Shown: positions 1 to 64,000 of the stretch, piece after piece | How positions within the stretch are numbered: position 1 is the stretch's first letter | Layout of the letters: each line of letters starts with the position of its first letter | From: Longimicrobiales bacterium | Lineage (GTDB): Bacteria; Gemmatimonadota; Gemmatimonadetes; Longimicrobiales; Gaopeijiaceae | Direction of reading: 5' to 3' | NCBI GenBank assembly: GCA_965219445.1 | Contig: CBDCNQ010000005.1 | Span: 448,001-512,000, forward strand | DNA: 64,000 nucleotides | Notes under the pieces: generated by a model | Databases searched by the model: none | What the model was told of the DNA's origin: nothing | What the model saw: only the letters and a program-made list of their open reading frames with translations | Program-made: the position numbers and the translations under genes

Positions 1-1732
1 CGGCGAGCCGGTGATCCTGTACTCGCTTCTGTCCCCGCCCGGCCAAGCCTACGCGAACCTGCTCCGGGAGCTCTACTGCCTGGACGCGGCGATGACGGTC
101 TCGCTCGAGTGGCGGCCCTGGGCGATGGAAGCGGCGAGGCGCCGGATCCGTGGTGCGCAGCGGCACTACTTCGCGCGCCGCTACTCGATGATGGCGCACG
201 TGCAGGAGACGGAGGGCACGGCGGCCGCGATGGTCGACTCGGCCGCCGCCACCGAATCGGATCGTCTGGGCGAGGCGCTCGTCGAGCTGGAAGCGGACGG
301 GGTGAGCTACGGCGAGGCGACGCTGACCGTGGCGCTCCACGGCGAGCTGGGAAGCATCGAGCGGCTGGACGGCGACCTGCGTCGGCTGTTCGCGGCGCAC
401 GACGCGAAGGTGATCCGGGAGGGCTACGGCCAGCTCCCGGCGTGGTTCGCGCGGCTGCCGGCCCAGCCCCGGGGGCGGCAGGTGCGGAAGGTGTTCGTGT
501 CGGCCGGTGTGGCGGCGAGCCTGGCGCCGCTCTTCGGGCCGCCCGGGGGGACGCCCCGGAGCCGTCACCTCGGTCGCGAGTCGCTCGCGGTCTTGGAGAC
601 CCCGTGGCGCACGGCGTACCACTACGACCTGTTCGCCGGTGATGTGGGCCACACGTTGATGCTCGGCGCGACGGGCTCGGGCAAGAGCTTCACACTGAAC
701 TTCCTCCTGGTCGAAGCTCTCAGGTACGACCCGCGCGTCCTGATTCTGGACTTGGGCGGCTCGTACCGCTGGCTGACCCGGTTTCTCGGGGGCCGCTACC
801 TGGAGCTCTCGCCAGGCGAGGCGGAGCCGACGCTCCGGCTTCAGCCGTTCGCGCTCCCGGCGGGCACGCGGACGTTCCAGTTCCTGACGGGCTGGGTGCT
901 ACGGCTGCTGAAGCTCGGCGGTTGGGAAGCGAGCGGAGCGGATACGAGCGAGATCCGGGCGCGCATTGAGGATCTGTATGCGTTCGAGCCGGAGCGGCGG
1001 ACGCTGAGCGTCCTGGCAAGCTCGCTTCCGTCCGCGACGTGGCCGGCCTGGAGCCGTTGGACCCAAGGCGGCGCGTGGGGCGCGTACTTCGATAACCCGG
1101 CCGTCGGGGCGCCGGATCTCGAGTTCGCCGACTGGCAGGTGATCGATCTGGCGGGTGCGGTCGAGCATCCGGATCTCTGCGACGCGGCGCTCTCCTACCT
1201 GCTCGAGCGGATGCGCCTGGAGGTTGAGGATCCGTCCGAGGCGGCGCGCCTGAAGTTGATGGTCGTGGACGAGGCCTGGCGCTACCTGCAGGACCCGGCG
1301 GTGCTGAGCTACCTGGCCGAGGCGGCGAAGACGTGGCGGAAGAAGAACGCCGCGCTGGTCCTCGCCACGCAGTCCGCCGTCGACGTGACGGCAACGCCCG
1401 GCGCTGCGGCGCTCCTCGAGTCGATCCCGACCAAGCTCTTCCTCGCGAACCCCGAACTCCCCGACGAGGTCGGGGCGCTGTTCCGGCTGAACGACTCGGA
1501 GCTGGCGCAGGTCCGGGGCCTGATCCCCAAACGCGAGCTCTACCTCCGCCGCCCGGACGGGGCGGCGGTGCTCCGGCTCGAGGTCGATCCGGAGAGCTAC
1601 TGGCTCTACACCTCGTCCGCATTGGACGCCGAGGAGAGGGCCCGTGCCGTCGAGCGCCACGGGCTCGCCCGGGCCATCGAGGTTCTCGCGAGCCGAGACG
1701 ATCCCACCCCCACCCCCAACGCAAGGAGCTGA
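1..1732 (+). CDS. virB4: VirB4/TrbE-family T4SS ATPase (5' end lies outside the window)
   Basis: Walker A GATGSGKS, VLILDLGGSY, Walker B VVDEAW, RKKNAALVLATQS; first gene of a tightly packed T4SS operon. Confidence 0.9.
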   Translation, partial: GEPVILYSLLSPPGQAYANLLRELYCLDAAMTVSLEWRPWAMEAARRRIRGAQRHYFARRYSMMAHVQETEGTAAAMVDSAAATESDRLGEALVELEADGVSYGEATLTVALHGELGSIERLDGDLRRLFAAHDAKVIREGYGQLPAWFARLPAQPRGRQVRKVFVSAGVAASLAPLFGPPGGTPRSRHLGRESLAVLETPWRTAYHYDLFAGDVGHTLMLGATGSGKSFTLNFLLVEALRYDPRVLILDLGGSYRWLTRFLGGRYLELSPGEAEPTLRLQPFALPAGTRTFQFLTGWVLRLLKLGGWEASGADTSEIRARIEDLYAFEPERRTLSVLASSLPSATWPAWSRWTQGGAWGAYFDNPAVGAPDLEFADWQVIDLAGAVEHPDLCDAALSYLLERMRLEVEDPSEAARLKLMVVDEAWRYLQDPAVLSYLAEAAKTWRKKNAALVLATQSAVDVTATPGAAALLESIPTKLFLANPELPDEVGALFRLNDSELAQVRGLIPKRELYLRRPDGAAVLRLEVDPESYWLYTSSALDAEERARAVERHGLARAIEVLASRDDPTPTPNARS

Positions 1733-1738
1733 TACGCC

Positions 1739-2602
1739 ATGCGACCACCGACTACACCCATCGTTCTAACCGCGCTTCTCTTGGCTGCGCTCCCGGCCGG
1801 GGCTACCGCCCAGCAGGAGGACGACCAAGCGTTCCTCCGGGTGCCGGTCCCGGAGGAGGGGGAGGATCGGATCCACCGGCTGCGCACGCAGGTCCGTCAC
1901 ACGACGGTGATCGTGCTCCCCGCCGGTGAGAACATCCTGGATTTCGTGGTCGGCGACTCGGAGTACTGGCATCTGACGGGCGCCGCGAACGTCGCGTTCC
2001 TGAAGCCCCTCTCGGCGGACGCGGCGACGAATATCGCGCTCGTATGCGAGTCGGGGCGCATCTACTCGTTCCTGGTGGCCGAGCACAGCGACGGGCCGCC
2101 CCATCTGGTCGTTCGCGTAGAGTCCGGAGCAGAGGCGGCGCGGCTCTCCGGAGGCAGCGGCCGTCCCGCGTTCGTCGCGCGTAGCGAGGTCGCGGCCTAT
2201 CAGCAGATGGCCGCCGAGGCGGCCGAGGCGGCTCGCAGCGCCCGGGAGGCGGCCGAGGCCGGCATCCTGGAGGCCCGGTCGCAGGCTGAGTCGGCGATCG
2301 AGGCGTTCCGTGCCGGCTATCCGGAGCGTCTCGCGTTCGAGTACCGGCTCGACGAGGACGCGGCCGACCGGCCGTTCCTGGTCGAGGCGATGTGGCACGA
2401 CGGGCAGTTCACCTACCTGCGCTCGCATGCCCAGGAGTCGCCCGCGCTCTATGAGCTCCGGGACGGCGAGCCGGCGCTCGTCGCCTACGACCTCAGTGAG
2501 GACGGCCTCTACATCGCCCGCCATGTGCTTGCCGACGGGTGGCTCCAGATCGGCGACAAGCGGGCCAGCTGGCGGTTCACGCCGCAGGAAGCGCTCCGAT
2601 GA
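1739..2602 (+). CDS. virB9: VirB9/TrbG-family outer-membrane core protein
   Basis: Signal peptide; TTVIVLPAGENILDFVVGDSEYW and MWHDGQFTYLR...PALY motifs; AAGGAG RBS upstream. Confidence 0.8.
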   Translation: MRPPTTPIVLTALLLAALPAGATAQQEDDQAFLRVPVPEEGEDRIHRLRTQVRHTTVIVLPAGENILDFVVGDSEYWHLTGAANVAFLKPLSADAATNIALVCESGRIYSFLVAEHSDGPPHLVVRVESGAEAARLSGGSGRPAFVARSEVAAYQQMAAEAAEAARSAREAAEAGILEARSQAESAIEAFRAGYPERLAFEYRLDEDAADRPFLVEAMWHDGQFTYLRSHAQESPALYELRDGEPALVAYDLSEDGLYIARHVLADGWLQIGDKRASWRFTPQEALR

Positions 2603-3864
2603 GCCGTTGGAAGCAGTGGGTCTCGCCGCCGGAAGGCGCGCTGCCGGGCGGCATCGTGACGAAGGCCGGCGTGGTGTTGATCGCCGTGCTCGTCGGTGGA
2701 CTCCTCTTCTCGTGGGCGATGACGGGTCCCCAGGAAGCCGACACTCTCGTAGCCCTGCCCGAGGCGCAGGCGGTCGACGACGGGATGGGCCGATCGCTCG
2801 AAGGCCGTATTCGCGCCGAGGCCGAGCGGCAGACTCTGGAGGCCGCCGCCCGGGCGCGCGCCGAGCTCGAGCGCCGGCAGGCTGCGGCCGCCGAAGAAAT
2901 GGCCCGGCTCCAGACCGAGTCGGAGACGCCGAACACCGCAGCCTTGATCCCAGGCGTGAGCGCGGCCGAGTCGGAGCTTCGGGAGGCGCTTCGGCTGGAG
3001 GAGCTGGAGCGAAGAACCCGCTCGCTCCGTGCCCTTCCCGTCGCCCAGTCATACAGAAGTCCAGACGCGACCGCGGAGTCGTCCGAAGCCGGCACCGGCG
3101 ATGCGGCCGACGCGGATGTGGCCCTCCTCGAGAACACGGTCCAAGCAGCGCTCGCCTCATTCGAGCAGTCGGTCGGGGCGCTCGAGAACGAGTTGGCAGC
3201 GGAGTTGGCGGCCGGGCAGCTCCTCTCCGGCTCCCCGGGACCTCCCGCACCGCCAAGCTCTCCTCGCACCCCCGGCACGGTTCAGCCAGGGCGTAGCGTC
3301 CAACCCACTGACCCGCCAGGCTGGGAGCGGATCTACGAGGGCTCGTTCCTCGAAGGGGTGCTTCTCACGCAGCTCACGGGCGATTTCCCGGGACCGGTGC
3401 TCGCCATGGTCTCGGTCCCGTTCTATTCGGCCGACCGCCAGCGGGTCCTGATCCCGCGCGGCACGCGGGTGGTCGGCACGGCCCGGGCCGTTCAGGACCC
3501 GGACCAGAGCCGGCTCGCCGTCGCGTTCCACCGGCTGCTGCTCCCCGACGGCAGCTGGATCGACCTCGAGTTCACGGGCCTGAACCAGGCGGGCGAGGGC
3601 GCCCTCAGGGACGAGGTCGACCGCCACTACTTCAGCACGTTCGCGGCAGCCGGAGCCGTCGGCGTCGTGAGCGGGCTCGCCCTGGCCGGCGGTTCGCCGT
3701 TCGGCCTGAGGGCGGGCGTCGGCCAAGGCCTCGGCCAGAGCGCCAACTCCATCCTCGACCGGTTCCTGAACCGGCTACCCACCCTCACGATCCGTGCAGG
3801 CCATCGCCTGCGCGTCTGGTTCACGTCCGACGTCCTGGTCCCCAGGGCCGGGACACGGCAATGA
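2599..3864 (+). CDS. virB10: VirB10/TrbI-family core complex protein
   Basis: ATGA overlap with virB9 at 2599; N-terminal TM, coiled and Pro-rich linker, C-terminal TrbI domain (VLIPRGTRVVG, GEGALRDEVDRH, PTLTIRAG). Confidence 0.88.
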   Translation: MSRWKQWVSPPEGALPGGIVTKAGVVLIAVLVGGLLFSWAMTGPQEADTLVALPEAQAVDDGMGRSLEGRIRAEAERQTLEAAARARAELERRQAAAAEEMARLQTESETPNTAALIPGVSAAESELREALRLEELERRTRSLRALPVAQSYRSPDATAESSEAGTGDAADADVALLENTVQAALASFEQSVGALENELAAELAAGQLLSGSPGPPAPPSSPRTPGTVQPGRSVQPTDPPGWERIYEGSFLEGVLLTQLTGDFPGPVLAMVSVPFYSADRQRVLIPRGTRVVGTARAVQDPDQSRLAVAFHRLLLPDGSWIDLEFTGLNQAGEGALRDEVDRHYFSTFAAAGAVGVVSGLALAGGSPFGLRAGVGQGLGQSANSILDRFLNRLPTLTIRAGHRLRVWFTSDVLVPRAGTRQ

Positions 3865-3881
3865 CACCAAAGGAGCTCATC

Positions 3882-4790
3882 ATGCGTCACCGCAGCCTTA
3901 CCACCGCCCTCTTGGTCTTGGTCCTGATGCTCGCGAGCGCTGGGCCGGCCAACGCCTTCTTCGACATCGGCGGCGCGATTCAGCGTGCCCAGATGATCGC
4001 GAACCAAGTGACCCAGCTTGCGAACCAGCTCAGCCAGATGCGGACGATGACCCGCCAGCTCACCGAGCTCGAGGAGCAGCTCGACTACATGAAGGACGTC
4101 GCGCGCGGCGAGGTGGACGCTTTGGTCGAACCGTTCGCGGAGCTCGCGGCCGGATCCATCGGCCTCGTCGGCAACGACCTCGACTGGGGCTCCGAGTTCA
4201 GCGGCGCGGCCGGCGAGCTGGTCGACGCGGTGCGTGACATGGGGAGCGGAAGCTCGTTCACCGACGTCTGGCGGAGCGCCCAAGGGGTGGCCGACCAGGT
4301 GAGCGAGGCGGACATCCTCGAGCTGTTCCGTAACCGCCCGGCCGAGGCGTCGTCGCGCGCGGTGGAGGACTACCGCCAGGCCAAGGAGACCGCCGACCGG
4401 CAGAGGGTGCTCGACTACGCGATGATGGACGCCGCGGCCTCGCTCGCATCGACCGTCGAGAGCGCGCAGAGCTCGTTCGACGACCTGACCGCGAATGGGA
4501 ACCTGTCCAACACGGCACTCCAGCAGGCGCAGGTCGCGGCAGCGCTGACGCAGGGCCGGATCAACGCCGCCGTGGCGCAGGTGCTCGCCTATCAGGCCGT
4601 CGAGCAAGCGAACCGGATGCAGCAGGCCGAGATCGACCGGCTCGAGCGGCTCGCCGAGTGGAGGGACGCGCGGCTCCGTACGAACGCGATGGCCGATGCG
4701 ATGCGCACGGCCGCGCTGCAGAACCGCGACCGGCTCCGGGAGGGGCTCCTCTTCAAGGTCCCGTCGTTCTACATGGGCGGCCAAGTTTAG
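3882..4790 (+). CDS. VirB5/TrbJ-like secreted helical T4SS protein
   Basis: AAGGAG RBS before ATG 3882; signal peptide ending ANA; Q/L-rich helix (QMIANQVTQLANQLSQM); lies between virB10 and virB6. Confidence 0.6.
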   Translation: MRHRSLTTALLVLVLMLASAGPANAFFDIGGAIQRAQMIANQVTQLANQLSQMRTMTRQLTELEEQLDYMKDVARGEVDALVEPFAELAAGSIGLVGNDLDWGSEFSGAAGELVDAVRDMGSGSSFTDVWRSAQGVADQVSEADILELFRNRPAEASSRAVEDYRQAKETADRQRVLDYAMMDAAASLASTVESAQSSFDDLTANGNLSNTALQQAQVAAALTQGRINAAVAQVLAYQAVEQANRMQQAEIDRLERLAEWRDARLRTNAMADAMRTAALQNRDRLREGLLFKVPSFYMGGQV

Positions 4791-4808
4791 GCCCCGGGAG
4801 CGACCGTC

Positions 4809-6500
4809 ATGCAACTTCCTCCCCCGCAGTCGATCGATCCGAACGTCCCGGCCCAGATCCCGGCGGATCAGCTCCAGGACTTCAAGGGGTTCCTCGACGT
4901 CGTGCTAGATACCGTGGTCGGCGGCGCCGCGCCCGACGTGCTGACGCTCGGCCACCAGCTGTGGGGCGGTCTCGCGGCGATCGTCGTCGCATGGAGCGGC
5001 CTCAAGATCGCGTTCAGCGGAACCTTCGAGCCCTGGGCCCTCGTGCGTGTCGTGCTCGGGATCGCGATCCCCCGGACGCTGCTCCATTACTACAGCGTCC
5101 CGATCCCGGGCGTGGGCTTCACGTTCCCGGCCATGGTGGCGGCCGGAGGGATCTGGCTCCAGAACCTGTTCATCTCCGACGTCGTGTCCGTCGGCTACAC
5201 GGAGATGACCGCGCTGGTGCAGGCGTTCGCCGCACGGCTCGGCGCGGCATGGTCGGGCGGGAGCCTGATGACCCTCATGACCGAGGGCGTGAGCGTGTTC
5301 TTCTCGTCCCTCGTCGCGCTGATGATGGGCGTGCCGCTCGTGCTCGGCCTCGTCGCGCTCTTCTGCCTGACCTACGCGCAGGTGATCTGGGCGCAGGTGG
5401 CGCTCGCGATCGTGATCCTCTTGGGCCCCGTGTTCATCCCCTGGCTGCTGTTCGAGCCGCTCGCGTTCCTGTTCTGGGGATGGTTCCGCACGCTCATCGT
5501 CTACACACTCTACGGCGTCGTGGCGGGAGCCATTCTCCGTGTGTTCATGGGCGTGGGCATGGGCTACGTCACGACCTACACCGGCGCCTTGATGGGCACC
5601 GGCTCCTCCGACCCCGCGGAGCTCGGGCTGTGGGTCGTCGTCCTGCTACCGCTCGTCGTCTCCGGCCTGATGGCCGGCATGAAGGTGGGCGAGCTCGCCG
5701 CGATGCTCGTCTCAGGCTCCGGATCCGTCGGATCGGGGTTCATGGCGCTCGTGGTGCGCGGCGGCGGACGCCTCACGGCTGCCGCGAACCCCGGCCCGCC
5801 CCCCAGTCCCCGGAGGCTGAAGGAGATATCCATGAACCGAGAACACGATGCCGGCCGCGAGTACGCGGAAATCTGGGGCGAGACCGTCGAGGCGAACCGG
5901 AAGCTCCGGACGCTTGCAATGATTCTCGGAGGAGCGTGTCTCGCGCTCGCCGTGCTGCTCCTCCGGGTCGCGACCGTCGCGCCGCCCAGGCCGATCGTGG
6001 TGCGGGTCGACGAGGTCGGCCGCGCCGAGGCCGTGGCCTACGAGGCCGCAACGGCCCAGGCGGATCCGCTCGATCCCACGACCAAGTACTTCCTGAACCG
6101 GTTCATCGCCGACTTCTACTCCAGGCGCCAGGCGACGGTCGAGGAGCACTGGACGCGGAGCCTCCGGTTCCTCTCGACCGAGCTGGCGAACGCCGCATTC
6201 ACGAGGGACGGCGCCGAGGTCGCCGCCATGGCGGCCGGCACCGCCGACACCGAGCTCCAGGTCGAGCAGGTCGTGCTCCGCATCCACCCCGCACCGGAGG
6301 CGCCGCACGGCGCGACCGCCGACTTCGACCTGGTCCACCTCAGGCAGGGGCAGGAGACGCTGAGGGAGCGGTGGTCGATCACGCTCCGGTTCACCTTCCT
6401 CACCGTCATCCCCTCCGAGCTCGTCGTCTACAACCCGATGGGCATCCTCATCACCTACCTCCAGGCCGACCGTGCCCTGGTCACGGAGCAGCCCAGGTGA
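4809..6500 (+). CDS. VirB6/TrbL membrane protein fused in frame to a VirB8/TrbF domain (internal RBS+ATG at 5832)
   Basis: Multi-TM N-half with LGPVFIPWLLF...FWGW; C-half PIVVRVDEVG...YNPMGILIT typical of VirB8; AAGGAG-ATATCC-ATG at 5820-5834. Confidence 0.8.
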   Translation: MQLPPPQSIDPNVPAQIPADQLQDFKGFLDVVLDTVVGGAAPDVLTLGHQLWGGLAAIVVAWSGLKIAFSGTFEPWALVRVVLGIAIPRTLLHYYSVPIPGVGFTFPAMVAAGGIWLQNLFISDVVSVGYTEMTALVQAFAARLGAAWSGGSLMTLMTEGVSVFFSSLVALMMGVPLVLGLVALFCLTYAQVIWAQVALAIVILLGPVFIPWLLFEPLAFLFWGWFRTLIVYTLYGVVAGAILRVFMGVGMGYVTTYTGALMGTGSSDPAELGLWVVVLLPLVVSGLMAGMKVGELAAMLVSGSGSVGSGFMALVVRGGGRLTAAANPGPPPSPRRLKEISMNREHDAGREYAEIWGETVEANRKLRTLAMILGGACLALAVLLLRVATVAPPRPIVVRVDEVGRAEAVAYEAATAQADPLDPTTKYFLNRFIADFYSRRQATVEEHWTRSLRFLSTELANAAFTRDGAEVAAMAAGTADTELQVEQVVLRIHPAPEAPHGATADFDLVHLRQGQETLRERWSITLRFTFLTVIPSELVVYNPMGILITYLQADRALVTEQPR

Positions 6501-6979
6501 TCGCCCATCTGCAGGGACGGGAAGCGGCGCTCGAGCCGTTCGGTTGGACGGACCGCGAGGCGGAGTGGGTCGCCCTGGTCTGTCTCCACAGCGGCGTGTT
6601 CACCCGAGACCAGATCTCCGACTGGCTCGGGATCCACCGCCGCACCGCGCGCCGGTTCATCCGGGACATTTTGGACCAGAGGCTGGCGGCCATGGACAGG
6701 CTTGCGGGCCGGAGGGTCTGCCGGATCTCCGCGCGCGCAGTCTATCGGGCGCTCGGAGCCGAGGATATCCGCCACCGCCGGATCGCGTCGGCCGAGGTGC
6801 TCGTTCGCCGCCTGCTCTCGCTCGACTACGTGATCGGGCACACCGGCCTGCCGTGGCTGCCCACCGAACCGGAGAAGGTCGGCGCGTTCGAGGCGCTCGG
6901 CATCGAGCGCAGCATCCTGCCCGTCCGGGTGTACCGGGGCGCCGCAGGCGAGACGCGGCGCTACTTCCCGCTCAAGTAG
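6497..6979 (+). CDS. T4SS-associated wHTH-like hypothetical protein, probably C-terminally truncated
   Basis: GTGA overlap with virB8; FGWTDREAEWVALVCLHSGVFTR...YRALGAEDIRHRR; stop coincides with an abrupt GC drop; paralogue near 11 kb. Confidence 0.6.
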   Translation: MIAHLQGREAALEPFGWTDREAEWVALVCLHSGVFTRDQISDWLGIHRRTARRFIRDILDQRLAAMDRLAGRRVCRISARAVYRALGAEDIRHRRIASAEVLVRRLLSLDYVIGHTGLPWLPTEPEKVGAFEALGIERSILPVRVYRGAAGETRRYFPLK

Positions 6980-7155
6980 CGTAGTATGATCGTCCATTTC
7001 ATCCCATGCTGTCCCATAATGTACCATAACTCGGGTTATATCAACGCTATACAGCACGTATGGACCGTGTTCACAGACTCCCTCTTGCGCCGATTCGTAC
7101 CGTGTTGTACCATGGTGTATCCGTCGATATGTGATACACAAGTAGGACACCATAC
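6980..7155. other. Low-GC junction with short repeats, candidate att/arm-site region of the P4-type integrase
   Basis: Tandem ATCCCAT/GTCCCAT/GTACCAT and GTACC repeats directly upstream of an integrase, at the point where the previous gene breaks. Confidence 0.4.
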
Positions 7156-8340
7156 ATGCGTAAACGACCGCTTACGGCTGTCTTCGTGGCACGGGTGACG
7201 ACGCCGGGACGCTACGGCGACGGGGGGCGCGGCGGACTCGGGCTGTACCTCCGCGTCCACCGAATGAAGTCGGGGCGCGTCTCCAAGTCCTGGGGCCAGC
7301 GCGTTCGAGCGGGAGGGAAGCCCACCAATCTCGGACTGGGCTCGTATCCGGTCGTGACGCTCAAGGAAGCGAGGGAGGAGGCGCTGGAGAACAGGCGCGC
7401 GCTCCATTGGGGCCACGATCCGAGAGCCGCCGGGGTTCCCACCTTCGAGGCGGCCGTCGAGAAGGTGATCGTGATCCACTCGCCGACCTGGAAGAGCCCT
7501 TCCCGCATCGCCGGACAGTGGCGGCAGACGCTGAGGGACTACGCCCATCCGCGCATCGGCCGAAAGCGCGTGAGCGAGGTCGCGACGGCCGACGTGCTCG
7601 CGATCCTACAGCCCATCTGGTCAAGCAAGCCCGCAGCGGCGAGGGTCGTGCGTCAGCGGATCGGCGCGGTGATGAAGTGGGCCGTCGCGAAGGGCTACCG
7701 GTCGGACAACCCGGCGGGTGACGCCATCGCCGCCGCGCTGCCGCGGAACGGCAACGCCACCCGGCATCACCAGGCGCTCCCGCATGGCGAGGTGTCGGCG
7801 GCGCTGGTCAAGGTCCGCAACTCGGGGTCCCATGCCGGTGTCCGGCTGGCGCTCGAGTTCATGGTCCTGACCGCGACTCGCTCGAACGAGGTCCGGGGCG
7901 CGACGTGGGACGAGTTCGATCACGATGTCTGGACCATTCCCGCCAGCCGCATGAAGGCGAAGCGCGAGCACCGGGTTCCCCTGTCGAGGCGGGCCTTGGA
8001 GATCCTTGAGGAAGCCCGGAAGCGCCACGACGACGGCGAGATCGTCTTCCGGGGCGCGAAGGGAGGAGGCATCAACGCCTCGCTGTTCAGCGGCTTGCTC
8101 CGGGGTCTCGGCATCGAGGGAACGCCTCACGGGATGAGGTCCTCGTTCCGCGACTGGTGTTCGGAGACGGGCGTGGCGCGCGAGGTGGCCGAAGCGGCGC
8201 TGGCCCATGTCGTGAAGAACAAGGTCGAGGCCGCCTACGCCCGTTCCGACCTGCTGGACCGGAGGCGCGAGGTCATGGAGGCCTGGGCCGACTATCTCGC
8301 TGGCAAGCGTCGAGACCCGGAGGCCGAACCGATCCGTTGA
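7156..8340 (+). CDS. P4-family tyrosine integrase with arm-DNA-binding domain
   Basis: GLYLRV, LGLGSYPVVTLKEARE, TATRSNE, RMKAKREHRVPL, HGMRSSFRDW, AHV...EAAYARSDLL. Confidence 0.95.
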   Translation: MRKRPLTAVFVARVTTPGRYGDGGRGGLGLYLRVHRMKSGRVSKSWGQRVRAGGKPTNLGLGSYPVVTLKEAREEALENRRALHWGHDPRAAGVPTFEAAVEKVIVIHSPTWKSPSRIAGQWRQTLRDYAHPRIGRKRVSEVATADVLAILQPIWSSKPAAARVVRQRIGAVMKWAVAKGYRSDNPAGDAIAAALPRNGNATRHHQALPHGEVSAALVKVRNSGSHAGVRLALEFMVLTATRSNEVRGATWDEFDHDVWTIPASRMKAKREHRVPLSRRALEILEEARKRHDDGEIVFRGAKGGGINASLFSGLLRGLGIEGTPHGMRSSFRDWCSETGVAREVAEAALAHVVKNKVEAAYARSDLLDRRREVMEAWADYLAGKRRDPEAEPIR

Positions 8341-8370
8341 GGCGCTGGCACATGACCGGTTAGAGGTCAT

Positions 8371-8450
8371 GAGCCAGCTTACCCTTTGGGGCCACGCTTC
8401 GCGGGTCCCCGGCAGGGGCTGGCGAGGGGCTGTGCCCCCTCTGACCCCCC
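8371..8450. other. Orphan oriT-like site homologous to the oriT at 11455
   Basis: GAGCCAGCTTACCCT (14/15 match to 11455-11469) and CAGGGGCTGGCGAGGG (16/16 match to 11480-11495) flank a different hairpin. Confidence 0.6.
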
Positions 8451-8852
8451 AACGGCAACGGCACATCATGGACGCTGGACGCGGGCGGCTCCCCCCCTTC
8501 CGCCTCGCCGGCGCGGAGGCCATGGCACGGCGGGCGGAGGCTCTGGGAGCCATCTGAAAGGCACTTCTCTTCGGCGACCTAGCCGCGGTGCGTGCGGGAG
8601 CTGGCGCGATGGCTCAAGCGGGAGCCTCCTGTAGAGCGAACCTCGCCGCCGACTCAACATGGGGGCATGTCTAGAAAACAGATTAACTCCCTGTCCTGCA
8701 ATATGATACAGGACTGGCTGCTGGCTAATGTATGACTCTGTGTACCAGCCGCGGCCTTTCTTGGAATCCTTTACGGGGCCAGCCCTCCCAGTTAGAAAAG
8801 TTTCTCCCCTCCGACAGGTTGCTCCTTGGCACGGTACATATTCGAGGTGTCC

Positions 8853-9287
8853 ATGAGAAGCATTGCTCTTTCGCTCTGCCTTTTGATGATCGGATGCGGT
8901 GGCGGCGATTCTACAGGGCCCGACAACGGTCCAGCCCTCAACCTGACCGGGACATGGACTTTCTCAGGAAACTTTTCGAATGCCGAACTGTCGACGTCCT
9001 GCAGCGGGACTGGCACGGCCACTATTACGCATTCCGGCTCCAGCATCACAGGCAATGTCGTCCAAGAGGGCAGCTGTAACAATCCAGGAGGGTTTGTCGA
9101 CAACTCCGGAACCTTTCAGCTTGTTGGTGGGCAACTGAATGGCAACAATGTCAGTTTTCAGATGACCAACTGCTCGTACACTGGTACGGTCAGTGGCTCG
9201 AACCAAATGACGGGCTCCGTTACGTGCCAGGAGGCTATACTTGGGCAGAACTACACGTTCACCGGCGAGTGGCAGGCGGGTAGGTAA
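8853..9287 (+). CDS. Lipoprotein, small beta-rich protein with paired cysteines (cargo)
   Basis: GAGGT RBS; signal peptide II LMIGC followed by GGGDSTGP; LTGTWTF; lower GC than the flanks. Confidence 0.75.
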   Translation: MRSIALSLCLLMIGCGGGDSTGPDNGPALNLTGTWTFSGNFSNAELSTSCSGTGTATITHSGSSITGNVVQEGSCNNPGGFVDNSGTFQLVGGQLNGNNVSFQMTNCSYTGTVSGSNQMTGSVTCQEAILGQNYTFTGEWQAGR

Positions 9288-9309
9288 TCCCCGCCTAGGT
9301 GCCATCGGC

Positions 9310-9800
9310 TCACGCCGCGTCCTCGTCGGCCAGGAGCCCGGCCGTCGCCAGCGCCTCGGTAACGCTCACCCCGCCCGCTACAAGCTTCTGGAACGCCTGA
9401 GCGCGCCCGGCCAGGTCTAGCGGGTAGGCGTCGAAGGTCAGCCGGACCTCGGCCGCCAGCTTCTCCGATAGCTCAGCATCCAGGATCCGGGCCAGGGGAA
9501 GCACGGTCCCAAGGTGCCAGCGCCGGACGGCCTCACGTTGCGCGGTCCCGTCCGCGTCCACGAATAGGCTCGGAGGGGTCCCTGTCGCCGCCAGGACGGC
9601 CTCAAAGCTCTGCTTCTGCACCTGTGCCATGGACTCGGGGGGATGCGGCCCGAGACGCGAAGCCATCCAGTCCCGTCTAGGTGCGGCAGAGCGGCCTTCC
9701 CCAAACCCGGCTGCCGTAGTCTTTAGCAGTAGGGCCTTCCCCCGAGCCGTGCGGATGTCGGCCTTGAGCGCCGCCAGGGGATCGGTTTCTGAGTCATCCC
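9310..9800 (-). pseudogene. Phage portal-like protein, C-terminal fragment
   Basis: VLAATGTPPSLF...GTAQREAVRRW...PLARILDAELSEKL...DLAGRAQAFQKLV; 5' part replaced by IS remnants. Confidence 0.55.
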
Positions 9801-9810
9801 CCCGTCCTGG

Positions 9811-9850
9811 GGGATGGCCAGACCTGTGCAGCTTTCGATGGCCGTTGACA
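9811..9850 (-). mobile_element. Isolated IS21-family terminal sequence
   Basis: Minus strand TGTCAACGGCCATCGAAA closely matches the IS21 end at 36750 (TGTCAATGGCCATCGAAA). Confidence 0.65.
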
Positions 9851-9894
9851 CCTGGGGTGAGGTCCGAGTAGCAAGGGTAGGTTGAGCAGCTTCG

Positions 9895-10130
9895 GGCATT
9901 CCCCCGAACTCCTTCCGCCACCGGTATTACGTCTGCTCGCTGATCCCCAGCTGGCGCCCCACCTCGCCCACCGTCTTCCCGTTCGCTAGTGCAACTTCCG
10001 CCTCCCGAAGTGCCGTGATGATCTGCTCCGGGGTATGTCGCTTCCTTCCCATCCTGACCTCCTCGCTGAAAAGCTTCAGACCAGGTCGATCCTAACATTG
10101 CACCTGGTCTCGTTTCAGGGGGTCAGGTCA
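9895..10130 (-). mobile_element. IS3-family left-end fragment with disrupted orfA
   Basis: End TGACCTGACCCCCTGAAACGAGACCA at 10130; ATG 10052 MGRKRHTPEQIITALREAE...GISEQT*YRWRKEFGG with internal TAA. Confidence 0.8.
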
Positions 10131-10538
10131 CCCGGCGCGTGCAAGCCCTTCCTGGACGAACGGGCCGGCCCGCCCGCGGACCCATTCGGCAAGGCGGGGA
10201 CGGATCGCCTTTGTCCAGCGCCTCTCCTGACTGCGCGTGAGCGGTAGCGCCTCGTCGCCGGCACCGGCAACCAGATCCGGTGCGAAGCCGCGGATGTCGT
10301 AGGTGATGTCGATGTCTTCCGAGAACCGCCGGATCGCGCGCCACACCTTGGACAAGGAGGTGCCGCCCTTGAACACCAACTGATGGCCGAACGGGGCGTC
10401 GAACAGGACGCCGAGGGTTGCGACCACCCAGATGTCTTTCTCGAGCACGAACGCCGGGTGCGGGCATTCGGCTTGAGCGGCATGCAAGGCATGACGGCGC
10501 TCTTCGGCCGCCAGGCGCTGAAACAGTGCTTCAGCCAT
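10128..10538 (-). pseudogene. AbiEii/AbiGii-family nucleotidyltransferase toxin truncated by the IS3 end
   Basis: EKDIWVV, LVFKGGTSLSK, RRFSEDIDIT; its stop codon is the first TGA of the IS end. Confidence 0.85.
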
Positions 10539-10578
10539 GCGCCAGACGCGTGCTCAGCGGCTCCGCCATCCACACCGA
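10531..10578 (-). pseudogene. Last codons of the cognate AbiEi/DUF6088-type antitoxin
   Basis: VWMAEPLSTRLAHG* overlaps the toxin start (ATGGCTGA); remainder not recognisable. Confidence 0.35.
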
Positions 10579-10939
10579 CTCTCGAAGCCCTTGATCCGTT
10601 GCCGCGGCAGGCACGGCACGCCGCTCGGCGACCGCCGCGCGCCCCGGCATGTGAAACCTGTCATTTCCGTGTGGGCGACGCCAAGTCGGCCGTGCCCGGG
10701 CCGACCTTCCGGTCGAGCCCTAAGACCCTTGACGGGAACCTCTGGCGAGCGCTGCGGAGGCTGTGTCTGCCATGCCACTGGCGGCGGCCTCCAGAGCCTC
10801 CCGGACAACGTCGGATAACTACGTGCACCACGGACACTTAGGAGATTTCCTAAGAGTTGACTTCCTGGCATGCGGGTCTTCACCGTTGTGGCCATGAAGA
10901 CGCTGAAGCAGCAGTTCAACTCGGCGGCGAGCGGAGCCA

Positions 10940-11327
10940 TCGTCCAACTGCGCGGACGCGCGATCAGGCGCTCGCGCCGTTTGGCTGAACGGGAGACAAG
11001 GCGGCGTGGATCGCGCTGGTCGGCCTCCACTGCGGGGTGTTCACCCGCGCACAGGGGGCGCGGTTCATGGACGCGCACCCCGAACAGTTGCGGCGCGGCG
11101 TGCACGCTGATCGCGCGGGGCTTGGCCGCCGAGGAGACCGTGCCCGGCATTCGGGGGGAATCGGACGGGTTTGCCGTATCTTTGCCCGGAGCCCTTTACC
11201 GGGCGCTCGGCGCCGAGGACATCCGCCACCGCCGCGACGCCTCGCCCGCCGTGCTCATGCGCCGCCTGTTTTCGCTCGACTACTTGATGGAGCACGCGAC
11301 CCGCCTTGGCTTCCCGCCGAAGCCGAG
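10940..11327 (+). pseudogene. Degenerate paralogue of the 6497-6979 protein
   Basis: Across frames: ALAPFG*...WIALVGLHCGVFTR...LYRALGAEDIRHRR...RRLFSLDY...PWLP; stop plus frameshifts. Confidence 0.75.
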
Positions 11328-11454
11328 GTGCGAGGGAAGGCCCAGGCGGGGATCCCCAAGGCGCGTGAGCACGTCGAAGAAGCCGATGCGGCGCGTTGAG
11401 CCGGAGCGTCCGCGGCTGCGGCGGACAGGCTTGTCGGCCGCCCCTAAGGCGGGA

Positions 11455-11520
11455 GAGCCAGCCTACCCTGTGTCATACACAGGGGCTGGCGAGGGACTCC
11501 GCCCCTTCGAACCCCAAGAG
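11455..11520. other. Putative oriT of the MOB_P5/ColE1-type module
   Basis: Inverted repeat CCCTGTGT-CAT-ACACAGGG next to minus-strand GCTGG^CTC (ColE1 nic is CTGG^CTT), just upstream of mobC. Confidence 0.65.
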
Positions 11521-11587
11521 ACCCGCGCTCCGGTGGAGTTCGCGCGCCGGGGCGTCGCCCCCCTTCCCTCCGTGGCGGCGCTTCCCG

Positions 11588-11926
11588 ATGGCTAAGCGCC
11601 GCACGGTCATGGTCGCCGTCCGCGTTTCGCCGATCGAGTTCGCCGACTGGCGGGCCAAGGCGGCGGCCGCCGGCGTGCCCCTGTCGGGGCTGATACGCAG
11701 GGCGATGGCGCGCACGCGGACGTGGACGGCCCCGGCGGCCGAGGTCGAGCGCGAGCGCACCCGGCAGGTCTCCCGCATCGGGAACAATCTCAACCAGATC
11801 GCCCGGTGGGCGAATACCCACAAGGGGGCGGCCGAGGCCGTCGAGGTGATCGTCCACCTGGTCCCCATCGAGCGGGCGCTCCGGGCACTGGCCCCCGTCG
11901 GAGACCCCGATCCCGATGCACATTAA
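11588..11926 (+). CDS. mobC: MobC/MbeC relaxosome accessory protein (RHH)
   Basis: VAVRVSPIEF...LSGLIR, RIGNNLNQIARWAN; overlaps the relaxase start. Confidence 0.9.
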   Translation: MAKRRTVMVAVRVSPIEFADWRAKAAAAGVPLSGLIRRAMARTRTWTAPAAEVERERTRQVSRIGNNLNQIARWANTHKGAAEAVEVIVHLVPIERALRALAPVGDPDPDAH

Positions 11927-13436
11927 ATTCTTGGCCCGCGGAACCGGCTCGGCGCGGGACGCGGCCGACTACCTCCTCGGGGAGCGGGACGCGACCGGAC
12001 AGCCGCGGGAGGGCGTCGAGGTGCTGCGGGGGAATCCCCATCAAGTGGCCGCGGTGGCCGACGCGCTGGCGTTCGAGCACAAGTACACCTCGGGCGTGAT
12101 CGCCTGGGCGCCGGACGACGAGCCGACCGACGCCGAGATCGGCGCGGTTCTCGATGACTTCGAGCAGACGGCCTGGGCCGGGCTCGAACCCGACCGCTAC
12201 GCCTGGGCCGCCGTGCTGCACCGCGAGCGCGGCGGCGGCGCTCACGTGCATGTCCTTGCTGCGCGGTGCGACCTGGAGACCGGCCGGAGCCTCAACATCG
12301 CGCCGCCGGGGTGGCGGAAGACGTTCGACCCGCTCCGCGACGCCTTCAACGCCGAGGAGGGCTGGAGCCGGCCGGATGACTCGGCGCGGGCCAGGGTGCA
12401 GCACCCCGGTCACCGCGCCTACGTCGAGGCGGCGCACCTGCGCACCGGCCTCGCGCTCGAACCTTCCCCCCGCGGCCTGATCCGCGACTACCTGCTCCAG
12501 CGTGTCGAGCACGGCACGGTACGGAATAGGGCCGATGTCGTCGCCGCCCTGCGGGAGGCGGGCCTGGAGGTGCTGCGCCAGGGCCAGGACTACCTGACGG
12601 CCCTGGATCCCGAGACCGGGGACCGGTGGCGACTGAAAGGAGAGCTGTACGCACATGACTTCAAACGCGAACGACTTGACCGAGCGGTTGCGGAGACGGC
12701 TGGAGACCGAGCGCGAGGCGATCGAGGAATTGACCGCGAGCGAGCTCGAGCGGCTCGGCGAGAACTCCAGGCGCGTCGCGAGCAACGCGTTGCGTACCAT
12801 CGAGCGCGATACGGCGGTCGCCACCGGTCGGATGCGAGCCCTCCTGCTCAAGGCTTGGCTCCGGCCCCTGCTCGTCGGCCTGAGCCTCTGGCTCGGCATC
12901 TGTGGCGGGAGCTGGGCGACGCTGCACTGGCTGTCGACGCGCATCGAGGCCCGGATCGAGACGGCCGCCGCCCTCGACCTGGATATCGGGGAGGCACGCC
13001 AGACCCTGGAGCGGCTCGAGACGGGCACTTGGGGGATCGCGCTTCGGGAGATCGAGGGGGAGCGGTTCGTGGTGCTGCCGGCCGGCGCGCTCGCCTATCC
13101 GCCCTGGACCGTGGACACTCGGCCGGCCGTGAAGCTGTCGAACGAGTGAAGGAGCTCTATGACCGCGTTAGAACAGCAGTTGACGAAGGCCTTGCGGGCG
13201 TTGTCCGCGCAGTACGAGATGGAACAGCGGCGGCACTCCGAGCAGGTCGAAGCCTTGCGGCAGCGTGTCGAGCGGCAGACCGGGGAGAACGAAGCCTTGC
13301 AGAGGCGAATCGAGCGGCTCGACGGGCAAGTGACACGCTTGGCCGAGTACTGCAGGATGCTCGCCGCGAAATCGCGCGGCCTCCGCATCTGATGCGCCGC
13401 CGCGGGCCGGAGCGCGATCATGGTCCGAGCCGCTGA
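11916..13436 (+). CDS. MbeA-like MOB_P relaxase
   Basis: MHIKFLARGTG...ADYLLGE, VEVLRGNP, KYTSGVIAW, HRERGGGAHVH, DLETGRSLN, WSRPDD, WRLKGELY; Arg-rich tail overlaps two nested genes. Confidence 0.9.
   Translation: MHIKFLARGTGSARDAADYLLGERDATGQPREGVEVLRGNPHQVAAVADALAFEHKYTSGVIAWAPDDEPTDAEIGAVLDDFEQTAWAGLEPDRYAWAAVLHRERGGGAHVHVLAARCDLETGRSLNIAPPGWRKTFDPLRDAFNAEEGWSRPDDSARARVQHPGHRAYVEAAHLRTGLALEPSPRGLIRDYLLQRVEHGTVRNRADVVAALREAGLEVLRQGQDYLTALDPETGDRWRLKGELYAHDFKRERLDRAVAETAGDRARGDRGIDRERARAARRELQARREQRVAYHRARYGGRHRSDASPPAQGLAPAPARRPEPLARHLWRELGDAALAVDAHRGPDRDGRRPRPGYRGGTPDPGAARDGHLGDRASGDRGGAVRGAAGRRARLSALDRGHSAGREAVERVKELYDRVRTAVDEGLAGVVRAVRDGTAAALRAGRSLAAACRAADRGERSLAEANRAARRASDTLGRVLQDARREIARPPHLMRRRGPERDHGPSR
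12655..13149 (+). CDS. MbeB-like mobilisation protein nested in the relaxase gene (alternative frame)
   Basis: Coiled N-terminus, single TM, C-terminal TWGIALREIEGERFVVLP; AAAGGAG upstream; same layout as ColE1 mbeB. Confidence 0.75.
   Translation: MTSNANDLTERLRRRLETEREAIEELTASELERLGENSRRVASNALRTIERDTAVATGRMRALLLKAWLRPLLVGLSLWLGICGGSWATLHWLSTRIEARIETAAALDLDIGEARQTLERLETGTWGIALREIEGERFVVLPAGALAYPPWTVDTRPAVKLSNE
13159..13392 (+). CDS. MbeD/MobD-like coiled-coil protein nested in the relaxase gene
   Basis: MTALEQQLTKALRALSAQY...ENEALQRRIERLDGQV; AAGGAG RBS. Confidence 0.8.
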   Translation: MTALEQQLTKALRALSAQYEMEQRRHSEQVEALRQRVERQTGENEALQRRIERLDGQVTRLAEYCRMLAAKSRGLRI

Positions 13437-13571
13437 CGATCACGTCAAGTCGCTTCCGGCCCGAACGCCGCAACGGGCGGCGCGCCAACAACCACCCGTC
13501 TGGCGGAGATGCCTTCCCGGCGCGAAGTTTCAACCGTGCAGATCGTGCAGTCCATCATGGAGAGGAATCGA

Positions 13572-14735
13572 ATGATGGCACGCACGAAACGAAGTCGGCG
13601 CAGCTATGGCGTCGGCGAATGGGGCCGGAATCGGGTGAGGGTGTTCCCCGATCCCAAAACCGGCCTGTTCCAGATAGAGTGGCGCGAGAACGGGCGCAGG
13701 CTGACCCGGTCGCTCAAGCACCGCGACTGGGCTCGGTCCAAGAGGCAGGCGGACGAGGTTGCCGCTGGCTTCGCGGTCCACGAGCCCGCTGGCAAGGCCG
13801 AAGCCGAACCAGAGCCGCTCACTCTGGGTACGCTTTTTGACATATACGGTGAGGAGGTGACGCCGACCAAGGCCGACCGGACACGGCCGCGCGACCGGGT
13901 CGCGACCACGATGTTCCTCCGCTTCTTCGGACGGGACCGGGACCCGGCGACGCTTTCCCAGCGCGACTGGGACCGGTTCATCCGGGAGCGGCGCGCGGGC
14001 AGGGCCGGCATCTCGGGTGAGCCCGTGAGCAACCGGACGATCGAAGGAGACCTGACGTTCCTGATGGCGGTGCTCAACTGGGCCGCAAGGTCGAGGGACG
14101 AGCAGGGCCGCCTGCTCCTCGACAGGAACCCGCTGAAGGGCCTCAGGAAGCCCAGGGAGAAGAACCCCACCCGCGTCGTGCTCGATGAAGAGGAGTATCG
14201 GACGCTGCTCGGGGTTTCCCGGCAGGTCAATTGGCGATTCCACGTCGCGCTCGCGCTCGCGCACGAGACCGGGCACCGGATCGGAGCCATCCGACAGCTC
14301 CGGTGGTCGGACATCGACCTCGAAGGCATGACCATCCGGTGGCGGGCGAAGCACGAGAAGAACGGCTACGAACACACCACGCCGGTGACGGCCGAGGCGA
14401 TAGCGGCGTTGGAAGAGGCGCGACGGATGAGCAGCGGGACGGGAGACGCTCCGGTGCTGCCCGCCGGGACGGATGCCTCCAGATGCATGGGTCGCGGATG
14501 GGCGTACCGGCTGTGGCGCAGGGCGGAGGCCCTCGCGGGGATGGAGCGCAAGGGCGGACGTGGCTGGCACTCGCTTAGGCGGAAGTTTGCGACCGACCTG
14601 ATGGACCTGCCGCTCAAGGTGCTCTGCGACTTGGGCGGATGGAAGAACGCACACACGGTGCTCAGATGCTATCAGAGAGCCGACGAGGGACAACTCAGGA
14701 AGGCTCTGGAAGGCCGCACGCGGGTTCGCGGCTGA
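13572..14735 (+). CDS. Tyrosine recombinase/integrase (copy 1)
   Basis: ETGHRIGAI, WHSLRRKF, LGGWK, RCY catalytic motifs; GAGG RBS. Confidence 0.9.
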   Translation: MMARTKRSRRSYGVGEWGRNRVRVFPDPKTGLFQIEWRENGRRLTRSLKHRDWARSKRQADEVAAGFAVHEPAGKAEAEPEPLTLGTLFDIYGEEVTPTKADRTRPRDRVATTMFLRFFGRDRDPATLSQRDWDRFIRERRAGRAGISGEPVSNRTIEGDLTFLMAVLNWAARSRDEQGRLLLDRNPLKGLRKPREKNPTRVVLDEEEYRTLLGVSRQVNWRFHVALALAHETGHRIGAIRQLRWSDIDLEGMTIRWRAKHEKNGYEHTTPVTAEAIAALEEARRMSSGTGDAPVLPAGTDASRCMGRGWAYRLWRRAEALAGMERKGGRGWHSLRRKFATDLMDLPLKVLCDLGGWKNAHTVLRCYQRADEGQLRKALEGRTRVRG

Positions 14736-14739
14736 GATC

Positions 14740-14822
14740 CCAATCGGCGGGAATCAAACAGCGGGAACCGGACCGACGAATCCCGTAAGTGACACGTTCA
14801 CAAACAGATACAAATCTGATGA
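14740..14822. other. Candidate attachment-site region downstream of integrase 1
   Basis: Direct repeats CGGCGGGAATC/CAGCGGGAACC, then an AT-rich tract starting CGTAAGTGAC that abuts the cut end of integrase 2. Confidence 0.45.
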
Positions 14823-15932
14823 TGCCTGCTGGTAGCACTGGAGCACTGTCTTGGCCTCCTTCCAGCCGCCGAGTTCGCAGAGCACCTTGAGCGGCTGGTC
14901 CATGAGGTCGGAGGCGAACTTCCGCCTCAGTGAGTGCCAGCCGCGCCCACGCTTGGGTTCCAGCCCTGCGAGCACCTCGGCCTTCTCCCACCAGTCGCGG
15001 ATCGGCCACTGGCCCACGCACATCGAGGCATCCTTGGGCGCGGGTAACACCGGAAGGTCCCCGATCCCGGGGTTCCGCCACCGCGCCTCTTCGAGGACGC
15101 CGAGCGCTTCGGCACTCACCGGGGTCCGGTGCTCGTAGCCGGTCTTCTCATGCTCGCCTCGCCACCGGATGACACGAGCTTCCATGTCGATGTCGGACCA
15201 TCGCAACTGACGGATGGCACCGATGCGGTGTCCCGTCTCGTGCGCGAGCATGAGAGCGACGTGAAAGCGCCAGTCCACCTCCACGGACACCCGAAGCATG
15301 GCCTCGTATTCCGCCTCAGTGAGCAGCACCCGGGTAGGATTCTTCTCTTTCGGCGTCTTGAGGCCCCTGAGGGGGTTGGACTCGAGCAAGAGCCTTCCCC
15401 TCTCGTCCCTCGACCTCGCGGCCCAGTTGAGGACCGAGAGCAGGAACTTGAGGTCCCGTTCGATCGTCCGGTTGGCCACCGGCTTGCCGCTGCGGCCGGC
15501 TCTGCCCGCGCGCCGCTCCCGGATGAACCGGTCCCAGTCGCGCTGGGACAGCGTGGCGGGGTCGCGGTTCCGTCCGAAGCATCCGAGGAACGTCCCCATT
15601 GTGGCTCTGTCGTACCTCTGGGACGGCTTCGTCTTGGTGGGCGTCACCTCTTCACCGTAGATGTCAAAAAGCGTCTCCAGGGTGAGCGGCTCGGGCTCGG
15701 CTTCGGCCTTGCCATGCATCTCCGGCCCGGCGAAGCCAGCGGCGAACTCGTCCGCCTGCGTCTTGGCCCGTCTCCAGTCGTGGTGCTTCAGCGACCTTGT
15801 GAGTCTGCGCCCGTTCTCGCGCCACTCGATCTGGAACAGGCCGGTCTTGGGATCGGGAAAGACCCGTACCCGGTTCCGGCCCCATTCGCCGGCGCCGTAG
15901 GAGCGCCGGATAGGTTTCGTGCGTGCCATCAT
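14754..15932 (-). CDS. Tyrosine recombinase/integrase (copy 2), native C-terminus lost after YQQA
   Basis: Close paralogue of 13572-14735 throughout; alignment stops near 14823, three codons after the catalytic Tyr. Confidence 0.88.
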   Translation of the reverse strand: MMARTKPIRRSYGAGEWGRNRVRVFPDPKTGLFQIEWRENGRRLTRSLKHHDWRRAKTQADEFAAGFAGPEMHGKAEAEPEPLTLETLFDIYGEEVTPTKTKPSQRYDRATMGTFLGCFGRNRDPATLSQRDWDRFIRERRAGRAGRSGKPVANRTIERDLKFLLSVLNWAARSRDERGRLLLESNPLRGLKTPKEKNPTRVLLTEAEYEAMLRVSVEVDWRFHVALMLAHETGHRIGAIRQLRWSDIDMEARVIRWRGEHEKTGYEHRTPVSAEALGVLEEARWRNPGIGDLPVLPAPKDASMCVGQWPIRDWWEKAEVLAGLEPKRGRGWHSLRRKFASDLMDQPLKVLCELGGWKEAKTVLQCYQQASSDLYLFVNVSLTGFVGPVPAV

Positions 15933-16375
15933 TCGATTCCTCTCTCGATGATGGACTGCACGATCTGCGCGTTGGAAACTTCGCCTCGGCGATGCTTTTC
16001 CACCAGTCGCGGTGTGGCTGGCGCCTGGGTCTTCCGTGGCAGGATCGAGCGGGCGATCCTGGGCGCGCCGGGTCTTCCGGCGTTGGGGATCCTGCCGTCG
16101 CGCACGAGGCGGCCGAGATGGTCAGCGGAGTAGCCGCTCTCCCTGGCTGCCTCCGTCAGCGAGAGGGTGGTCTCGTCCCTCTCCCTGAGCGTGGCCTCGA
16201 GCTCGGCCGCGCAGCTTTCGAGCGCGACGGCCGGCGTCTCGCCCCCGTACCGGCGGAGCGCCTTGGCCTGCGTCCGCCAGGTGACTGGCAGGGTCTCGAC
16301 GGACGCGCCGCGAGGTGTGCGCGCACGTTTGGGTCGATCTCGTCGGCCCGCCGCGCGCCCGGTCTCCGCGTTCAT
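15929..16375 (-). CDS. HTH excisionase-like protein
   Basis: LSLTEAARESGYSADHLGRLVRDGRIP; ATGA overlaps at both ends; directly upstream of the integrase. Confidence 0.65.
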   Translation of the reverse strand: MNAETGRAAGRRDRPKRARTPRGASVETLPVTWRTQAKALRRYGGETPAVALESCAAELEATLRERDETTLSLTEAARESGYSADHLGRLVRDGRIPNAGRPGAPRIARSILPRKTQAPATPRLVEKHRRGEVSNAQIVQSIIERGIE

Positions 16376-16686
16376 TCCCAGTCGCCCTCGGCGTCTCTGC
16401 GGAGCGCGTCGGTGAGGGCCGGGTCGCCCTCGCCGCGCCGAACGGAGCGTTCGGCGAGATCGACGCGCCGGCCGAGGTCGGCGAGCCCGGCGGCGCGTGC
16501 GACGGCGTAGATGGCGGCCGCAACGGCTGCGAGTGCCAGCCCGGCGTGCACTGCGATCAAGACGCCGTGTTCGGCGAGGAGGAGCGGCCAATACGGCGCG
16601 AGGTATTCGAGGCGCGGCCCGGCGAGAAGGATGGCCGAACCGGCGATGGCGGCGGTGAGGCCGGCGCTGATTTTCCAGGGTTGCAT
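16372..16686 (-). CDS. Small membrane protein
   Basis: Two hydrophobic segments; RBS; operonic position. Confidence 0.6.
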   Translation of the reverse strand: MQPWKISAGLTAAIAGSAILLAGPRLEYLAPYWPLLLAEHGVLIAVHAGLALAAVAAAIYAVARAAGLADLGRRVDLAERSVRRGEGDPALTDALRRDAEGDWE

Positions 16687-16704
16687 GGCGGGCCTCTCCC
16701 GTAG

Positions 16705-17607
16705 TCAGAGTTCGACTGCGGCCGGATCGCGGTCGGCGGGTCCCCGGAGCGAGGAGCGGTCGCCGCCGCCGCCCAGGCCGAGCGTGCGCAGCAGCCGCGC
16801 CGCGGCCGGTCCGTTGGCGTGGAGCGCGAACCCGGCCGCCGCTTTCGCCTTGATGGCCCCTTCGCGGTAGTTGCCGGACGCGACCTCGATGTTGACGCGT
16901 CCAGCTCGCCCGTCGGCATCGGCGTACTCGATCTGGGCGTCCGGGTAGAGCACGTGCCCTTCGTCGTCGAGGGGGAGTCCGAGTTCGCCGGCGGTGCGGT
17001 GCCGTTCGGCATCGGCGGCCCGCTTGCCGTCCTTCAGCCGCGCCGCCTCGCTGCCGCGCGCGACGGCGCTCTTGAGTTCGGTGTCGAGCCGGATGCGCCG
17101 CACTGCTGCGCCCCGGTCGAGCAGCCGCTGTTTCTCCTTCATGCAGGCGCGGTAGACGGCGGTGTCGTGCGCGGCCTCGGCAGGCCGGGTGCGTGCGAAC
17201 CGGATTTCCTGGCTGGGATCGATTCCCCGTTCGGCTGCCCGCTTCCGAGCTTCGGCCACGCCGCTGCGGGTGAGCGTCAGGACCTTGAACGGGTTGCCCT
17301 TGGGTCCGGTGGCCGTGGTCTCGGTGACGAGCCCTTCGCGGACCCAGGCGTTCACGGCCCGCCGGGTGGTGTAGGGGTGTCCGCCGAAGTGGGCCTCGGC
17401 CAGATCGCGGTACGAGACGGCGCCGTAGACGCCGATGTCGGCGAGCCCGCGCGCGCACCGTTCGGGGAAGGAGGTGGACCCGCGGTCCCTGCTCGCGGCG
17501 TATTCTCGGCGATGGCCGTCCCGCATGCGGTAGCGATTGCGGCTGGGTGGCGCGGCGGTCCGCGGGTCCGGTTCGACCGTGCGGTCGAACATCTCCTGGC
17601 TCCTCAC
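16705..17607 (-). CDS. Replic_Relax/MOB_C-like relaxase candidate (wHTH + PD-(D/E)xK-like domain)
   Basis: N-terminal wHTH (TRRAVNAWVREGLV, VLTLTRSG), AHD, then YPDAQIEY...NIEVASGNY...KAK; no HUH motif; same operon as T4CP/VirB11. Confidence 0.55.
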   Translation of the reverse strand: MRSQEMFDRTVEPDPRTAAPPSRNRYRMRDGHRREYAASRDRGSTSFPERCARGLADIGVYGAVSYRDLAEAHFGGHPYTTRRAVNAWVREGLVTETTATGPKGNPFKVLTLTRSGVAEARKRAAERGIDPSQEIRFARTRPAEAAHDTAVYRACMKEKQRLLDRGAAVRRIRLDTELKSAVARGSEAARLKDGKRAADAERHRTAGELGLPLDDEGHVLYPDAQIEYADADGRAGRVNIEVASGNYREGAIKAKAAAGFALHANGPAAARLLRTLGLGGGGDRSSLRGPADRDPAAVEL

Positions 17608-17613
17608 CGACCG

Positions 17614-18642
17614 TCAGCGGCGCGGCCCGAAGGTCCGCTGCGGCACGGGGAGCGGCGGCACGGGATGGACGATCTGCCCCGGCGCGGGCGCGCGGGTCGC
17701 GGCCACGGCCGCGGGTTCGCGCACGGCCTCGCGCTCGCGGTGCCGCGAGAGCACGAAGTCGGAGATCTTCTGCGAGTCGGCGGCGGCGCGGCGGATCTCG
17801 CGGGGGTCCTCCTCGAGTGCGGCGATCCAGCCCTCGACGTACGCGGCGCCCCGGCTCGGGTCATGGCCGACGCCCGCGCGCTCGCCCGTCATCATGGCAC
17901 TGATTTCGGCGCGGAGCTCCTCCTTCGCATAGGCCGGCGAGGCGAACCCTTCAGAGATCCCTTGGGTGAGCGTCTCGCGGTTCATGCGTTCCGGGTGGCC
18001 GGTGCTGTGCCCCAGCTCGTGTAGCGCGGTCTGGTAGTAGTGGTTGGCGGAGGGGAACTGTCCACGCTCGGGCAGCACGATCTCGTCGCGGTTCAGGTTG
18101 TAGAACGCCCGGTCGCCCGCCACGTGACGGACGGGGACCCCGCTGTCCTCGAGGACGCGTTCGGCCTCCTGGTGGACCTTCCAGAGCGGCTCGGCGGTGG
18201 GGTTGGCGCGCGCGGGCAGCCCGTCGGCCTGCTCGGCGTTGAACACGGTGTACTGGCGGACGACGGGCGCCTTGAGGCGCTCGTGGCGGTAAACGCGCTT
18301 GCCTTCGTTGTCCCTCTTGGGCCGCCCGCGCTCGTCGTTGACGGCGAACTTCCGGTGGTCCTGGAACGAGAGGATGCGAGTGCCCTGCTCGCCCTTGCGC
18401 ACCTGTCCGTCCCGGGCTTGGATCTGGCGGTAGGTGCCCCAGCGCACGTCGCCGTAGCCGCGCTCCTGGGCCACGGCGGCGAGATGCAGGCTGTTCCCGC
18501 CCCTGTAGGAGCGGCCCGTATCGACGTTGGAGGGGAGCACGCGCTCGCCCGGCCCCCAGGGCTTCTGCCAGAGCGCGGTGCCCTGGCGGATCTGCTCGAT
18601 GATGGCGTCGGCGAACTGGCGGTGATATTCGTCGTGTTTCAT
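17614..18642 (-). CDS. ardC: ArdC-family antirestriction protein (ssDNA-binding + zincin-like domain)
   Basis: WQKPW, YRGGN, WGTYRQIQ...QVRKGEQG, YTVFNAEQ, HELGHSTGH, YAKEELRAEI. Confidence 0.92.
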   Translation of the reverse strand: MKHDEYHRQFADAIIEQIRQGTALWQKPWGPGERVLPSNVDTGRSYRGGNSLHLAAVAQERGYGDVRWGTYRQIQARDGQVRKGEQGTRILSFQDHRKFAVNDERGRPKRDNEGKRVYRHERLKAPVVRQYTVFNAEQADGLPARANPTAEPLWKVHQEAERVLEDSGVPVRHVAGDRAFYNLNRDEIVLPERGQFPSANHYYQTALHELGHSTGHPERMNRETLTQGISEGFASPAYAKEELRAEISAMMTGERAGVGHDPSRGAAYVEGWIAALEEDPREIRRAAADSQKISDFVLSRHREREAVREPAAVAATRAPAPGQIVHPVPPLPVPQRTFGPRR

Positions 18643-18839
18643 AGCTCTTCCTCCTCGGGGCCGTGCGGATCCTCTGCGGCGTCGCGGATCTCGTCCTCGC
18701 TGCCCACGTCCTCGGAGAAGAGGCCGTACTCTTCGGCCAGCGAAGCCGGCACCTCGAGCGCCTCGCCTCCGTCGCGCGCGAGCTCGCGGTCGAAGCCGTC
18801 GAGCGTCTCGACGCGAACGATGTTCTCGTCGCCTTTCAT
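18639..18839 (-). CDS. Small highly acidic protein
   Basis: AAGGAGG RBS; ATGA overlaps with virB11 and ardC; 23 of 66 residues are D/E. Confidence 0.65.
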   Translation of the reverse strand: MKGDENIVRVETLDGFDRELARDGGEALEVPASLAEEYGLFSEDVGSEDEIRDAAEDPHGPEEEEL

Positions 18840-19843
18840 GGGTTCACCTCCTTGGTGTGTGGGTGCTGTTCTTGCGGGGCTTCGTCGGCCCCGCTCCAGA
18901 TCGGTTCGGCGATCCAGCGGCCCTTGGCCGCGTCGTAGCCGCGCACTTCGAGCGCCTCCTCGACGAAGCGCCTGCCCCGTTGCCGGGCCGTGTGCAGCAC
19001 AAGTGCGATCCCGTCCACGACGCCCCGGCAGGTGACCTCCCAGGGAAGCGCGCCTTCGGCCTGCATGGCGCAGCTCGCTAGGCGCGAGAGCGCGGAGCGG
19101 GCGTTGTTCGCGTGGATGGTGGTCAGCGAGCCGCCGTGGCCGGTGTTGAGCGCCTGCAGCAGATCGGCGGCCTCGCCGCCCCTGACCTCGCCGACGACGA
19201 TGTGGTCGGGCCGGTGGCGCAGCGCGTGCCGCACCAGGTCGCGGACCCGTACGGAGGTCTCGGTGCCGACAGCTCCGGCCTCGAAGCGGAGGCAGTTGGC
19301 GCGCTCGATCCTGAGTTCGAGCGTGTCCTCGATGGCGACGATCCGCTCGTCTTCGGGCAGCAACTCGATCAGCGCGTTGAGGAGCGTCGTCTTGCCCGAG
19401 CCCGTGCCTCCGGAGACCAGGATGTTCCGCCGCGAAGTGAGAGTGTCGCGGGCGACGAGGAACACCTTTTCCGGCAGGGCCCCCTGGCCGACGAGGTCTT
19501 CGGCCGAGAACGCGCGGCCCCCGAACCGGCGTATGGTGAGGGCGACCTCGGGACTCGCGGGCGGCGTGCAGATGGCGACCCTGGAGCCGTCCTCGAGACG
19601 GGCATCGAGGATCGGTCTGGCGGCGGGATCGAGGCCGAGCGGCCGGGCGATGTGGATCGCGGCGCGGTGGAGCCAGGCGGCGGTGAGTGCCGGCGCCTCG
19701 TGGGGCTCGAGTCGGCCGCCTCGCTCGATCCAGACGTTGCCGGGTCCGTTGATCATGATCTCGGAGACCTCCGGGTGCTCAAGGAGCGTCTCCAGGCCCG
19801 GAAGGAACGGCTTCAGGTGGCCGATTCCGCTCGCGCGCTTCAT
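18836..19843 (-). CDS. virB11: VirB11/CpaF-family secretion ATPase
   Basis: Start ATG 19843 (ATGA overlap); EIMING, SGGTGSGKTT, IEDTLEL, RHRPDHIVVGEVRG, NTGHGGSLTTIHA. Confidence 0.92.
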   Translation of the reverse strand: MKRASGIGHLKPFLPGLETLLEHPEVSEIMINGPGNVWIERGGRLEPHEAPALTAAWLHRAAIHIARPLGLDPAARPILDARLEDGSRVAICTPPASPEVALTIRRFGGRAFSAEDLVGQGALPEKVFLVARDTLTSRRNILVSGGTGSGKTTLLNALIELLPEDERIVAIEDTLELRIERANCLRFEAGAVGTETSVRVRDLVRHALRHRPDHIVVGEVRGGEAADLLQALNTGHGGSLTTIHANNARSALSRLASCAMQAEGALPWEVTCRGVVDGIALVLHTARQRGRRFVEEALEVRGYDAAKGRWIAEPIWSGADEAPQEQHPHTKEVNP

Positions 19844-21123
19844 ATCCGTCCCTCCTCGCGGAGCCGCCAGTAGCCCACGTCCCTCGGCAGATAGTGGGGT
19901 TTCAGGTAGACGCGCCGGGCAGGGAGCGACTTCGTGCCGTCGTATGGCAGGCAGATCGCCTGATAGTTGGCGAGCAGGCTGAAGTCCCGGGGCGTGAACA
20001 CGGGCTCCCTCTGCTGCCGGAACGACTTGCTCGCGCCGATCGTGCCGCGGCCCCCTCCGGCTCGCCCGGACAAGAGCGAGAACTCGGGCCTGCCCGTGGT
20101 CTCGGTGAACGTGTAGGAGGGCTGCGTCTTCATGACGCTGCCGCACATCTCGGACGCGATCCGGGCCGACGACTCGTCGCTCAAGGACAGGAAGATCCGG
20201 GTGCGGAGCGTCTGGAGGAGCGTGCGCCAGGCCTCGCCTCCGGGCAGCACCGAGCGGAGCGAGGAGATCGACTGCGTGGCGACGATCGGGACGCAGCGGC
20301 ACTGCCGGGTGAGCGCGAACGCCTTCTCGTCGCCAGCGGGGTCGTCCTGGCCCACGGTCGCGAACGCCTGGTACTCGTCGCAGATGAACACGGCGGGCCG
20401 GAGGTAGCGGCCGGGCCGGCGGGCGGCCTCTGCGGGCCGCCGGAGCAGCGCCTGCATCCAGGCGTTCTTCAAGAGGACGCCGATGGCGCGGGCGAGCGCG
20501 GGGTTCGCGCCCGCGGGCATGTTGAGCGCGAGGACCTTGCCGCCCTCGATCAGCTCGCTGAGCGGCGGCAGCCGGCGGCGAAGGCCCGGCACGGGCCGGA
20601 CGGCCTCGGCGTCCTCGTCCGGTGCATCGTCACCTATATATATAGACTCATCCGGCTCGGGAGGCGGCGGGCAGAACACGCCGGCGACCTGCGGCTGGTC
20701 GAAGAGCGAGAGGAACACGCTGATGCCCTCGACGATCGACGTGCGGAGCTTGGCGTCGAGCGCCGTCCAGTCATGCAGATACCACCGCTCGATGGCCTCG
20801 ACCTGCTCACGGAACTCGCTCCCCGCTCCGCCCCCGCTCTCCTCCGTCGCGTATGCGACCTTGAGTTCCTTGAGCCGGTCCCGGAGTGCGGGGTCGAGCT
20901 GGCAAGCCGCCTTGTCCGTGCCGGGCACCGGCTCCCAGCCCCATTCCCCGAGGGGTTCCTTGTGAGCGGCGAGATCCTTGGTCGCGACGGTGGCCCGCAC
21001 CGGGCAGAGCCGGTCGGCCAGCTCGCGAGCCTCGCCGATCTTGCGGCCGAACAGTTCCGCATCCACCGTGCAGCGGTAGATGTCTTGGAGCGTGACCCAG
21101 CCCCCCGGCAAGAGCCGGTACAA
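19840..21123 (-). pseudogene. Type IV coupling protein (VirD4/TraD-like), 5'-truncated
   Basis: FICDEYQAF, PIVATQSISSL, ARIASEMCG; no Walker A; frame begins at a low-GC junction. Confidence 0.8.
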
Positions 21124-21260
21124 CCTATCTAAAAGGCTCGTAAGTCGTTGTGGGTATTACCTAATCGGTTTGAGCGTGTCTAACAGTGCCCCCAGAGTTG
21201 CCCCATGATGGTACACGCATCCAGCGGGTTCCGTCAGCGTCCACAGCGATCCAGCAATAG
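21124..21260. other. att-like junction truncating the T4CP gene
   Basis: Lower GC; CGTAAGTCGTTG similar to CGTAAGTGAC at 14784; TGCCCC and ATCCAGC repeats. Confidence 0.3.
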
Positions 21261-21315
21261 CGGAACCATCGTCATGGCCCTCGGATTGCCAGCAGCTCGG
21301 GGACGGGGATTGGGG

Positions 21316-21620
21316 TCATCTCCTCCTCCACACCACCGCATGCCGAGGTGTTACTTGCTCGGCGATCTCCGCTTCCTCTCGCAGGACTTCGCCCGGATGC
21401 GCCGGCCTCTTGCCGTTCTTCGCGTTCATGTCACGCTCCCCCCCTAGCGACAAGTCTACGATCTCGACATCGCGCGGCGCGTCGTCGGTCCAACGGAAGC
21501 AGCTACGCCGCTGCGCGTTGATCCGAAAGCTCCGGCTCGGCGCCCTCGCAGTGCTTCCAGCCGGTTGCCCGGCAGCGCCGCCAGATCGCCGAGCGCTGCC
21601 GCGCTGTCCGGCGTGGTCAG
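21316..21620 (-). pseudogene. HigB toxin (3' part, frameshifted) and HigA antitoxin (5' part) remnants
   Basis: DLAALPGNRLEALRG / RINAQRRSCFRWTDDAPRDVEIVD, then ATG 21429 MNAKNGKRPAHPGEVLREE. Confidence 0.8.
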
Positions 21621-21691
21621 GCCAGCCCGCTGCGTTGATCCGCCCCGCTCGCAGCGGCTCTCGGTGGCCTTCCCGCCAAGGGATCCATGGA

Positions 21692-21851
21692 CAGGGAGCG
21701 ACCCCTGAAGGCGGGGGCCGAGTTGTGAAAACACACTCGGCCCCGAGCCCGTACCAAGCCCTCGGCTTGGGGGGTCGCTCCCTGCCCCGGCCGATTCGGC
21801 CCGTGCGGCACCGGTCGACACGGTCGCGGAAGCGCAAGACGCGACCGCGTC
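21692..21851. other. Strongly structured non-coding element (three-way junction plus hairpins)
   Basis: 14-bp stem 21692-21705/21771-21784 enclosing hairpins 21714-21744 and 21754-21770; further hairpin 21817-21851. Confidence 0.6.
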
Positions 21852-22546
21852 AGCGGATAGGCGGAAAACCCCGTGTGAATCGCCGGGGGGCAAAAGTGTG
21901 AATCGACCTCCCACGTCGTTTTCACATTCCAGTCCGGTTATAAGACGGGTGCCGGTCATTGGTAACGTGCCTTGGAGAGGCGCTCCGTCTTCGAGGTGCT
22001 GCTGCCGGTTGATCGGCCCTCGGGCGGGCACTTGGTGCGCCACTTCGTTAGCACGACACCGCGCTTCGATGGCGGCCTGCTGGTCGTGCTACTCGCTGAT
22101 TGCCCGGTCATCCCCTTGTAGGATCGTGCGCATGACGCGGCGACCTCTTCGTAACCCCCGGCGTCGGGCTGGGTTGTGCCGGAAGCGTCTCCCCAGCCGT
22201 CGAGTATCGCCGATCATCGTTGCTGTCACTCTCCGACTCCTAGCGGCTATGGGCACCCGCATAGAGGAAGGAGAACCTGACGATGTGCTCTCCTCGCAGC
22301 CTATACCGGTCCTTGAATGCGGTCGCCCGCACCTGCTCGATGATTCCCGGAGTTTCCCTGTCAGATTGGATTATTGGGGAGCCTCTTCACGCGGTGTCAA
22401 CCATGGAGCGCGAGGGGATGCTCCCAGAAGGTCCAGCCACGTCCGGGCAGCGCACGGACATCGCCAAAGGGGTCCTTGAAGGCAGCTTAGGATTGATGTG
22501 GGAGGGCCGTCCTCTCGTGGATCGAAGCGGGAACCGTTCTCGCGAA

Positions 22547-24160
22547 TCAACCGCGACCAGAGCAGCCCGAACCGAACACGTCTTCCAGGAGTTCCTCGTA
22601 CACCATGTGAGTCGAGCGGAGCGCTGGCAGCAGGAACTGCGCCATGAACTGCTCCCGGTGGTTCCCGAGGTTCGGCAACCCCGTAGTGTTGCGAATCACC
22701 GTGAACAGCTGCCTCGATATATCCTTGATGTTCTTCGGTCCAGGCTGACCGTTCACCAACGACTCCCTGTTGCCCAGGACGCCGTTCACCACGGATTCCT
22801 CGCAGCCCTCCGTCCGGAGGAATGTGCGCAAGACCTCCGGATCGTAGAGATACTCCTCGATCTCCCGTCGACGCAGCACGCGAATCCCCTGCGCGATCTT
22901 ACTTGATCTCTCCTCGTCAGTCATGTCGTCCCTGTCGATCAACTTCTCCACGTCGATGCCGCTTGCGATGGCCTTCAGAATGGCGACAAGGTGCTCGGAC
23001 TGGATTACCTCACCGGATCCGCCTTGGGATATGAAGAGCGTGTCCGGAAACTCGTCGGCAAACAACCGGTTGTAGCACTGCGCGTCGAACGCCTCCACGT
23101 GTTTTTCCTTACTGCCTTCGCATATGACGACACGTTCCGGTGCCACCAGGGACGACAGGTCGTCAAGGGCGACCTCGTACATGTTCTCCCAGAACACCCT
23201 GTCGGGAGTGCTGGGCGCCATGGTGACCGGACCATCGAAGTCTCTGCCTGAAAAGTCCAGAAACACAACCTCCCTGGGTCGCTCTCGTAGCATCCGGTAA
23301 GCTTCCCTGACGATTCCGATCGAATGCGTCGCGACCCACAACTGCGACGGCTCCCGCAGCAGTTCGAGTATTGACGCAATCAGCGGTCCCTGAAGAGCCG
23401 TCGCCACATGCAGTTCCGGTTCGTCGATGCAGAAAACAGCCTCCTTGGCCTTGTCACGCTTCACGAACACGTCGAGGAGAACATCGAACGCCGCCTTCTC
23501 TCCACCGGAGAGATTCTTGTAGTGGAAGTCGGCGACGTTGCCCTTGGAGAACCGGAATGAGCCCCCTTGGATTCCGCCGAAGTCCTGCAGCAAGAGGTCC
23601 GGGTCCGAGAAAAGGCCGCGCATGGCCATCTGCAAGTCGCCTAAGGATTCCTTCCGGTACTCTCCGATCGTGACTTCCTCCGGAGCGTCCCGGTCCAGAT
23701 CCTGCAGCCTTTTCCATACCATCCGCTCATAGTTCTTCGAGACGGATTCGTCGCGATCGATGATCCGAGCGATGCGGGGCTCTGCGCCGTCCGGCTTCGT
23801 CGCTCGCAATTGCTCGATGCGGAAGTCCGCCTCGTTCCGGTACGCCGACCGCACCTGGAAGGCGGATTTCCAGTCCACGTCACCCTCACCGACGCCGTGG
23901 AACGCGATGCCGACCCGCCTCGCGACCTCATGGGTGCTCTGGGATTGCGACACCTTGTCGTAGTACTCCTCCGTGTTCCCGGAGAGGCGGAGGTTGCTGA
24001 CGGCCGCCCGGGCCTTCAGCAGGAACGAGTCGAAGACCGAAGACTTGCCGGTGCCGTTCGGCCCGACGAGTACGACGAGCCTCGCAGTTTCGGGCAGGTC
24101 GGCTATCGTGAGCTCGGTGAATCGCTTGTAATTCTCCAAGCGCACGCTCTCTATTCGCAT
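22547..24160 (-). CDS. OLD-family-like ABC ATPase + TOPRIM nuclease
   Basis: GPNGTGKS, LSGGEK, IDEPELH, ATHS; C-terminal VICEG...D, LIDRD, REIEEYL. Confidence 0.8.
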   Translation of the reverse strand: MRIESVRLENYKRFTELTIADLPETARLVVLVGPNGTGKSSVFDSFLLKARAAVSNLRLSGNTEEYYDKVSQSQSTHEVARRVGIAFHGVGEGDVDWKSAFQVRSAYRNEADFRIEQLRATKPDGAEPRIARIIDRDESVSKNYERMVWKRLQDLDRDAPEEVTIGEYRKESLGDLQMAMRGLFSDPDLLLQDFGGIQGGSFRFSKGNVADFHYKNLSGGEKAAFDVLLDVFVKRDKAKEAVFCIDEPELHVATALQGPLIASILELLREPSQLWVATHSIGIVREAYRMLRERPREVVFLDFSGRDFDGPVTMAPSTPDRVFWENMYEVALDDLSSLVAPERVVICEGSKEKHVEAFDAQCYNRLFADEFPDTLFISQGGSGEVIQSEHLVAILKAIASGIDVEKLIDRDDMTDEERSSKIAQGIRVLRRREIEEYLYDPEVLRTFLRTEGCEESVVNGVLGNRESLVNGQPGPKNIKDISRQLFTVIRNTTGLPNLGNHREQFMAQFLLPALRSTHMVYEELLEDVFGSGCSGRG

Positions 24161-24169
24161 CCGATCATC

Positions 24170-25351
24170 CTAGCTGATCAGGGACGCCCTATTCGCGTCA
24201 TAGGCATACCGGGTGATCGTGCCCTCCCTGATCTTCTCGACGGCTTGGTCGATCACGCTGAGGGGCACCAGGAACCATTCGCGCGGGGCGACAGGGTTGC
24301 CGAAGTGATCCTCGATCTCGATCTCAAGGCGCGCGGAGGCGAAGACGCGGTGGATCTGTTCCAGCTTGCTGCGATCGATGTTGTAGAGCCTGTAGGTGGC
24401 GACCTCCTCGACGTCGGCCATTAGGAAGGTTGGATCATGCCTCACGCCCGCGATGCGCTCCCGAACGTTGCCGCTGGTGACGCCGATCTTGTGGATCAGG
24501 TCGCGGTGCTCTGAAATGAACGGAAGATCGGACTTGCTCCGCAGTACGTAAATCGTGCCACTCGTCTCGTCGCCGTCGGCGGCTTGGTCGGCAAAGAGCG
24601 GGCCGGCGGTTGCCTCGGTGATCCGTCGACCCGCCTCGTCTTTGTGGAGCGCGCGCTGAAGCGAGCGCCTGAGCATGTTGTTCTCCGTGCCGTTGTCGAA
24701 GATCACGCGGAGCCCGGCATCTCTGTCGCCATACTCCTGTGTGAACACTTCCCCCATTTCTGCGACATAGGCTTTCTGACCGCCGACGATGAAGAACCGG
24801 CCAGGGGCGATCTCCTACTTTCGCTCGAAGGGCCGCGTTTCGCGAATACCAGCGTCGAGTTCTCGCTGAAGCTGATCGAAGAGGGGCCGGAAGGTCTCGA
24901 AGTCATCGTACGCCCGCTGGGTCGCGACTTCTTCTGCGGCCCGCTTCTCAGCGCTCGAGCGCACGTGGTGAAGTTCGGCGATACCCGGTGCCATGGCCTC
25001 GACGCCAAGCTCCGCCAACAATGCGTCGTCATCCATAGCGTCCGGAAGCGGCTTTGCCACTCCGGCGCCACCACTCAGCAACCCCTGCCGATCCAACGGC
25101 GTGAGGAGCGTCCGGCATTCGTCCTGCTCGAGGATCCGGTCCAACCGCACGGCATCGAGTCGTTCGAAGACATCGCGGTCCTCGCCCCGCTCGGGAGCGC
25201 GACCGTGCATATCCACAAACCGCTGGATCTCCTCGAAGTCCGCGATGATCCGTTCTTCACGGGCCGTGTGCCGGGAAACCTTTTCGGGTTCGACCTCGAC
25301 ACCGAGCTCGTCCAGCAGGGCAGCATCCTGCTCGGTGAACCCATTAGGCAC
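24170..25351 (-). pseudogene. YeeC-like GIY-YIG/T5orf172 protein with in-frame TAG at 24815-24817
   Basis: ORFs 24815-25351 and 24170-24757 share a frame (RPFERK*EIAPGRFFIV); GTIYVLRS, HKIGVT, PREWFLVP. Confidence 0.85.
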
Positions 25352-27370
25352 CGGTCGCCTCCGCCCTCATGCTGGCCAGAACGGCCACGCCTTCCGCCAT
25401 GCGCTTCTCCCAGGGATCGGGTGCGGTGATCGACGGCAGCCGGCCGCGTTCCTGCTTGAACCTCAAGGCCCGCCTCGCGAGGTCCCGGGCCTCGTCGGGT
25501 GTGATCCGGACCTTCTTCGCCGTGATCACGGCGGCCACCTGCCTCAGGCTCTCTTCGTTCATCGCCTTCGCAAGGATCGCGTAGGCCTCGCCGAACGGAT
25601 TGATGCGGTCGATCAGGTCGATGTCGAGATCGCGCACATCCATGACGAACCGCCGCACACCGTCGATCAGGGCCGTGTTCTCGCTACCCTCCTCTTCTTC
25701 GCCCTCGCCGTCCTCGCGCTCCTCCAAGGCGATCCGCTTCGCTTTCTGCGTCAGGTTCAGCGCGGTGACCGCGTGCTCGCGGACCGCTTCCTGGTCCCCT
25801 TCGTCGAGCTCGGGGAACTTCTCCTTGATGATCTTTCCCATCCGCACCTGGGTCAGCTCCTCGGGCAGAAGCTCCTCGTCGAAGAGCCCGCGTTCGACCG
25901 CGACTTTGTCCTGCATGAAGGCGGTGATCACCTCGGTCAGGTCTTCCTGGCAGATGCGTGTGGCCGCCTCGCTCTTCGGCTCCGCCAGCCCCTTGATCTC
26001 GACGGTGACCTCACCGGTCTGTTCGTTAACCCCCACGTTGCATCTACTCGGGTCGTAGCCCTCCTCGCCGTAGTCGAGCCCTTCTACCGGCCCGCTGGCC
26101 TCCGTCTTCGACGTGAAGTTGAAGCACGGAGCGAGCACCTGCTCCATGAGGAGGCTCGCCGCGATCGCCTTGAGCGTGTCGTTCACCGCCTCGGCGACGG
26201 CCTCCTCGGAGGCATCCGGCTCCGCGATGAGATTCGTGAAGCGAGCCCGGGCTTTCCCCGGGGCGTCGCGCGTGGCACGGCCGATGATCTGCACGATCTC
26301 GGTCAGGCTCGATCGGTAACCGACGGTCAACGCGTGATCGCACCAGATCCAGTCAAAGCCTTCCTTCGCCATTCCAAGGGCGATGATGATGTCCACATGG
26401 TCCCGGTCGTCCTTCTGCCGGGGATCCCTGAGTGCGGCGGCGACCCGGTCCCGCCGAGCGGGGTTGTCGTCGACGAGGTCGGCGATCCGGAGCACGCGCC
26501 CGCCGGCGGTCTCCACCAACTGAAAGCCGGTCTCGGGATCCGCCCCCTTCCACTCGCCCAGCTCCTCGATGATGTGCTCGACCTCCCGGATCTTGTCCTT
26601 CGTGCTCTCCCGTGAGTTGACGCTCGGGATGTGGACGATCGTCTTCTCGCTCGGGTCCAAGACCTTCAGGATGTCGTCCGCATAGCTCCCGGTGTAGAAG
26701 AAGTAGCCGATGTCGAGGCGCTTCAGATGCTCGTAGCCGTTCAGTTGCTCGTAGTACGTGTAGGTGACGGTCTGGAACCGCTCCTCGTCCTCGGGCATCA
26801 GCACGGGCTCGGCGTCGCCCCGGAAGTAGGAGCCCGTCATCGCCACGATGTGGGCCTTGTCCCGTGCCATGAGTTGGCCAACGTGCACTCCGAGCCTGTT
26901 GTCCGGATTGGCGGAGGCGTGATGGAACTCGTCCACCGCGACGAGCCGGTCGTCGAAGGCCCCCACCCCGCACTAGTCCACGGCAAATCTGAAGGTCGCG
27001 TGCGTGCAAACGAGTACCCGGTCGTTGCTACCCAAGAACGCCTTCAGCGCCTTGACCTTGCCGCCGTCCGTTCCGGGCGCGCTGCAAAGGTTCCACTTCG
27101 GCCGGACGGTCCAGTCGGCCCAGAAGCCGAAGCGGCTGAGCGGCACGTCCGCGAAGCTCGCGCCGATGGTTTTCTCGGGGACGACGATGACCGCCTGGCG
27201 CACGCCCTGGTTCGCGAGCTTGTCGAGCGCGATGAACATGAGCGCCCGGCTCTTCCCCGAGGCCGGCGGCGATTTGATCAGAAGATATTGCTCCCCGCGC
27301 TTCTCCCAGGCCCGCTCCTGCATCGGGCGCATCCCGAGTTCATTGGACCGGATGGTGCGTCCCGTCCGTG
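25344..27370 (-). pseudogene. YeeB-like SF2 helicase with in-frame TAG at 26973-26975 and deleted start
   Basis: SPPASGKS, DEFHH, AMTGS, EGFDW, QIIGRATR; FAVD*CGVGAF read in one frame. Confidence 0.85.
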
Positions 27371-27639
27371 TCGTCGATGCGATAGATCAGAAGGAAGTCG
27401 CCACCGACGTGGCATTCCCGGTAGTGCGCCCATGAGCCTTTGAGCGCGTGATCCCTCCGTTCGGGACCGAGCGGGGCCTCGTTGGCAATGAGAAGGAGCA
27501 TGACCGCCTTCAGCCGATTCATATCGTATCGGCCGGAACGCGAGAGCTGCTCCCAGTCCTTGAGGAATTGCCGGGCGTAGTCGACCCGGCGCGGGAGGTT
27601 GGCCCGTTTACTGGCCGCTGGCTTCTTCAAGCTCCGCAA
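27340..27639 (-). pseudogene. yafQ: YafQ-family toxin, C-terminus lost by deletion into yeeB
   Basis: FLKDW...DHALKGSWAHYRECHVGGDFLLIYR; tail DNA reads as yeeB in another frame. Confidence 0.75.
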
Positions 27640-27889
27640 ACATCTCGTCCGCGTTGGCGAATCGCGCGGTGCGCGTCTTCACCATCTCGTCGATCTCGGC
27701 CATGGCCCTACGGGTTTGCGCGTTCGGTACCTTGAGTTCGAGCGGGAATGCCTGATCGACGGCGATGCGATGGAACAGCAGCCGCACGGCCTCCGAGGCC
27801 GTCAGCCCCATCGCCGCGAGCGCCGCCGTCGCCTTCCGCTTCATCTCGCTGTCCATCCGGACGTGCAGCATCGAGCTCTGTGTCTTCAT
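27608..27889 (-). CDS. dinJ: RelB/DinJ-family antitoxin
   Basis: AGGAGG RBS; LHVRMDSEMK...MGLTASEAVRLL...PLELKVPNAQTRRAM. Confidence 0.9.
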   Translation of the reverse strand: MKTQSSMLHVRMDSEMKRKATAALAAMGLTASEAVRLLFHRIAVDQAFPLELKVPNAQTRRAMAEIDEMVKTRTARFANADEMFAELEEASGQ

Positions 27890-27958
27890 CCGAGCCTCCT
27901 GTATCGCATTTGCGACATAAGCTGTCATCCCAGCGCGACCCAGTCAAACCCGATGCCG

Positions 27959-30029
27959 TCAGGGAATGGTCCTGGCCTCTGCCATCTTCGTATACAGCTC
28001 GAACAGCTTCTCCAACCGCTCCGTATCGTTCCGGAAGCGCCGGCCGATGTAGATGCGCTCAAGCACCTCGTCGTTCCGGTGATGGGCGGCATGGAGATTC
28101 GCCGGCATGCGGTCAGAAGCGTAGAGATCGGCGATCGTGGCCGGGAAGTGCGCCTCCCTCGCGAGAAGGATGCGTTCGGCGGAGGCGGTCAGGTCCGCCC
28201 TGTTCTTCTCGGTGAGCATCGGCACAGGGAAGGTGTTCCAGCCGAGGGTGTTCGAGTAGCGGAAGTCGGTCTTAAGCTTGCCGCACACCGTGCCGATCCA
28301 GACCAAATGCAGGCGCGAGGCGATCAGTGCCAAGTGCCACAGCGGAGCGTCGTAGAGGGCGAAGGCCTCACTAGAGACGATCGTTCCGGGTGGCATGTAA
28401 CCGACGGGGAGGTAGTCTCGACGCTCCGACGAGACGCGGGGAACGATGATGGCGGTCTCGGATCCTGATTGACGAACCTCACCGAATCGATGCGGCGTGT
28501 CAGCGAGCTGCTTCGTAGTGCTGCGCTTGGAAGCTGCCCGCTGTGCACGAACGGCCTCGAACCGAGCAGCGAGCCATTCGTTTTCCGTGGCTGTGGGACA
28601 GTCTTGATCTGTCACCCAGACGCATCGTCGTTCCGTGCCACGGATGAACTCCTTCGAGCCCACGAACGGCCGAATGAAGCGAGGATCCACACGGTGACGT
28701 TCAATCGCATCCTCTGCATCGGCACGATCTAACAAGAGGTGGCCGCCCTCATTCGGCATGCTGCCAAAGCTCATTTCGTGCAGATTGGCCATCGGCTCGC
28801 TACGAGGCCGCACCAAGGTATCTGGGCCACTGACCAGATAGGGATTGATGTTTCCCGTTTCGCGAACTGTAGCCTCGCCCTCGGTCCCGATGGAGTACAG
28901 CCGACGAACGGGACCCGGACGGTTGGATACTCCAACAATCGCCACCGTCACGCCGGCGTTGTGACTCGCGAGATTAGCCCACTTGAAACTCGTATGCGCG
29001 AAGGCAATCTTGTGGCCGGTCTGGAGAATGAGCGACCAGAGCGTTGCGACCTGGCGCCCTTGGCAGATCGAATTCGTAGACACGAAGGCCGAAGCTGCTG
29101 GCGTACGAACACCGTAGTCGGCCGCCTTCATGAACCAGCCGGCAACGTAGTCGAGCGACTTCCACTTCGTCGTCTTGCCTTCGAAGACGCTCTTGAGGTC
29201 GGCCTTCTGCTCCGCAGTCTGCCATTGGCTACCGCGATACGGCGGATTCCCACAGATGTAGGTCTCCCCGCCCTCGTTCTCGAAATCGATCTCGGGTTGA
29301 TCCAGTGGCGTGTGGAACAGATCATCTGAAACGTGCTTCACCCCGGTCCCCGTCGGTGGACAGACCCTGCTCCAATCCAGCCGCAGGGCATCCGCACAGG
29401 TGATCCAGTTCTCCTTGTCGAGCGGCAGAACCACGGCTACCGCCTCCTTCTGCCCGAGACAGAGTACGTCGCACTGATACTCGGCGATTATGAGCGCGAG
29501 ACGCGCGACTTCGGCCGGAAAATCCCTGAGCTCGATCCCGCGAAAGTTGGTGAGCGGAATGTCGGACCGGCGCCCGCTCTCCTGCCGGCGCCTGTTGATC
29601 TCCGCCTCGATCGCCCGCATCTCCTTGTAGGCGATGACAAGGAAGTTGCCCGAACCGCACGCCGGGTCGAACACCCGGATCCGAGCTATGCGGTTGCGTA
29701 GATTCAGGAGCTTGCGGTTGTTGTCGCCAGCCTCCTCGAGTTGCTCGCGCAGATCATCGAGGAAGAGCGGGTTGAGGACCTTGAGGATGTTCGGCACGCT
29801 GGTGTAGTGCATCCCCAAGGCGCCTCGTTCCTCGTCATCGGCGACCGCCTGGATCATGGATCCGAAGATGTCCGGGTTGATCTTCTTCCAGTCGAGATTG
29901 CCGATGTGGAGAAGGTAGGATCGCGCGATCCGGCTGAACCGCGGTACCTCCGTAGAGTCCGAGAAGAGTCCACCGTTGACGTATGGGAACACCTCGGCCC
30001 AGCGGGAGAGGTTTGCCGTCTCGCGTTCC
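27959..30029 (-). pseudogene. YeeA/MmeI-like restriction-modification methyltransferase, N-terminus removed at IS256
   Basis: FPYVNGGLF, GMHYTS, FDPACGSGNF, GNPPY, FVSTNSICQG, C-terminal TRD; frame runs into the IS end at 30030. Confidence 0.9.
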
Positions 30030-31478
30030 GATGGTGTCCCGCTGACAGTTGAAGGTGGTGGCTCCGGAGAGTCTCCTTGTTAGCCTGCCTTTCTCATTTC
30101 GGCAACCGGTTCATGGTCGTCGAGGTGGGCCCTGAGCATCCAGAGCTGGTCGTAGCCGATGATCCTCCGGTAGCTCTTCTCGGTCTCCACGAACGAGGCC
30201 GCAGCCCAGCGCAAGGCCATCGCTCCGTTCTTCCAGTTGGTCACCCTGCGGGTCTTCTGTCTTACGCCCGAGTGGGTGCTGTCGATCAGGTTGGTCGAGC
30301 CCAGGCACTTCCTCAGCCGCGGCGGGAGGCCGAGCCGGTTGATCGTGAACATCTCGCTGAGGCCTTCGCGTAGGCTGGCCGAGGCCGAGGGGTGGTCGCG
30401 CTCGAGCCATCGGGCGAGCTGCTCGAGCTTCTGCTCGCCCTGCTTCGCGTCCAGCTTCATCGCCGCCCGGAACGCCGCCTTCACCTGAGGATGCTGATCC
30501 TTCGGCAGATGACCCAGCACGTTGCGGAGCTTGTGGTTGCGGCAGCGCTGGATGGGGTGACGTTGGCCGAACACCTTCTCGATCGCCTTCCTGAGCGCTT
30601 TCGAGCCATCGATCACGAACAGCCGCCGCCTGCCCGGGTCCAGGCCGCGCTCGACCAGATCCTCTAGGAGCGCGCTGCTCACCTCGGCGTTCTCACTCGC
30701 TCCTTCCCTCACGCCCAGCACGTGCTTCTTTCCGTCTGAGTCCACGCCTACCGCAGCAAGCACGTGGTGCGAGCCCATCTGGATCCCGTCCAGGTAGATC
30801 ACCAGGAGGTCCCACGCATCCAGCCGGCGCTCCATCAGCTCCTTCAGCACGCGCTCCGAGGCCTCGACCGTCTCACGGCTCACCGCCGACTTGCTCACCC
30901 CGACCGTGTCGGCCATCTCACCGATCACACGGCCGTACTTCCGCGTGCTCACCCCCGCCATCAGGACCTCGAGCATCCGATCCGCCACGGCGCCCGGTCT
31001 CCGCATCGCTGCGTACGCCGGCACCTCGACCTCGCCACCCTCCCCGGCGCCTGAGCCGTGGCCGCTCCACACGCACCTTCCGGTCCGACAGGTAAAACAC
31101 ACCACCCTGCCGGCCATACCACACCGTGTCGTCTTCCGCTCGTGACCGACCTGCCTGCTTCACGCCTGCCACACCCTCGGCGCTCATCTCCAGCACCGCT
31201 TCGATCGTCGCTCGTCCCATCACCTGGATGACTTCGTCGATCGCGACCTCCGTCTGCTCCACGAGCTCAAGCATCGGAAGCAGAAACTGCCCCTCCCGCT
31301 TCAGGAACTCCCTGATCGCGCGCTTGTCCGCCCGATCCCTTACCTCGTACGTTCTCTTCATCGTGGTGGCTCCGTGTTGGGGTTTTTGCCTACCCGAGCC
31401 TATCGGCCCGGGACCCCCGGAGCCACCACTTTTCTTTCTCCCCTATCAGGAACCTTCAACTACGGTTGGGACAGCTTC
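30030..31478 (-). mobile_element. IS256-family element with frameshifted transposase (31361->30080)
   Basis: Imperfect IRs GATGGTGTCCC..AGTTGAAGGT / GAAGCTGTCCC..AGTTGAAGGT; GVSTR, YLDG, QRCRNHK, STNLID; frameshift near 31040; no target duplication and the flanks belong to different genes. Confidence 0.9.
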
Positions 31479-31694
31479 CTTGAAACCGAGAACATGGACC
31501 ACTTGGTCGTCGATGCAAGTGTCCTCGAAGCCGGCAAGAAACGAGCGGAAAAGCTTCAAGAGCTTGTTAGTCGATAGTAGGCCGACGTAGCCGAGCCAGT
31601 CTTCGCCGAACTGAATGGGTAGGACATATAGGTGGTATGTGGCATCACTGATTTTCACTTTCTTGAAATACTCGACCTCTACGCTGCTCTGTGA

Positions 31695-32024
31695 CTGGAT
31701 CAACATTTCCTCACGTCAGCCGAGGGAGATCCTCACAACGTCCCCTATCGATTCGCGTTCCCGCCTGTTATTCGAGAGCATGAAGGCGTTTCACTCTTTA
31801 TTCCGGACACCTATGTTGACATAACTCCTTTCTACCAGACCAAGCTAGAAGCGCTACGCTGTCATGAATCGCAGATACAAGCGTCCCCGCACCTCTTGGA
31901 AATTGTGGAGGCCAAAGCTAGATACTATGGCGCCTTGAGCGGAGTACGATATGCTGAAGCGTTGAAGGCGGAAAACCCTACGCCGACTGAGATTGTTCCG
32001 GAGTGGGGCCAGGAAGTTGGATAA
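31695..32024 (+). pseudogene. PIG-L/LmbE-family deacetylase, C-terminal fragment (absent from the ORF track)
   Basis: Open frame reading FIPDTYVDITPFYQTKLEALRCHESQ...ARYYGALSGVRYAEAL; no start codon upstream of these motifs. Confidence 0.75.
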
Positions 32025-32982
32025 CATGGTTCGCTCCGCGCAGAACTCGGACTCTCAGCATGAGCTGGCGGAAGTGCCCGCGGCTGTAGGTCTGGCGTGT
32101 GGCGCGAGTAACCGCGCCAGCGGCATCGAGCAAGTTGGCCGCGAGGAGAGTGAGCACAATGGGCGCCTCGTTGGCGGCAGAGTATGGGCGCGGCGAACAT
32201 TAGGAACAATGACAACAAGCAAGAAGATAATGAGCCCTGAGATGTTTTGGCCCGGTCAGGCTGTAGTGGATCCCATCGCGGCCAACGCAATTCATGTTTG
32301 GGCGGCCTCGCTGGACGTGTCCCGAGACCGGCTCCAGCAACTCGCGGCGACGTTGTCTTGTGATGAACACAGTCGCTGCACTCGATTCCGGAATGTCGGA
32401 TTATCACGTCGGTGGGTGGCTGCGCGCGGTTTGCTGCGCGAAATGCTGGGCGAGTATTTGAGCGTCGATCCGAAGGACATCCGATTCGCCTACGACGAGC
32501 ACGGAAAGCCATCGGTAGCGGAGCCGGCCTGTGGCTCCCCGGTGCAATTCAATCTCTCCCATTCCAATAGCCTAGCCCTTTATGCCTTCTCGGCTGGGGT
32601 TCCTGTGGGAGTGGACACTGAAAAGGTGGTCCACTTCGCCAATATGGCCAACATAGCCGACCAGTTCTTTTCGCCCGCCGAGCGCGCCGGGCTTGATACG
32701 GTGGCGCCTTCCTGTTACTGGCGAGCGTTCTACTGCTGCTGGACCCGAAAAGAGGCATATCTCAAGGCGTGCGGAGTAGGTTTACTCTTGCCGCTCGATA
32801 GCTTCGACGTGTCGGTGGTTCCCGGTGAACGGCCCGCCTTGCTCTGGGTGCAGGGAGAGGCCGATGCACCCGAGCGGTGGTCACTCGTCCACCTTCGACC
32901 GGCCCGTAGGTACGTCGGGTCGATCGCCGTGGAGACGCCGACCCCCCAGGTGACGTGCTGGAGCTGGGTGCGATGCGGGTAG
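31993..32982 (+). CDS. Sfp-type 4'-phosphopantetheinyl transferase (start uncertain)
   Basis: HGKP, FNLSHS, VGVDTE, WTRKEAYLKACGVGL. Confidence 0.92.
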   Translation: MFRSGARKLDNMVRSAQNSDSQHELAEVPAAVGLACGASNRASGIEQVGREESEHNGRLVGGRVWARRTLGTMTTSKKIMSPEMFWPGQAVVDPIAANAIHVWAASLDVSRDRLQQLAATLSCDEHSRCTRFRNVGLSRRWVAARGLLREMLGEYLSVDPKDIRFAYDEHGKPSVAEPACGSPVQFNLSHSNSLALYAFSAGVPVGVDTEKVVHFANMANIADQFFSPAERAGLDTVAPSCYWRAFYCCWTRKEAYLKACGVGLLLPLDSFDVSVVPGERPALLWVQGEADAPERWSLVHLRPARRYVGSIAVETPTPQVTCWSWVRCG

Positions 32983-33441
32983 GGGAATTGGGCCGGAGTG
33001 TGAAGGCGCTGGAGAGCCACGAGGTGGAGGCGCGTCTACGGGGAAGGGAGCCTGCACCGTCATCTGAACGAGATGAAGGCCTTGTTACCCAACATGCCTC
33101 TTGTCTTTCAACCCATCACTCGTCGGTGTTCTAAGGGAATCCTTGAGACCATCATAGTGCCAGTCCGAGCGGGCGTGAATGCGCGTCGAGTGAAGAGTTT
33201 TGTGGCCGTAGTCGATGCCCGGAAGGACGTTCGAGCACCTGAGGTCCGTCCGGGACCAGGCTGCCTAATGGTACATGAACCGGCCACCGTTGACGTGTAG
33301 GGCCTGCCCAGTGCTCAAGGGATCAGGATGACGCCACACGCTCCAGTCGTTATTCTAAGGGGTGCACGGCGACACGAGTCCTGTTCCCGCCAGGGTGGAA
33401 GGAAGGGTGAACAATGAGCGACACTGACATGTTGGGTGCAC

Positions 33442-33750
33442 CGGAGCCTGTCAACGCCAGTGAGACACTCTTGGGAATTAATTAGAGAGCAATCTCCTGT
33501 GTCGTGAGGGAGGGGGTTGGAGGATTGATCCAGACGGCCTCCGGGAGCGGTTTGGGCTTCGGCTCACCGGAGACGAAGCGCTCGGGATGAGCGGCCCAAG
33601 CCTCGCGTAGCACGGCCTCCCTGCCGGCGATGACCTGATCTGCATTCCCGAAGTGGACCTGTTCGGGGGTCAGCATCGAGATACCGCCATGGCGGTGCTC
33701 GGCGTTGTACCAGCGGAAGAACGAGCGACAGAAGGTTTTGGCCTGGCCCT
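33442..33750 (-). mobile_element. IS3-family 3' fragment closely related to the element at 44215-45774
   Basis: Near-identical to the last ~300 bp of that element, including the end TGTCTCACTGGCGTTGACAGGCTCCG. Confidence 0.9.
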
Positions 33751-34334
33751 TTAGAGGGCACTGACTGCGGAGGATCACGCGCGATTCCAGGAACAGGAGC
33801 AGGGGTATCTCGGGCCATTCAAGCTCTACGAGCCGGAGGAGATGCGGACCCGCTGGCAGCGACAGCGCATTGAGCTACTCGATCGGACTTTCGCGGTTTA
33901 CTCGGGGCAGAACCACTCTTCGCCGAAGAGTACCATCATGAACTACGATCGCCATCTCGACTGTGAGCTACTTGCGGACCATGTTTGTCACCCGGGGATT
34001 ATCAGCCGGGTGCAGGGCGCATTAGGTCCGGACATCGTTTGCTGGCGCACTGAGTTCTTTGCCAAGTATCCCGGCGACGAAGGTACGGACTGGCACCAGG
34101 CAGACACGTTTGCGAATGCTTCGGGCAAGCCTCAGATCGTCTGGCCGGAACACCTCAAGAAATTCGGAGGGACCATCACTGTATGGACGGCGTTCACGGA
34201 CTCGAATGAGGAGACGGGTTGCCTCCAATTCGTGCCCGGCACGCATGAGCGGATGTTCTACGACGAGTCGAAGGGCATGCATTACTCGCCGCAGGACATA
34301 AACATGATCGATAAGCGCGGAGTCCGGAGGGGTT

Positions 34335-35712
34335 GAGGTTGGGTCAATAGGTGTGTAAACGTATCAGGCGGCATTCTTCCGCTGTTGGGTTGAGACGGGC
34401 TTTCCGTCTTCGAACTTCCTTCCTTCAAACACGTCCTTGAGGAGGTGAGGAGCGTCGAGCCTTCGGAACCGCTTCTCGGCCACCAAGAGCAACTTCCAGA
34501 TCAGCGCCGTAGCGCTCTCGACCCGCTTGAATCGCTTCGCCGCCGTCGTCCTGAGCCGTAGCGCAGCGAACGGGCTCTCGACCACGTTCGTCGTGCGTAG
34601 ATGCTTCCAGTGATCCTCGGGGAAGTCGTAGAACGCCACCATCCGCTCCCAGTCGTCCTCGAGTACGTCCACCGCCTTCGGATACCACGGCCTGTAGCGC
34701 CTGGCGAACACTTCGCGGGCCTTCACAGCCTCGGCCCGGCTCGGTGCGTAGACCACGGCCCTGAGAAGATCCTTCGCCTCGCTCTGCTCCCGCTGCGGCA
34801 GCCGGTCCAGCACGTTCCTCATCTTGTGGTTCCAGCACCGTTGCTCGCCCGCCTCAGGCCATACCTGCCCGTACTGCGCCCCAGATCGCCGCGTTACCGT
34901 CCGCCATCAGAAGCCGGGGCGCCTCGATGCCGCGTGCCTTCAGATCCCGCAACACCTCGGAGCAGGACTCGACCGACTCTCGGTAGCCCGATCTCAGGGC
35001 CAACACCTCCTTCGTCCCGTCTCGCATCGCGCCCAGCACCACCAGCAGCGCCGCCTTGTCCCGCTCGAGCCCTGCCTTCACGTAGATCCCGTCCGCCCAT
35101 ACGTAGACGACCTCACGGCCCTCCAGGCGACGCTGGCTCCATTCCTCGAACTCCGCCGTCCATCCCGCCCGCAGTCTCCGAATCGAAGACTTCGACAGCG
35201 GTGCCCCCTCGCCTAGCAGTCCCCGCATCGCCAGCTCGAAGTCTCCCTCTGCCAGTCCGTGCAGATACAGCTCCGGAAGCAGAGCGCCCAGCTCCTTCGT
35301 CCGCCTCGCGAACAACGGCAGCACCCGACTCTCGAACCGCTCCTCGACGCCCCGAACCCGAGGGCGTCGGAGTGTGATCGTGCCCGAGCTCATCGCCAAC
35401 CGCCTCGGCTTGCCATATCCGTTGCGGTAGCCCTCGGCCGAGTCCACCGTACTCCTGCGCTCTGACCTCTCCCGGCCTAACAACTCCGTGACTTCCTCCT
35501 CCATGATCTGTTGGATGAACTCCTGCGCCTTCTCCCTAACCATCCCCTCGAGCGTCTCCCACATCAGCCTGCTGGACGCACCCTGGGGTCCCGCGATATC
35601 CTCTCTCATGAGGCGACGTTCCTTTCCCCGGGCTGTCACCCGGGCTCGCTGGTTTAAATCTCAGCGCAAAGGTACGTCGCCTCTCTTTTTACACACCCTC
35701 TGATCCTAGCTC
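34335..35712 (-). mobile_element. IS256-family element inside the halogenase, transposase frameshifted near 34870
   Basis: 8-bp target duplication GAGGGGTT (34327-34334, 35713-35720); 25-bp imperfect IRs ending GGTGTGTAAA; RNGY, WADG, LRTTNVVE. Confidence 0.93.
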
Positions 35713-36149
35713 GAGGGGTTTTTTGGATATGACTACCGTGAGTTGCAGTTGGATCCTGAGTGGATGCCTGATGAATCGCTGGCTGTATCAATCGTGATGC
35801 GCCCGGGGGAAGCGGTGATGTTCTGGTCCACACTGATGCATGCGTCGCATCCTCATGCAGGGAAGACACGAATGATGCGTCTCGGATTCGCAGCGCGGTA
35901 CGTCCCGCCATGCGTAGCAGTCTATCCGGACACGATGTTCCTAGAGGAGTTCGGTGACAGGGTCAATCTCGAAAAGTACGGCGTCGTACTGGTGAGTGGT
36001 CGCGACGACTATCACCACAATCGTTCGGTGACTGCGACGACACGGGGATACAATTTCAAGGCCTGCTAGAGTTCGGGTCCCCATGCCATGGCTCACTCGG
36101 GTCGGGTCGGGTTTCGGACGCAGAGTCGCGGGACGAACATCAACTTCCC

Positions 36150-36749
36150 TTGGCCTTCGCTCCCGGACACATCCCTCGTACGCTGTTCCCGGGGAGATTC
36201 CCTGCGAAGATGACGGATCATGCCTGCCCTAGAGCCCCAGCCCCACGCTCGCGCGGCGCCGCTCTGACAACATGTTGTCCCTGAGTGCCGTTTCGTCATG
36301 GAGCTTCGACGAACTTCACACGGGGCGTCCAGAGATCGCCCATCCGGTTCTGACCCCTAGGATGAGATTCAATATCTCTCACACGGCCAGGCATGTAGCC
36401 TGCGTCGTTACCACCGAAATCGATTGCGGGATCGACGTGCAAGCCAAAGGCCAGGTCTCCGACATACACGCTTTAGCTGGCACAGTGCTGCGTAGCATCG
36501 AGTTTGACGATTTCGTAAAGCTACCGGCCGCGCCACCGGCTGGACCGATTCACGGTACTTTGGACTCTCAAGGAGGCCTACTCAAAGGCTCGCGGCCTCG
36601 GTATTGCGGATCCCCTTCGATAAGCTGACATTCTCGGGGGATCCGTGTCGGTTGAGTATACAGCCGGGGTCGATCAAGTCCTTCGCAGATGATTGGCAGT
36701 TCACCAATGGTCACAGCGAGACGGTCTCTGGTTAGCCGTTGCTATCCGG
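36150..36749 (+). pseudogene. Second Sfp-type PPTase, frameshifted and cut by IS21 (boundaries approximate)
   Basis: GRPEI, RFNISHT, CGIDVQ; in another frame WTLKEAYSKARGLG. Confidence 0.75.
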
Positions 36750-36849
36750 TGTCAATGGCCATCGAAAATGTGACACTTTCGGAACGCGCCGCGGAGGGAG
36801 CGGAGCGACCGGAGCGGGGCGTTCCGAGAAAGGATCTGGTCGGCGCGCA

Positions 36850-37669
36850 TCACCGGGTCCCGCCGTGTTCCGAGCGCTCCGCCGAGACGGCCCGGGAGGC
36901 GGTCGGGTGGATGGCCTTGGAGAGCTCGGCATGGCGGCGCATCCGGTAGCTGTTGCCCCGGATGTTGACCATGTGGCAGCGGTGCAGTAGGCGGTCCAGC
37001 AGCGCGGCGGCCATGACCTCGTCGTGCAGGATCTCTCCCCATTGCTCGAAGCCCTTGTTCGAGGTCAGCACCGTCGAGGCGTGCTCGTAGCGCCGGTTAA
37101 CGAGCTGGAAGAACAGGATGGCGCCGCTGCGGGTGAGGGGGAGGTAACCGATCTCGTCCACGGCTAGGAGCGCGGAGTGGGTGAGGGTCTTGAGTCGGTG
37201 GTTGAGCCGGCCGGCGGCCTGGGCCTCTTCGAGCGAGTCGATGAGATCGGTGAGCGTTCCGTAGTAGACCCTGCGCCCGCTCTCGGCCGCGGCGATGGCC
37301 AGACTGATCGCCAGGTGTGTCTTGCCGACGCCGGGCGGGCCGAGGAACACGACGTTCTCCTTGCGCTCCAGGAAGCCGAGCTCGTGAAGCGAGTCGATCT
37401 GCTCCCGCTTGACCGAGGGTTGGAAGCTGAAGTCGAAGTCCGTGAGCGTCTTGATCGCCGGAAGACGGCTCGATCGCATGGCGGTGGCGAGGCGCCGGCT
37501 GTTGCGCAGCGTGATCTGGGCGGCCAGGAGCCGCTCGATGGCCTCTGCCGCGGTGGTTCCGCCGCCATCCACTCCGGCGAGGAACCTCGTCGAGGGCTTC
37601 CAGGGCGCCCGGCATCTTCAGATCGGCTAGTTGGGCCGCAATGCGCGTGCTCCGGGACCGGGCCTTCAC
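36850..37669 (-). pseudogene. istB: IstB helper ATPase with +1 frameshift near 37583
   Basis: GTGA overlap with istA; GPPGVGKT, DEIGY, TSNK, LDRLLH. Confidence 0.85.
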
Positions 37670-38703
37670 GAGATCTGTCCCGTGATCTCGGCGTACTCGG
37701 ACAGCGGCCGGCCTTCGACCTCCACAACCTGGAGTGCCGAGGGTGGCCGGGTCCGGGTCGTCCGGGGCTCGGGCCGCGGCACCACGGGACGGTAAGGCCA
37801 AGGGGCCGGGGGACTCAGGCAGAGCCGCTCCCACTCGAACCGGTCCGCCACACGCTCCTTCAGCGTGCCGTGGATCCGAACGTTGGCCACGCCGTCGAGC
37901 CACAGGAGGGCCCGTGCGTTGAGATCATCATCCGAGGCGAAGTCGCGACCGTAGAAGAAGTTCCTCCGGATGTAGCTCACCGGCCGTTCCACCTTCCCCT
38001 TCGTCTGGGCCCGGTACGGGCGGCATGCCCGGATCCGGAATCTCCAGTGGTGGCTGAAGCGCAGGAACTCCGAGTTCTCGATCAGCCGTCCACCCTCGTG
38101 GCGCCTGTCGTCGGTGATGACGGCCTTCATCTGGTCGAACAGAAGCTCCGACGGCACGCCGCCGAAATAGGCGAACGACCTCTCCAGCCCCCGGATCACG
38201 ACCGGCATCGTCTGGCGCTCATAGAACCTGAGCCACATCAGCCGCGAGTAGCCCAGCACCACGATCAGCGTGTGCCGCTTGCCCCATGGCAACCGGAAGT
38301 CCGCGAAGTCCACCTGGCCCTGGTGGCCCGGAGGGGTCTCGAACCTCCGGACCGGCTCCACCGGCTCTTGCGGCCGAACCCCGCGCACGTAGCGCTTCAC
38401 CTGGCCGTAGCCGCCCCGATAGCCCGCCGCCTGCACCTCGTTGAACAACCGTACGGCGCTCAGCCTCGGATAGTCCGCCAGCCGGGTGTCGATGATCCCC
38501 TTGTAGGGATCGAGCTTCGACGGCGCCGGAGCTCTCGGCCGGGATCTCACCGCCTCGTCGTCCAGATCCCGGTCCAACTGCCCCGTCGCAATCCAACGAT
38601 ATATCGTCTCGCGGCTCACTCCCACGTGCCGAGCGATCGCCGCCTTCGGCACACCCTGCTCGAGGTAGTGTCGCAGAAGCACCCGCTTCTCTCTCCCGAT
38701 CAT
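37666..38703 (-). CDS. istA: IS21 transposase IstA
   Basis: N-terminal HTH, SKLDPYK, RFETPPGHQGQVDF, FDQMK, TKGKVER. Confidence 0.93.
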   Translation of the reverse strand: MIGREKRVLLRHYLEQGVPKAAIARHVGVSRETIYRWIATGQLDRDLDDEAVRSRPRAPAPSKLDPYKGIIDTRLADYPRLSAVRLFNEVQAAGYRGGYGQVKRYVRGVRPQEPVEPVRRFETPPGHQGQVDFADFRLPWGKRHTLIVVLGYSRLMWLRFYERQTMPVVIRGLERSFAYFGGVPSELLFDQMKAVITDDRRHEGGRLIENSEFLRFSHHWRFRIRACRPYRAQTKGKVERPVSYIRRNFFYGRDFASDDDLNARALLWLDGVANVRIHGTLKERVADRFEWERLCLSPPAPWPYRPVVPRPEPRTTRTRPPSALQVVEVEGRPLSEYAEITGQIS

Positions 38704-39431
38704 CGCGCCTCCTATGCTCAATGGAGACGCTAGAGTAAAGAATGGTCCGGCAAACCTCACCAGCCCCCCGGGTCCACCGCCCCAGCCGATCCTCGCTCAC
38801 CCGCCCAAGGTGTACCATTTTAGATGGCCACATCTGTCCAATTTTGCACGGCCGGTAACATCCGGATCTGTACAGATCCTAAAGTCGAAATAATCCGCCA
38901 ACATTTCCGCGTGTGCTCCGAATGGTCGGCGCCCCGCTATATGAAGCCGTGGTCAAAGAACTGCCGGGGAGAAGGGATGCAAGCAGCATCCTTCGCGCCG
39001 GAGGACGTCTTCAGAGTCGCTTTCGGAGATTAGAACACCGGCATTAACAAGGGGCTGGGGTCGAACCTCCTCACCAAAGTTGGTCTGGGAGCCAATGTTG
39101 ACAATTGATAGCAACCCCCCCCATCACCACGTACTATTGTCGGCGCTCGCGGCTAGAAGTCCCAGGTTCGTCCTCGGTCGGCTCGGTCGGTAGTCGGTCC
39201 CCCGAGCCGGGCACCGACGCGCAGCGTTGGTCAGAAGGCGGGCCCTAAGCTGTCCGAAAATTCTAGTGAGCCTCCGAGATACCGCCGGAGCCCTCGGAGA
39301 GTCCTTCGAGGCTGACGCTTATGGCGCGGAGCCTCGGCGGAGTGTTGGGAAAGTTGTTGGACACGCCGCGGAGCAGCTGTGTCTCACCGGCCAACGCCCG
39401 ACGTAGCCGCCGAGGCACCATTTCAGCTGTG

Positions 39432-41912
39432 TTACGAATCCCTCAGGGATGCACTAGGATCACACGCTGCCGCACGGATCGCTGGGAAGTAACTGGCAGA
39501 CAGCACAACGACGAAGAGCAGAACCGACACGCCGCCGAGAACGGTGGGATCAGTCGGTGTGACGCCGAAGAGCTCACTACTGATCACACGGACCATGCCT
39601 AGCCCGGCTAGAAGACCGATCACTGTGCCACTGATACCCAAACCGGCGGCACCTCGGAGCACCAGACTCAGCACAGACAGTGGGGACGCTCCCAGGGCCA
39701 TTCGAATTCCGAACTCGCGGTATCGTTCGCGCACGAGGAAAGATGTGACAGCATATACACCCGCCCCCGCAATCACGACGGCAAGTAAAGCGAAAGCAGC
39801 GAGAATACCGATCACCTGTCTTCGTCGGGTCCGCCAGCCGGAAAGGTCGTCGGAAACCGTGGCAGGTCTCGCCACTGGCATGCTGGGATCAATGGCTTGC
39901 ACGGATTGACGGATCGCTCCGACGAGTTCTGAAGGCATGTCCCGCGCCCGAACTACGATCGTGATGTTACCCCAAACCTCCGTGTTGAGAGGGACATAGA
40001 CTTCGGGGACCGGCTCCTGTTCTGGGCCATTCGCCCGGACGTTCCCGACGACAGCTACAATTTCTCCCGTAATAGCCTCGCCTCGGTTCGCGCGGTCCGG
40101 CGACTGCCGGAACACCGTGATTTGTTTCCTCAGAGCCAACTCATTAGGCCATAGAGTCCGGGCTAATCTTTCGTTGACCATGAGTGACACCGTGCCCTGA
40201 GTGAGAATCTGCTCGACTCTTTGACTTCCCACCAGAATCGTGAGGCCGGCCGCATCCACATATGTCGGCGAGACCACTCGATAACCGGCCACGACCTCCT
40301 CTTCAGGCAACTCGACCCGCCCCGATACAACAACTCGAGTCGCGATTCGACCACCGACGGAGGGCATGTGGTTAATAAGGCCCACGGATTCAACCCCTGG
40401 GATCGCCGATATCGTCTCTTCCAGTTGGCGATATAATGCCAGCGCAGCTTCGGGATCATCGTATCGCGGGGACGGCGGAAAGATTCTGACGGTCGCGAGC
40501 CTGTCCGCGTCGAAACCCATATCGACGGAACGTACCTCCATCAGGCTCCGAAGGAGCAGACCTGACCCATGCAGAAGAGTGAGTGCAAGCGCGACTTCTA
40601 TAACAACAAGGCCCGACCGAACGTGGCGCGATACTGCTCCCCGTTCACCGACCGTGCCAGATCGGAGGGCCACAGCCGTGCCGCGCCGCGAAGTAATGAG
40701 GGCCGGTACCGCCCCGGCCAACAGCATTCCGACAGCAGAAACAAGGGCCCCGAGCATGACCATCCGGGCATCGACGGACAGTTCCTCGAGGCGCGGGAGG
40801 TTCGCTCCTCCCCAGACCCGGAAGAGATTTACGCTCCATACCGCAAACGCAAATCCGAGTCCACCGGCCACAGCCGCCAGCAGGACCATCTCAACGGTGA
40901 GTTGCTGGGCGATCCGACCCCGGGTGGCGCCGAGAGCGGACCGAACCGCAAGCTGTGGGCTCCGGGCAATACCCCTGGCTAACGTCAGGTTGGCTACGTT
41001 CGCGCAGGCGAGGAGCAGCACTAGGATCACGGCCACGGTCAGTAAGCCGAGTTGTCGCCCGCTATCCCCCAAGACCAGATCTCGTAACGGTCGAAGGCTG
41101 GCACCTATCTCAGCATTTGTATCCGGGTACTCCTGAGCAAGACGTTGGGCGACCCCTCTGAGCTCCTCCTCTGCCGCCTCTGGGGTTGACGTCCCGGCGA
41201 CCCGGGCGAGTACAGCACCATCGACCCTCAACGCCCGGTCGTCGAGGCCTGCCTGCACCGAAATAATCGATCGTAGCGGAAGCCATACCTCCGCCCAGGA
41301 AGGAAACTCTACACCCTGTGGCATCACCCCCAACACCACACTCTCCAGACCGTCAAGATTAAGTGTCCGACCGATCACATCAGGATCACCACCGAAACGT
41401 CCCCTCCAAAGGCCGTAGCTCAGGACTAACACCGGCCGACCGATTTCTTCCTCTTCAGGCGTGAACGATCTGCCCCGGACGGGACGTGTCTGTAGTACGT
41501 CAAAGAACCCGGGGGAAACCGCAGCACCCAGAACTTGCTCGCCTCCGAGGTCGGTCGCGAGCGTGAGTGGAAGACCCCTCACGAACGTAAGTTCCGACGA
41601 AGTCACTTCCCGGCGAAGATCCGCAAAATCGGGGTAGGACGGAGTTAGGATGCCCCCAGAAGGGCGAGTGGAGTACACGGAGTGGAGTTGGTCAGCCTCG
41701 GGGTAAGCGAGTGGTCGGAGCAGTACGACATCGACCACGGAAAAGACCGCCGTACTTGCGCCTAAGCCAAGTGTGAGTGTCCCGCACGCCGCCGCCGTGT
41801 AACCCTTGCTCCTCCACAATGACCTTGTCGCGTAAAGAACGTCTTGAACCAGCCTCTCAAGCCACGTGTTCACGGTCCGCTGCTCTCCTGTCAAAAAATT
41901 TTGCTGGCCCAC
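39432..41912 (-). CDS. ADOP-family duplicated MacB/FtsX-type permease
   Basis: QDVLYATRSL...TLGLGASTAVFS, LACANVANL, VRSALGA, REFGIRMALGA; no ATPase gene adjacent. Confidence 0.9.
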   Translation of the reverse strand: MGQQNFLTGEQRTVNTWLERLVQDVLYATRSLWRSKGYTAAACGTLTLGLGASTAVFSVVDVVLLRPLAYPEADQLHSVYSTRPSGGILTPSYPDFADLRREVTSSELTFVRGLPLTLATDLGGEQVLGAAVSPGFFDVLQTRPVRGRSFTPEEEEIGRPVLVLSYGLWRGRFGGDPDVIGRTLNLDGLESVVLGVMPQGVEFPSWAEVWLPLRSIISVQAGLDDRALRVDGAVLARVAGTSTPEAAEEELRGVAQRLAQEYPDTNAEIGASLRPLRDLVLGDSGRQLGLLTVAVILVLLLACANVANLTLARGIARSPQLAVRSALGATRGRIAQQLTVEMVLLAAVAGGLGFAFAVWSVNLFRVWGGANLPRLEELSVDARMVMLGALVSAVGMLLAGAVPALITSRRGTAVALRSGTVGERGAVSRHVRSGLVVIEVALALTLLHGSGLLLRSLMEVRSVDMGFDADRLATVRIFPPSPRYDDPEAALALYRQLEETISAIPGVESVGLINHMPSVGGRIATRVVVSGRVELPEEEVVAGYRVVSPTYVDAAGLTILVGSQRVEQILTQGTVSLMVNERLARTLWPNELALRKQITVFRQSPDRANRGEAITGEIVAVVGNVRANGPEQEPVPEVYVPLNTEVWGNITIVVRARDMPSELVGAIRQSVQAIDPSMPVARPATVSDDLSGWRTRRRQVIGILAAFALLAVVIAGAGVYAVTSFLVRERYREFGIRMALGASPLSVLSLVLRGAAGLGISGTVIGLLAGLGMVRVISSELFGVTPTDPTVLGGVSVLLFVVVLSASYFPAIRAAACDPSASLRDS

Positions 41913-41929
41913 CGCATTGAGTCATCACG

Positions 41930-42870
41930 ATGCGCTTGGCCCCTAATCCAAGCAGTGCACCGGGACTCGCGATGCTCTCCGCCTCGATGTCGGGCCTCTC
42001 CGCCAACCCCGCAAGGAGTGATTCGTACAGCCGGGCACGCGACGGCCTCTGTGTGGACGCCGCCACCTCAACCGGAATGGCGACGGAATCTTCTCCCAAA
42101 GGGTCCACCCGAGCACGGTCCGGACTCGAGCCGACGAGCCCCCGATCAACACGAGTACCGAAACGGCGACGGCCACCTGGCAGACCACCGCCGCGTCCCG
42201 CCCGAACGACTCACCTCGATCCGGTAGCCCGGAACTCTGCCGAGAAAGGAAAGTAAATAGCCGCCTGTGCCTCCAGATTGCGAGCCCCGGAAGTACCGTT
42301 ATGGCGATTACGACCCCCCTGGGCCGCCACCACTGCGCCGAACGTCAACGCCCGGTCGAGCAAAGACCATCCGAGCACCTGGTCCGGCCAGGTCCATCGA
42401 ATGGCAACGCCCAATGAGAGCACCACGCCAAGCGCCACCGCACCGGCTCTACGCCCTCGGACCTCGACATGCCGCACGAACTCGAACGCAAGACGCCATC
42501 GATCGACTCCAAGAGCAGGCTGGATGGCCACAGACCGCGTCGCCGCTATACGCTCCTCCGCCATCAGCAGGACCCCACAGACCAGGGCGGCGCCGGCAAG
42601 CAGAAGAAGGGCTGCGGTTAGGACGCCCAGCAATCCAGTAAACGCTAACTCCTGAGCGGCGGAGGCAGGAACAAGGGCCGCTGCCCACTCGCCCGTCCAG
42701 TCCGGATCCGCCACCGGAGGCACCGTCATGAGGGACCCCCGGCCCAGACCGAGCACCATCCCCGCGATGGCGCAGAATCCGGCGGCCAGTCCTACGAAGG
42801 CAGAGACAAGGTGCCCTAGCCGACTCACCGCAGAGTCGAAACGCACCGCTATGAGGTGCTGCACCCTCAC
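41930..42870 (-). pseudogene. Degraded membrane permease (FtsX-like) fragments
   Basis: Hydrophobic segments with AIQPALGVDRWRL and CQVAVAVSVL across shifting frames. Confidence 0.35.
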
Positions 42871-43257
42871 TCCCCTGATTCTCGCAGGGAGCTCGATCTT
42901 CCCCGGGCTCGGCCGACGCGCGGTCTCCATGCCTCCAGTTGCGCATGGGCCACTGCCGCGAACCGAAGGACCGAAGGACCGATTCTTGGCGCGTAGATTT
43001 TTCCCTCTGCCGTTGCTGGGGGAGAACGGCTGGGCTGAGCGTGAACCAATACCTGAGAGTGATCCTACGGTCTTTGGCGGCTCAGGCGCAAGCTGCCCTT
43101 CCCTGGGGGCGGTCGCGCCACCAGCGTGTCGCCCTGCAGAAAAAGAACCAGGACAAGCTTTGTTGCAACCCACGAATCTTGATCCAGGGTGACCAACGCA
43201 AAGACGAGATAGCCTGAGAGCCCCAGAGACCGACGAAGGGCGGGGAATAGAAGCCGG

Positions 43258-43700
43258 ATGAGGAAGTCGAGATTCTGTGAAGAACTGATCGCGATGGCGC
43301 TGCGCGAAGGCCGGCACGCCTGTGGTGGAAGATCATATGCAAGCTTGGGATCAGCGAGCAGACGCACTACTGGCGGAAGAGGAAGTAGAACGGCTTGGGG
43401 GGTGTCGGAACTCCGGGAGCTCAAAGCGATCCGGGAAGAGAACCGTCGGCTGAAGACGCTAATGGCGGATTCTGTCCTTGGACAAGACAGTCCAGCAAAA
43501 GGCGCTCATGAGAAAATGGTGGGGCTCGACGCACCGAAGAGGGGGGGGGTGACGTGAGCACGGGAGGCCTACCTGCTACCTGAGAGGGGGTTGCAGGCGC
43601 TGGGCCATGGACTTTGTCTTGGCAGAACAGCTCCCCCCCCGGCACTGAATAAAGCTAGCCCAACACGTCCGGCGTTGGTCCATCAGTTTTCGAGGTTGCT
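43258..43700 (+). mobile_element. Highly degenerate IS3-family remnant
   Basis: MRKSRFCEELIAMALR...GVSELRELKAIREENRRLK; WAMDFV motif near 43601. Confidence 0.7.
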
Positions 43701-43797
43701 CGAGGCGAACGTAGGACTCGGCCCTCTGGGCGTGGGAATCGGGGAAGTGGACCCACCTTTTCACTTGGCAGGCAAGACCAATTTGTCAGCCCTCGAA

Positions 43798-44127
43798 TCA
43801 GCTGGCCCGCTCAGCAACTGACGTGACAAAACGTTCCACCAGTGCTGAGGTGTAGGCCGGAGCGTCGTACGTTGGCACATGACGGCCATGTAGGAGAGTA
43901 TGCGACCTAAAGCATGCGTCCTCATCCGCGAAGCGCGTGAGCCTTCCTCGGTACTCGTCACTGTTGAGAGGCGCGTGGAGGAACGGAACCGGTGGCGGTT
44001 CGGAAAGGCGGGAAAGCGCGCCGAGTGGAGCGCCTTCGCGTGAGTACGCATTCCTGATCTCCCGGCTAGCGCGGGTGTACATGCTGAACCCGTATTCGTT
44101 CCCCAGGGCGATTTCCCTGGACCGCAC
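43798..44127 (-). pseudogene. Alpha/beta-hydrolase C-terminal fragment (HOD/QDO-like)
   Basis: YGFSMYTRASREIRNAY...GAPLGAL...GRHVPTYDAP...VERF; truncated next to IS3. Confidence 0.4.
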
Positions 44128-44214
44128 CCGCCTTGGAGCTCCGGCGAGCTACCCCTGATTGAGCGTTGGATAAGGACAATACGTATCTACAGCGGCCGGT
44201 GCTACCCCCCTCTC

Positions 44215-45774
44215 TGCCAACTTAGGTGAGACACGGAACGAGTAAAGAATTAGAGTAGGGCGAAGGCAGAGAAACCGAGGATGCTGAGACACCGAGAGAG
44301 GATGGAAGAGAATGGAAACGCCCCACTAACCTGGGAGGGTAAGCGAAGCGCGGCAGCTGCTCCGGACGCGGAGGTGGTAGATAAGCCGACGCGCCGGCGG
44401 TTCGCTCCGTCGTACAAGCTGCGGATCGTCGAAGAAGCGGACCGGTGCACGGAGCCCGGAGAGGTTGGCCGACTCCTACGGCGGGAGGGCTTGTACTCGT
44501 CGCACCTGACGACATGGCGCAAGGCGGCGCATAGCGGGTCCCTGAAAGCGCTGTCGAAGAAACGAGGCCGTAAGCGCGAGCGCAATCCGCTGGAGGAGAA
44601 GGTGCGCAAGCTGGAGCGCGAGAACACTCGCCTCGAGAAGGAGCTCCAGAAGGCGCACTTGATCATCGACGTCCAGGGAAAAGTTGCAGGGCTGCTGGGA
44701 TTGAGCCTCGAGGACGGGACGAACTCATGAAGGCGACCCAGGAGCTAGCCAAGCACGTAGGGGTGAAGCCCGCGTGCGATGCGCTCAGGGTGCCGCGAGC
44801 CACGTTCTACCGTCGTCGGAGTGCATCGACCGGGCATCAGCAGCCCCGCCCGACCCCAGCCCGGGCCTTGAGTGAGAGGGAGCGGGACAAGATTTTCGAC
44901 ACCCTGTGTTCGGAGCGGTTCGTGGACCGGTCCCCAGCCGAGGTGGTGGCGACGCTGCTCGACGAGGACGTCTACCTGTGCAGCGAGCGTACGATGTATC
45001 GCGTTCTGGCTTCCCAGGTGCCGGTTCAGGAGCGTCGAGCGCAGCGGAGTCATCCCAAATACCAGAAGCCCGAGTTGATGGCGAGGGGCCCGAACCAGGT
45101 CTGGTCCTGGGATATCACCCGGCTGCTGGGGCCGAAGAAGTGGAGTTACTTCTACCTCTACGTGATCCTGGACATCTTCAGCCGCTACGTCGTGGGATGG
45201 ATGGTGGCGGATCGGGAGAACTCTGCCCTGGCCAGCCGGCTGATCCAGCAGAGTTGCTTGAAGCATGGCGTCCAGCCCCACCTCCTGACCCTGCATTCCG
45301 ATCGAGGGGCTCCGATGACGAGCCAATGCACGGCTCAACTACTCGCCGATCTCGGCGTGACCCGCTCGTTGGGCCGACCCCAGGTCTCGGATGACAATCC
45401 GTTCTCCGAGGCTCAGTTCAAGACCTTGAAGTACCATCCCTCGTTTCCCGGCCGGTTCGGGGATCAGGGGCAAGCCAAGACCTTCTGTCGCTCGTTCTTC
45501 CGTTGGTATAATGCCGAGCACCGCCATGGCGGCATCTCGATGCTGACCCCCGAACAGGTCCACTTCGGTCACGCCGATCGGATCATCGCCTGCAGGAAGG
45601 CCGTGCTCCGTGAGGCATGGGCCGCTCATCCCGAGCGCTTCGTCTCCGGTGAGCCGAAGCCTAAACCACTCCCGGAGGCCGTCTGGATCAATCCTCCCAC
45701 CCCATCCCTCACGACACAGGAGATTGCTCTCTAATTAATTCCCAAGAGTGTCTCACTGGCGTTGACAGGCTCCG
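44215..45774 (+). mobile_element. IS3-family element, apparently intact (orfA 44281-44730, orfB 44727-45734)
   Basis: IRs TGCCAACTTAGGTGAGACAC / TGTCAACGCCAGTGAGACAC; WSWDIT, HSDRG, DNPFSEAQFKTLK; ATGA overlap. Confidence 0.93.
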
Positions 45775-45933
45775 CCACCTCCCGAGCGGGACACGTGACT
45801 GCCGGAAGCTGCGGCCTTGATCTCCCTAGCCGGGTGACACCGCTGACCATCCTTCGGTCTTCACCGTGAGGGCGTTCGAAGAAGCACCTCAAAGTTCGAA
45901 AGACTTTAAGTCTGGCCACCAGCCCCGAAAAAC

Positions 45934-46260
45934 TCACTGGACGCACAGGAGCCTCGCGGGAGGTATCCGTGCGCCGCAAACCGCCGGAGAAAACGCTCCG
46001 AGCACAACGATTGCCAGCCGCACCGCTGAAACACGGGCAAGTGTCAAAGGATCCCAGCGACCTACTCCGAACAGCTGGCTCGCAAATGTCACGAGGCCTA
46101 CCACCACTCCGGCAGAGCCGAGCCGAAACGCCTGCCACATGACGATCAAGAGCAGGAAACTCGGCGAGGCACCTACCGCCATCCTGACGCCTAGGTCATG
46201 AAACCTCCCACGCATTAGGAAAGACTCGATTGCGTAGAGACCAGCAGCTGCCACGATCAC
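45934..46260 (-). pseudogene. ADOP/FtsX permease C-terminal fragment
   Basis: GLYAIESF...DLGVRMAVGASP...LFGVGRWDP; parallels the C-terminus of 39432-41912. Confidence 0.7.
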
Positions 46261-46281
46261 GGTGGCGCCAGAGAGCCAACA

Positions 46282-47061
46282 TCAGAGGCCCCCGAACTTC
46301 AGACCGCCGGTGAGCTCGATAGTTTCCCCGGTGAGGAACTCGCACTCGATTCCGAAGCGGATAGCGAGCCACACGTCGGATGCCTCACCCACCCTTCCAA
46401 GCGGAGTGCGTCGCGTCAACGCATTGATCGCTTCATGGGATATGGATTGGAGCATCGGAGTCCCTATCAGCCCGGGTGAGACCGTGAAGACCCTGATGCC
46501 GGCTCTTCCCAACTCAAGAGCCCATGAGCGACTGGCGGCCTCCAAGCCTGCCTTCGAAGCCGCATACGCCCCTTGCCCGAGGTTTCCGGCACGCGCTGCG
46601 GACGAGACATTTGCGATCACGCGATCACCGCTTTGCTCCGCGCTCAGCATGGCTCCGGCCGCCGCTCTGGCAATCAAGAACGCGCCCCGGAGGTTTGTTG
46701 CTATCACGCGGTCCCACAGGGCCACCGGTTGCTTCTTGGTCCACCCACCCATCGGCTCAGCAAGCACACCATCACCTAGCACCCCGATGGCATTAACGCA
46801 GCAGTTTATCGATCCCAGGCGATCCGAAGCCTCAGCCACGAAGCCCTCTACCTGCTCCTCATGCAGCACATCCATAACCTGGCAAAGTACCGGTGGGTTT
46901 GCGCCCATCGAGGCCTCAGTGCCTGCCAACCGCTCGTCTCGCCGGTCACTGAGAGCAGTCCGCGCACCCATGTGACCCATCTCTCGAGCGATCACACCGC
47001 CAATACCGCCGCCTGCTCCGAAAATCAGGGCTCTGCATTCCGAAATGACCATCCGTGCCAT
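46282..47061 (-). CDS. SDR-family oxidoreductase (FabG-like)
   Basis: GAGGGIG, NVSS, YAASK, PGLIGTPM, PLGRVG. Confidence 0.9.
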   Translation of the reverse strand: MARMVISECRALIFGAGGGIGGVIAREMGHMGARTALSDRRDERLAGTEASMGANPPVLCQVMDVLHEEQVEGFVAEASDRLGSINCCVNAIGVLGDGVLAEPMGGWTKKQPVALWDRVIATNLRGAFLIARAAAGAMLSAEQSGDRVIANVSSAARAGNLGQGAYAASKAGLEAASRSWALELGRAGIRVFTVSPGLIGTPMLQSISHEAINALTRRTPLGRVGEASDVWLAIRFGIECEFLTGETIELTGGLKFGGL

Positions 47062-47099
47062 CACCGTCCACGAGCAGTGCCAACTGGCGGCATATGAAT

Positions 47100-47471
47100 C
47101 TATATAGCAGGTCGGTCGAAGAAGGTACGCCGGCACCTGATCAGGCCGTCTTCAAACCGAAAGAAGTCTGCATACCGCTCTTTCAAAGCACTCCCGTCCC
47201 GATGCAGTCCTTCAAAGAGCCCCCAACATGCGACGGTATCCCGATCACTGAGTGCGCAGCGCACGGTGTGTCGCCCCCATCTTATTGGGCGCTCCTCCCG
47301 ATAAAACTGTAGGAGCTCCGTCCGCCCGACCATCCGAGGATAGCCCGGACGTTCATAGATTACATCGCGGTGGAAGATTCGCCCTAGTTCGCGCCAGTCA
47401 CAAGCATCAATCACCGCATACAACCCGATGATGTTCGCTTTATAGCCTTCACAACGAAGCGGTGACTCCAT
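47100..47471 (-). CDS. SnoaL/NTF2-like protein
   Basis: LYAVIDACDW...IFHRDVIYERPG...ADFFRFEDGLI; 123 aa; immediately after the TE-bearing NRPS. Confidence 0.8.
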   Translation of the reverse strand: MESPLRCEGYKANIIGLYAVIDACDWRELGRIFHRDVIYERPGYPRMVGRTELLQFYREERPIRWGRHTVRCALSDRDTVACWGLFEGLHRDGSALKERYADFFRFEDGLIRCRRTFFDRPAI

Positions 47472-47527
47472 TCCGTGCTCCCCTGAACCCTCGCTGGGTT
47501 CTATACTACATCTTGACTACATCTCGC

Positions 47528-50500
47528 CTACGCCGAACCGCATTGTCTCGCCATCACGAGAACGGTCCGAAGTTCCTCGGCCACCGCACCCACAAAAGGC
47601 TCCTTCATGATTTCGTTGTGAATGCACGGGACCTGCCTGATAACGAGCGAACCGTCTATCAGGCGCTGCCAGTACGGGGCGGGCTCCTCACCCGTGGGCA
47701 GGGGTTCGTTCGAAGCGCGAAGGAACAACACATCCCCTCTGAAGCGCGTCGGTCTGTACTGCAGCCATGCGCTTCGATTCCGTTCGTACACTGCTAGTCG
47801 CTCAGCCCTGCTCTCGGGAGCCGACATACGGGCCAGTTCCGACCGGGCGACAGCAAGTTGCTCATCCGGTGACATGCCCTCCAGCTTGTCAAGGAAGCCG
47901 GAACCTGTCAAATCGCTCATAATAGCCATTATTGGTGCAACATGATTTATCTGCTCACCGACATAGCCTCGACAGTCAATGAGCGTCAAGGAGCCAACAA
48001 CCTTCTTTACTGCCTCCAACTGGAGAGCCATCTCATAGGCTATCACGCCGCCGAACGACCACCCAACAAGGTTCAGCGGATCAGCGAGGCCCCGAGTGCG
48101 AATCTCCTCCACGTAATCCCTGGCCATTACCTCGACCGTTCCATGTCGCGCGAAGCGCGGGCTTTCGCAAGACGTGGCACGTATACCGAAGACATTGAAA
48201 TCCTTAGCGAGCAACTTACTCAGCGCCTCATAGGAGAGTACGCCGGCCCCCACCGCATGAGGGCAGATCACACTCGCCATTCCGATCTTCTCTGTGGTCA
48301 GAGCGACAACGAGGGGCGGCTCACCCACGCTGACTGGCAGCGTGTCGCCGAGACCGCCTGCAAGTGCTCTTACTGTACCAGAGGAGTAGAATGCTTCCAG
48401 GGACGGACTGGCGCCCAGGCGTGCTTGGATCAGGTCGGACACTCGCATCGCCAGAAGCGAATGGCCACCGAGTTCGAAGAAGTTGTCATGGATCCCGATT
48501 TCCTCGACCCCGAGAACCTCGCTCCAGATCTCGGCGATCACCTTTTCGACCCGCGTCCGAGGCTCCACGTACTCGGCGAGTCCATCTCTTTGGTTCGTCG
48601 GCTCCGGTAGGCTGGCCCGGTCGATCTTGCCACTCGGGTTCAGTGGCAACTCGTCCAGTGCCACCAAATAGTTCGGCACCATGAACTCAGGAAGTCGATC
48701 GCGCAGATACCGACGCACTTCGCCCGTCCCATCCGCCCTTCCCTCCAACACCACATACCCAACCAGTTTTCGGTCCCCCTCCTCGTCCTCCTGCACTACC
48801 ACCACCGCGTCACGCACCCGCTCGTGACCCATCAGCACCGACTCGACCTCGCCCGGCTCGATCCGAAATCCTCGCACCTTCACCTGATCGTCGAACCGCC
48901 CCAGGAATTCCAACTGCCCATCTGAGCGCCACCGCACACGATCCCCCGTCACGTACAAACGCTCCCCCCTCTCGCCAAACGGGTTCGGCACGAACCGCTC
49001 CGCTGTCAGGCCTGCTCGACCCCAGTACCCCCGAGCTAAACCCGCACCTCCGATGTACAACTCGCCCGCCACACCCACCGCCACCAACTGCATCCCCCCG
49101 TCCAGCACGTACAACGTCCATCCCGGTAATGGACGGCCGATCGCGCTGTGTCTCGTTGCACTCTCCTTAACATCCAATCTCTTGAGCGTACTGTGGACAG
49201 TCGCTTCTGTGATCCCGTACATATTGCACAAGATCAGGTCGCTGTCCGCACGCTCCCGAAGCCAATCCTGAGTGCTCGTTACGTCCAGCGCTTCACCGCC
49301 CAGCACCACATATTTCACGCCACTTAGAAACGCCTCATCGCACTGACCATCGACGTTCCTGAGCTCCATGAACGCCGAAGGCGTTTGGTTGACGATAGTA
49401 ATTCCCTCGTCGCGAATAAACTCACCAAACGCTGTCGCCGACCTGCTTACCCAGAACGGCACAATGACCAGTCGAGATCCGTGAAGCAGCGCGCCCCATA
49501 TCTCCCACACGGAAAAGTCGAACGCATAGGAGTGGAATAGCGGCCAAGTATCCGATTCATCGAACCGAAAATGATGATCCGTGGCCCTGAAGAGCCCCGC
49601 CACTGCACCGTGCGGGATCAGAACACCTTTCGGGGTACCCGTGGAGCCGGAGGTGTAGATGATATAGGCCAGGTTCTCGGGATCGACCGGCACCTGCAGA
49701 TTCATCGTATCCGCGGTATCGAAGATCGGCTCCTCTCGATCGAGGTACACGACTTCCACGGCCAGTGACGGTACCCGGTCCACCAGACGCCGCTGCGTCA
49801 GTAATACCTCGACCTCACTGTCCTCCGCCATGAATGCCCGCCGCTTCGGCGGATAGTCAGGATCTAGTGGCACATACGCTCCGCCCGCCTTCAATGCCCC
49901 CAACATCCCCACTACCAACTCCATCCCACGCTCTACACACAGCCCTACCCGTACTTCCGGACCCACACCCAGCCGCCTCAGTTGATGCGCAACCTGATTC
50001 GCCCGCTCGTTCAGCTCTCTGTACGTATACCGCTCCCCCTCACACTCCACTGCAATCCCTTCCGGCGTTCGCTCCACCTGCCCTTCGAACAGCTCGTGAA
50101 CACTCGCCTCCGGATACGATACCCCCGTCTCGTTCCACTCCTCCAACAGCTGCCGACGCTCGTCTTCACCCAGCATCGCCATCTCATAAATCGGACACTC
50201 CACATCCTCCACCACACTCTCCAACAACCGCCCGTAATGTCCCATCATCCGCTCGATCGTCGCGCTATCGAACAGGTCCGTGCTGTACTCGAGCCAACCT
50301 CTTAGGCCCTGGGGATTGCGCACTACAAAGACTTGTAGATCGAACTTGGAAGACTTGTACGAAGTCGTCGTCCGTCGGAGATCTATGGCGCCGCCAAGCC
50401 GCCGAACCGAGTCACTCGCGATGGGCATCGAAAACATCACCTGGAAGACCGGATTGTACGCCGGACTCCGTTCGACGTTGAGCTCCTCCACCAGCTTCGC

Positions 50501-53500
50501 GAACGGCAGATCCTGATGCTCGTACGCCTCCAGCGTCGTCTCACGAATCCGTCGCAGCACCTCCCGGAAGCTCGGCTCCCCCGACAGATCCGTCCGCAGC
50601 GCTAGCGTGTTGACAAAACAGCCAATAATGGGGTCCAGCGTCGGCTCGATCCGGCCGGACGAGACCGAGCCTACAACGACATCTTCCTGTCCCGAATACC
50701 GAGCTATCAGAACCTTGAACGCCGCCAGCAACACCATGAACAGCGTCGCACCTTCTTCCCGACCCAGCCGCTCGAGTGGCTGGGCCAAGGTCGGATAATC
50801 GAAGTGTAGGAAGGTGCCTCGGTGACTCTGAACCGCCGGCCGGGCTCGATCCGTCGGCAACTCCAACAACTCCGGAGCCCCCGATAACTTCCCCTTCCAG
50901 TACGTCAGCTGCCTCGCTAGCTCCCCACCCTCCAACCACTCTCGCTGCCACATGGCGTAGTCCGCATACTGCACCGGTAGCTCAGGCAATGGTGACGTCG
51001 CCGAACCACCCCCGTACGCCTCGTACAGCACACTCAACTCCCGGAACAGTACATCCATGCTCCATCCATCACTCACAATGTGATGCATCGACAGAAGCAG
51101 GACATGCTCCGAATCGGACAACCTCAATAGCTCCGCCCGGAACAGTGGCCCTCGCTCCAGATCGAAGCCCCGCCCCGCCATCTCCTCCGCCCGCCGCCGA
51201 ATCTCCTCCTCCAACTCCGCCCCACCCAGACCCGTCAGATCCTCCCGCGGTAACTCCCACCCCCCAGCCTCTCCCACCACCTGCCAAGGCTCCCCGTCAA
51301 TCTCCACAAACGTCGTTCGCAACGACTCATGCCGACCGATCACCTCCCCAATCGCCCACTCTAACCCCCCAACATCCAACACCCCAGACAGACGAACTCC
51401 ATTATTGATGACGTATGTCGCCCGACCTCGCACGAGCCGCTCGAGGATGAACATCTGTCGCTGCGCATACGATGCAGGGGTGGGTCCTGCCTCGCGGAGT
51501 CTCGGAACCAACCGGGGCCGCGGACTAACCCGAGTCGTTCGCAACTTCCGTACAAGGGCCGCTATCGCACCGATGGTTCTCTTCTCGAAGACGGCCTGAA
51601 CCGGGAGCCCGACACCCAACGCGTCCCGGATCCGCCAAGCGAGACGGGTGGCAGTGAAGGACGTGCCTCCCACCGAAAAGAAGTCATCCGAAAGCGACAA
51701 GCTTGTCGCTCCGGTCACTTCCCGCACCAGCTCCACCAGGAGGCTCTCGATGAGCTCGTACCGTGCAGAGCTACGCTCCCAGTTGGCGTGCCTGAGCCGT
51801 TTCTCGACTTGCCAACCCAGTTCGCGGCGATCAACCTTCCCCGTTGTCGTGGTGGGAAGGCTGTCGACAATGATAATCCCATGAGGGATCATGAAGCTCG
51901 GCATGCGGTCTGTGAGCCACTCGCGCAAATCCCGCTCGTCGATCAAACCGGACGCCCTGGGAATGACAAATGCTATGGGCTCAACACCACGGCTCCCACC
52001 CACGTCGCTCACGACAGCGCAAGCTTTAATATCTGGGTGGGATGATATCATGCTCTCTACCTCTCCTAGTTCCACTCGGAATCCGCGGACCTTCACCTGA
52101 GCATCCACCCGTCCGTGAAACTCTAGCACACCCTTCGGCATCCATCGCACAAGGTCCCCAGTCCGGTAAAGTCGACCACCAGCTTCACCGAAGAGGTCGG
52201 GAACGAACCGTGCCGCTGTAAGGCCGGCGCGGCGCGCGTAGCCTCGGGCAACTGCGGCGCCCCCGACATAGAGCTCGCCCCGCACCCCCACCGGAACCGG
52301 TTGCATCCATTGATCCAACACAAAGCACTTTCTGTCACCGACAGGTTGCCCAATCGGGATCGAGAGCGGGAGAGTGTCGTTGCGGATTTCACCACCGATC
52401 AAGTGGCAGGTAGCGAACACGGTGCATTCGGACGGCCCATATCCGTTGATCACTATCATGTCCGGGTACTCGGTCATCAACGCGTGCACATGTAGTGGAG
52501 AGAGAGACTCCCCCCCCACCAAGATGAGTCGCAATGACCCTAGGATTTCCACCGCAGTGTCGACGATCTCGTTGAAGAGGGACGCAGTCAGCCAAAGATG
52601 TGTAACCGCACCTCTACGAAGGGCGTCGGCAAAATTCGGAAGACTGATTCCACCCTCAGCCGTAGGTGGCACTATTTCGACACGTCCACCACGGAGAAGC
52701 GGGGTCCAGACCTCCAACGTGAGCGCGTCCCAGGAAATCGCGGAATAGTGCGCCCATACCTCAGGAATCAGCTCAAGCGAGTCTGTGTGGAGATCGAAGT
52801 TCTCATGGATGAATCCCGGTATCGCACTATGGTGGACAAGGGTGCCTTTCGGGGTACCCGTGGAGCCGGAGGTGTAGATGATATAGGCCAGGTTCTCGGG
52901 ATCGACCGGCACCTGCAGATTCATCGTATCCGCAGTATCGAAGATCGGCTCCTCTCGATCGAGGTACACGACTTCCACGGCCAGTGACGGTACCCGGTCC
53001 ACCAGACGCCGCTGCGTCAGTAATACCTCGACCTCACTGTCCTCCGCCATGAATGCCAGCCGCTTCGGCGGATAATCAGGATCTAGTGGCACATACGCTC
53101 CGCCCGCCTTCAATGCCCCCAACATCCCCACTACCAACTCCATCCCACGCTCTACACACAGCCCTACCCGTACTTCCGGACCCACACCCAGCCGCCTCAG
53201 TTGATGCGCAACCTGATTCGCCCGCTCGTTCAGCTCTCTGTACGTATACCGCTCCCCCTCACACTCCACTGCAATCCCTTCCGGCGTTCGCTCCACCTGC
53301 CCTTCGAACAGCTCGTGAACACTCGCCTCCGGATACGATACCCCCGTCTCGTTCCACTCCTCCAACAGCTGCCGACGCTCGTCTTCACCCAGCATCGCCA
53401 TCTCATAAATCGGACACTCCACATCCTCCACCACACTCTCCAACAACCGCCCGTAATGTCCCATCATCCGCTCGATCGTCGCGCTATCGAACAGGTCCGT

Positions 53501-56500
53501 GCTGTATCCACAGCTGCCCACAACCGACCCGTCCTCCTTCTCCACAAGCATCGCAACCAGATCGAACTTGGCAGTGTGACTGTCTGTCGAAACCGACGTC
53601 GCCTCCAGTTCACCCAGCTTGAGCGCTCGCTTCTCCGGACTGCGGAGCGTGAACATCACCTGGAAGACCGGATGATGTGCCAGACTCCGTTCGACGTTGA
53701 GCTCCTCGACCAGCTTCTCGAACGGCAGATCCTGATGCTCGTACGCGTCTAGCGTCGTCTCACGAACCCGTCGCAGCACCTCCCGGAAGCTTGGCTCCCC
53801 CGATAGATCCGTCCGTAGCGCTAGCGTGTTCAGGAAGAACCCGATCAGTCCTTCGAATTCCTCTCGGCTACGGTTCGCGATCACAGTCCCGACGACGACA
53901 TCTTCCTGTCCCGAATACCGAGCCATCAGAACCTTGAACGCCGCCAGCAACACCATGAACAGCGTCGCACCTTCTTCCCGACCCAAAGCCCGCAAACCCT
54001 CCACCACCTCCGCTGGGATATCGAACCGCTCGCGCCCCCCTCGGTGACTCTGAACCGCCGGCCGGGCTCGATCCGTCGGCAACTCCAACAACTCCGGAGC
54101 CCCCGATAACTTCCCCTTCCAGTACGTCAGCTGCCTCGCTAGCTCCCCACCCTCCAACCACTCTCGCTGCCACATGGCGTAGTCCGCATACTGCACCGGT
54201 AGCTCAGGCAATGGTGACGTCGCCGAACCACCCCCGTACGCCTCGTACAGCACACTCAACTCCCGGAACAGTACATCCATGCTCCATCCATCACTCACAA
54301 TGTGATGCATCGACAGAAGCAGGACATGCTCCGAATCGGACAACCTCAATAGCTCCGCCCGGAACAGTGGCCCTCGCTCCAGATCGAAGCCCCACCCCGC
54401 CATCTCCTCCGCCCGCCGCCGAATCTCCTCCTCCAACTCCGCCCCACCCAGACCCGTCAGATCCTCCCGCGGTAACTCCCACCCCCCAGCCTCTCCCACC
54501 ACCTGCCAAGGCTCCCCGTCAATCTCCACAAACGTCGTTCGCAACGACTCATGCCGACCGATCACCTCCCCAATCGCCCACTCTAACCCCCCAACATCCA
54601 ACACCCCAGACAGACGAACTCCCTTCGACACGGTGTAAAACGCATCGCCAGGATACATACGATCCAAAAACCACAGCCGCTCCTGTGCGTGCGAAAGCCG
54701 GGACGGCTCGGGCCTTCTGACCCGAAGGTGGCGGTCGGGGAGGGCCTCATCGTCCCTAGAGTGCCTTCCTCCTTCTCGGATCGTAGCCGCGAGTGCCTCC
54801 AGCGTTGAAAAACGAAACACCACATCGAGCGTTAATCGAATGCCCATGTCCGACCGCACTTGTGCGACCAAGCGCATGGCGCTGAGCGACGTCCCTCCGA
54901 GGAGAAAGAAGTCATCAGTCCGCTTCACCGCCTGCAGGCCCAAAAGATCTCCCCAAACCTTCGCGAGATACGCCTCGAGGGGAGCCAACTCGGAACGATG
55001 GGCAACTTGGGGCCCGGAGGTGAGACCGAGTTCTCGGTCCGCCCACTCGACGAGAGCCTTGTAGTCGGTCTTGCCTCGCTCTGTCGTCGGCAGGCTCGGG
55101 AGCGCAAACACATGAGTGGGAACCATGTAACGGGGAATGAGGCGCACCGCCCAATCCGCCAGGTCAGTCGAAGCAAGATCGAGCGAGACGTCGATGGATT
55201 CGCGATCGCCTAAGCGTACGAAAGCGCAGAGTTGCGGTGACTCGCCACGCTCGCCGACCAAACAAACCCGGACCTCGCGTATCGCCGGGTGACGTTCCAG
55301 TACTCGCTCTACCTCGTCGAGCTCGACGCGAAATCCCCTCAGCTTGACCTGCCGATCACGCCTCCCCAGAAAATGGAGGTGGCCGTCCGGACCGATCGTG
55401 GCCAAATCACCCGTACGGTACATCCGGCTCCCCGGACCGTGCTCCGCGAACGGGTCAGGAAGGAAGCTCGCGGCCGTTGCAGCTGGTGCATTCACATAGC
55501 CCTGGGCGACACCGTGGCCACTCAGATACACCTCCCCCGCAATCCCTATTGCCGTCGGCTTCAGCTCTTCGTCAAGAACATATGCACTCGTGCCTCGGAT
55601 TGGACGCCCGATTGGTGGCGCTTCGCAACCCTTATCCACCTGCTCCATAGGCACTTCGAAGGCGGTGGAATAGGTCGTGTCCTCGGAGGGACCGTAGAGG
55701 TTGAACAACCGCCCCTCAAAGCCAGACCGCCTCAGGGCGATCGCAAGGGTACCGGAAAAAACCTCTCCACAAAGGCAGATCACGCGCAGAGTATCCGGTA
55801 GACCCACCGAGTCGAGTAGTGCTGCCGCTGCAGACGGCACGGTGTTGAGAAACGTAACGCGACCTAGGCTTGGTTCGGCGCCAATATCGAGTGCGTCTTC
55901 TTTCAAGAGAACGCAGCCGCCCATCGAAAGGGTGCCGAAAACCTCGAACACTGACAGGTCAAACGACACCGATGTCGTGGCCAACATCCCCTCAAAGTCG
56001 GCCGGCGAGAACGTGGCCCTGGTCCACTCGAGCAAGGCGGCGAGGCCGCGGTGCTCGATCCCGACACCCTTCGGTTTCCCGGTAGATCCCGACGTGTAGA
56101 CTACATACGCGAGGGCGTTGAGAGACGGCTCCCCCATCGTCGGATCGAAGGTTCCATCGCTCCCGGCAATGAGGCTCTCGAAAGCCCGCCATTCCTGCGG
56201 CTGTTCCTTGCCAAGTTCTTCGATGGTACGCGCTTCGGCTACGACAAGCCGAACAGAGGCGTCGCTCAGAATCGCCCGCACGCGGCTATCCGGCACCTCA
56301 GGTCCGATCGGCACATAACAGCGTTGTGCGGCCAGGCACCCGAGCAGACTCACGATCAACCGATGGTCCCGCGGCAGCAGTATTGCGACAAGGTCGTCCC
56401 GCGACACCCCGGCCGTCAGAACGCCATCGGCGAAGTCAACGGCCATTCCACGTAGCTCGGCGTAGGTAAGAACTCTCGCCCCCGCCTCGACCGCCGGACG

Positions 56501-57949
56501 ATACCCCCACATGCGCGCAGCGGAGTCGAAAGCGCTCCAGCCTGTCATGCCGATGGGCTCGTCCTCGATTACGGCGCCACTCAACCCGCCTTCGCGAAGA
56601 TTGGGTGCGTGAGAGTGCTGCTGCCGGAGCGCCGAGCGGTCGGGGGTTTCGGACATCTGCGTGAAGATCTCTGAAAGCTCTGCCAGAAATGACGCGATCA
56701 ATGCCTCGCCAAGGCACGCTTGGTGTTCGAACGTAACAGTTACTCGAGTACCTAACTCGCGGAAATACACGAAGAGCAACATCTTGGCGTCGGCCGGCTG
56801 CATTGCAGCCACGCGCATCCTGACATCGCCCAAGCCCCGTTGAGGACCGTCTTGCTCCGTCCCCGACTGCATGGCACACATCACCTGAAAGATGGGCGTC
56901 CGGGTCAGGTCCCGAACTCCGGGGAGCTCCTCGACCAGCTTCTCGAACGGCAGATCCTGATGCTCGTACGCGTCTAGCGTCGTCTCACGAACCCGTCGCA
57001 GCACCTCCCGGAAGCTTGGCTCCCCCGATAGATCCGTCCGTAGCGCTAGCGTGTTCAGGAAACTCCCGATCAATCCTTGAAGATCAGGGTGGTTACGGTT
57101 CGCGATCACAGTCCCGACGACGACATCTTCCTGTCCCGAATACCGAGCCATCAGAACCTTGAACGCCGCCAGCAACACCATGAACAGCGTCGCACCTTCT
57201 TCCCGACCCAAAGCCCGCAAACCCTCCATCACCTCCGCTGGGATATCGAACCGCTCGCGCCCCCCTCGGTGACTCTGAACCGCCGGCCGGGCTCGATCCG
57301 TCGGCAACTCCAACAACTCCGGAGCCCCCGATAACTTCCCCTTCCAGTACGTCAGCTGCCTCGCTAGCTCCCCACCCTCCAACCACTCTCGCTGCCACAT
57401 GGCGTAGTCCGCATACTGCACCGGTAGCTCAGGCAATGGTGACGTCGCCGAACCACCCCCGTACGCCTCGTACAGCACACTCAACTCCCGGAACAGTACA
57501 TCCATGCTCCATCCATCACTCACAATGTGATGCATCGACAGAAGCAGGACATGCTCCGAATCGGACAACCTCAATAGCTCCGCCCGGAACAGTGGCCCTC
57601 GCTCCAGATCGAAGCCCCGCCCCGCCATCTCCTCCGCCCGCCGCCGAATCTCCTCCTCCAACTCCGCCCCACCCAGACCCGTCAGATCCTCCCGCGGTAA
57701 CTCCCACCCCCCAGCCTCTCCCACCACCTGCCAAGGCTCCCCGTCAATCTCCACAAACGTCGTTCGCAACGACTCATGCCGACCGATCACCTCCCCAATC
57801 GCCCACTCTAACCCCCCAACATCCAACACCCCAGACAGCTCTATGACGCGGCCAGTGTTGTATCGATCGCTCTCCGGCACAATCTGGTGTAATAGCCAGA
57901 AGCGTCTCTGTGACCACGAGCAGGGAAAGCGGGTCTCTCGTGGCTTCAT
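47528..57949 (-). CDS. Terminal NRPS, C-A-T-C-A-T-C-A-T-TE (Ala-like, Val-like, Thr)
   Basis: Three HHIVSDG, three YTSGSTGxPKG, T motifs GGTS/GGTS/GGHS, TE GWSFGG; hand-read codes DLFNCCLTYK, DALWLGGVFK, DFWNVGMVHK. Confidence 0.97.
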   Translation of the reverse strand: MKPRETRFPCSWSQRRFWLLHQIVPESDRYNTGRVIELSGVLDVGGLEWAIGEVIGRHESLRTTFVEIDGEPWQVVGEAGGWELPREDLTGLGGAELEEEIRRRAEEMAGRGFDLERGPLFRAELLRLSDSEHVLLLSMHHIVSDGWSMDVLFRELSVLYEAYGGGSATSPLPELPVQYADYAMWQREWLEGGELARQLTYWKGKLSGAPELLELPTDRARPAVQSHRGGRERFDIPAEVMEGLRALGREEGATLFMVLLAAFKVLMARYSGQEDVVVGTVIANRNHPDLQGLIGSFLNTLALRTDLSGEPSFREVLRRVRETTLDAYEHQDLPFEKLVEELPGVRDLTRTPIFQVMCAMQSGTEQDGPQRGLGDVRMRVAAMQPADAKMLLFVYFRELGTRVTVTFEHQACLGEALIASFLAELSEIFTQMSETPDRSALRQQHSHAPNLREGGLSGAVIEDEPIGMTGWSAFDSAARMWGYRPAVEAGARVLTYAELRGMAVDFADGVLTAGVSRDDLVAILLPRDHRLIVSLLGCLAAQRCYVPIGPEVPDSRVRAILSDASVRLVVAEARTIEELGKEQPQEWRAFESLIAGSDGTFDPTMGEPSLNALAYVVYTSGSTGKPKGVGIEHRGLAALLEWTRATFSPADFEGMLATTSVSFDLSVFEVFGTLSMGGCVLLKEDALDIGAEPSLGRVTFLNTVPSAAAALLDSVGLPDTLRVICLCGEVFSGTLAIALRRSGFEGRLFNLYGPSEDTTYSTAFEVPMEQVDKGCEAPPIGRPIRGTSAYVLDEELKPTAIGIAGEVYLSGHGVAQGYVNAPAATAASFLPDPFAEHGPGSRMYRTGDLATIGPDGHLHFLGRRDRQVKLRGFRVELDEVERVLERHPAIREVRVCLVGERGESPQLCAFVRLGDRESIDVSLDLASTDLADWAVRLIPRYMVPTHVFALPSLPTTERGKTDYKALVEWADRELGLTSGPQVAHRSELAPLEAYLAKVWGDLLGLQAVKRTDDFFLLGGTSLSAMRLVAQVRSDMGIRLTLDVVFRFSTLEALAATIREGGRHSRDDEALPDRHLRVRRPEPSRLSHAQERLWFLDRMYPGDAFYTVSKGVRLSGVLDVGGLEWAIGEVIGRHESLRTTFVEIDGEPWQVVGEAGGWELPREDLTGLGGAELEEEIRRRAEEMAGWGFDLERGPLFRAELLRLSDSEHVLLLSMHHIVSDGWSMDVLFRELSVLYEAYGGGSATSPLPELPVQYADYAMWQREWLEGGELARQLTYWKGKLSGAPELLELPTDRARPAVQSHRGGRERFDIPAEVVEGLRALGREEGATLFMVLLAAFKVLMARYSGQEDVVVGTVIANRSREEFEGLIGFFLNTLALRTDLSGEPSFREVLRRVRETTLDAYEHQDLPFEKLVEELNVERSLAHHPVFQVMFTLRSPEKRALKLGELEATSVSTDSHTAKFDLVAMLVEKEDGSVVGSCGYSTDLFDSATIERMMGHYGRLLESVVEDVECPIYEMAMLGEDERRQLLEEWNETGVSYPEASVHELFEGQVERTPEGIAVECEGERYTYRELNERANQVAHQLRRLGVGPEVRVGLCVERGMELVVGMLGALKAGGAYVPLDPDYPPKRLAFMAEDSEVEVLLTQRRLVDRVPSLAVEVVYLDREEPIFDTADTMNLQVPVDPENLAYIIYTSGSTGTPKGTLVHHSAIPGFIHENFDLHTDSLELIPEVWAHYSAISWDALTLEVWTPLLRGGRVEIVPPTAEGGISLPNFADALRRGAVTHLWLTASLFNEIVDTAVEILGSLRLILVGGESLSPLHVHALMTEYPDMIVINGYGPSECTVFATCHLIGGEIRNDTLPLSIPIGQPVGDRKCFVLDQWMQPVPVGVRGELYVGGAAVARGYARRAGLTAARFVPDLFGEAGGRLYRTGDLVRWMPKGVLEFHGRVDAQVKVRGFRVELGEVESMISSHPDIKACAVVSDVGGSRGVEPIAFVIPRASGLIDERDLREWLTDRMPSFMIPHGIIIVDSLPTTTTGKVDRRELGWQVEKRLRHANWERSSARYELIESLLVELVREVTGATSLSLSDDFFSVGGTSFTATRLAWRIRDALGVGLPVQAVFEKRTIGAIAALVRKLRTTRVSPRPRLVPRLREAGPTPASYAQRQMFILERLVRGRATYVINNGVRLSGVLDVGGLEWAIGEVIGRHESLRTTFVEIDGEPWQVVGEAGGWELPREDLTGLGGAELEEEIRRRAEEMAGRGFDLERGPLFRAELLRLSDSEHVLLLSMHHIVSDGWSMDVLFRELSVLYEAYGGGSATSPLPELPVQYADYAMWQREWLEGGELARQLTYWKGKLSGAPELLELPTDRARPAVQSHRGTFLHFDYPTLAQPLERLGREEGATLFMVLLAAFKVLIARYSGQEDVVVGSVSSGRIEPTLDPIIGCFVNTLALRTDLSGEPSFREVLRRIRETTLEAYEHQDLPFAKLVEELNVERSPAYNPVFQVMFSMPIASDSVRRLGGAIDLRRTTTSYKSSKFDLQVFVVRNPQGLRGWLEYSTDLFDSATIERMMGHYGRLLESVVEDVECPIYEMAMLGEDERRQLLEEWNETGVSYPEASVHELFEGQVERTPEGIAVECEGERYTYRELNERANQVAHQLRRLGVGPEVRVGLCVERGMELVVGMLGALKAGGAYVPLDPDYPPKRRAFMAEDSEVEVLLTQRRLVDRVPSLAVEVVYLDREEPIFDTADTMNLQVPVDPENLAYIIYTSGSTGTPKGVLIPHGAVAGLFRATDHHFRFDESDTWPLFHSYAFDFSVWEIWGALLHGSRLVIVPFWVSRSATAFGEFIRDEGITIVNQTPSAFMELRNVDGQCDEAFLSGVKYVVLGGEALDVTSTQDWLRERADSDLILCNMYGITEATVHSTLKRLDVKESATRHSAIGRPLPGWTLYVLDGGMQLVAVGVAGELYIGGAGLARGYWGRAGLTAERFVPNPFGERGERLYVTGDRVRWRSDGQLEFLGRFDDQVKVRGFRIEPGEVESVLMGHERVRDAVVVVQEDEEGDRKLVGYVVLEGRADGTGEVRRYLRDRLPEFMVPNYLVALDELPLNPSGKIDRASLPEPTNQRDGLAEYVEPRTRVEKVIAEIWSEVLGVEEIGIHDNFFELGGHSLLAMRVSDLIQARLGASPSLEAFYSSGTVRALAGGLGDTLPVSVGEPPLVVALTTEKIGMASVICPHAVGAGVLSYEALSKLLAKDFNVFGIRATSCESPRFARHGTVEVMARDYVEEIRTRGLADPLNLVGWSFGGVIAYEMALQLEAVKKVVGSLTLIDCRGYVGEQINHVAPIMAIMSDLTGSGFLDKLEGMSPDEQLAVARSELARMSAPESRAERLAVYERNRSAWLQYRPTRFRGDVLFLRASNEPLPTGEEPAPYWQRLIDGSLVIRQVPCIHNEIMKEPFVGAVAEELRTVLVMARQCGSA
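48450..48882. repeat. At least 433-bp repeat of 63568-64000 (A-sub + T N-half)
   Basis: Offset 15118; identity ends just after GGHSLLA and runs off the window end. Confidence 0.93.
49626..50287. repeat. 662-bp near-identical repeat of 52845-53506 (C-terminal C, linker, A up to the A3 motif)
   Basis: Offset 3219; identity ends at GSTGTPKG; a few substitutions. Confidence 0.93.
50817..51400. repeat. NRPS C-domain core cassette, four near-identical copies (50817-51400, 54039-54622, 57264-57838, 62746-63329)
   Basis: Same nucleotide sequence at constant offsets; isolated substitutions only (AGR vs AGW codon). Confidence 0.95.
53559..54699. repeat. 1141-bp near-identical repeat of 62266-63406
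   Basis: Offset 8707; one substitution noticed (HQD/HQN). Confidence 0.93.
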
Positions 57950-59229
57950 GACTCGCGCTTTGAGCTTGTTGACGCGAGATTCTCCGGATCCGAGTCCAAG
58001 CCCGCGCTACTCAAGAGACTCAGAAGGGACAAGGCCTCGAGCGCGGGAGTGGCATACCGCCCATAGCTAGCGAGATCTTCCGTCAAGCGAGGTACCAGGT
58101 CGCGGCGTCCGTCCCGTGCCCACATCGCGAACGGAACAGGTTCGGGGTCATGGGAGGCGCGCCTCGGGCCGGCGGTCCTTGTCCTGTGGGAGCTGGTGTT
58201 CGTGTAATGATCAGGAACGACAACTAGAGTGCCGAGCCGGTCCGGATGGTTTTGGAAGTACCTCACCACGGGTGCCACGACGCATCTGTCGAACCGCTCG
58301 ATCGACCAAACTTTGGCTCTGAAGTCCCCCTCGTGTGCGGCCTCGTCTGGCGCGTTCACATGACACAGGACGAACCGGTAGCCCCGTTTCAGAAGTTCGA
58401 GGGTTTGTCGCCCTTTCTCTACATATGACGTGTCGACGCGTCCGTTGCCGATCTTGTAGAAATCCATCCCTCCGGCACTGCAGATACCACCTAGAAAATC
58501 CATGGCGCCAACGATCGCAGCCGGGGCTGTCCATTCGTGCCGGCTCTCGAGACGGGGCAGCTCGATGTCCTTCGATGGACTCCATGGCCACAAGAAGTTC
58601 GCCCGACAGCCATCAAGCACCTTCGCGACATTATTGCAGAATCCCATCAGCATCACACACACATCTTCTGCGGCCGGACCGTTCGAGGTACAGAGCTCAC
58701 CGAGCTTGGTCCGACACCCCTGCACCTCGTGAGGCTCTAAGAGCCTCAGGTCTGCCGGGTCAACACCCGCACACCGTATTCTGAGCAGACAGCGGTAATC
58801 GCTCATATGGAGGAGGGCTATGCGGGGATACGTCTCTCTGACGCGATCGCAGACCTTATCCACCAGCGCCGACGCTTCGCCTGTGCCTATGGCATGGGCA
58901 CTGAAACTGGCGAGCCGCCCTGCGCGCAGATGACAGAGATTCGCTCGAAACACCAGTTCTTGCGGCTCTGGCACCAAGCCCATTCCACGTAGCTCCATCG
59001 CTGCTCGCCCGCCAGGATTGTACCTGCGCGGATCCCAGCCTAAGAGGGCAAGATGTGCCGTCAGACTTCCATGGTCGACGCCAGAGTAAAGTGTCTTTAT
59101 GCGACCGACCACCCCACTGGACGCTATGGTGTCGATCCATCTCGTTTTGGCAGCCGCGAGCGGCGTTAATAGAGATTCACGTACCCGGTCCGCAGCCCCA
59201 TCGGGTACGAGGACCACATGCTGCCTCAT
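57946..59229 (-). CDS. ApgM-type cofactor-independent phosphoglycerate mutase-like metalloenzyme
   Basis: VPDGAAD, TPL, GS catalytic Ser, GWDP, GRA, FRAN, PDEAAHEGD, PDHYT, HDPEPVPF; ATGA overlaps on both sides. Confidence 0.85.
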   Translation of the reverse strand: MRQHVVLVPDGAADRVRESLLTPLAAAKTRWIDTIASSGVVGRIKTLYSGVDHGSLTAHLALLGWDPRRYNPGGRAAMELRGMGLVPEPQELVFRANLCHLRAGRLASFSAHAIGTGEASALVDKVCDRVRETYPRIALLHMSDYRCLLRIRCAGVDPADLRLLEPHEVQGCRTKLGELCTSNGPAAEDVCVMLMGFCNNVAKVLDGCRANFLWPWSPSKDIELPRLESRHEWTAPAAIVGAMDFLGGICSAGGMDFYKIGNGRVDTSYVEKGRQTLELLKRGYRFVLCHVNAPDEAAHEGDFRAKVWSIERFDRCVVAPVVRYFQNHPDRLGTLVVVPDHYTNTSSHRTRTAGPRRASHDPEPVPFAMWARDGRRDLVPRLTEDLASYGRYATPALEALSLLSLLSSAGLDSDPENLASTSSKRES

Positions 59230-60164
59230 GATCGGGGCGAGGTTGTGCGCAACCGGCTCCTGTACTCCTCCAAGGTCGCCATACCCTTCCAGCCGGCGTC
59301 ACCCGAAATGGCGACAACACACGCCGCCTCGTCCCCAAGCTCATTGGCCAATTCCGTTGCAATGGCCGCCACTCCTCCCGTTTGGATTCCACAGAACATA
59401 CCTTCGCCCTTGAGGCACTCACACCAGTCGCTAGCCTCCTGCCACCCAACCGAGCGTATCTCGTCAATGCAGCCCTGCTTCTGCGCCTTGGTGATGAACG
59501 GGGTGACGTAGTCGCCGTCATCGAAGCTACCGGTCCCCGGAATCCGGCTGCCCTTCGAAGCCTTGACTCCGACGATCCGAACGAGGGAGGCCCGTTCTTT
59601 GAAGAAGCGCGAGACCCCTGCGACCGTGCCACCGGAACCGAGAGATCCCACGATCGCAGTCACTGCCGGCAAACCTTTAAGAATCTCCGGACCTGTTGTT
59701 CTGTAGTGGGCAAGCGGATTGGCGGGATTGTGCAACTGGTCCAAGAAAAGGACATCCGGAGCGCCGGCAGCCACGTGGTCTCGGCACCATCGGTTCCCTT
59801 CTATCGTGAAGTGTCCGAGTTCTTTGACCTCGGCATCGTAGTAGTCGAGGAGAGTTCGCTTCTCGTGGGTGATCTTTGAACTCACCACTACTTTCGCTCG
59901 TAGCCCGAGGGCAGCAGCAAGGAATGCCATCGAACATGCGAAATTGCCACTCGAGGCATCCAGCAACGTTGCACCGGGACACAACCGGCCGTCCAGCTCG
60001 GCCTCCAACAAGATGGAGAGCGCGGTCCGATCCTTCAGGCTACCGGTCGGATTCGAACCTTCGAGTTTGAGGAACACCCTCGCGCTGCCGGATCTACGTA
60101 GGCCCCGCAGTTCAACGAGTGGTGTGTTGCCGATCAGATCGGCCATGTCCCGCAGGCTCCTCAA
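59226..60164 (-). CDS. PLP-dependent cysteine-synthase-family enzyme
   Basis: IGNTPLVEL, KLEGSNPTGSLKDR, SSGN, HYRTTGPEI, GSGGT. Confidence 0.92.
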   Translation of the reverse strand: MRSLRDMADLIGNTPLVELRGLRRSGSARVFLKLEGSNPTGSLKDRTALSILLEAELDGRLCPGATLLDASSGNFACSMAFLAAALGLRAKVVVSSKITHEKRTLLDYYDAEVKELGHFTIEGNRWCRDHVAAGAPDVLFLDQLHNPANPLAHYRTTGPEILKGLPAVTAIVGSLGSGGTVAGVSRFFKERASLVRIVGVKASKGSRIPGTGSFDDGDYVTPFITKAQKQGCIDEIRSVGWQEASDWCECLKGEGMFCGIQTGGVAAIATELANELGDEAACVVAISGDAGWKGMATLEEYRSRLRTTSPRS

Positions 60165-60194
60165 CGGTGCCCCCCTGACGTGGTCATGATTCGC

Positions 60195-63100
60195 TTAGCG
60201 TCTCCGCCTCAGGACAGGCCTCGCGTGAGCTCTTCCCGGGCCATGTGCTCGGTGACGCTCGACAAGGTTCGCCATCTCCGAAAGCGTAGAGGCTTGAAAA
60301 ATCTGTCGGACGGATAAGACAGTCCCAACGTCTCTCTCGAGATCAGCCAGCAGCCGAATCACCGCAAGTGAGTTGCCGCCCACTGAGAAGAAGTCGGCTT
60401 CCCTGTCTATCGAACCCACGGGCGAGGAAATTGCGCGTGACCAGGACGCCCACAGCTGCATCTCGAGATCTGAGGCTGGACCACATCGCGAGACATCGGG
60501 TTCGCCAATCCGTGCCCGTGCGATCTCCCTGAGAGCCCGTTCATCGCGCTTGCCGTTAGTTGTCACAGGCACCTGCTCGACCTGCCACATGTAGGTCGGC
60601 ACCATGTAGTCGGGCAATCTAGACATAAGCATACGGCGGTGCTCCGTTATGTCGAGTTCGCCCGGTCCGGCCGAGCGAAGAAACGCGGCTAGCTTCGCAG
60701 CTCCTTGACCATCTGTGTCGAGAACGTGGATACAAGCGGCATCGCCGACGGTGGCAGCGAGCATCAGGGCATGCTCTATCTCTTTCAGATCAACTCGAAA
60801 GCCACGGAGTTTGACCTGGGAGTCATGTCGCCCCTCGAAGAAGATCTCACCATCCGCGTTCACGCGACCTCTGTCGCCGGTCACATACATCCGGGTGCCC
60901 GACTCACTCCAGAACGGATCCGGAATGAAACGCTCGGCCGTGGGGCCCGGTTCGCCAGCGTAGCCGCGGGCCAGCCGATTGCCCCCGATGTAGATGTCCC
61001 CAATCATCCCCTCCGGAACGGGGTTCAGATGGCGGTCGAGCACGTATATTGCGGCATCCGTTAGTGGGGCCCCAAGGGGAACGCCGCGGTGCGCGTTACC
61101 CCAATCCAGTTCCGTCCTGATCTCGTACATCGAGATCGCCACGCTGGTTTCTGTCGCCCCATAGTGATTGAAGATCCTTAGATTTGGCGAAACCGCCTTC
61201 AGAGATCTCAACCAACTTCTTTCGGCTGCCTCTCCTCCGATCACCAAGTGATGGTTGGGGAGGGCGTCAGGGTTGGGCGGGGAGCCCAGGAGAGCCTTCA
61301 GATGAGAAGGCACGATCTTGAGACCGCTGATGTTGTAGCACTTCATATACTGGGCGAACGCGCGGCCGTCGAGCGCGATCGACTCCGGCACAATGTAGAG
61401 TGTACCCGCTGCGTAGGCTGCGCCGAAGATTTGGGAAACCACCGAATCGAAGGATAGAGGCTGAACCAACGCGAACCTTGCCCCGGGCTCGACCTGCAGT
61501 CGTTGCAGGAGGCCCTCCACGTACCTTGCCAGCTCAGCATGTGCGATCAGAACGCCTTTCGGCGTTCCGGTGGTGCCCGACGTGAAGATCGCGTACGCCA
61601 AGTTCTCCGAATGGGTCCGAACGGGGGACAGATCGACTGCGGTATCGTGAGCCGCACTCAACCGTACGCGTAGCGAGGGCGCTGGCACCAAGGTCGCATC
61701 CCTCTTGTCAGTCAACACCAAGTCAAGGCTCAGGGTCTCTATCGCTTGTCTGAGCCGAGTATTCGGAGATCGTACGTCCAACGGCACGAAAGCCGCTCCT
61801 GCGCACAGCGTCCCCCAGATCGCGACGATCGCCTCAGCGGACCGATCCATGAGGATCCCTACTCTCCGTTCGGGCCCGAGATCGCTTGCCACCAGTTTGC
61901 TAGCAAGCATAAGCGCTTGTTGGCGGAGTTCCTGATAGGTGAGGCTTCGCCCGGCATCGACTATAGCCAGATCGTCGCCATGTCGTTTCGCTACATCTTC
62001 AAGAACATCGATAGCCAAGCGCATCCCACCGTTTCCGCAGTCGGGGTTTTGCTGTAGTGCGAGAGCGTGATGTTCGCGACGATGGGGCGAGTCCAGGGGA
62101 ATCAACCAGACTGACTCTGAGGAATCTTCCACAGCCGCCCGCAGGACTGCCTGAAAGTGATCCGAAAGCCGGGCTACGGTTGCGGGAGTGAAGCAGTTGG
62201 CATTGAACTCCAGAGTCGCGTGTGTCTTGTCGGCGTTGTTCCGGGAAGTCAGGATTCGGAGTGCGAGATCGAACTTGGCAGTGTGACTGTCTGTCGAAAC
62301 CGACGTCGCCTCCAGTTCACCCAGCTTGAGCGCTCGCTTCTCCGGACTGCGGAGCGTGAACATCACCTGGAAGACCGGATGATGTGCCAGACTCCGTTCG
62401 ACGTTGAGCTCCTCGACCAGCTTCTCGAACGGCAGATTCTGATGCTCGTACGCGTCTAGCGTCGTCTCACGAACCCGTCGCAGCACCTCCCGGAAGCTTG
62501 GCTCCCCCGATAGATCCGTCCGTAGCGCTAGCGTGTTCAGGAAGAACCCGATCAGTCCTTCGAATTCCTCTCGGCTACGGTTCGCGATCACAGTCCCGAC
62601 GACGACATCTTCCTGTCCCGAATACCGAGCCATCAGAACCTTGAACGCCGCCAGCAACACCATGAACAGCGTCGCACCTTCTTCCCGACCCAAAGCCCGC
62701 AAACCCTCCACCACCTCCGCTGGGATATCGAACCGCTCGCGCCCCCCTCGGTGACTCTGAACCGCCGGCCGGGCTCGATCCGTCGGCAACTCCAACAACT
62801 CCGGAGCCCCCGATAACTTCCCCTTCCAGTACGTCAGCTGCCTCGCTAGCTCCCCACCCTCCAACCACTCTCGCTGCCACATGGCGTAGTCCGCATACTG
62901 CACCGGTAGCTCAGGCAATGGTGACGTCGCCGAACCACCCCCGTACGCCTCGTACAGCACACTCAACTCCCGGAACAGTACATCCATGCTCCATCCATCA
63001 CTCACAATGTGATGCATCGACAGAAGCAGGACATGCTCCGAATCGGACAACCTCAATAGCTCCGCCCGGAACAGTGGCCCTCGCTCCAGATCGAAGCCCC

Positions 63101-64000
63101 ACCCCGCCATCTCCTCCGCCCGCCGCCGAATCTCCTCCTCCAACTCCGCCCCACCCAGACCCGTCAGATCCTCCCGCGGTAACTCCCACCCCCCAGCCTC
63201 TCCCACCACCTGCCAAGGCTCCCCGTCAATCTCCACAAACGTCGTTCGCAACGACTCATGCCGACCGATCACCTCCCCAATCGCCCACTCTAACCCCCCA
63301 ACATCCAACACCCCAGACAGACGAACTCCCTTCGACACGGTGTAAAACGCATCGCCAGGATACATACGATCCAAAAACCACAGCCGCTCCTGTGCGTGCG
63401 AAAGCCACAAACGCTCCTCGCCCGGGGCTCGCCTCACCCCGCCCTCCTCGACGACCAGCCCACACTCGGCATCCTGCGCAAGAGACGCCACCTCAGGGCT
63501 CTCGAACATCCTCCGGAGCGGGACCTCCACACCAAGCTGGCTTCGGATACGCGTCTGGACCCGCGTGGCCAGAAGCGAATGGCCACCGAGTTCGAAGAAG
63601 TTGTCATGGATCCCGATTTCCTCGACCCCGAGAACCTCGCTCCAGATCTCGGCGATCACCTTTTCGACCCGCGTCCGAGGCTCCACGTACTCGGCGAGTC
63701 CATCTCTTTGGTTCGTCGGCTCCGGTAGGCTGGCCCGGTCGATCTTGCCACTCGGGTTCAGTGGCAACTCGTCCAGTGCCACCAAATAGTTCGGCACCAT
63801 GAACTCAGGAAGTCGATCGCGCAGATACCGACGCACTTCGCCCGTCCCATCCGCCCTTCCCTCCAACACCACATACCCAACCAGTTTTCGGTCCCCCTCC
63901 TCGTCCTCCTGCACTACCACCACCGCGTCACGCACCCGCTCGTGACCCATCAGCACCGACTCGACCTCGCCCGGCTCGATCCGAAATCCTCGCACCTTCA
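60195..64000 (-). CDS. Upstream NRPS, 3' part: (A)-T-C-A-T; continues beyond the window
   Basis: GGHS, HHIVSDG, FTSGTTGTPKG, GGNS; last A-domain code read by hand as DSSKVGHVAK. Confidence 0.96.
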   Translation of the reverse strand, partial: KVRGFRIEPGEVESVLMGHERVRDAVVVVQEDEEGDRKLVGYVVLEGRADGTGEVRRYLRDRLPEFMVPNYLVALDELPLNPSGKIDRASLPEPTNQRDGLAEYVEPRTRVEKVIAEIWSEVLGVEEIGIHDNFFELGGHSLLATRVQTRIRSQLGVEVPLRRMFESPEVASLAQDAECGLVVEEGGVRRAPGEERLWLSHAQERLWFLDRMYPGDAFYTVSKGVRLSGVLDVGGLEWAIGEVIGRHESLRTTFVEIDGEPWQVVGEAGGWELPREDLTGLGGAELEEEIRRRAEEMAGWGFDLERGPLFRAELLRLSDSEHVLLLSMHHIVSDGWSMDVLFRELSVLYEAYGGGSATSPLPELPVQYADYAMWQREWLEGGELARQLTYWKGKLSGAPELLELPTDRARPAVQSHRGGRERFDIPAEVVEGLRALGREEGATLFMVLLAAFKVLMARYSGQEDVVVGTVIANRSREEFEGLIGFFLNTLALRTDLSGEPSFREVLRRVRETTLDAYEHQNLPFEKLVEELNVERSLAHHPVFQVMFTLRSPEKRALKLGELEATSVSTDSHTAKFDLALRILTSRNNADKTHATLEFNANCFTPATVARLSDHFQAVLRAAVEDSSESVWLIPLDSPHRREHHALALQQNPDCGNGGMRLAIDVLEDVAKRHGDDLAIVDAGRSLTYQELRQQALMLASKLVASDLGPERRVGILMDRSAEAIVAIWGTLCAGAAFVPLDVRSPNTRLRQAIETLSLDLVLTDKRDATLVPAPSLRVRLSAAHDTAVDLSPVRTHSENLAYAIFTSGTTGTPKGVLIAHAELARYVEGLLQRLQVEPGARFALVQPLSFDSVVSQIFGAAYAAGTLYIVPESIALDGRAFAQYMKCYNISGLKIVPSHLKALLGSPPNPDALPNHHLVIGGEAAERSWLRSLKAVSPNLRIFNHYGATETSVAISMYEIRTELDWGNAHRGVPLGAPLTDAAIYVLDRHLNPVPEGMIGDIYIGGNRLARGYAGEPGPTAERFIPDPFWSESGTRMYVTGDRGRVNADGEIFFEGRHDSQVKLRGFRVDLKEIEHALMLAATVGDAACIHVLDTDGQGAAKLAAFLRSAGPGELDITEHRRMLMSRLPDYMVPTYMWQVEQVPVTTNGKRDERALREIARARIGEPDVSRCGPASDLEMQLWASWSRAISSPVGSIDREADFFSVGGNSLAVIRLLADLERDVGTVLSVRQIFQASTLSEMANLVERHRAHGPGRAHARPVLRRRR

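What the first reader, a model, noticed from the sequence alone, without database searches (positions are those of the whole stretch)
57946..62020. PLP enzyme + ApgM-like pair embedded in an NRPS operon beside an A domain with an atypical Asp-like code: candidate new amino-acid pathway
Seen: a cysteine-synthase-family gene and an ApgM-like gene are translationally coupled (ATGA overlaps) to each other and to the terminal NRPS, and they lie directly after a module whose code reads DSSKVGHVAK. Known: Lys278/His322 typify Asp-type pockets (DLTKVGHIGK). Cysteine-synthase paralogues such as SbnA and cysteate synthases do beta-replacement on O-phosphoserine, and ApgM enzymes move phosphate via a phosphoserine intermediate. 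Inference: the pair makes an anionic beta-substituted alanine (cysteate or another Asp isostere), with ApgM supplying 3-phosphoglycerate or phosphorylating the precursor. I do not recall a characterised NRPS cluster with this pair.
Basis: partly seen in the sequence, partly recalled or inferred. Interest (0 to 1): 0.8.

Follow-up and report, generated by a model that had tools for sequence, protein, structure and literature searches.

The report
New enzyme pair feeding sulfonated peptides
Two enzyme genes that recur together inside peptide assembly-line clusters of uncultured bacteria likely make a sulfonated amino acid (probably cysteate) for the neighbouring assembly step, using what is predicted to be an ATP-free amino-acid phosphotransferase of a type not found in the papers searched.

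Summary
Observation confirmed: PLP gene (59226-60146), ApgM-like gene (57946-59229), both ATGA overlaps, and the code DSSKVGHVAK. The pair is a conserved cassette: 41 of 74 metagenome loci with this ApgM subfamily carry the same PLP subfamily, 23 of those 41 lie in NRPS clusters, and in 9 of 10 loci where a module ends just before the PLP gene it reads DATK[L/M]GHVGK. The cysteate module of discodermin reads DSTKIGHVGK. Both enzymes form their own clades below all curated family cut-offs. The ApgM protein keeps the catalytic Ser and metal ligands but has Asn where mutases have Lys and the homoserine phosphotransferase HomK has Glu. Elsewhere the same subfamily sits in the kinase slot of diaminobutyrate-type operons, and beside a ThrC-like enzyme plus CysH. 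So it likely phosphorylates a hydroxy amino acid rather than supplying 3-phosphoglycerate. Best reading (0.5): Ser to O-phosphoserine, plus sulfite, gives L-cysteate. Against: no sulfur-supply gene beside any pair, no characterised product, threonine as acceptor remains possible. Cysteate NRPS clusters are known; this enzyme pair was not found in the papers searched.

The parts
60195..64000 (-). 3' part of NRPS gene 3 (2175 aa, runs beyond the window to 66722): C-A(Thr)-PCP-C-A(DSSKVGHVAK)-PCP
60500..62012 (-). A domain predicted to load the cassette's product; code DSSKVGHVAK (specificity motifs at about 61451-61130); groups with DATK[L/M]GHVGK domains of other pair loci
60157..60162 (-). GAGGAG ribosome-binding-site-like motif 10 nt before ATG 60146
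59226..60146 (-). PLP-dependent beta-replacement enzyme, cysteine-synthase fold, own subfamily (sister to DabB/SbnA-like enzymes in my tree); candidate cysteate synthase
57946..59229 (-). ApgM-superfamily metalloenzyme, Asn292 subfamily (D10, S55, D295, H299, D340, H341, H360 kept); candidate Ser/Thr O-phosphotransferase
47528..57949 (-). Terminal NRPS, 3473 aa: three C-A-PCP modules (DLFNCCLTYK Ala-like, DALWLGGVFK Val-like, DFWNVGMVHK Thr) and TE
47100..47471 (-). SnoaL-like small protein, same operon direction
46282..47136 (-). Short-chain dehydrogenase/reductase; close relatives lie beside this ApgM subfamily in L050 and L074

Best explanation
The two genes form a conserved, mobile NRPS precursor cassette that likely makes L-cysteate: the ApgM-like protein is predicted to move a phosphate through its Ser55 onto free L-serine, the PLP enzyme would then swap that phosphate for sulfite, and the adjacent DSSKVGHVAK domain would load the product. 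Shown: gene order and coupling, intact catalytic residues, two distinct enzyme clades, recurrence of the pair, and its positional link to one A-domain type. Inferred: phosphotransferase rather than mutase activity (about 0.8), an O-phospho amino acid as PLP substrate (about 0.85), sulfite as nucleophile, and serine rather than threonine as acceptor. The phosphate donor is unknown. 3-Phosphoglycerate is an isostere of O-phosphoserine and is my guess. Sulfite would come from the genome's unlinked CysH. The predicted peptide is X-Pro-Thr-Cya-Ala-Val-Thr, with no epimerase domains seen.
For: Recurrence: 41 of 74 subfamily loci carry the PLP subfamily, 36 within 200 bp; 29 of 38 among loci with at least 1.2 kb on both sides; 23 of the 41 have NRPS C/A domains; at 70% identity these collapse to 17 pair clusters, 11 with NRPS, 6 with the code. 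12 of 18 pair loci with a readable code carry D[AG]TK[LMF]GHVGK, and so does the module directly before the PLP gene in 9 of 10. The window's domain joins that clade (98/93). The cysteate-loading discodermin module DscC_A8 reads DSTKIGHVGK, 7 of 10 positions identical to the window's (PMC12858407 supplement). ApgM: Asn292 aligns with HomK Glu299, where mutases have Lys (preprint 10.1101/2024.10.14.618325 App. 3; alignment); Asn in 75 of 75 database relatives. The clade is sister to HomK-type proteins. Where the PLP subfamily is absent, this ApgM lies beside DabB-like + ATP-grasp/argininosuccinate-lyase/threonine-aldolase genes (10 loci) with no GHMP kinase motif, i.e. in the slot of the Thr kinase DabA (PMC10906522), or before a ThrC-like enzyme and CysH (L063, L069). 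SbnI is a precedent for a dedicated O-phosphoserine supplier (PMC7139808). The genome has separate CBS-like, CysM-like and Lys-type ApgM genes and a CysH.
Against: No CysH homologue in any of 41 pair loci (504 kb, median 12.7 kb), and no sulfate-activation family among the neighbours scanned (a filtered subset of ORFs). The PLP enzyme scores only 129 of 600 bits on the CapA cysteate-synthase model and has Gly where E. coli CysM has Arg210 and M. tuberculosis CysM Arg220 (alignment; roles of those residues recalled). The L063/L069 partner is weak for both cysteate synthase (100/325, 91/325) and threonine synthase (111/303, 98/303), so it could use phosphohomoserine. The A clade also contains one canonical Asp code, DLTKIGHVGK, and Ala at 236 also occurs in an Asn code, DATKVGEVGK. 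The genome has SerA next to a class V aminotransferase, so O-phosphoserine may already be available; in Li et al. dedicated kinases mark threonine users. No member with a known product was found.
Confidence: 0.5

Rival explanations
1. Same chemistry on threonine: the ApgM-like protein makes O-phospho-L-threonine and the PLP enzyme adds sulfite (or another anion) to give 3-methylcysteate, a beta-methyl sulfonate amino acid.
For: A dedicated phosphorylating enzyme is most needed when the substrate is not a primary metabolite; kinases occur in 4 of 4 Dab and 0 of 5 Dap clusters in Li et al.. A subclade of this ApgM family sits with threonine aldolase and DabBC-like genes. The PLP clade's sister group is DabB-like, and DabB accepts both phospho-Thr and phospho-Ser.
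Against: Threonine aldolase is in 0 of 41 pair loci. The code resembles a cysteate module. No paper in the library holds the name of such a residue. SbnI shows serine pathways can have a dedicated kinase.
Confidence: 0.17
2. Phosphotransferase plus beta-replacement as above, but with another anionic nucleophile: thiosulfate (S-sulfocysteine), or a phosphorus, carbon or nitrogen anion giving another Asp isostere.
For: No sulfur-supply gene beside the pair. Closest solved structures are CysM enzymes, which use thiosulfate (established knowledge). A PhpK-family radical SAM gene above its cut-off lies between the two genes in L042 (near-identical genes in L044, L070).
Against: CysM Arg210 is absent. 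No PEP mutase or other phosphonate gene was seen among scanned neighbours. No gene for a special nucleophile is shared across pair loci, which fits a housekeeping anion such as sulfite.
Confidence: 0.18
3. The ApgM-like protein is a true phosphoglycerate mutase (or a phosphatase) that only raises flux to O-phosphoserine; the PLP enzyme still makes cysteate.
For: Its best NCBIfam score is the apgM mutase model (234 vs 205 bits for HomK); fold matches archaeal mutases.
Against: Both scores are below cut-off; the mutase Lys is Asn throughout the subfamily; a Lys-type paralogue exists in the genome; no SerA/SerC was seen among scanned neighbours.
Confidence: 0.08
4. The genes are cargo or ordinary cysteine/glycolysis paralogues and the module loads aspartate.
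For: The A clade includes a canonical Asp code; 18 of 41 pair loci show no NRPS C/A domain in the DNA held.
Against: Both enzymes form separate clades, are translationally coupled into the operon, and follow the same A-domain type in 9 of 10 cases. Many of the 18 loci are short.
Confidence: 0.05

Closest known systems
Cysteate-containing NRPS clusters: JBIR-78/95, cysteoamide, stenothricin, viennamycin, imacidin
   Same: Cluster-encoded cysteate biosynthesis feeding an Asp-like module (imacidin preprint section 6; the others seen only as reference titles).
   Different: These are actinomycete clusters. I could not read their gene lists; from recall they use a methanogen-type (threonine-synthase-like) cysteate synthase. 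The ApgM subfamily was found in 0 of 401 sampled Actinomycetota genomes.
Discodermin NRPS module DscC_A8 ('Ca. Entotheonella monilis')
   Same: Cysteate-loading module predicted as Asp, code DSTKIGHVGK (PMC12858407 passages and supplement table 7).
   Different: No cysteate genes were identified in that cluster or genome; here the candidate genes sit beside the module.
HomK (BT2402, TIGR02535), homoserine phosphotransferase
   Same: Same fold, catalytic Ser and metal ligands; sister clade; ATP-independent phosphorylation of an amino-acid hydroxyl proposed.
   Different: Glu299 is Asn here; 205 of 446 bits; secondary-metabolite context instead of thrA-thrC.
DabABC (Burkholderia monobactam; friulimicin, pacidamycin) and SbnI/SbnA/SbnB (staphyloferrin B)
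   Same: Phosphorylate Ser/Thr, then PLP beta-replacement by a cysteine-synthase paralogue.
   Different: They use ATP kinases and an amino-acid nucleophile plus a cleaving enzyme to give diamino acids. Here there is no lyase or dehydrogenase partner in pair loci (ASL 0 of 41; one SbnB-like OCD gene in L026) and the A pocket is acid-binding.
CapA (capnine) and MA3297 (coenzyme M) cysteate synthases
   Same: O-phosphoserine + sulfite to L-cysteate (MA3297: PMC12713407 passages; CapA reaction recalled).
   Different: 129 of 600 bits on CapA; TIGR03844 not among the 25 best families listed. It would be a further, independent cysteate synthase lineage.

Membership tests
Cysteine synthase CysK/CysM | Score above curated cut-off (TIGR01136/01138/01139, NF008735) | tested here: not met
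   205/344, 198/394, 169/351, 204/413
Cysteine synthase CysK/CysM | Fold-type II PLP fold with catalytic Lys, substrate loop and GxGGT loop | tested here: met
   K44, SSGN, GSGGT invariant; TM 0.83 to E. coli CysM
CysM / O-phosphoserine sulfhydrylase | Arg210 (E. coli) / Arg220 (M. tuberculosis); roles recalled | tested here: not met
   Gly212 in the window and most of the subfamily
SbnA / DabB diamino-acid synthases | TIGR03945 cut-off | tested here: not met
   157/350
SbnA / DabB diamino-acid synthases | SbnB or DabC cleaving partner in the operon | tested here: not met
   None in the window operon; ASL and ATP-grasp 0 of 41 pair loci
Cysteate synthases (CapA, TIGR03844) | Curated cut-off | tested here: not met
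   CapA 129/600; TIGR03844 not among the best 25 of 35 families
Cysteate synthases (CapA, TIGR03844) | O-phosphoserine + sulfite gives cysteate | not testable with these tools
   needs an assay
ApgM phosphoglycerate mutase (TIGR00306) | Catalytic Ser and two-metal ligand set | tested here: met
   D10, S55, D295, H299, D340, H341, H360
ApgM phosphoglycerate mutase (TIGR00306) | Cut-off and Lys at the specificity position | tested here: not met
   234/320; Asn292
HomK (TIGR02535) | Cut-off, Glu299, thr-operon context | tested here: not met
   205/446; Asn292; NRPS context
PhpG phosphonoformyl transferase | NF038358 cut-off | tested here: not met
   104/545
Asp-type NRPS A domain | Lys278 and His322 | tested here: met
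   DSSKVGHVAK
Cysteate-loading A domain | Activation of cysteate | tested here: inconclusive
   7 of 10 identical to DscC_A8; clade also holds an Asp code; no assay

The most novel reading that the evidence does not exclude
The Asn292 ApgM clade is an undescribed family of ATP-independent Ser/Thr O-phosphotransferases that replaces the kinase in at least three unrelated beta-replacement pathways, and with its PLP partner it makes a new NRPS building block, 3-methylcysteate (or another unreported anionic amino acid), in peptides of uncultured soil Gemmatimonadota and Acidobacteriota.
Probability: 0.25. Interest if true: 0.8.

Novelty: new variant of a known kind. Interest (0 to 1): 0.62.

Why it matters
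It gives a two-gene marker and an A-domain code (DATK[L/M]GHVGK) for likely sulfonated peptides that prediction tools would call Asp, in lineages rich in NRPS clusters but with no characterised product found here. It proposes a testable function for a clade annotated as phosphoglycerate mutase, with a single diagnostic residue (Lys mutase, Glu HomK, Asn this clade). It offers a candidate cysteate route that searches with known cysteate synthases would miss, which bears on the open origin of cysteate in discodermins.

Tried and rejected
Single-protein scan of species genomes: 17 loci, all ordinary CysK/CysM-like (at most 217 bits on the subfamily profile vs 285-562 for members). Genome samples: ApgM profile 1 of 401 in the own phylum at subfamily level (two others are HomK-type), PLP profile 1 of 201 in the own family, ApgM profile 0 of 401 around G551 and 0 of 401 around G552: not found in those searched; the cassette is rare per genome. 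Plasmid collection: no subfamily member of either enzyme, no annotated cysteate synthase, A-core hits uninformative. Ten paper searches: none returned this pair; code strings found nothing. The stenothricin paper was not held; JBIR, cysteoamide and viennamycin papers were seen only as titles; the imacidin supplement had no gene table hit; one discodermin supplement was a scan and not searched. No RNA holder listed. ESM Atlas gave only generic names. Earlier scan findings: nothing relevant. SerC model TIGR01364 found nothing in the genome, but an alternative aminotransferase is likely, so I draw nothing from it. TauD-family neighbours were not counted as sulfite sources; they look like NRPS hydroxylases (recalled). 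The metagenome loci could not be extended, and the PLP-to-ApgM direction of linkage was not scanned; 11 contig lengths shared between the two protein hit lists are only a hint. No profile search of the 50% representatives was obtained.
Full report
Anatomy. The window is G000:C5:448001-512000. On the - strand the operon runs MbtH-like gene (74292-74077, beyond the window), NRPS1 (73624-69524), NRPS2 (69527-66735), NRPS3 (66722-60195), PLP gene, ApgM-like gene, terminal NRPS (57949-47528), SnoaL-like gene, SDR, with IS remnants on both sides. The seven A-domain codes are DAAKLGLVNK, DVQFVAHVVK, DFWNVGMVHK, DSSKVGHVAK, DLFNCCLTYK, DALWLGGVFK, DFWNVGMVHK. Both ATGA overlaps are real; 48 nt separate NRPS3 from the PLP start. 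The stretch 57840-62260 lies in one short-read contig without differences.

Neither enzyme is housekeeping. The PLP protein is below every NCBIfam cut-off (CysM 204/413, SbnA 157/350, CapA 129/600) and so is the ApgM-like protein (apgM 234/320, HomK 205/446, PhpG 104/545). The genome has separate CBS-like and CysM-like genes and a Lys-type ApgM. In a FastTree of 85 rows the PLP subfamily is one clade (61 of 61, support 0.968), sister to four DabB/SbnA-like proteins (0.999), with its own motifs SK[LI]TxxK, DQLH and PGTGxFxxGDY. In a tree of 81 rows the window's ApgM and 64 metagenome proteins form one clade (0.968), sister to HomK-type proteins; the window's protein is the deepest, long branch. 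AlphaFold models (pLDDT 92, 89) match E. coli CysM and archaeal mutases, with no closer solved structure.

The pair recurs. A metagenome scan with the ApgM alignment kept 75 loci; L091 falls outside the clade and was dropped. Of 74, 41 carry the PLP subfamily, 36 within 200 bp; among the 38 loci with at least 1.2 kb on both sides, 29 do; 23 of the 41 show NRPS C or A domains. After clustering near-full-length ApgM sequences at 70% identity there are 17 pair clusters, 11 with NRPS and 6 with the code below. Of 18 pair loci with a readable A code, 12 carry D[AG]TK[LMF]GHVGK; where a module ends within 2.5 kb before the PLP gene it has this code in 9 of 10, the window's layout. The window's domain joins these in a 15-row clade (98/93) that also holds one DLTKIGHVGK. 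The cassette is rare per genome: found only in G000 among about 1,400 genomes searched.

What the ApgM-like protein does (inferred). A preprint (10.1101/2024.10.14.618325, Appendix 3 read) shows that BT2402/HomK replaces homoserine kinase and proposes Glu299 versus Lys as the residue separating it from mutases. A Bacteroides HomK fetched from a thrA-thrC operon has the same numbering; its Glu299 aligns with the window's Asn292. Asn is there in 65 of 65 near-full-length loci (including the outlier L091, so Asn is not unique to the clade) and 75 of 75 database relatives; the catalytic Ser and metal ligands are kept. Context without the PLP subfamily is informative. Ten loci (L027, 030, 036, 037, 043, 062, 071, 075, 076, 085) have DabB-like, ATP-grasp, argininosuccinate-lyase or threonine-aldolase genes. 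In Li et al. 2024 (PMC10906522; abstract, sections 6 and 14, passages) such operons need the Thr kinase DabA. No GHMP motif was found in any locus and no kinase family in 70 leftover ORFs of L037, L062, L075, L076 (E up to 1e-25); the loci are truncated, so this is absence in the DNA held. Two loci (L063, L069) read ApgM, ThrC-like PLP enzyme, CysH. Three different PLP partners whose characterised relatives consume O-phospho amino acids point to a phosphotransferase.

What the PLP enzyme makes (inferred). The A pocket has Lys278/His322, so the side chain is likely a short anion. The discodermin cysteate module reads DSTKIGHVGK and was predicted as Asp, with cysteate genes unidentified (PMC12858407 passages and supplement part 4). 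No cleaving partner or nucleophile-making gene is shared by pair loci, which fits a housekeeping anion; the genome has CysH beside a sulfite/nitrite-reductase-like gene. Invariant K97, K102 and K293 and a conserved K/R207 could bind anions. Sulfite on O-phosphoserine is established chemistry for MA3297. Against: CysH is in 0 of 41 pair loci, the CysM arginine is missing, the code is not diagnostic, and the kinase logic of Li et al. favours threonine. I give cysteate 0.5, a threonine-derived sulfonate 0.17, another nucleophile 0.18, mutase role 0.08, cargo 0.05.

Relation to what is known. Cysteate in NRPS peptides with cluster-encoded biosynthesis is in print (imacidin preprint section 6). I could not read the gene lists of those clusters, so an overlap cannot be excluded; supplements I could not see bear on this. 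Ten library searches returned no description of a cysteine-synthase paralogue paired with an ApgM-like gene in an NRPS cluster. It works like SbnI/SbnA or DabA/DabB followed by an Asp-type module, but is a member of none of those families by cut-off or partner genes.

Verdict. A real, intact, widespread but rare cassette; a new variant of a known kind of precursor pathway, with two apparently uncharacterised enzyme subfamilies and a cheap decisive assay. Interest 0.62.

Noticed in passing
window 48400-64000 and on to 73600: The NRPS modules are 97-99.9% identical in DNA over 0.6-2 kb blocks (C domains, A-domain ends, PCPs) while the A specificity cores differ: recent module duplication with core swaps, or homogenisation. 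Repeat assembly was not checked.
   Followed up: partly
G000:C5 521624 and 517527 (window 73624, 69527): NRPS1 and NRPS2 both start with only the second half of a C domain; NRPS1 ends with a full C domain.
   Followed up: no
L067, L068, L088 around the ApgM match: The same pair lies in AT-rich polysaccharide loci (NeuB, WbqC, flippase), followed by an asparagine-synthase-like gene: possibly amide-linking the amino acid to a surface polysaccharide.
   Followed up: partly
L063:9995-13197, L069:5434-8545: ApgM (Asn type), ThrC-like PLP enzyme and CysH in a row, outside any NRPS cluster: candidate separate cysteate or homocysteate operon.
   Followed up: partly
L042:4100-9832 (also L044, L070): PhpK-family B12 radical SAM gene (647/600 bits), stand-alone A-PCP (DIRNFGVDVK) and type II TE lie between the PLP and ApgM genes.
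   Followed up: no
L053:4771-11634 (also L056-L060, L081, L083): Pair flanked by a PQQ dehydrogenase, a 372-aa protein without Pfam hit that looks like an amidinotransferase (recalled motif) and a glycosyltransferase.
   Followed up: no
L002:5429-17561 (G000:C5 527500-539600): Upstream of the cluster, beyond IS elements: AroA paralogue, PhyH dioxygenase, SDR, MmgE/PrpD, homocitrate-synthase-like gene and another NRPS with code ALKNVSVLGK.
   Followed up: no
L079, L080 7700-16800; L061: Pair (L079, L080) or ApgM alone (L061) directly before a type I PKS, with aminotransferase and TauD genes upstream in L079/L080.
   Followed up: no
L091:9881-11281: ApgM relative with Asn at the specificity position but Ala in place of the catalytic Ser.
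   Followed up: no
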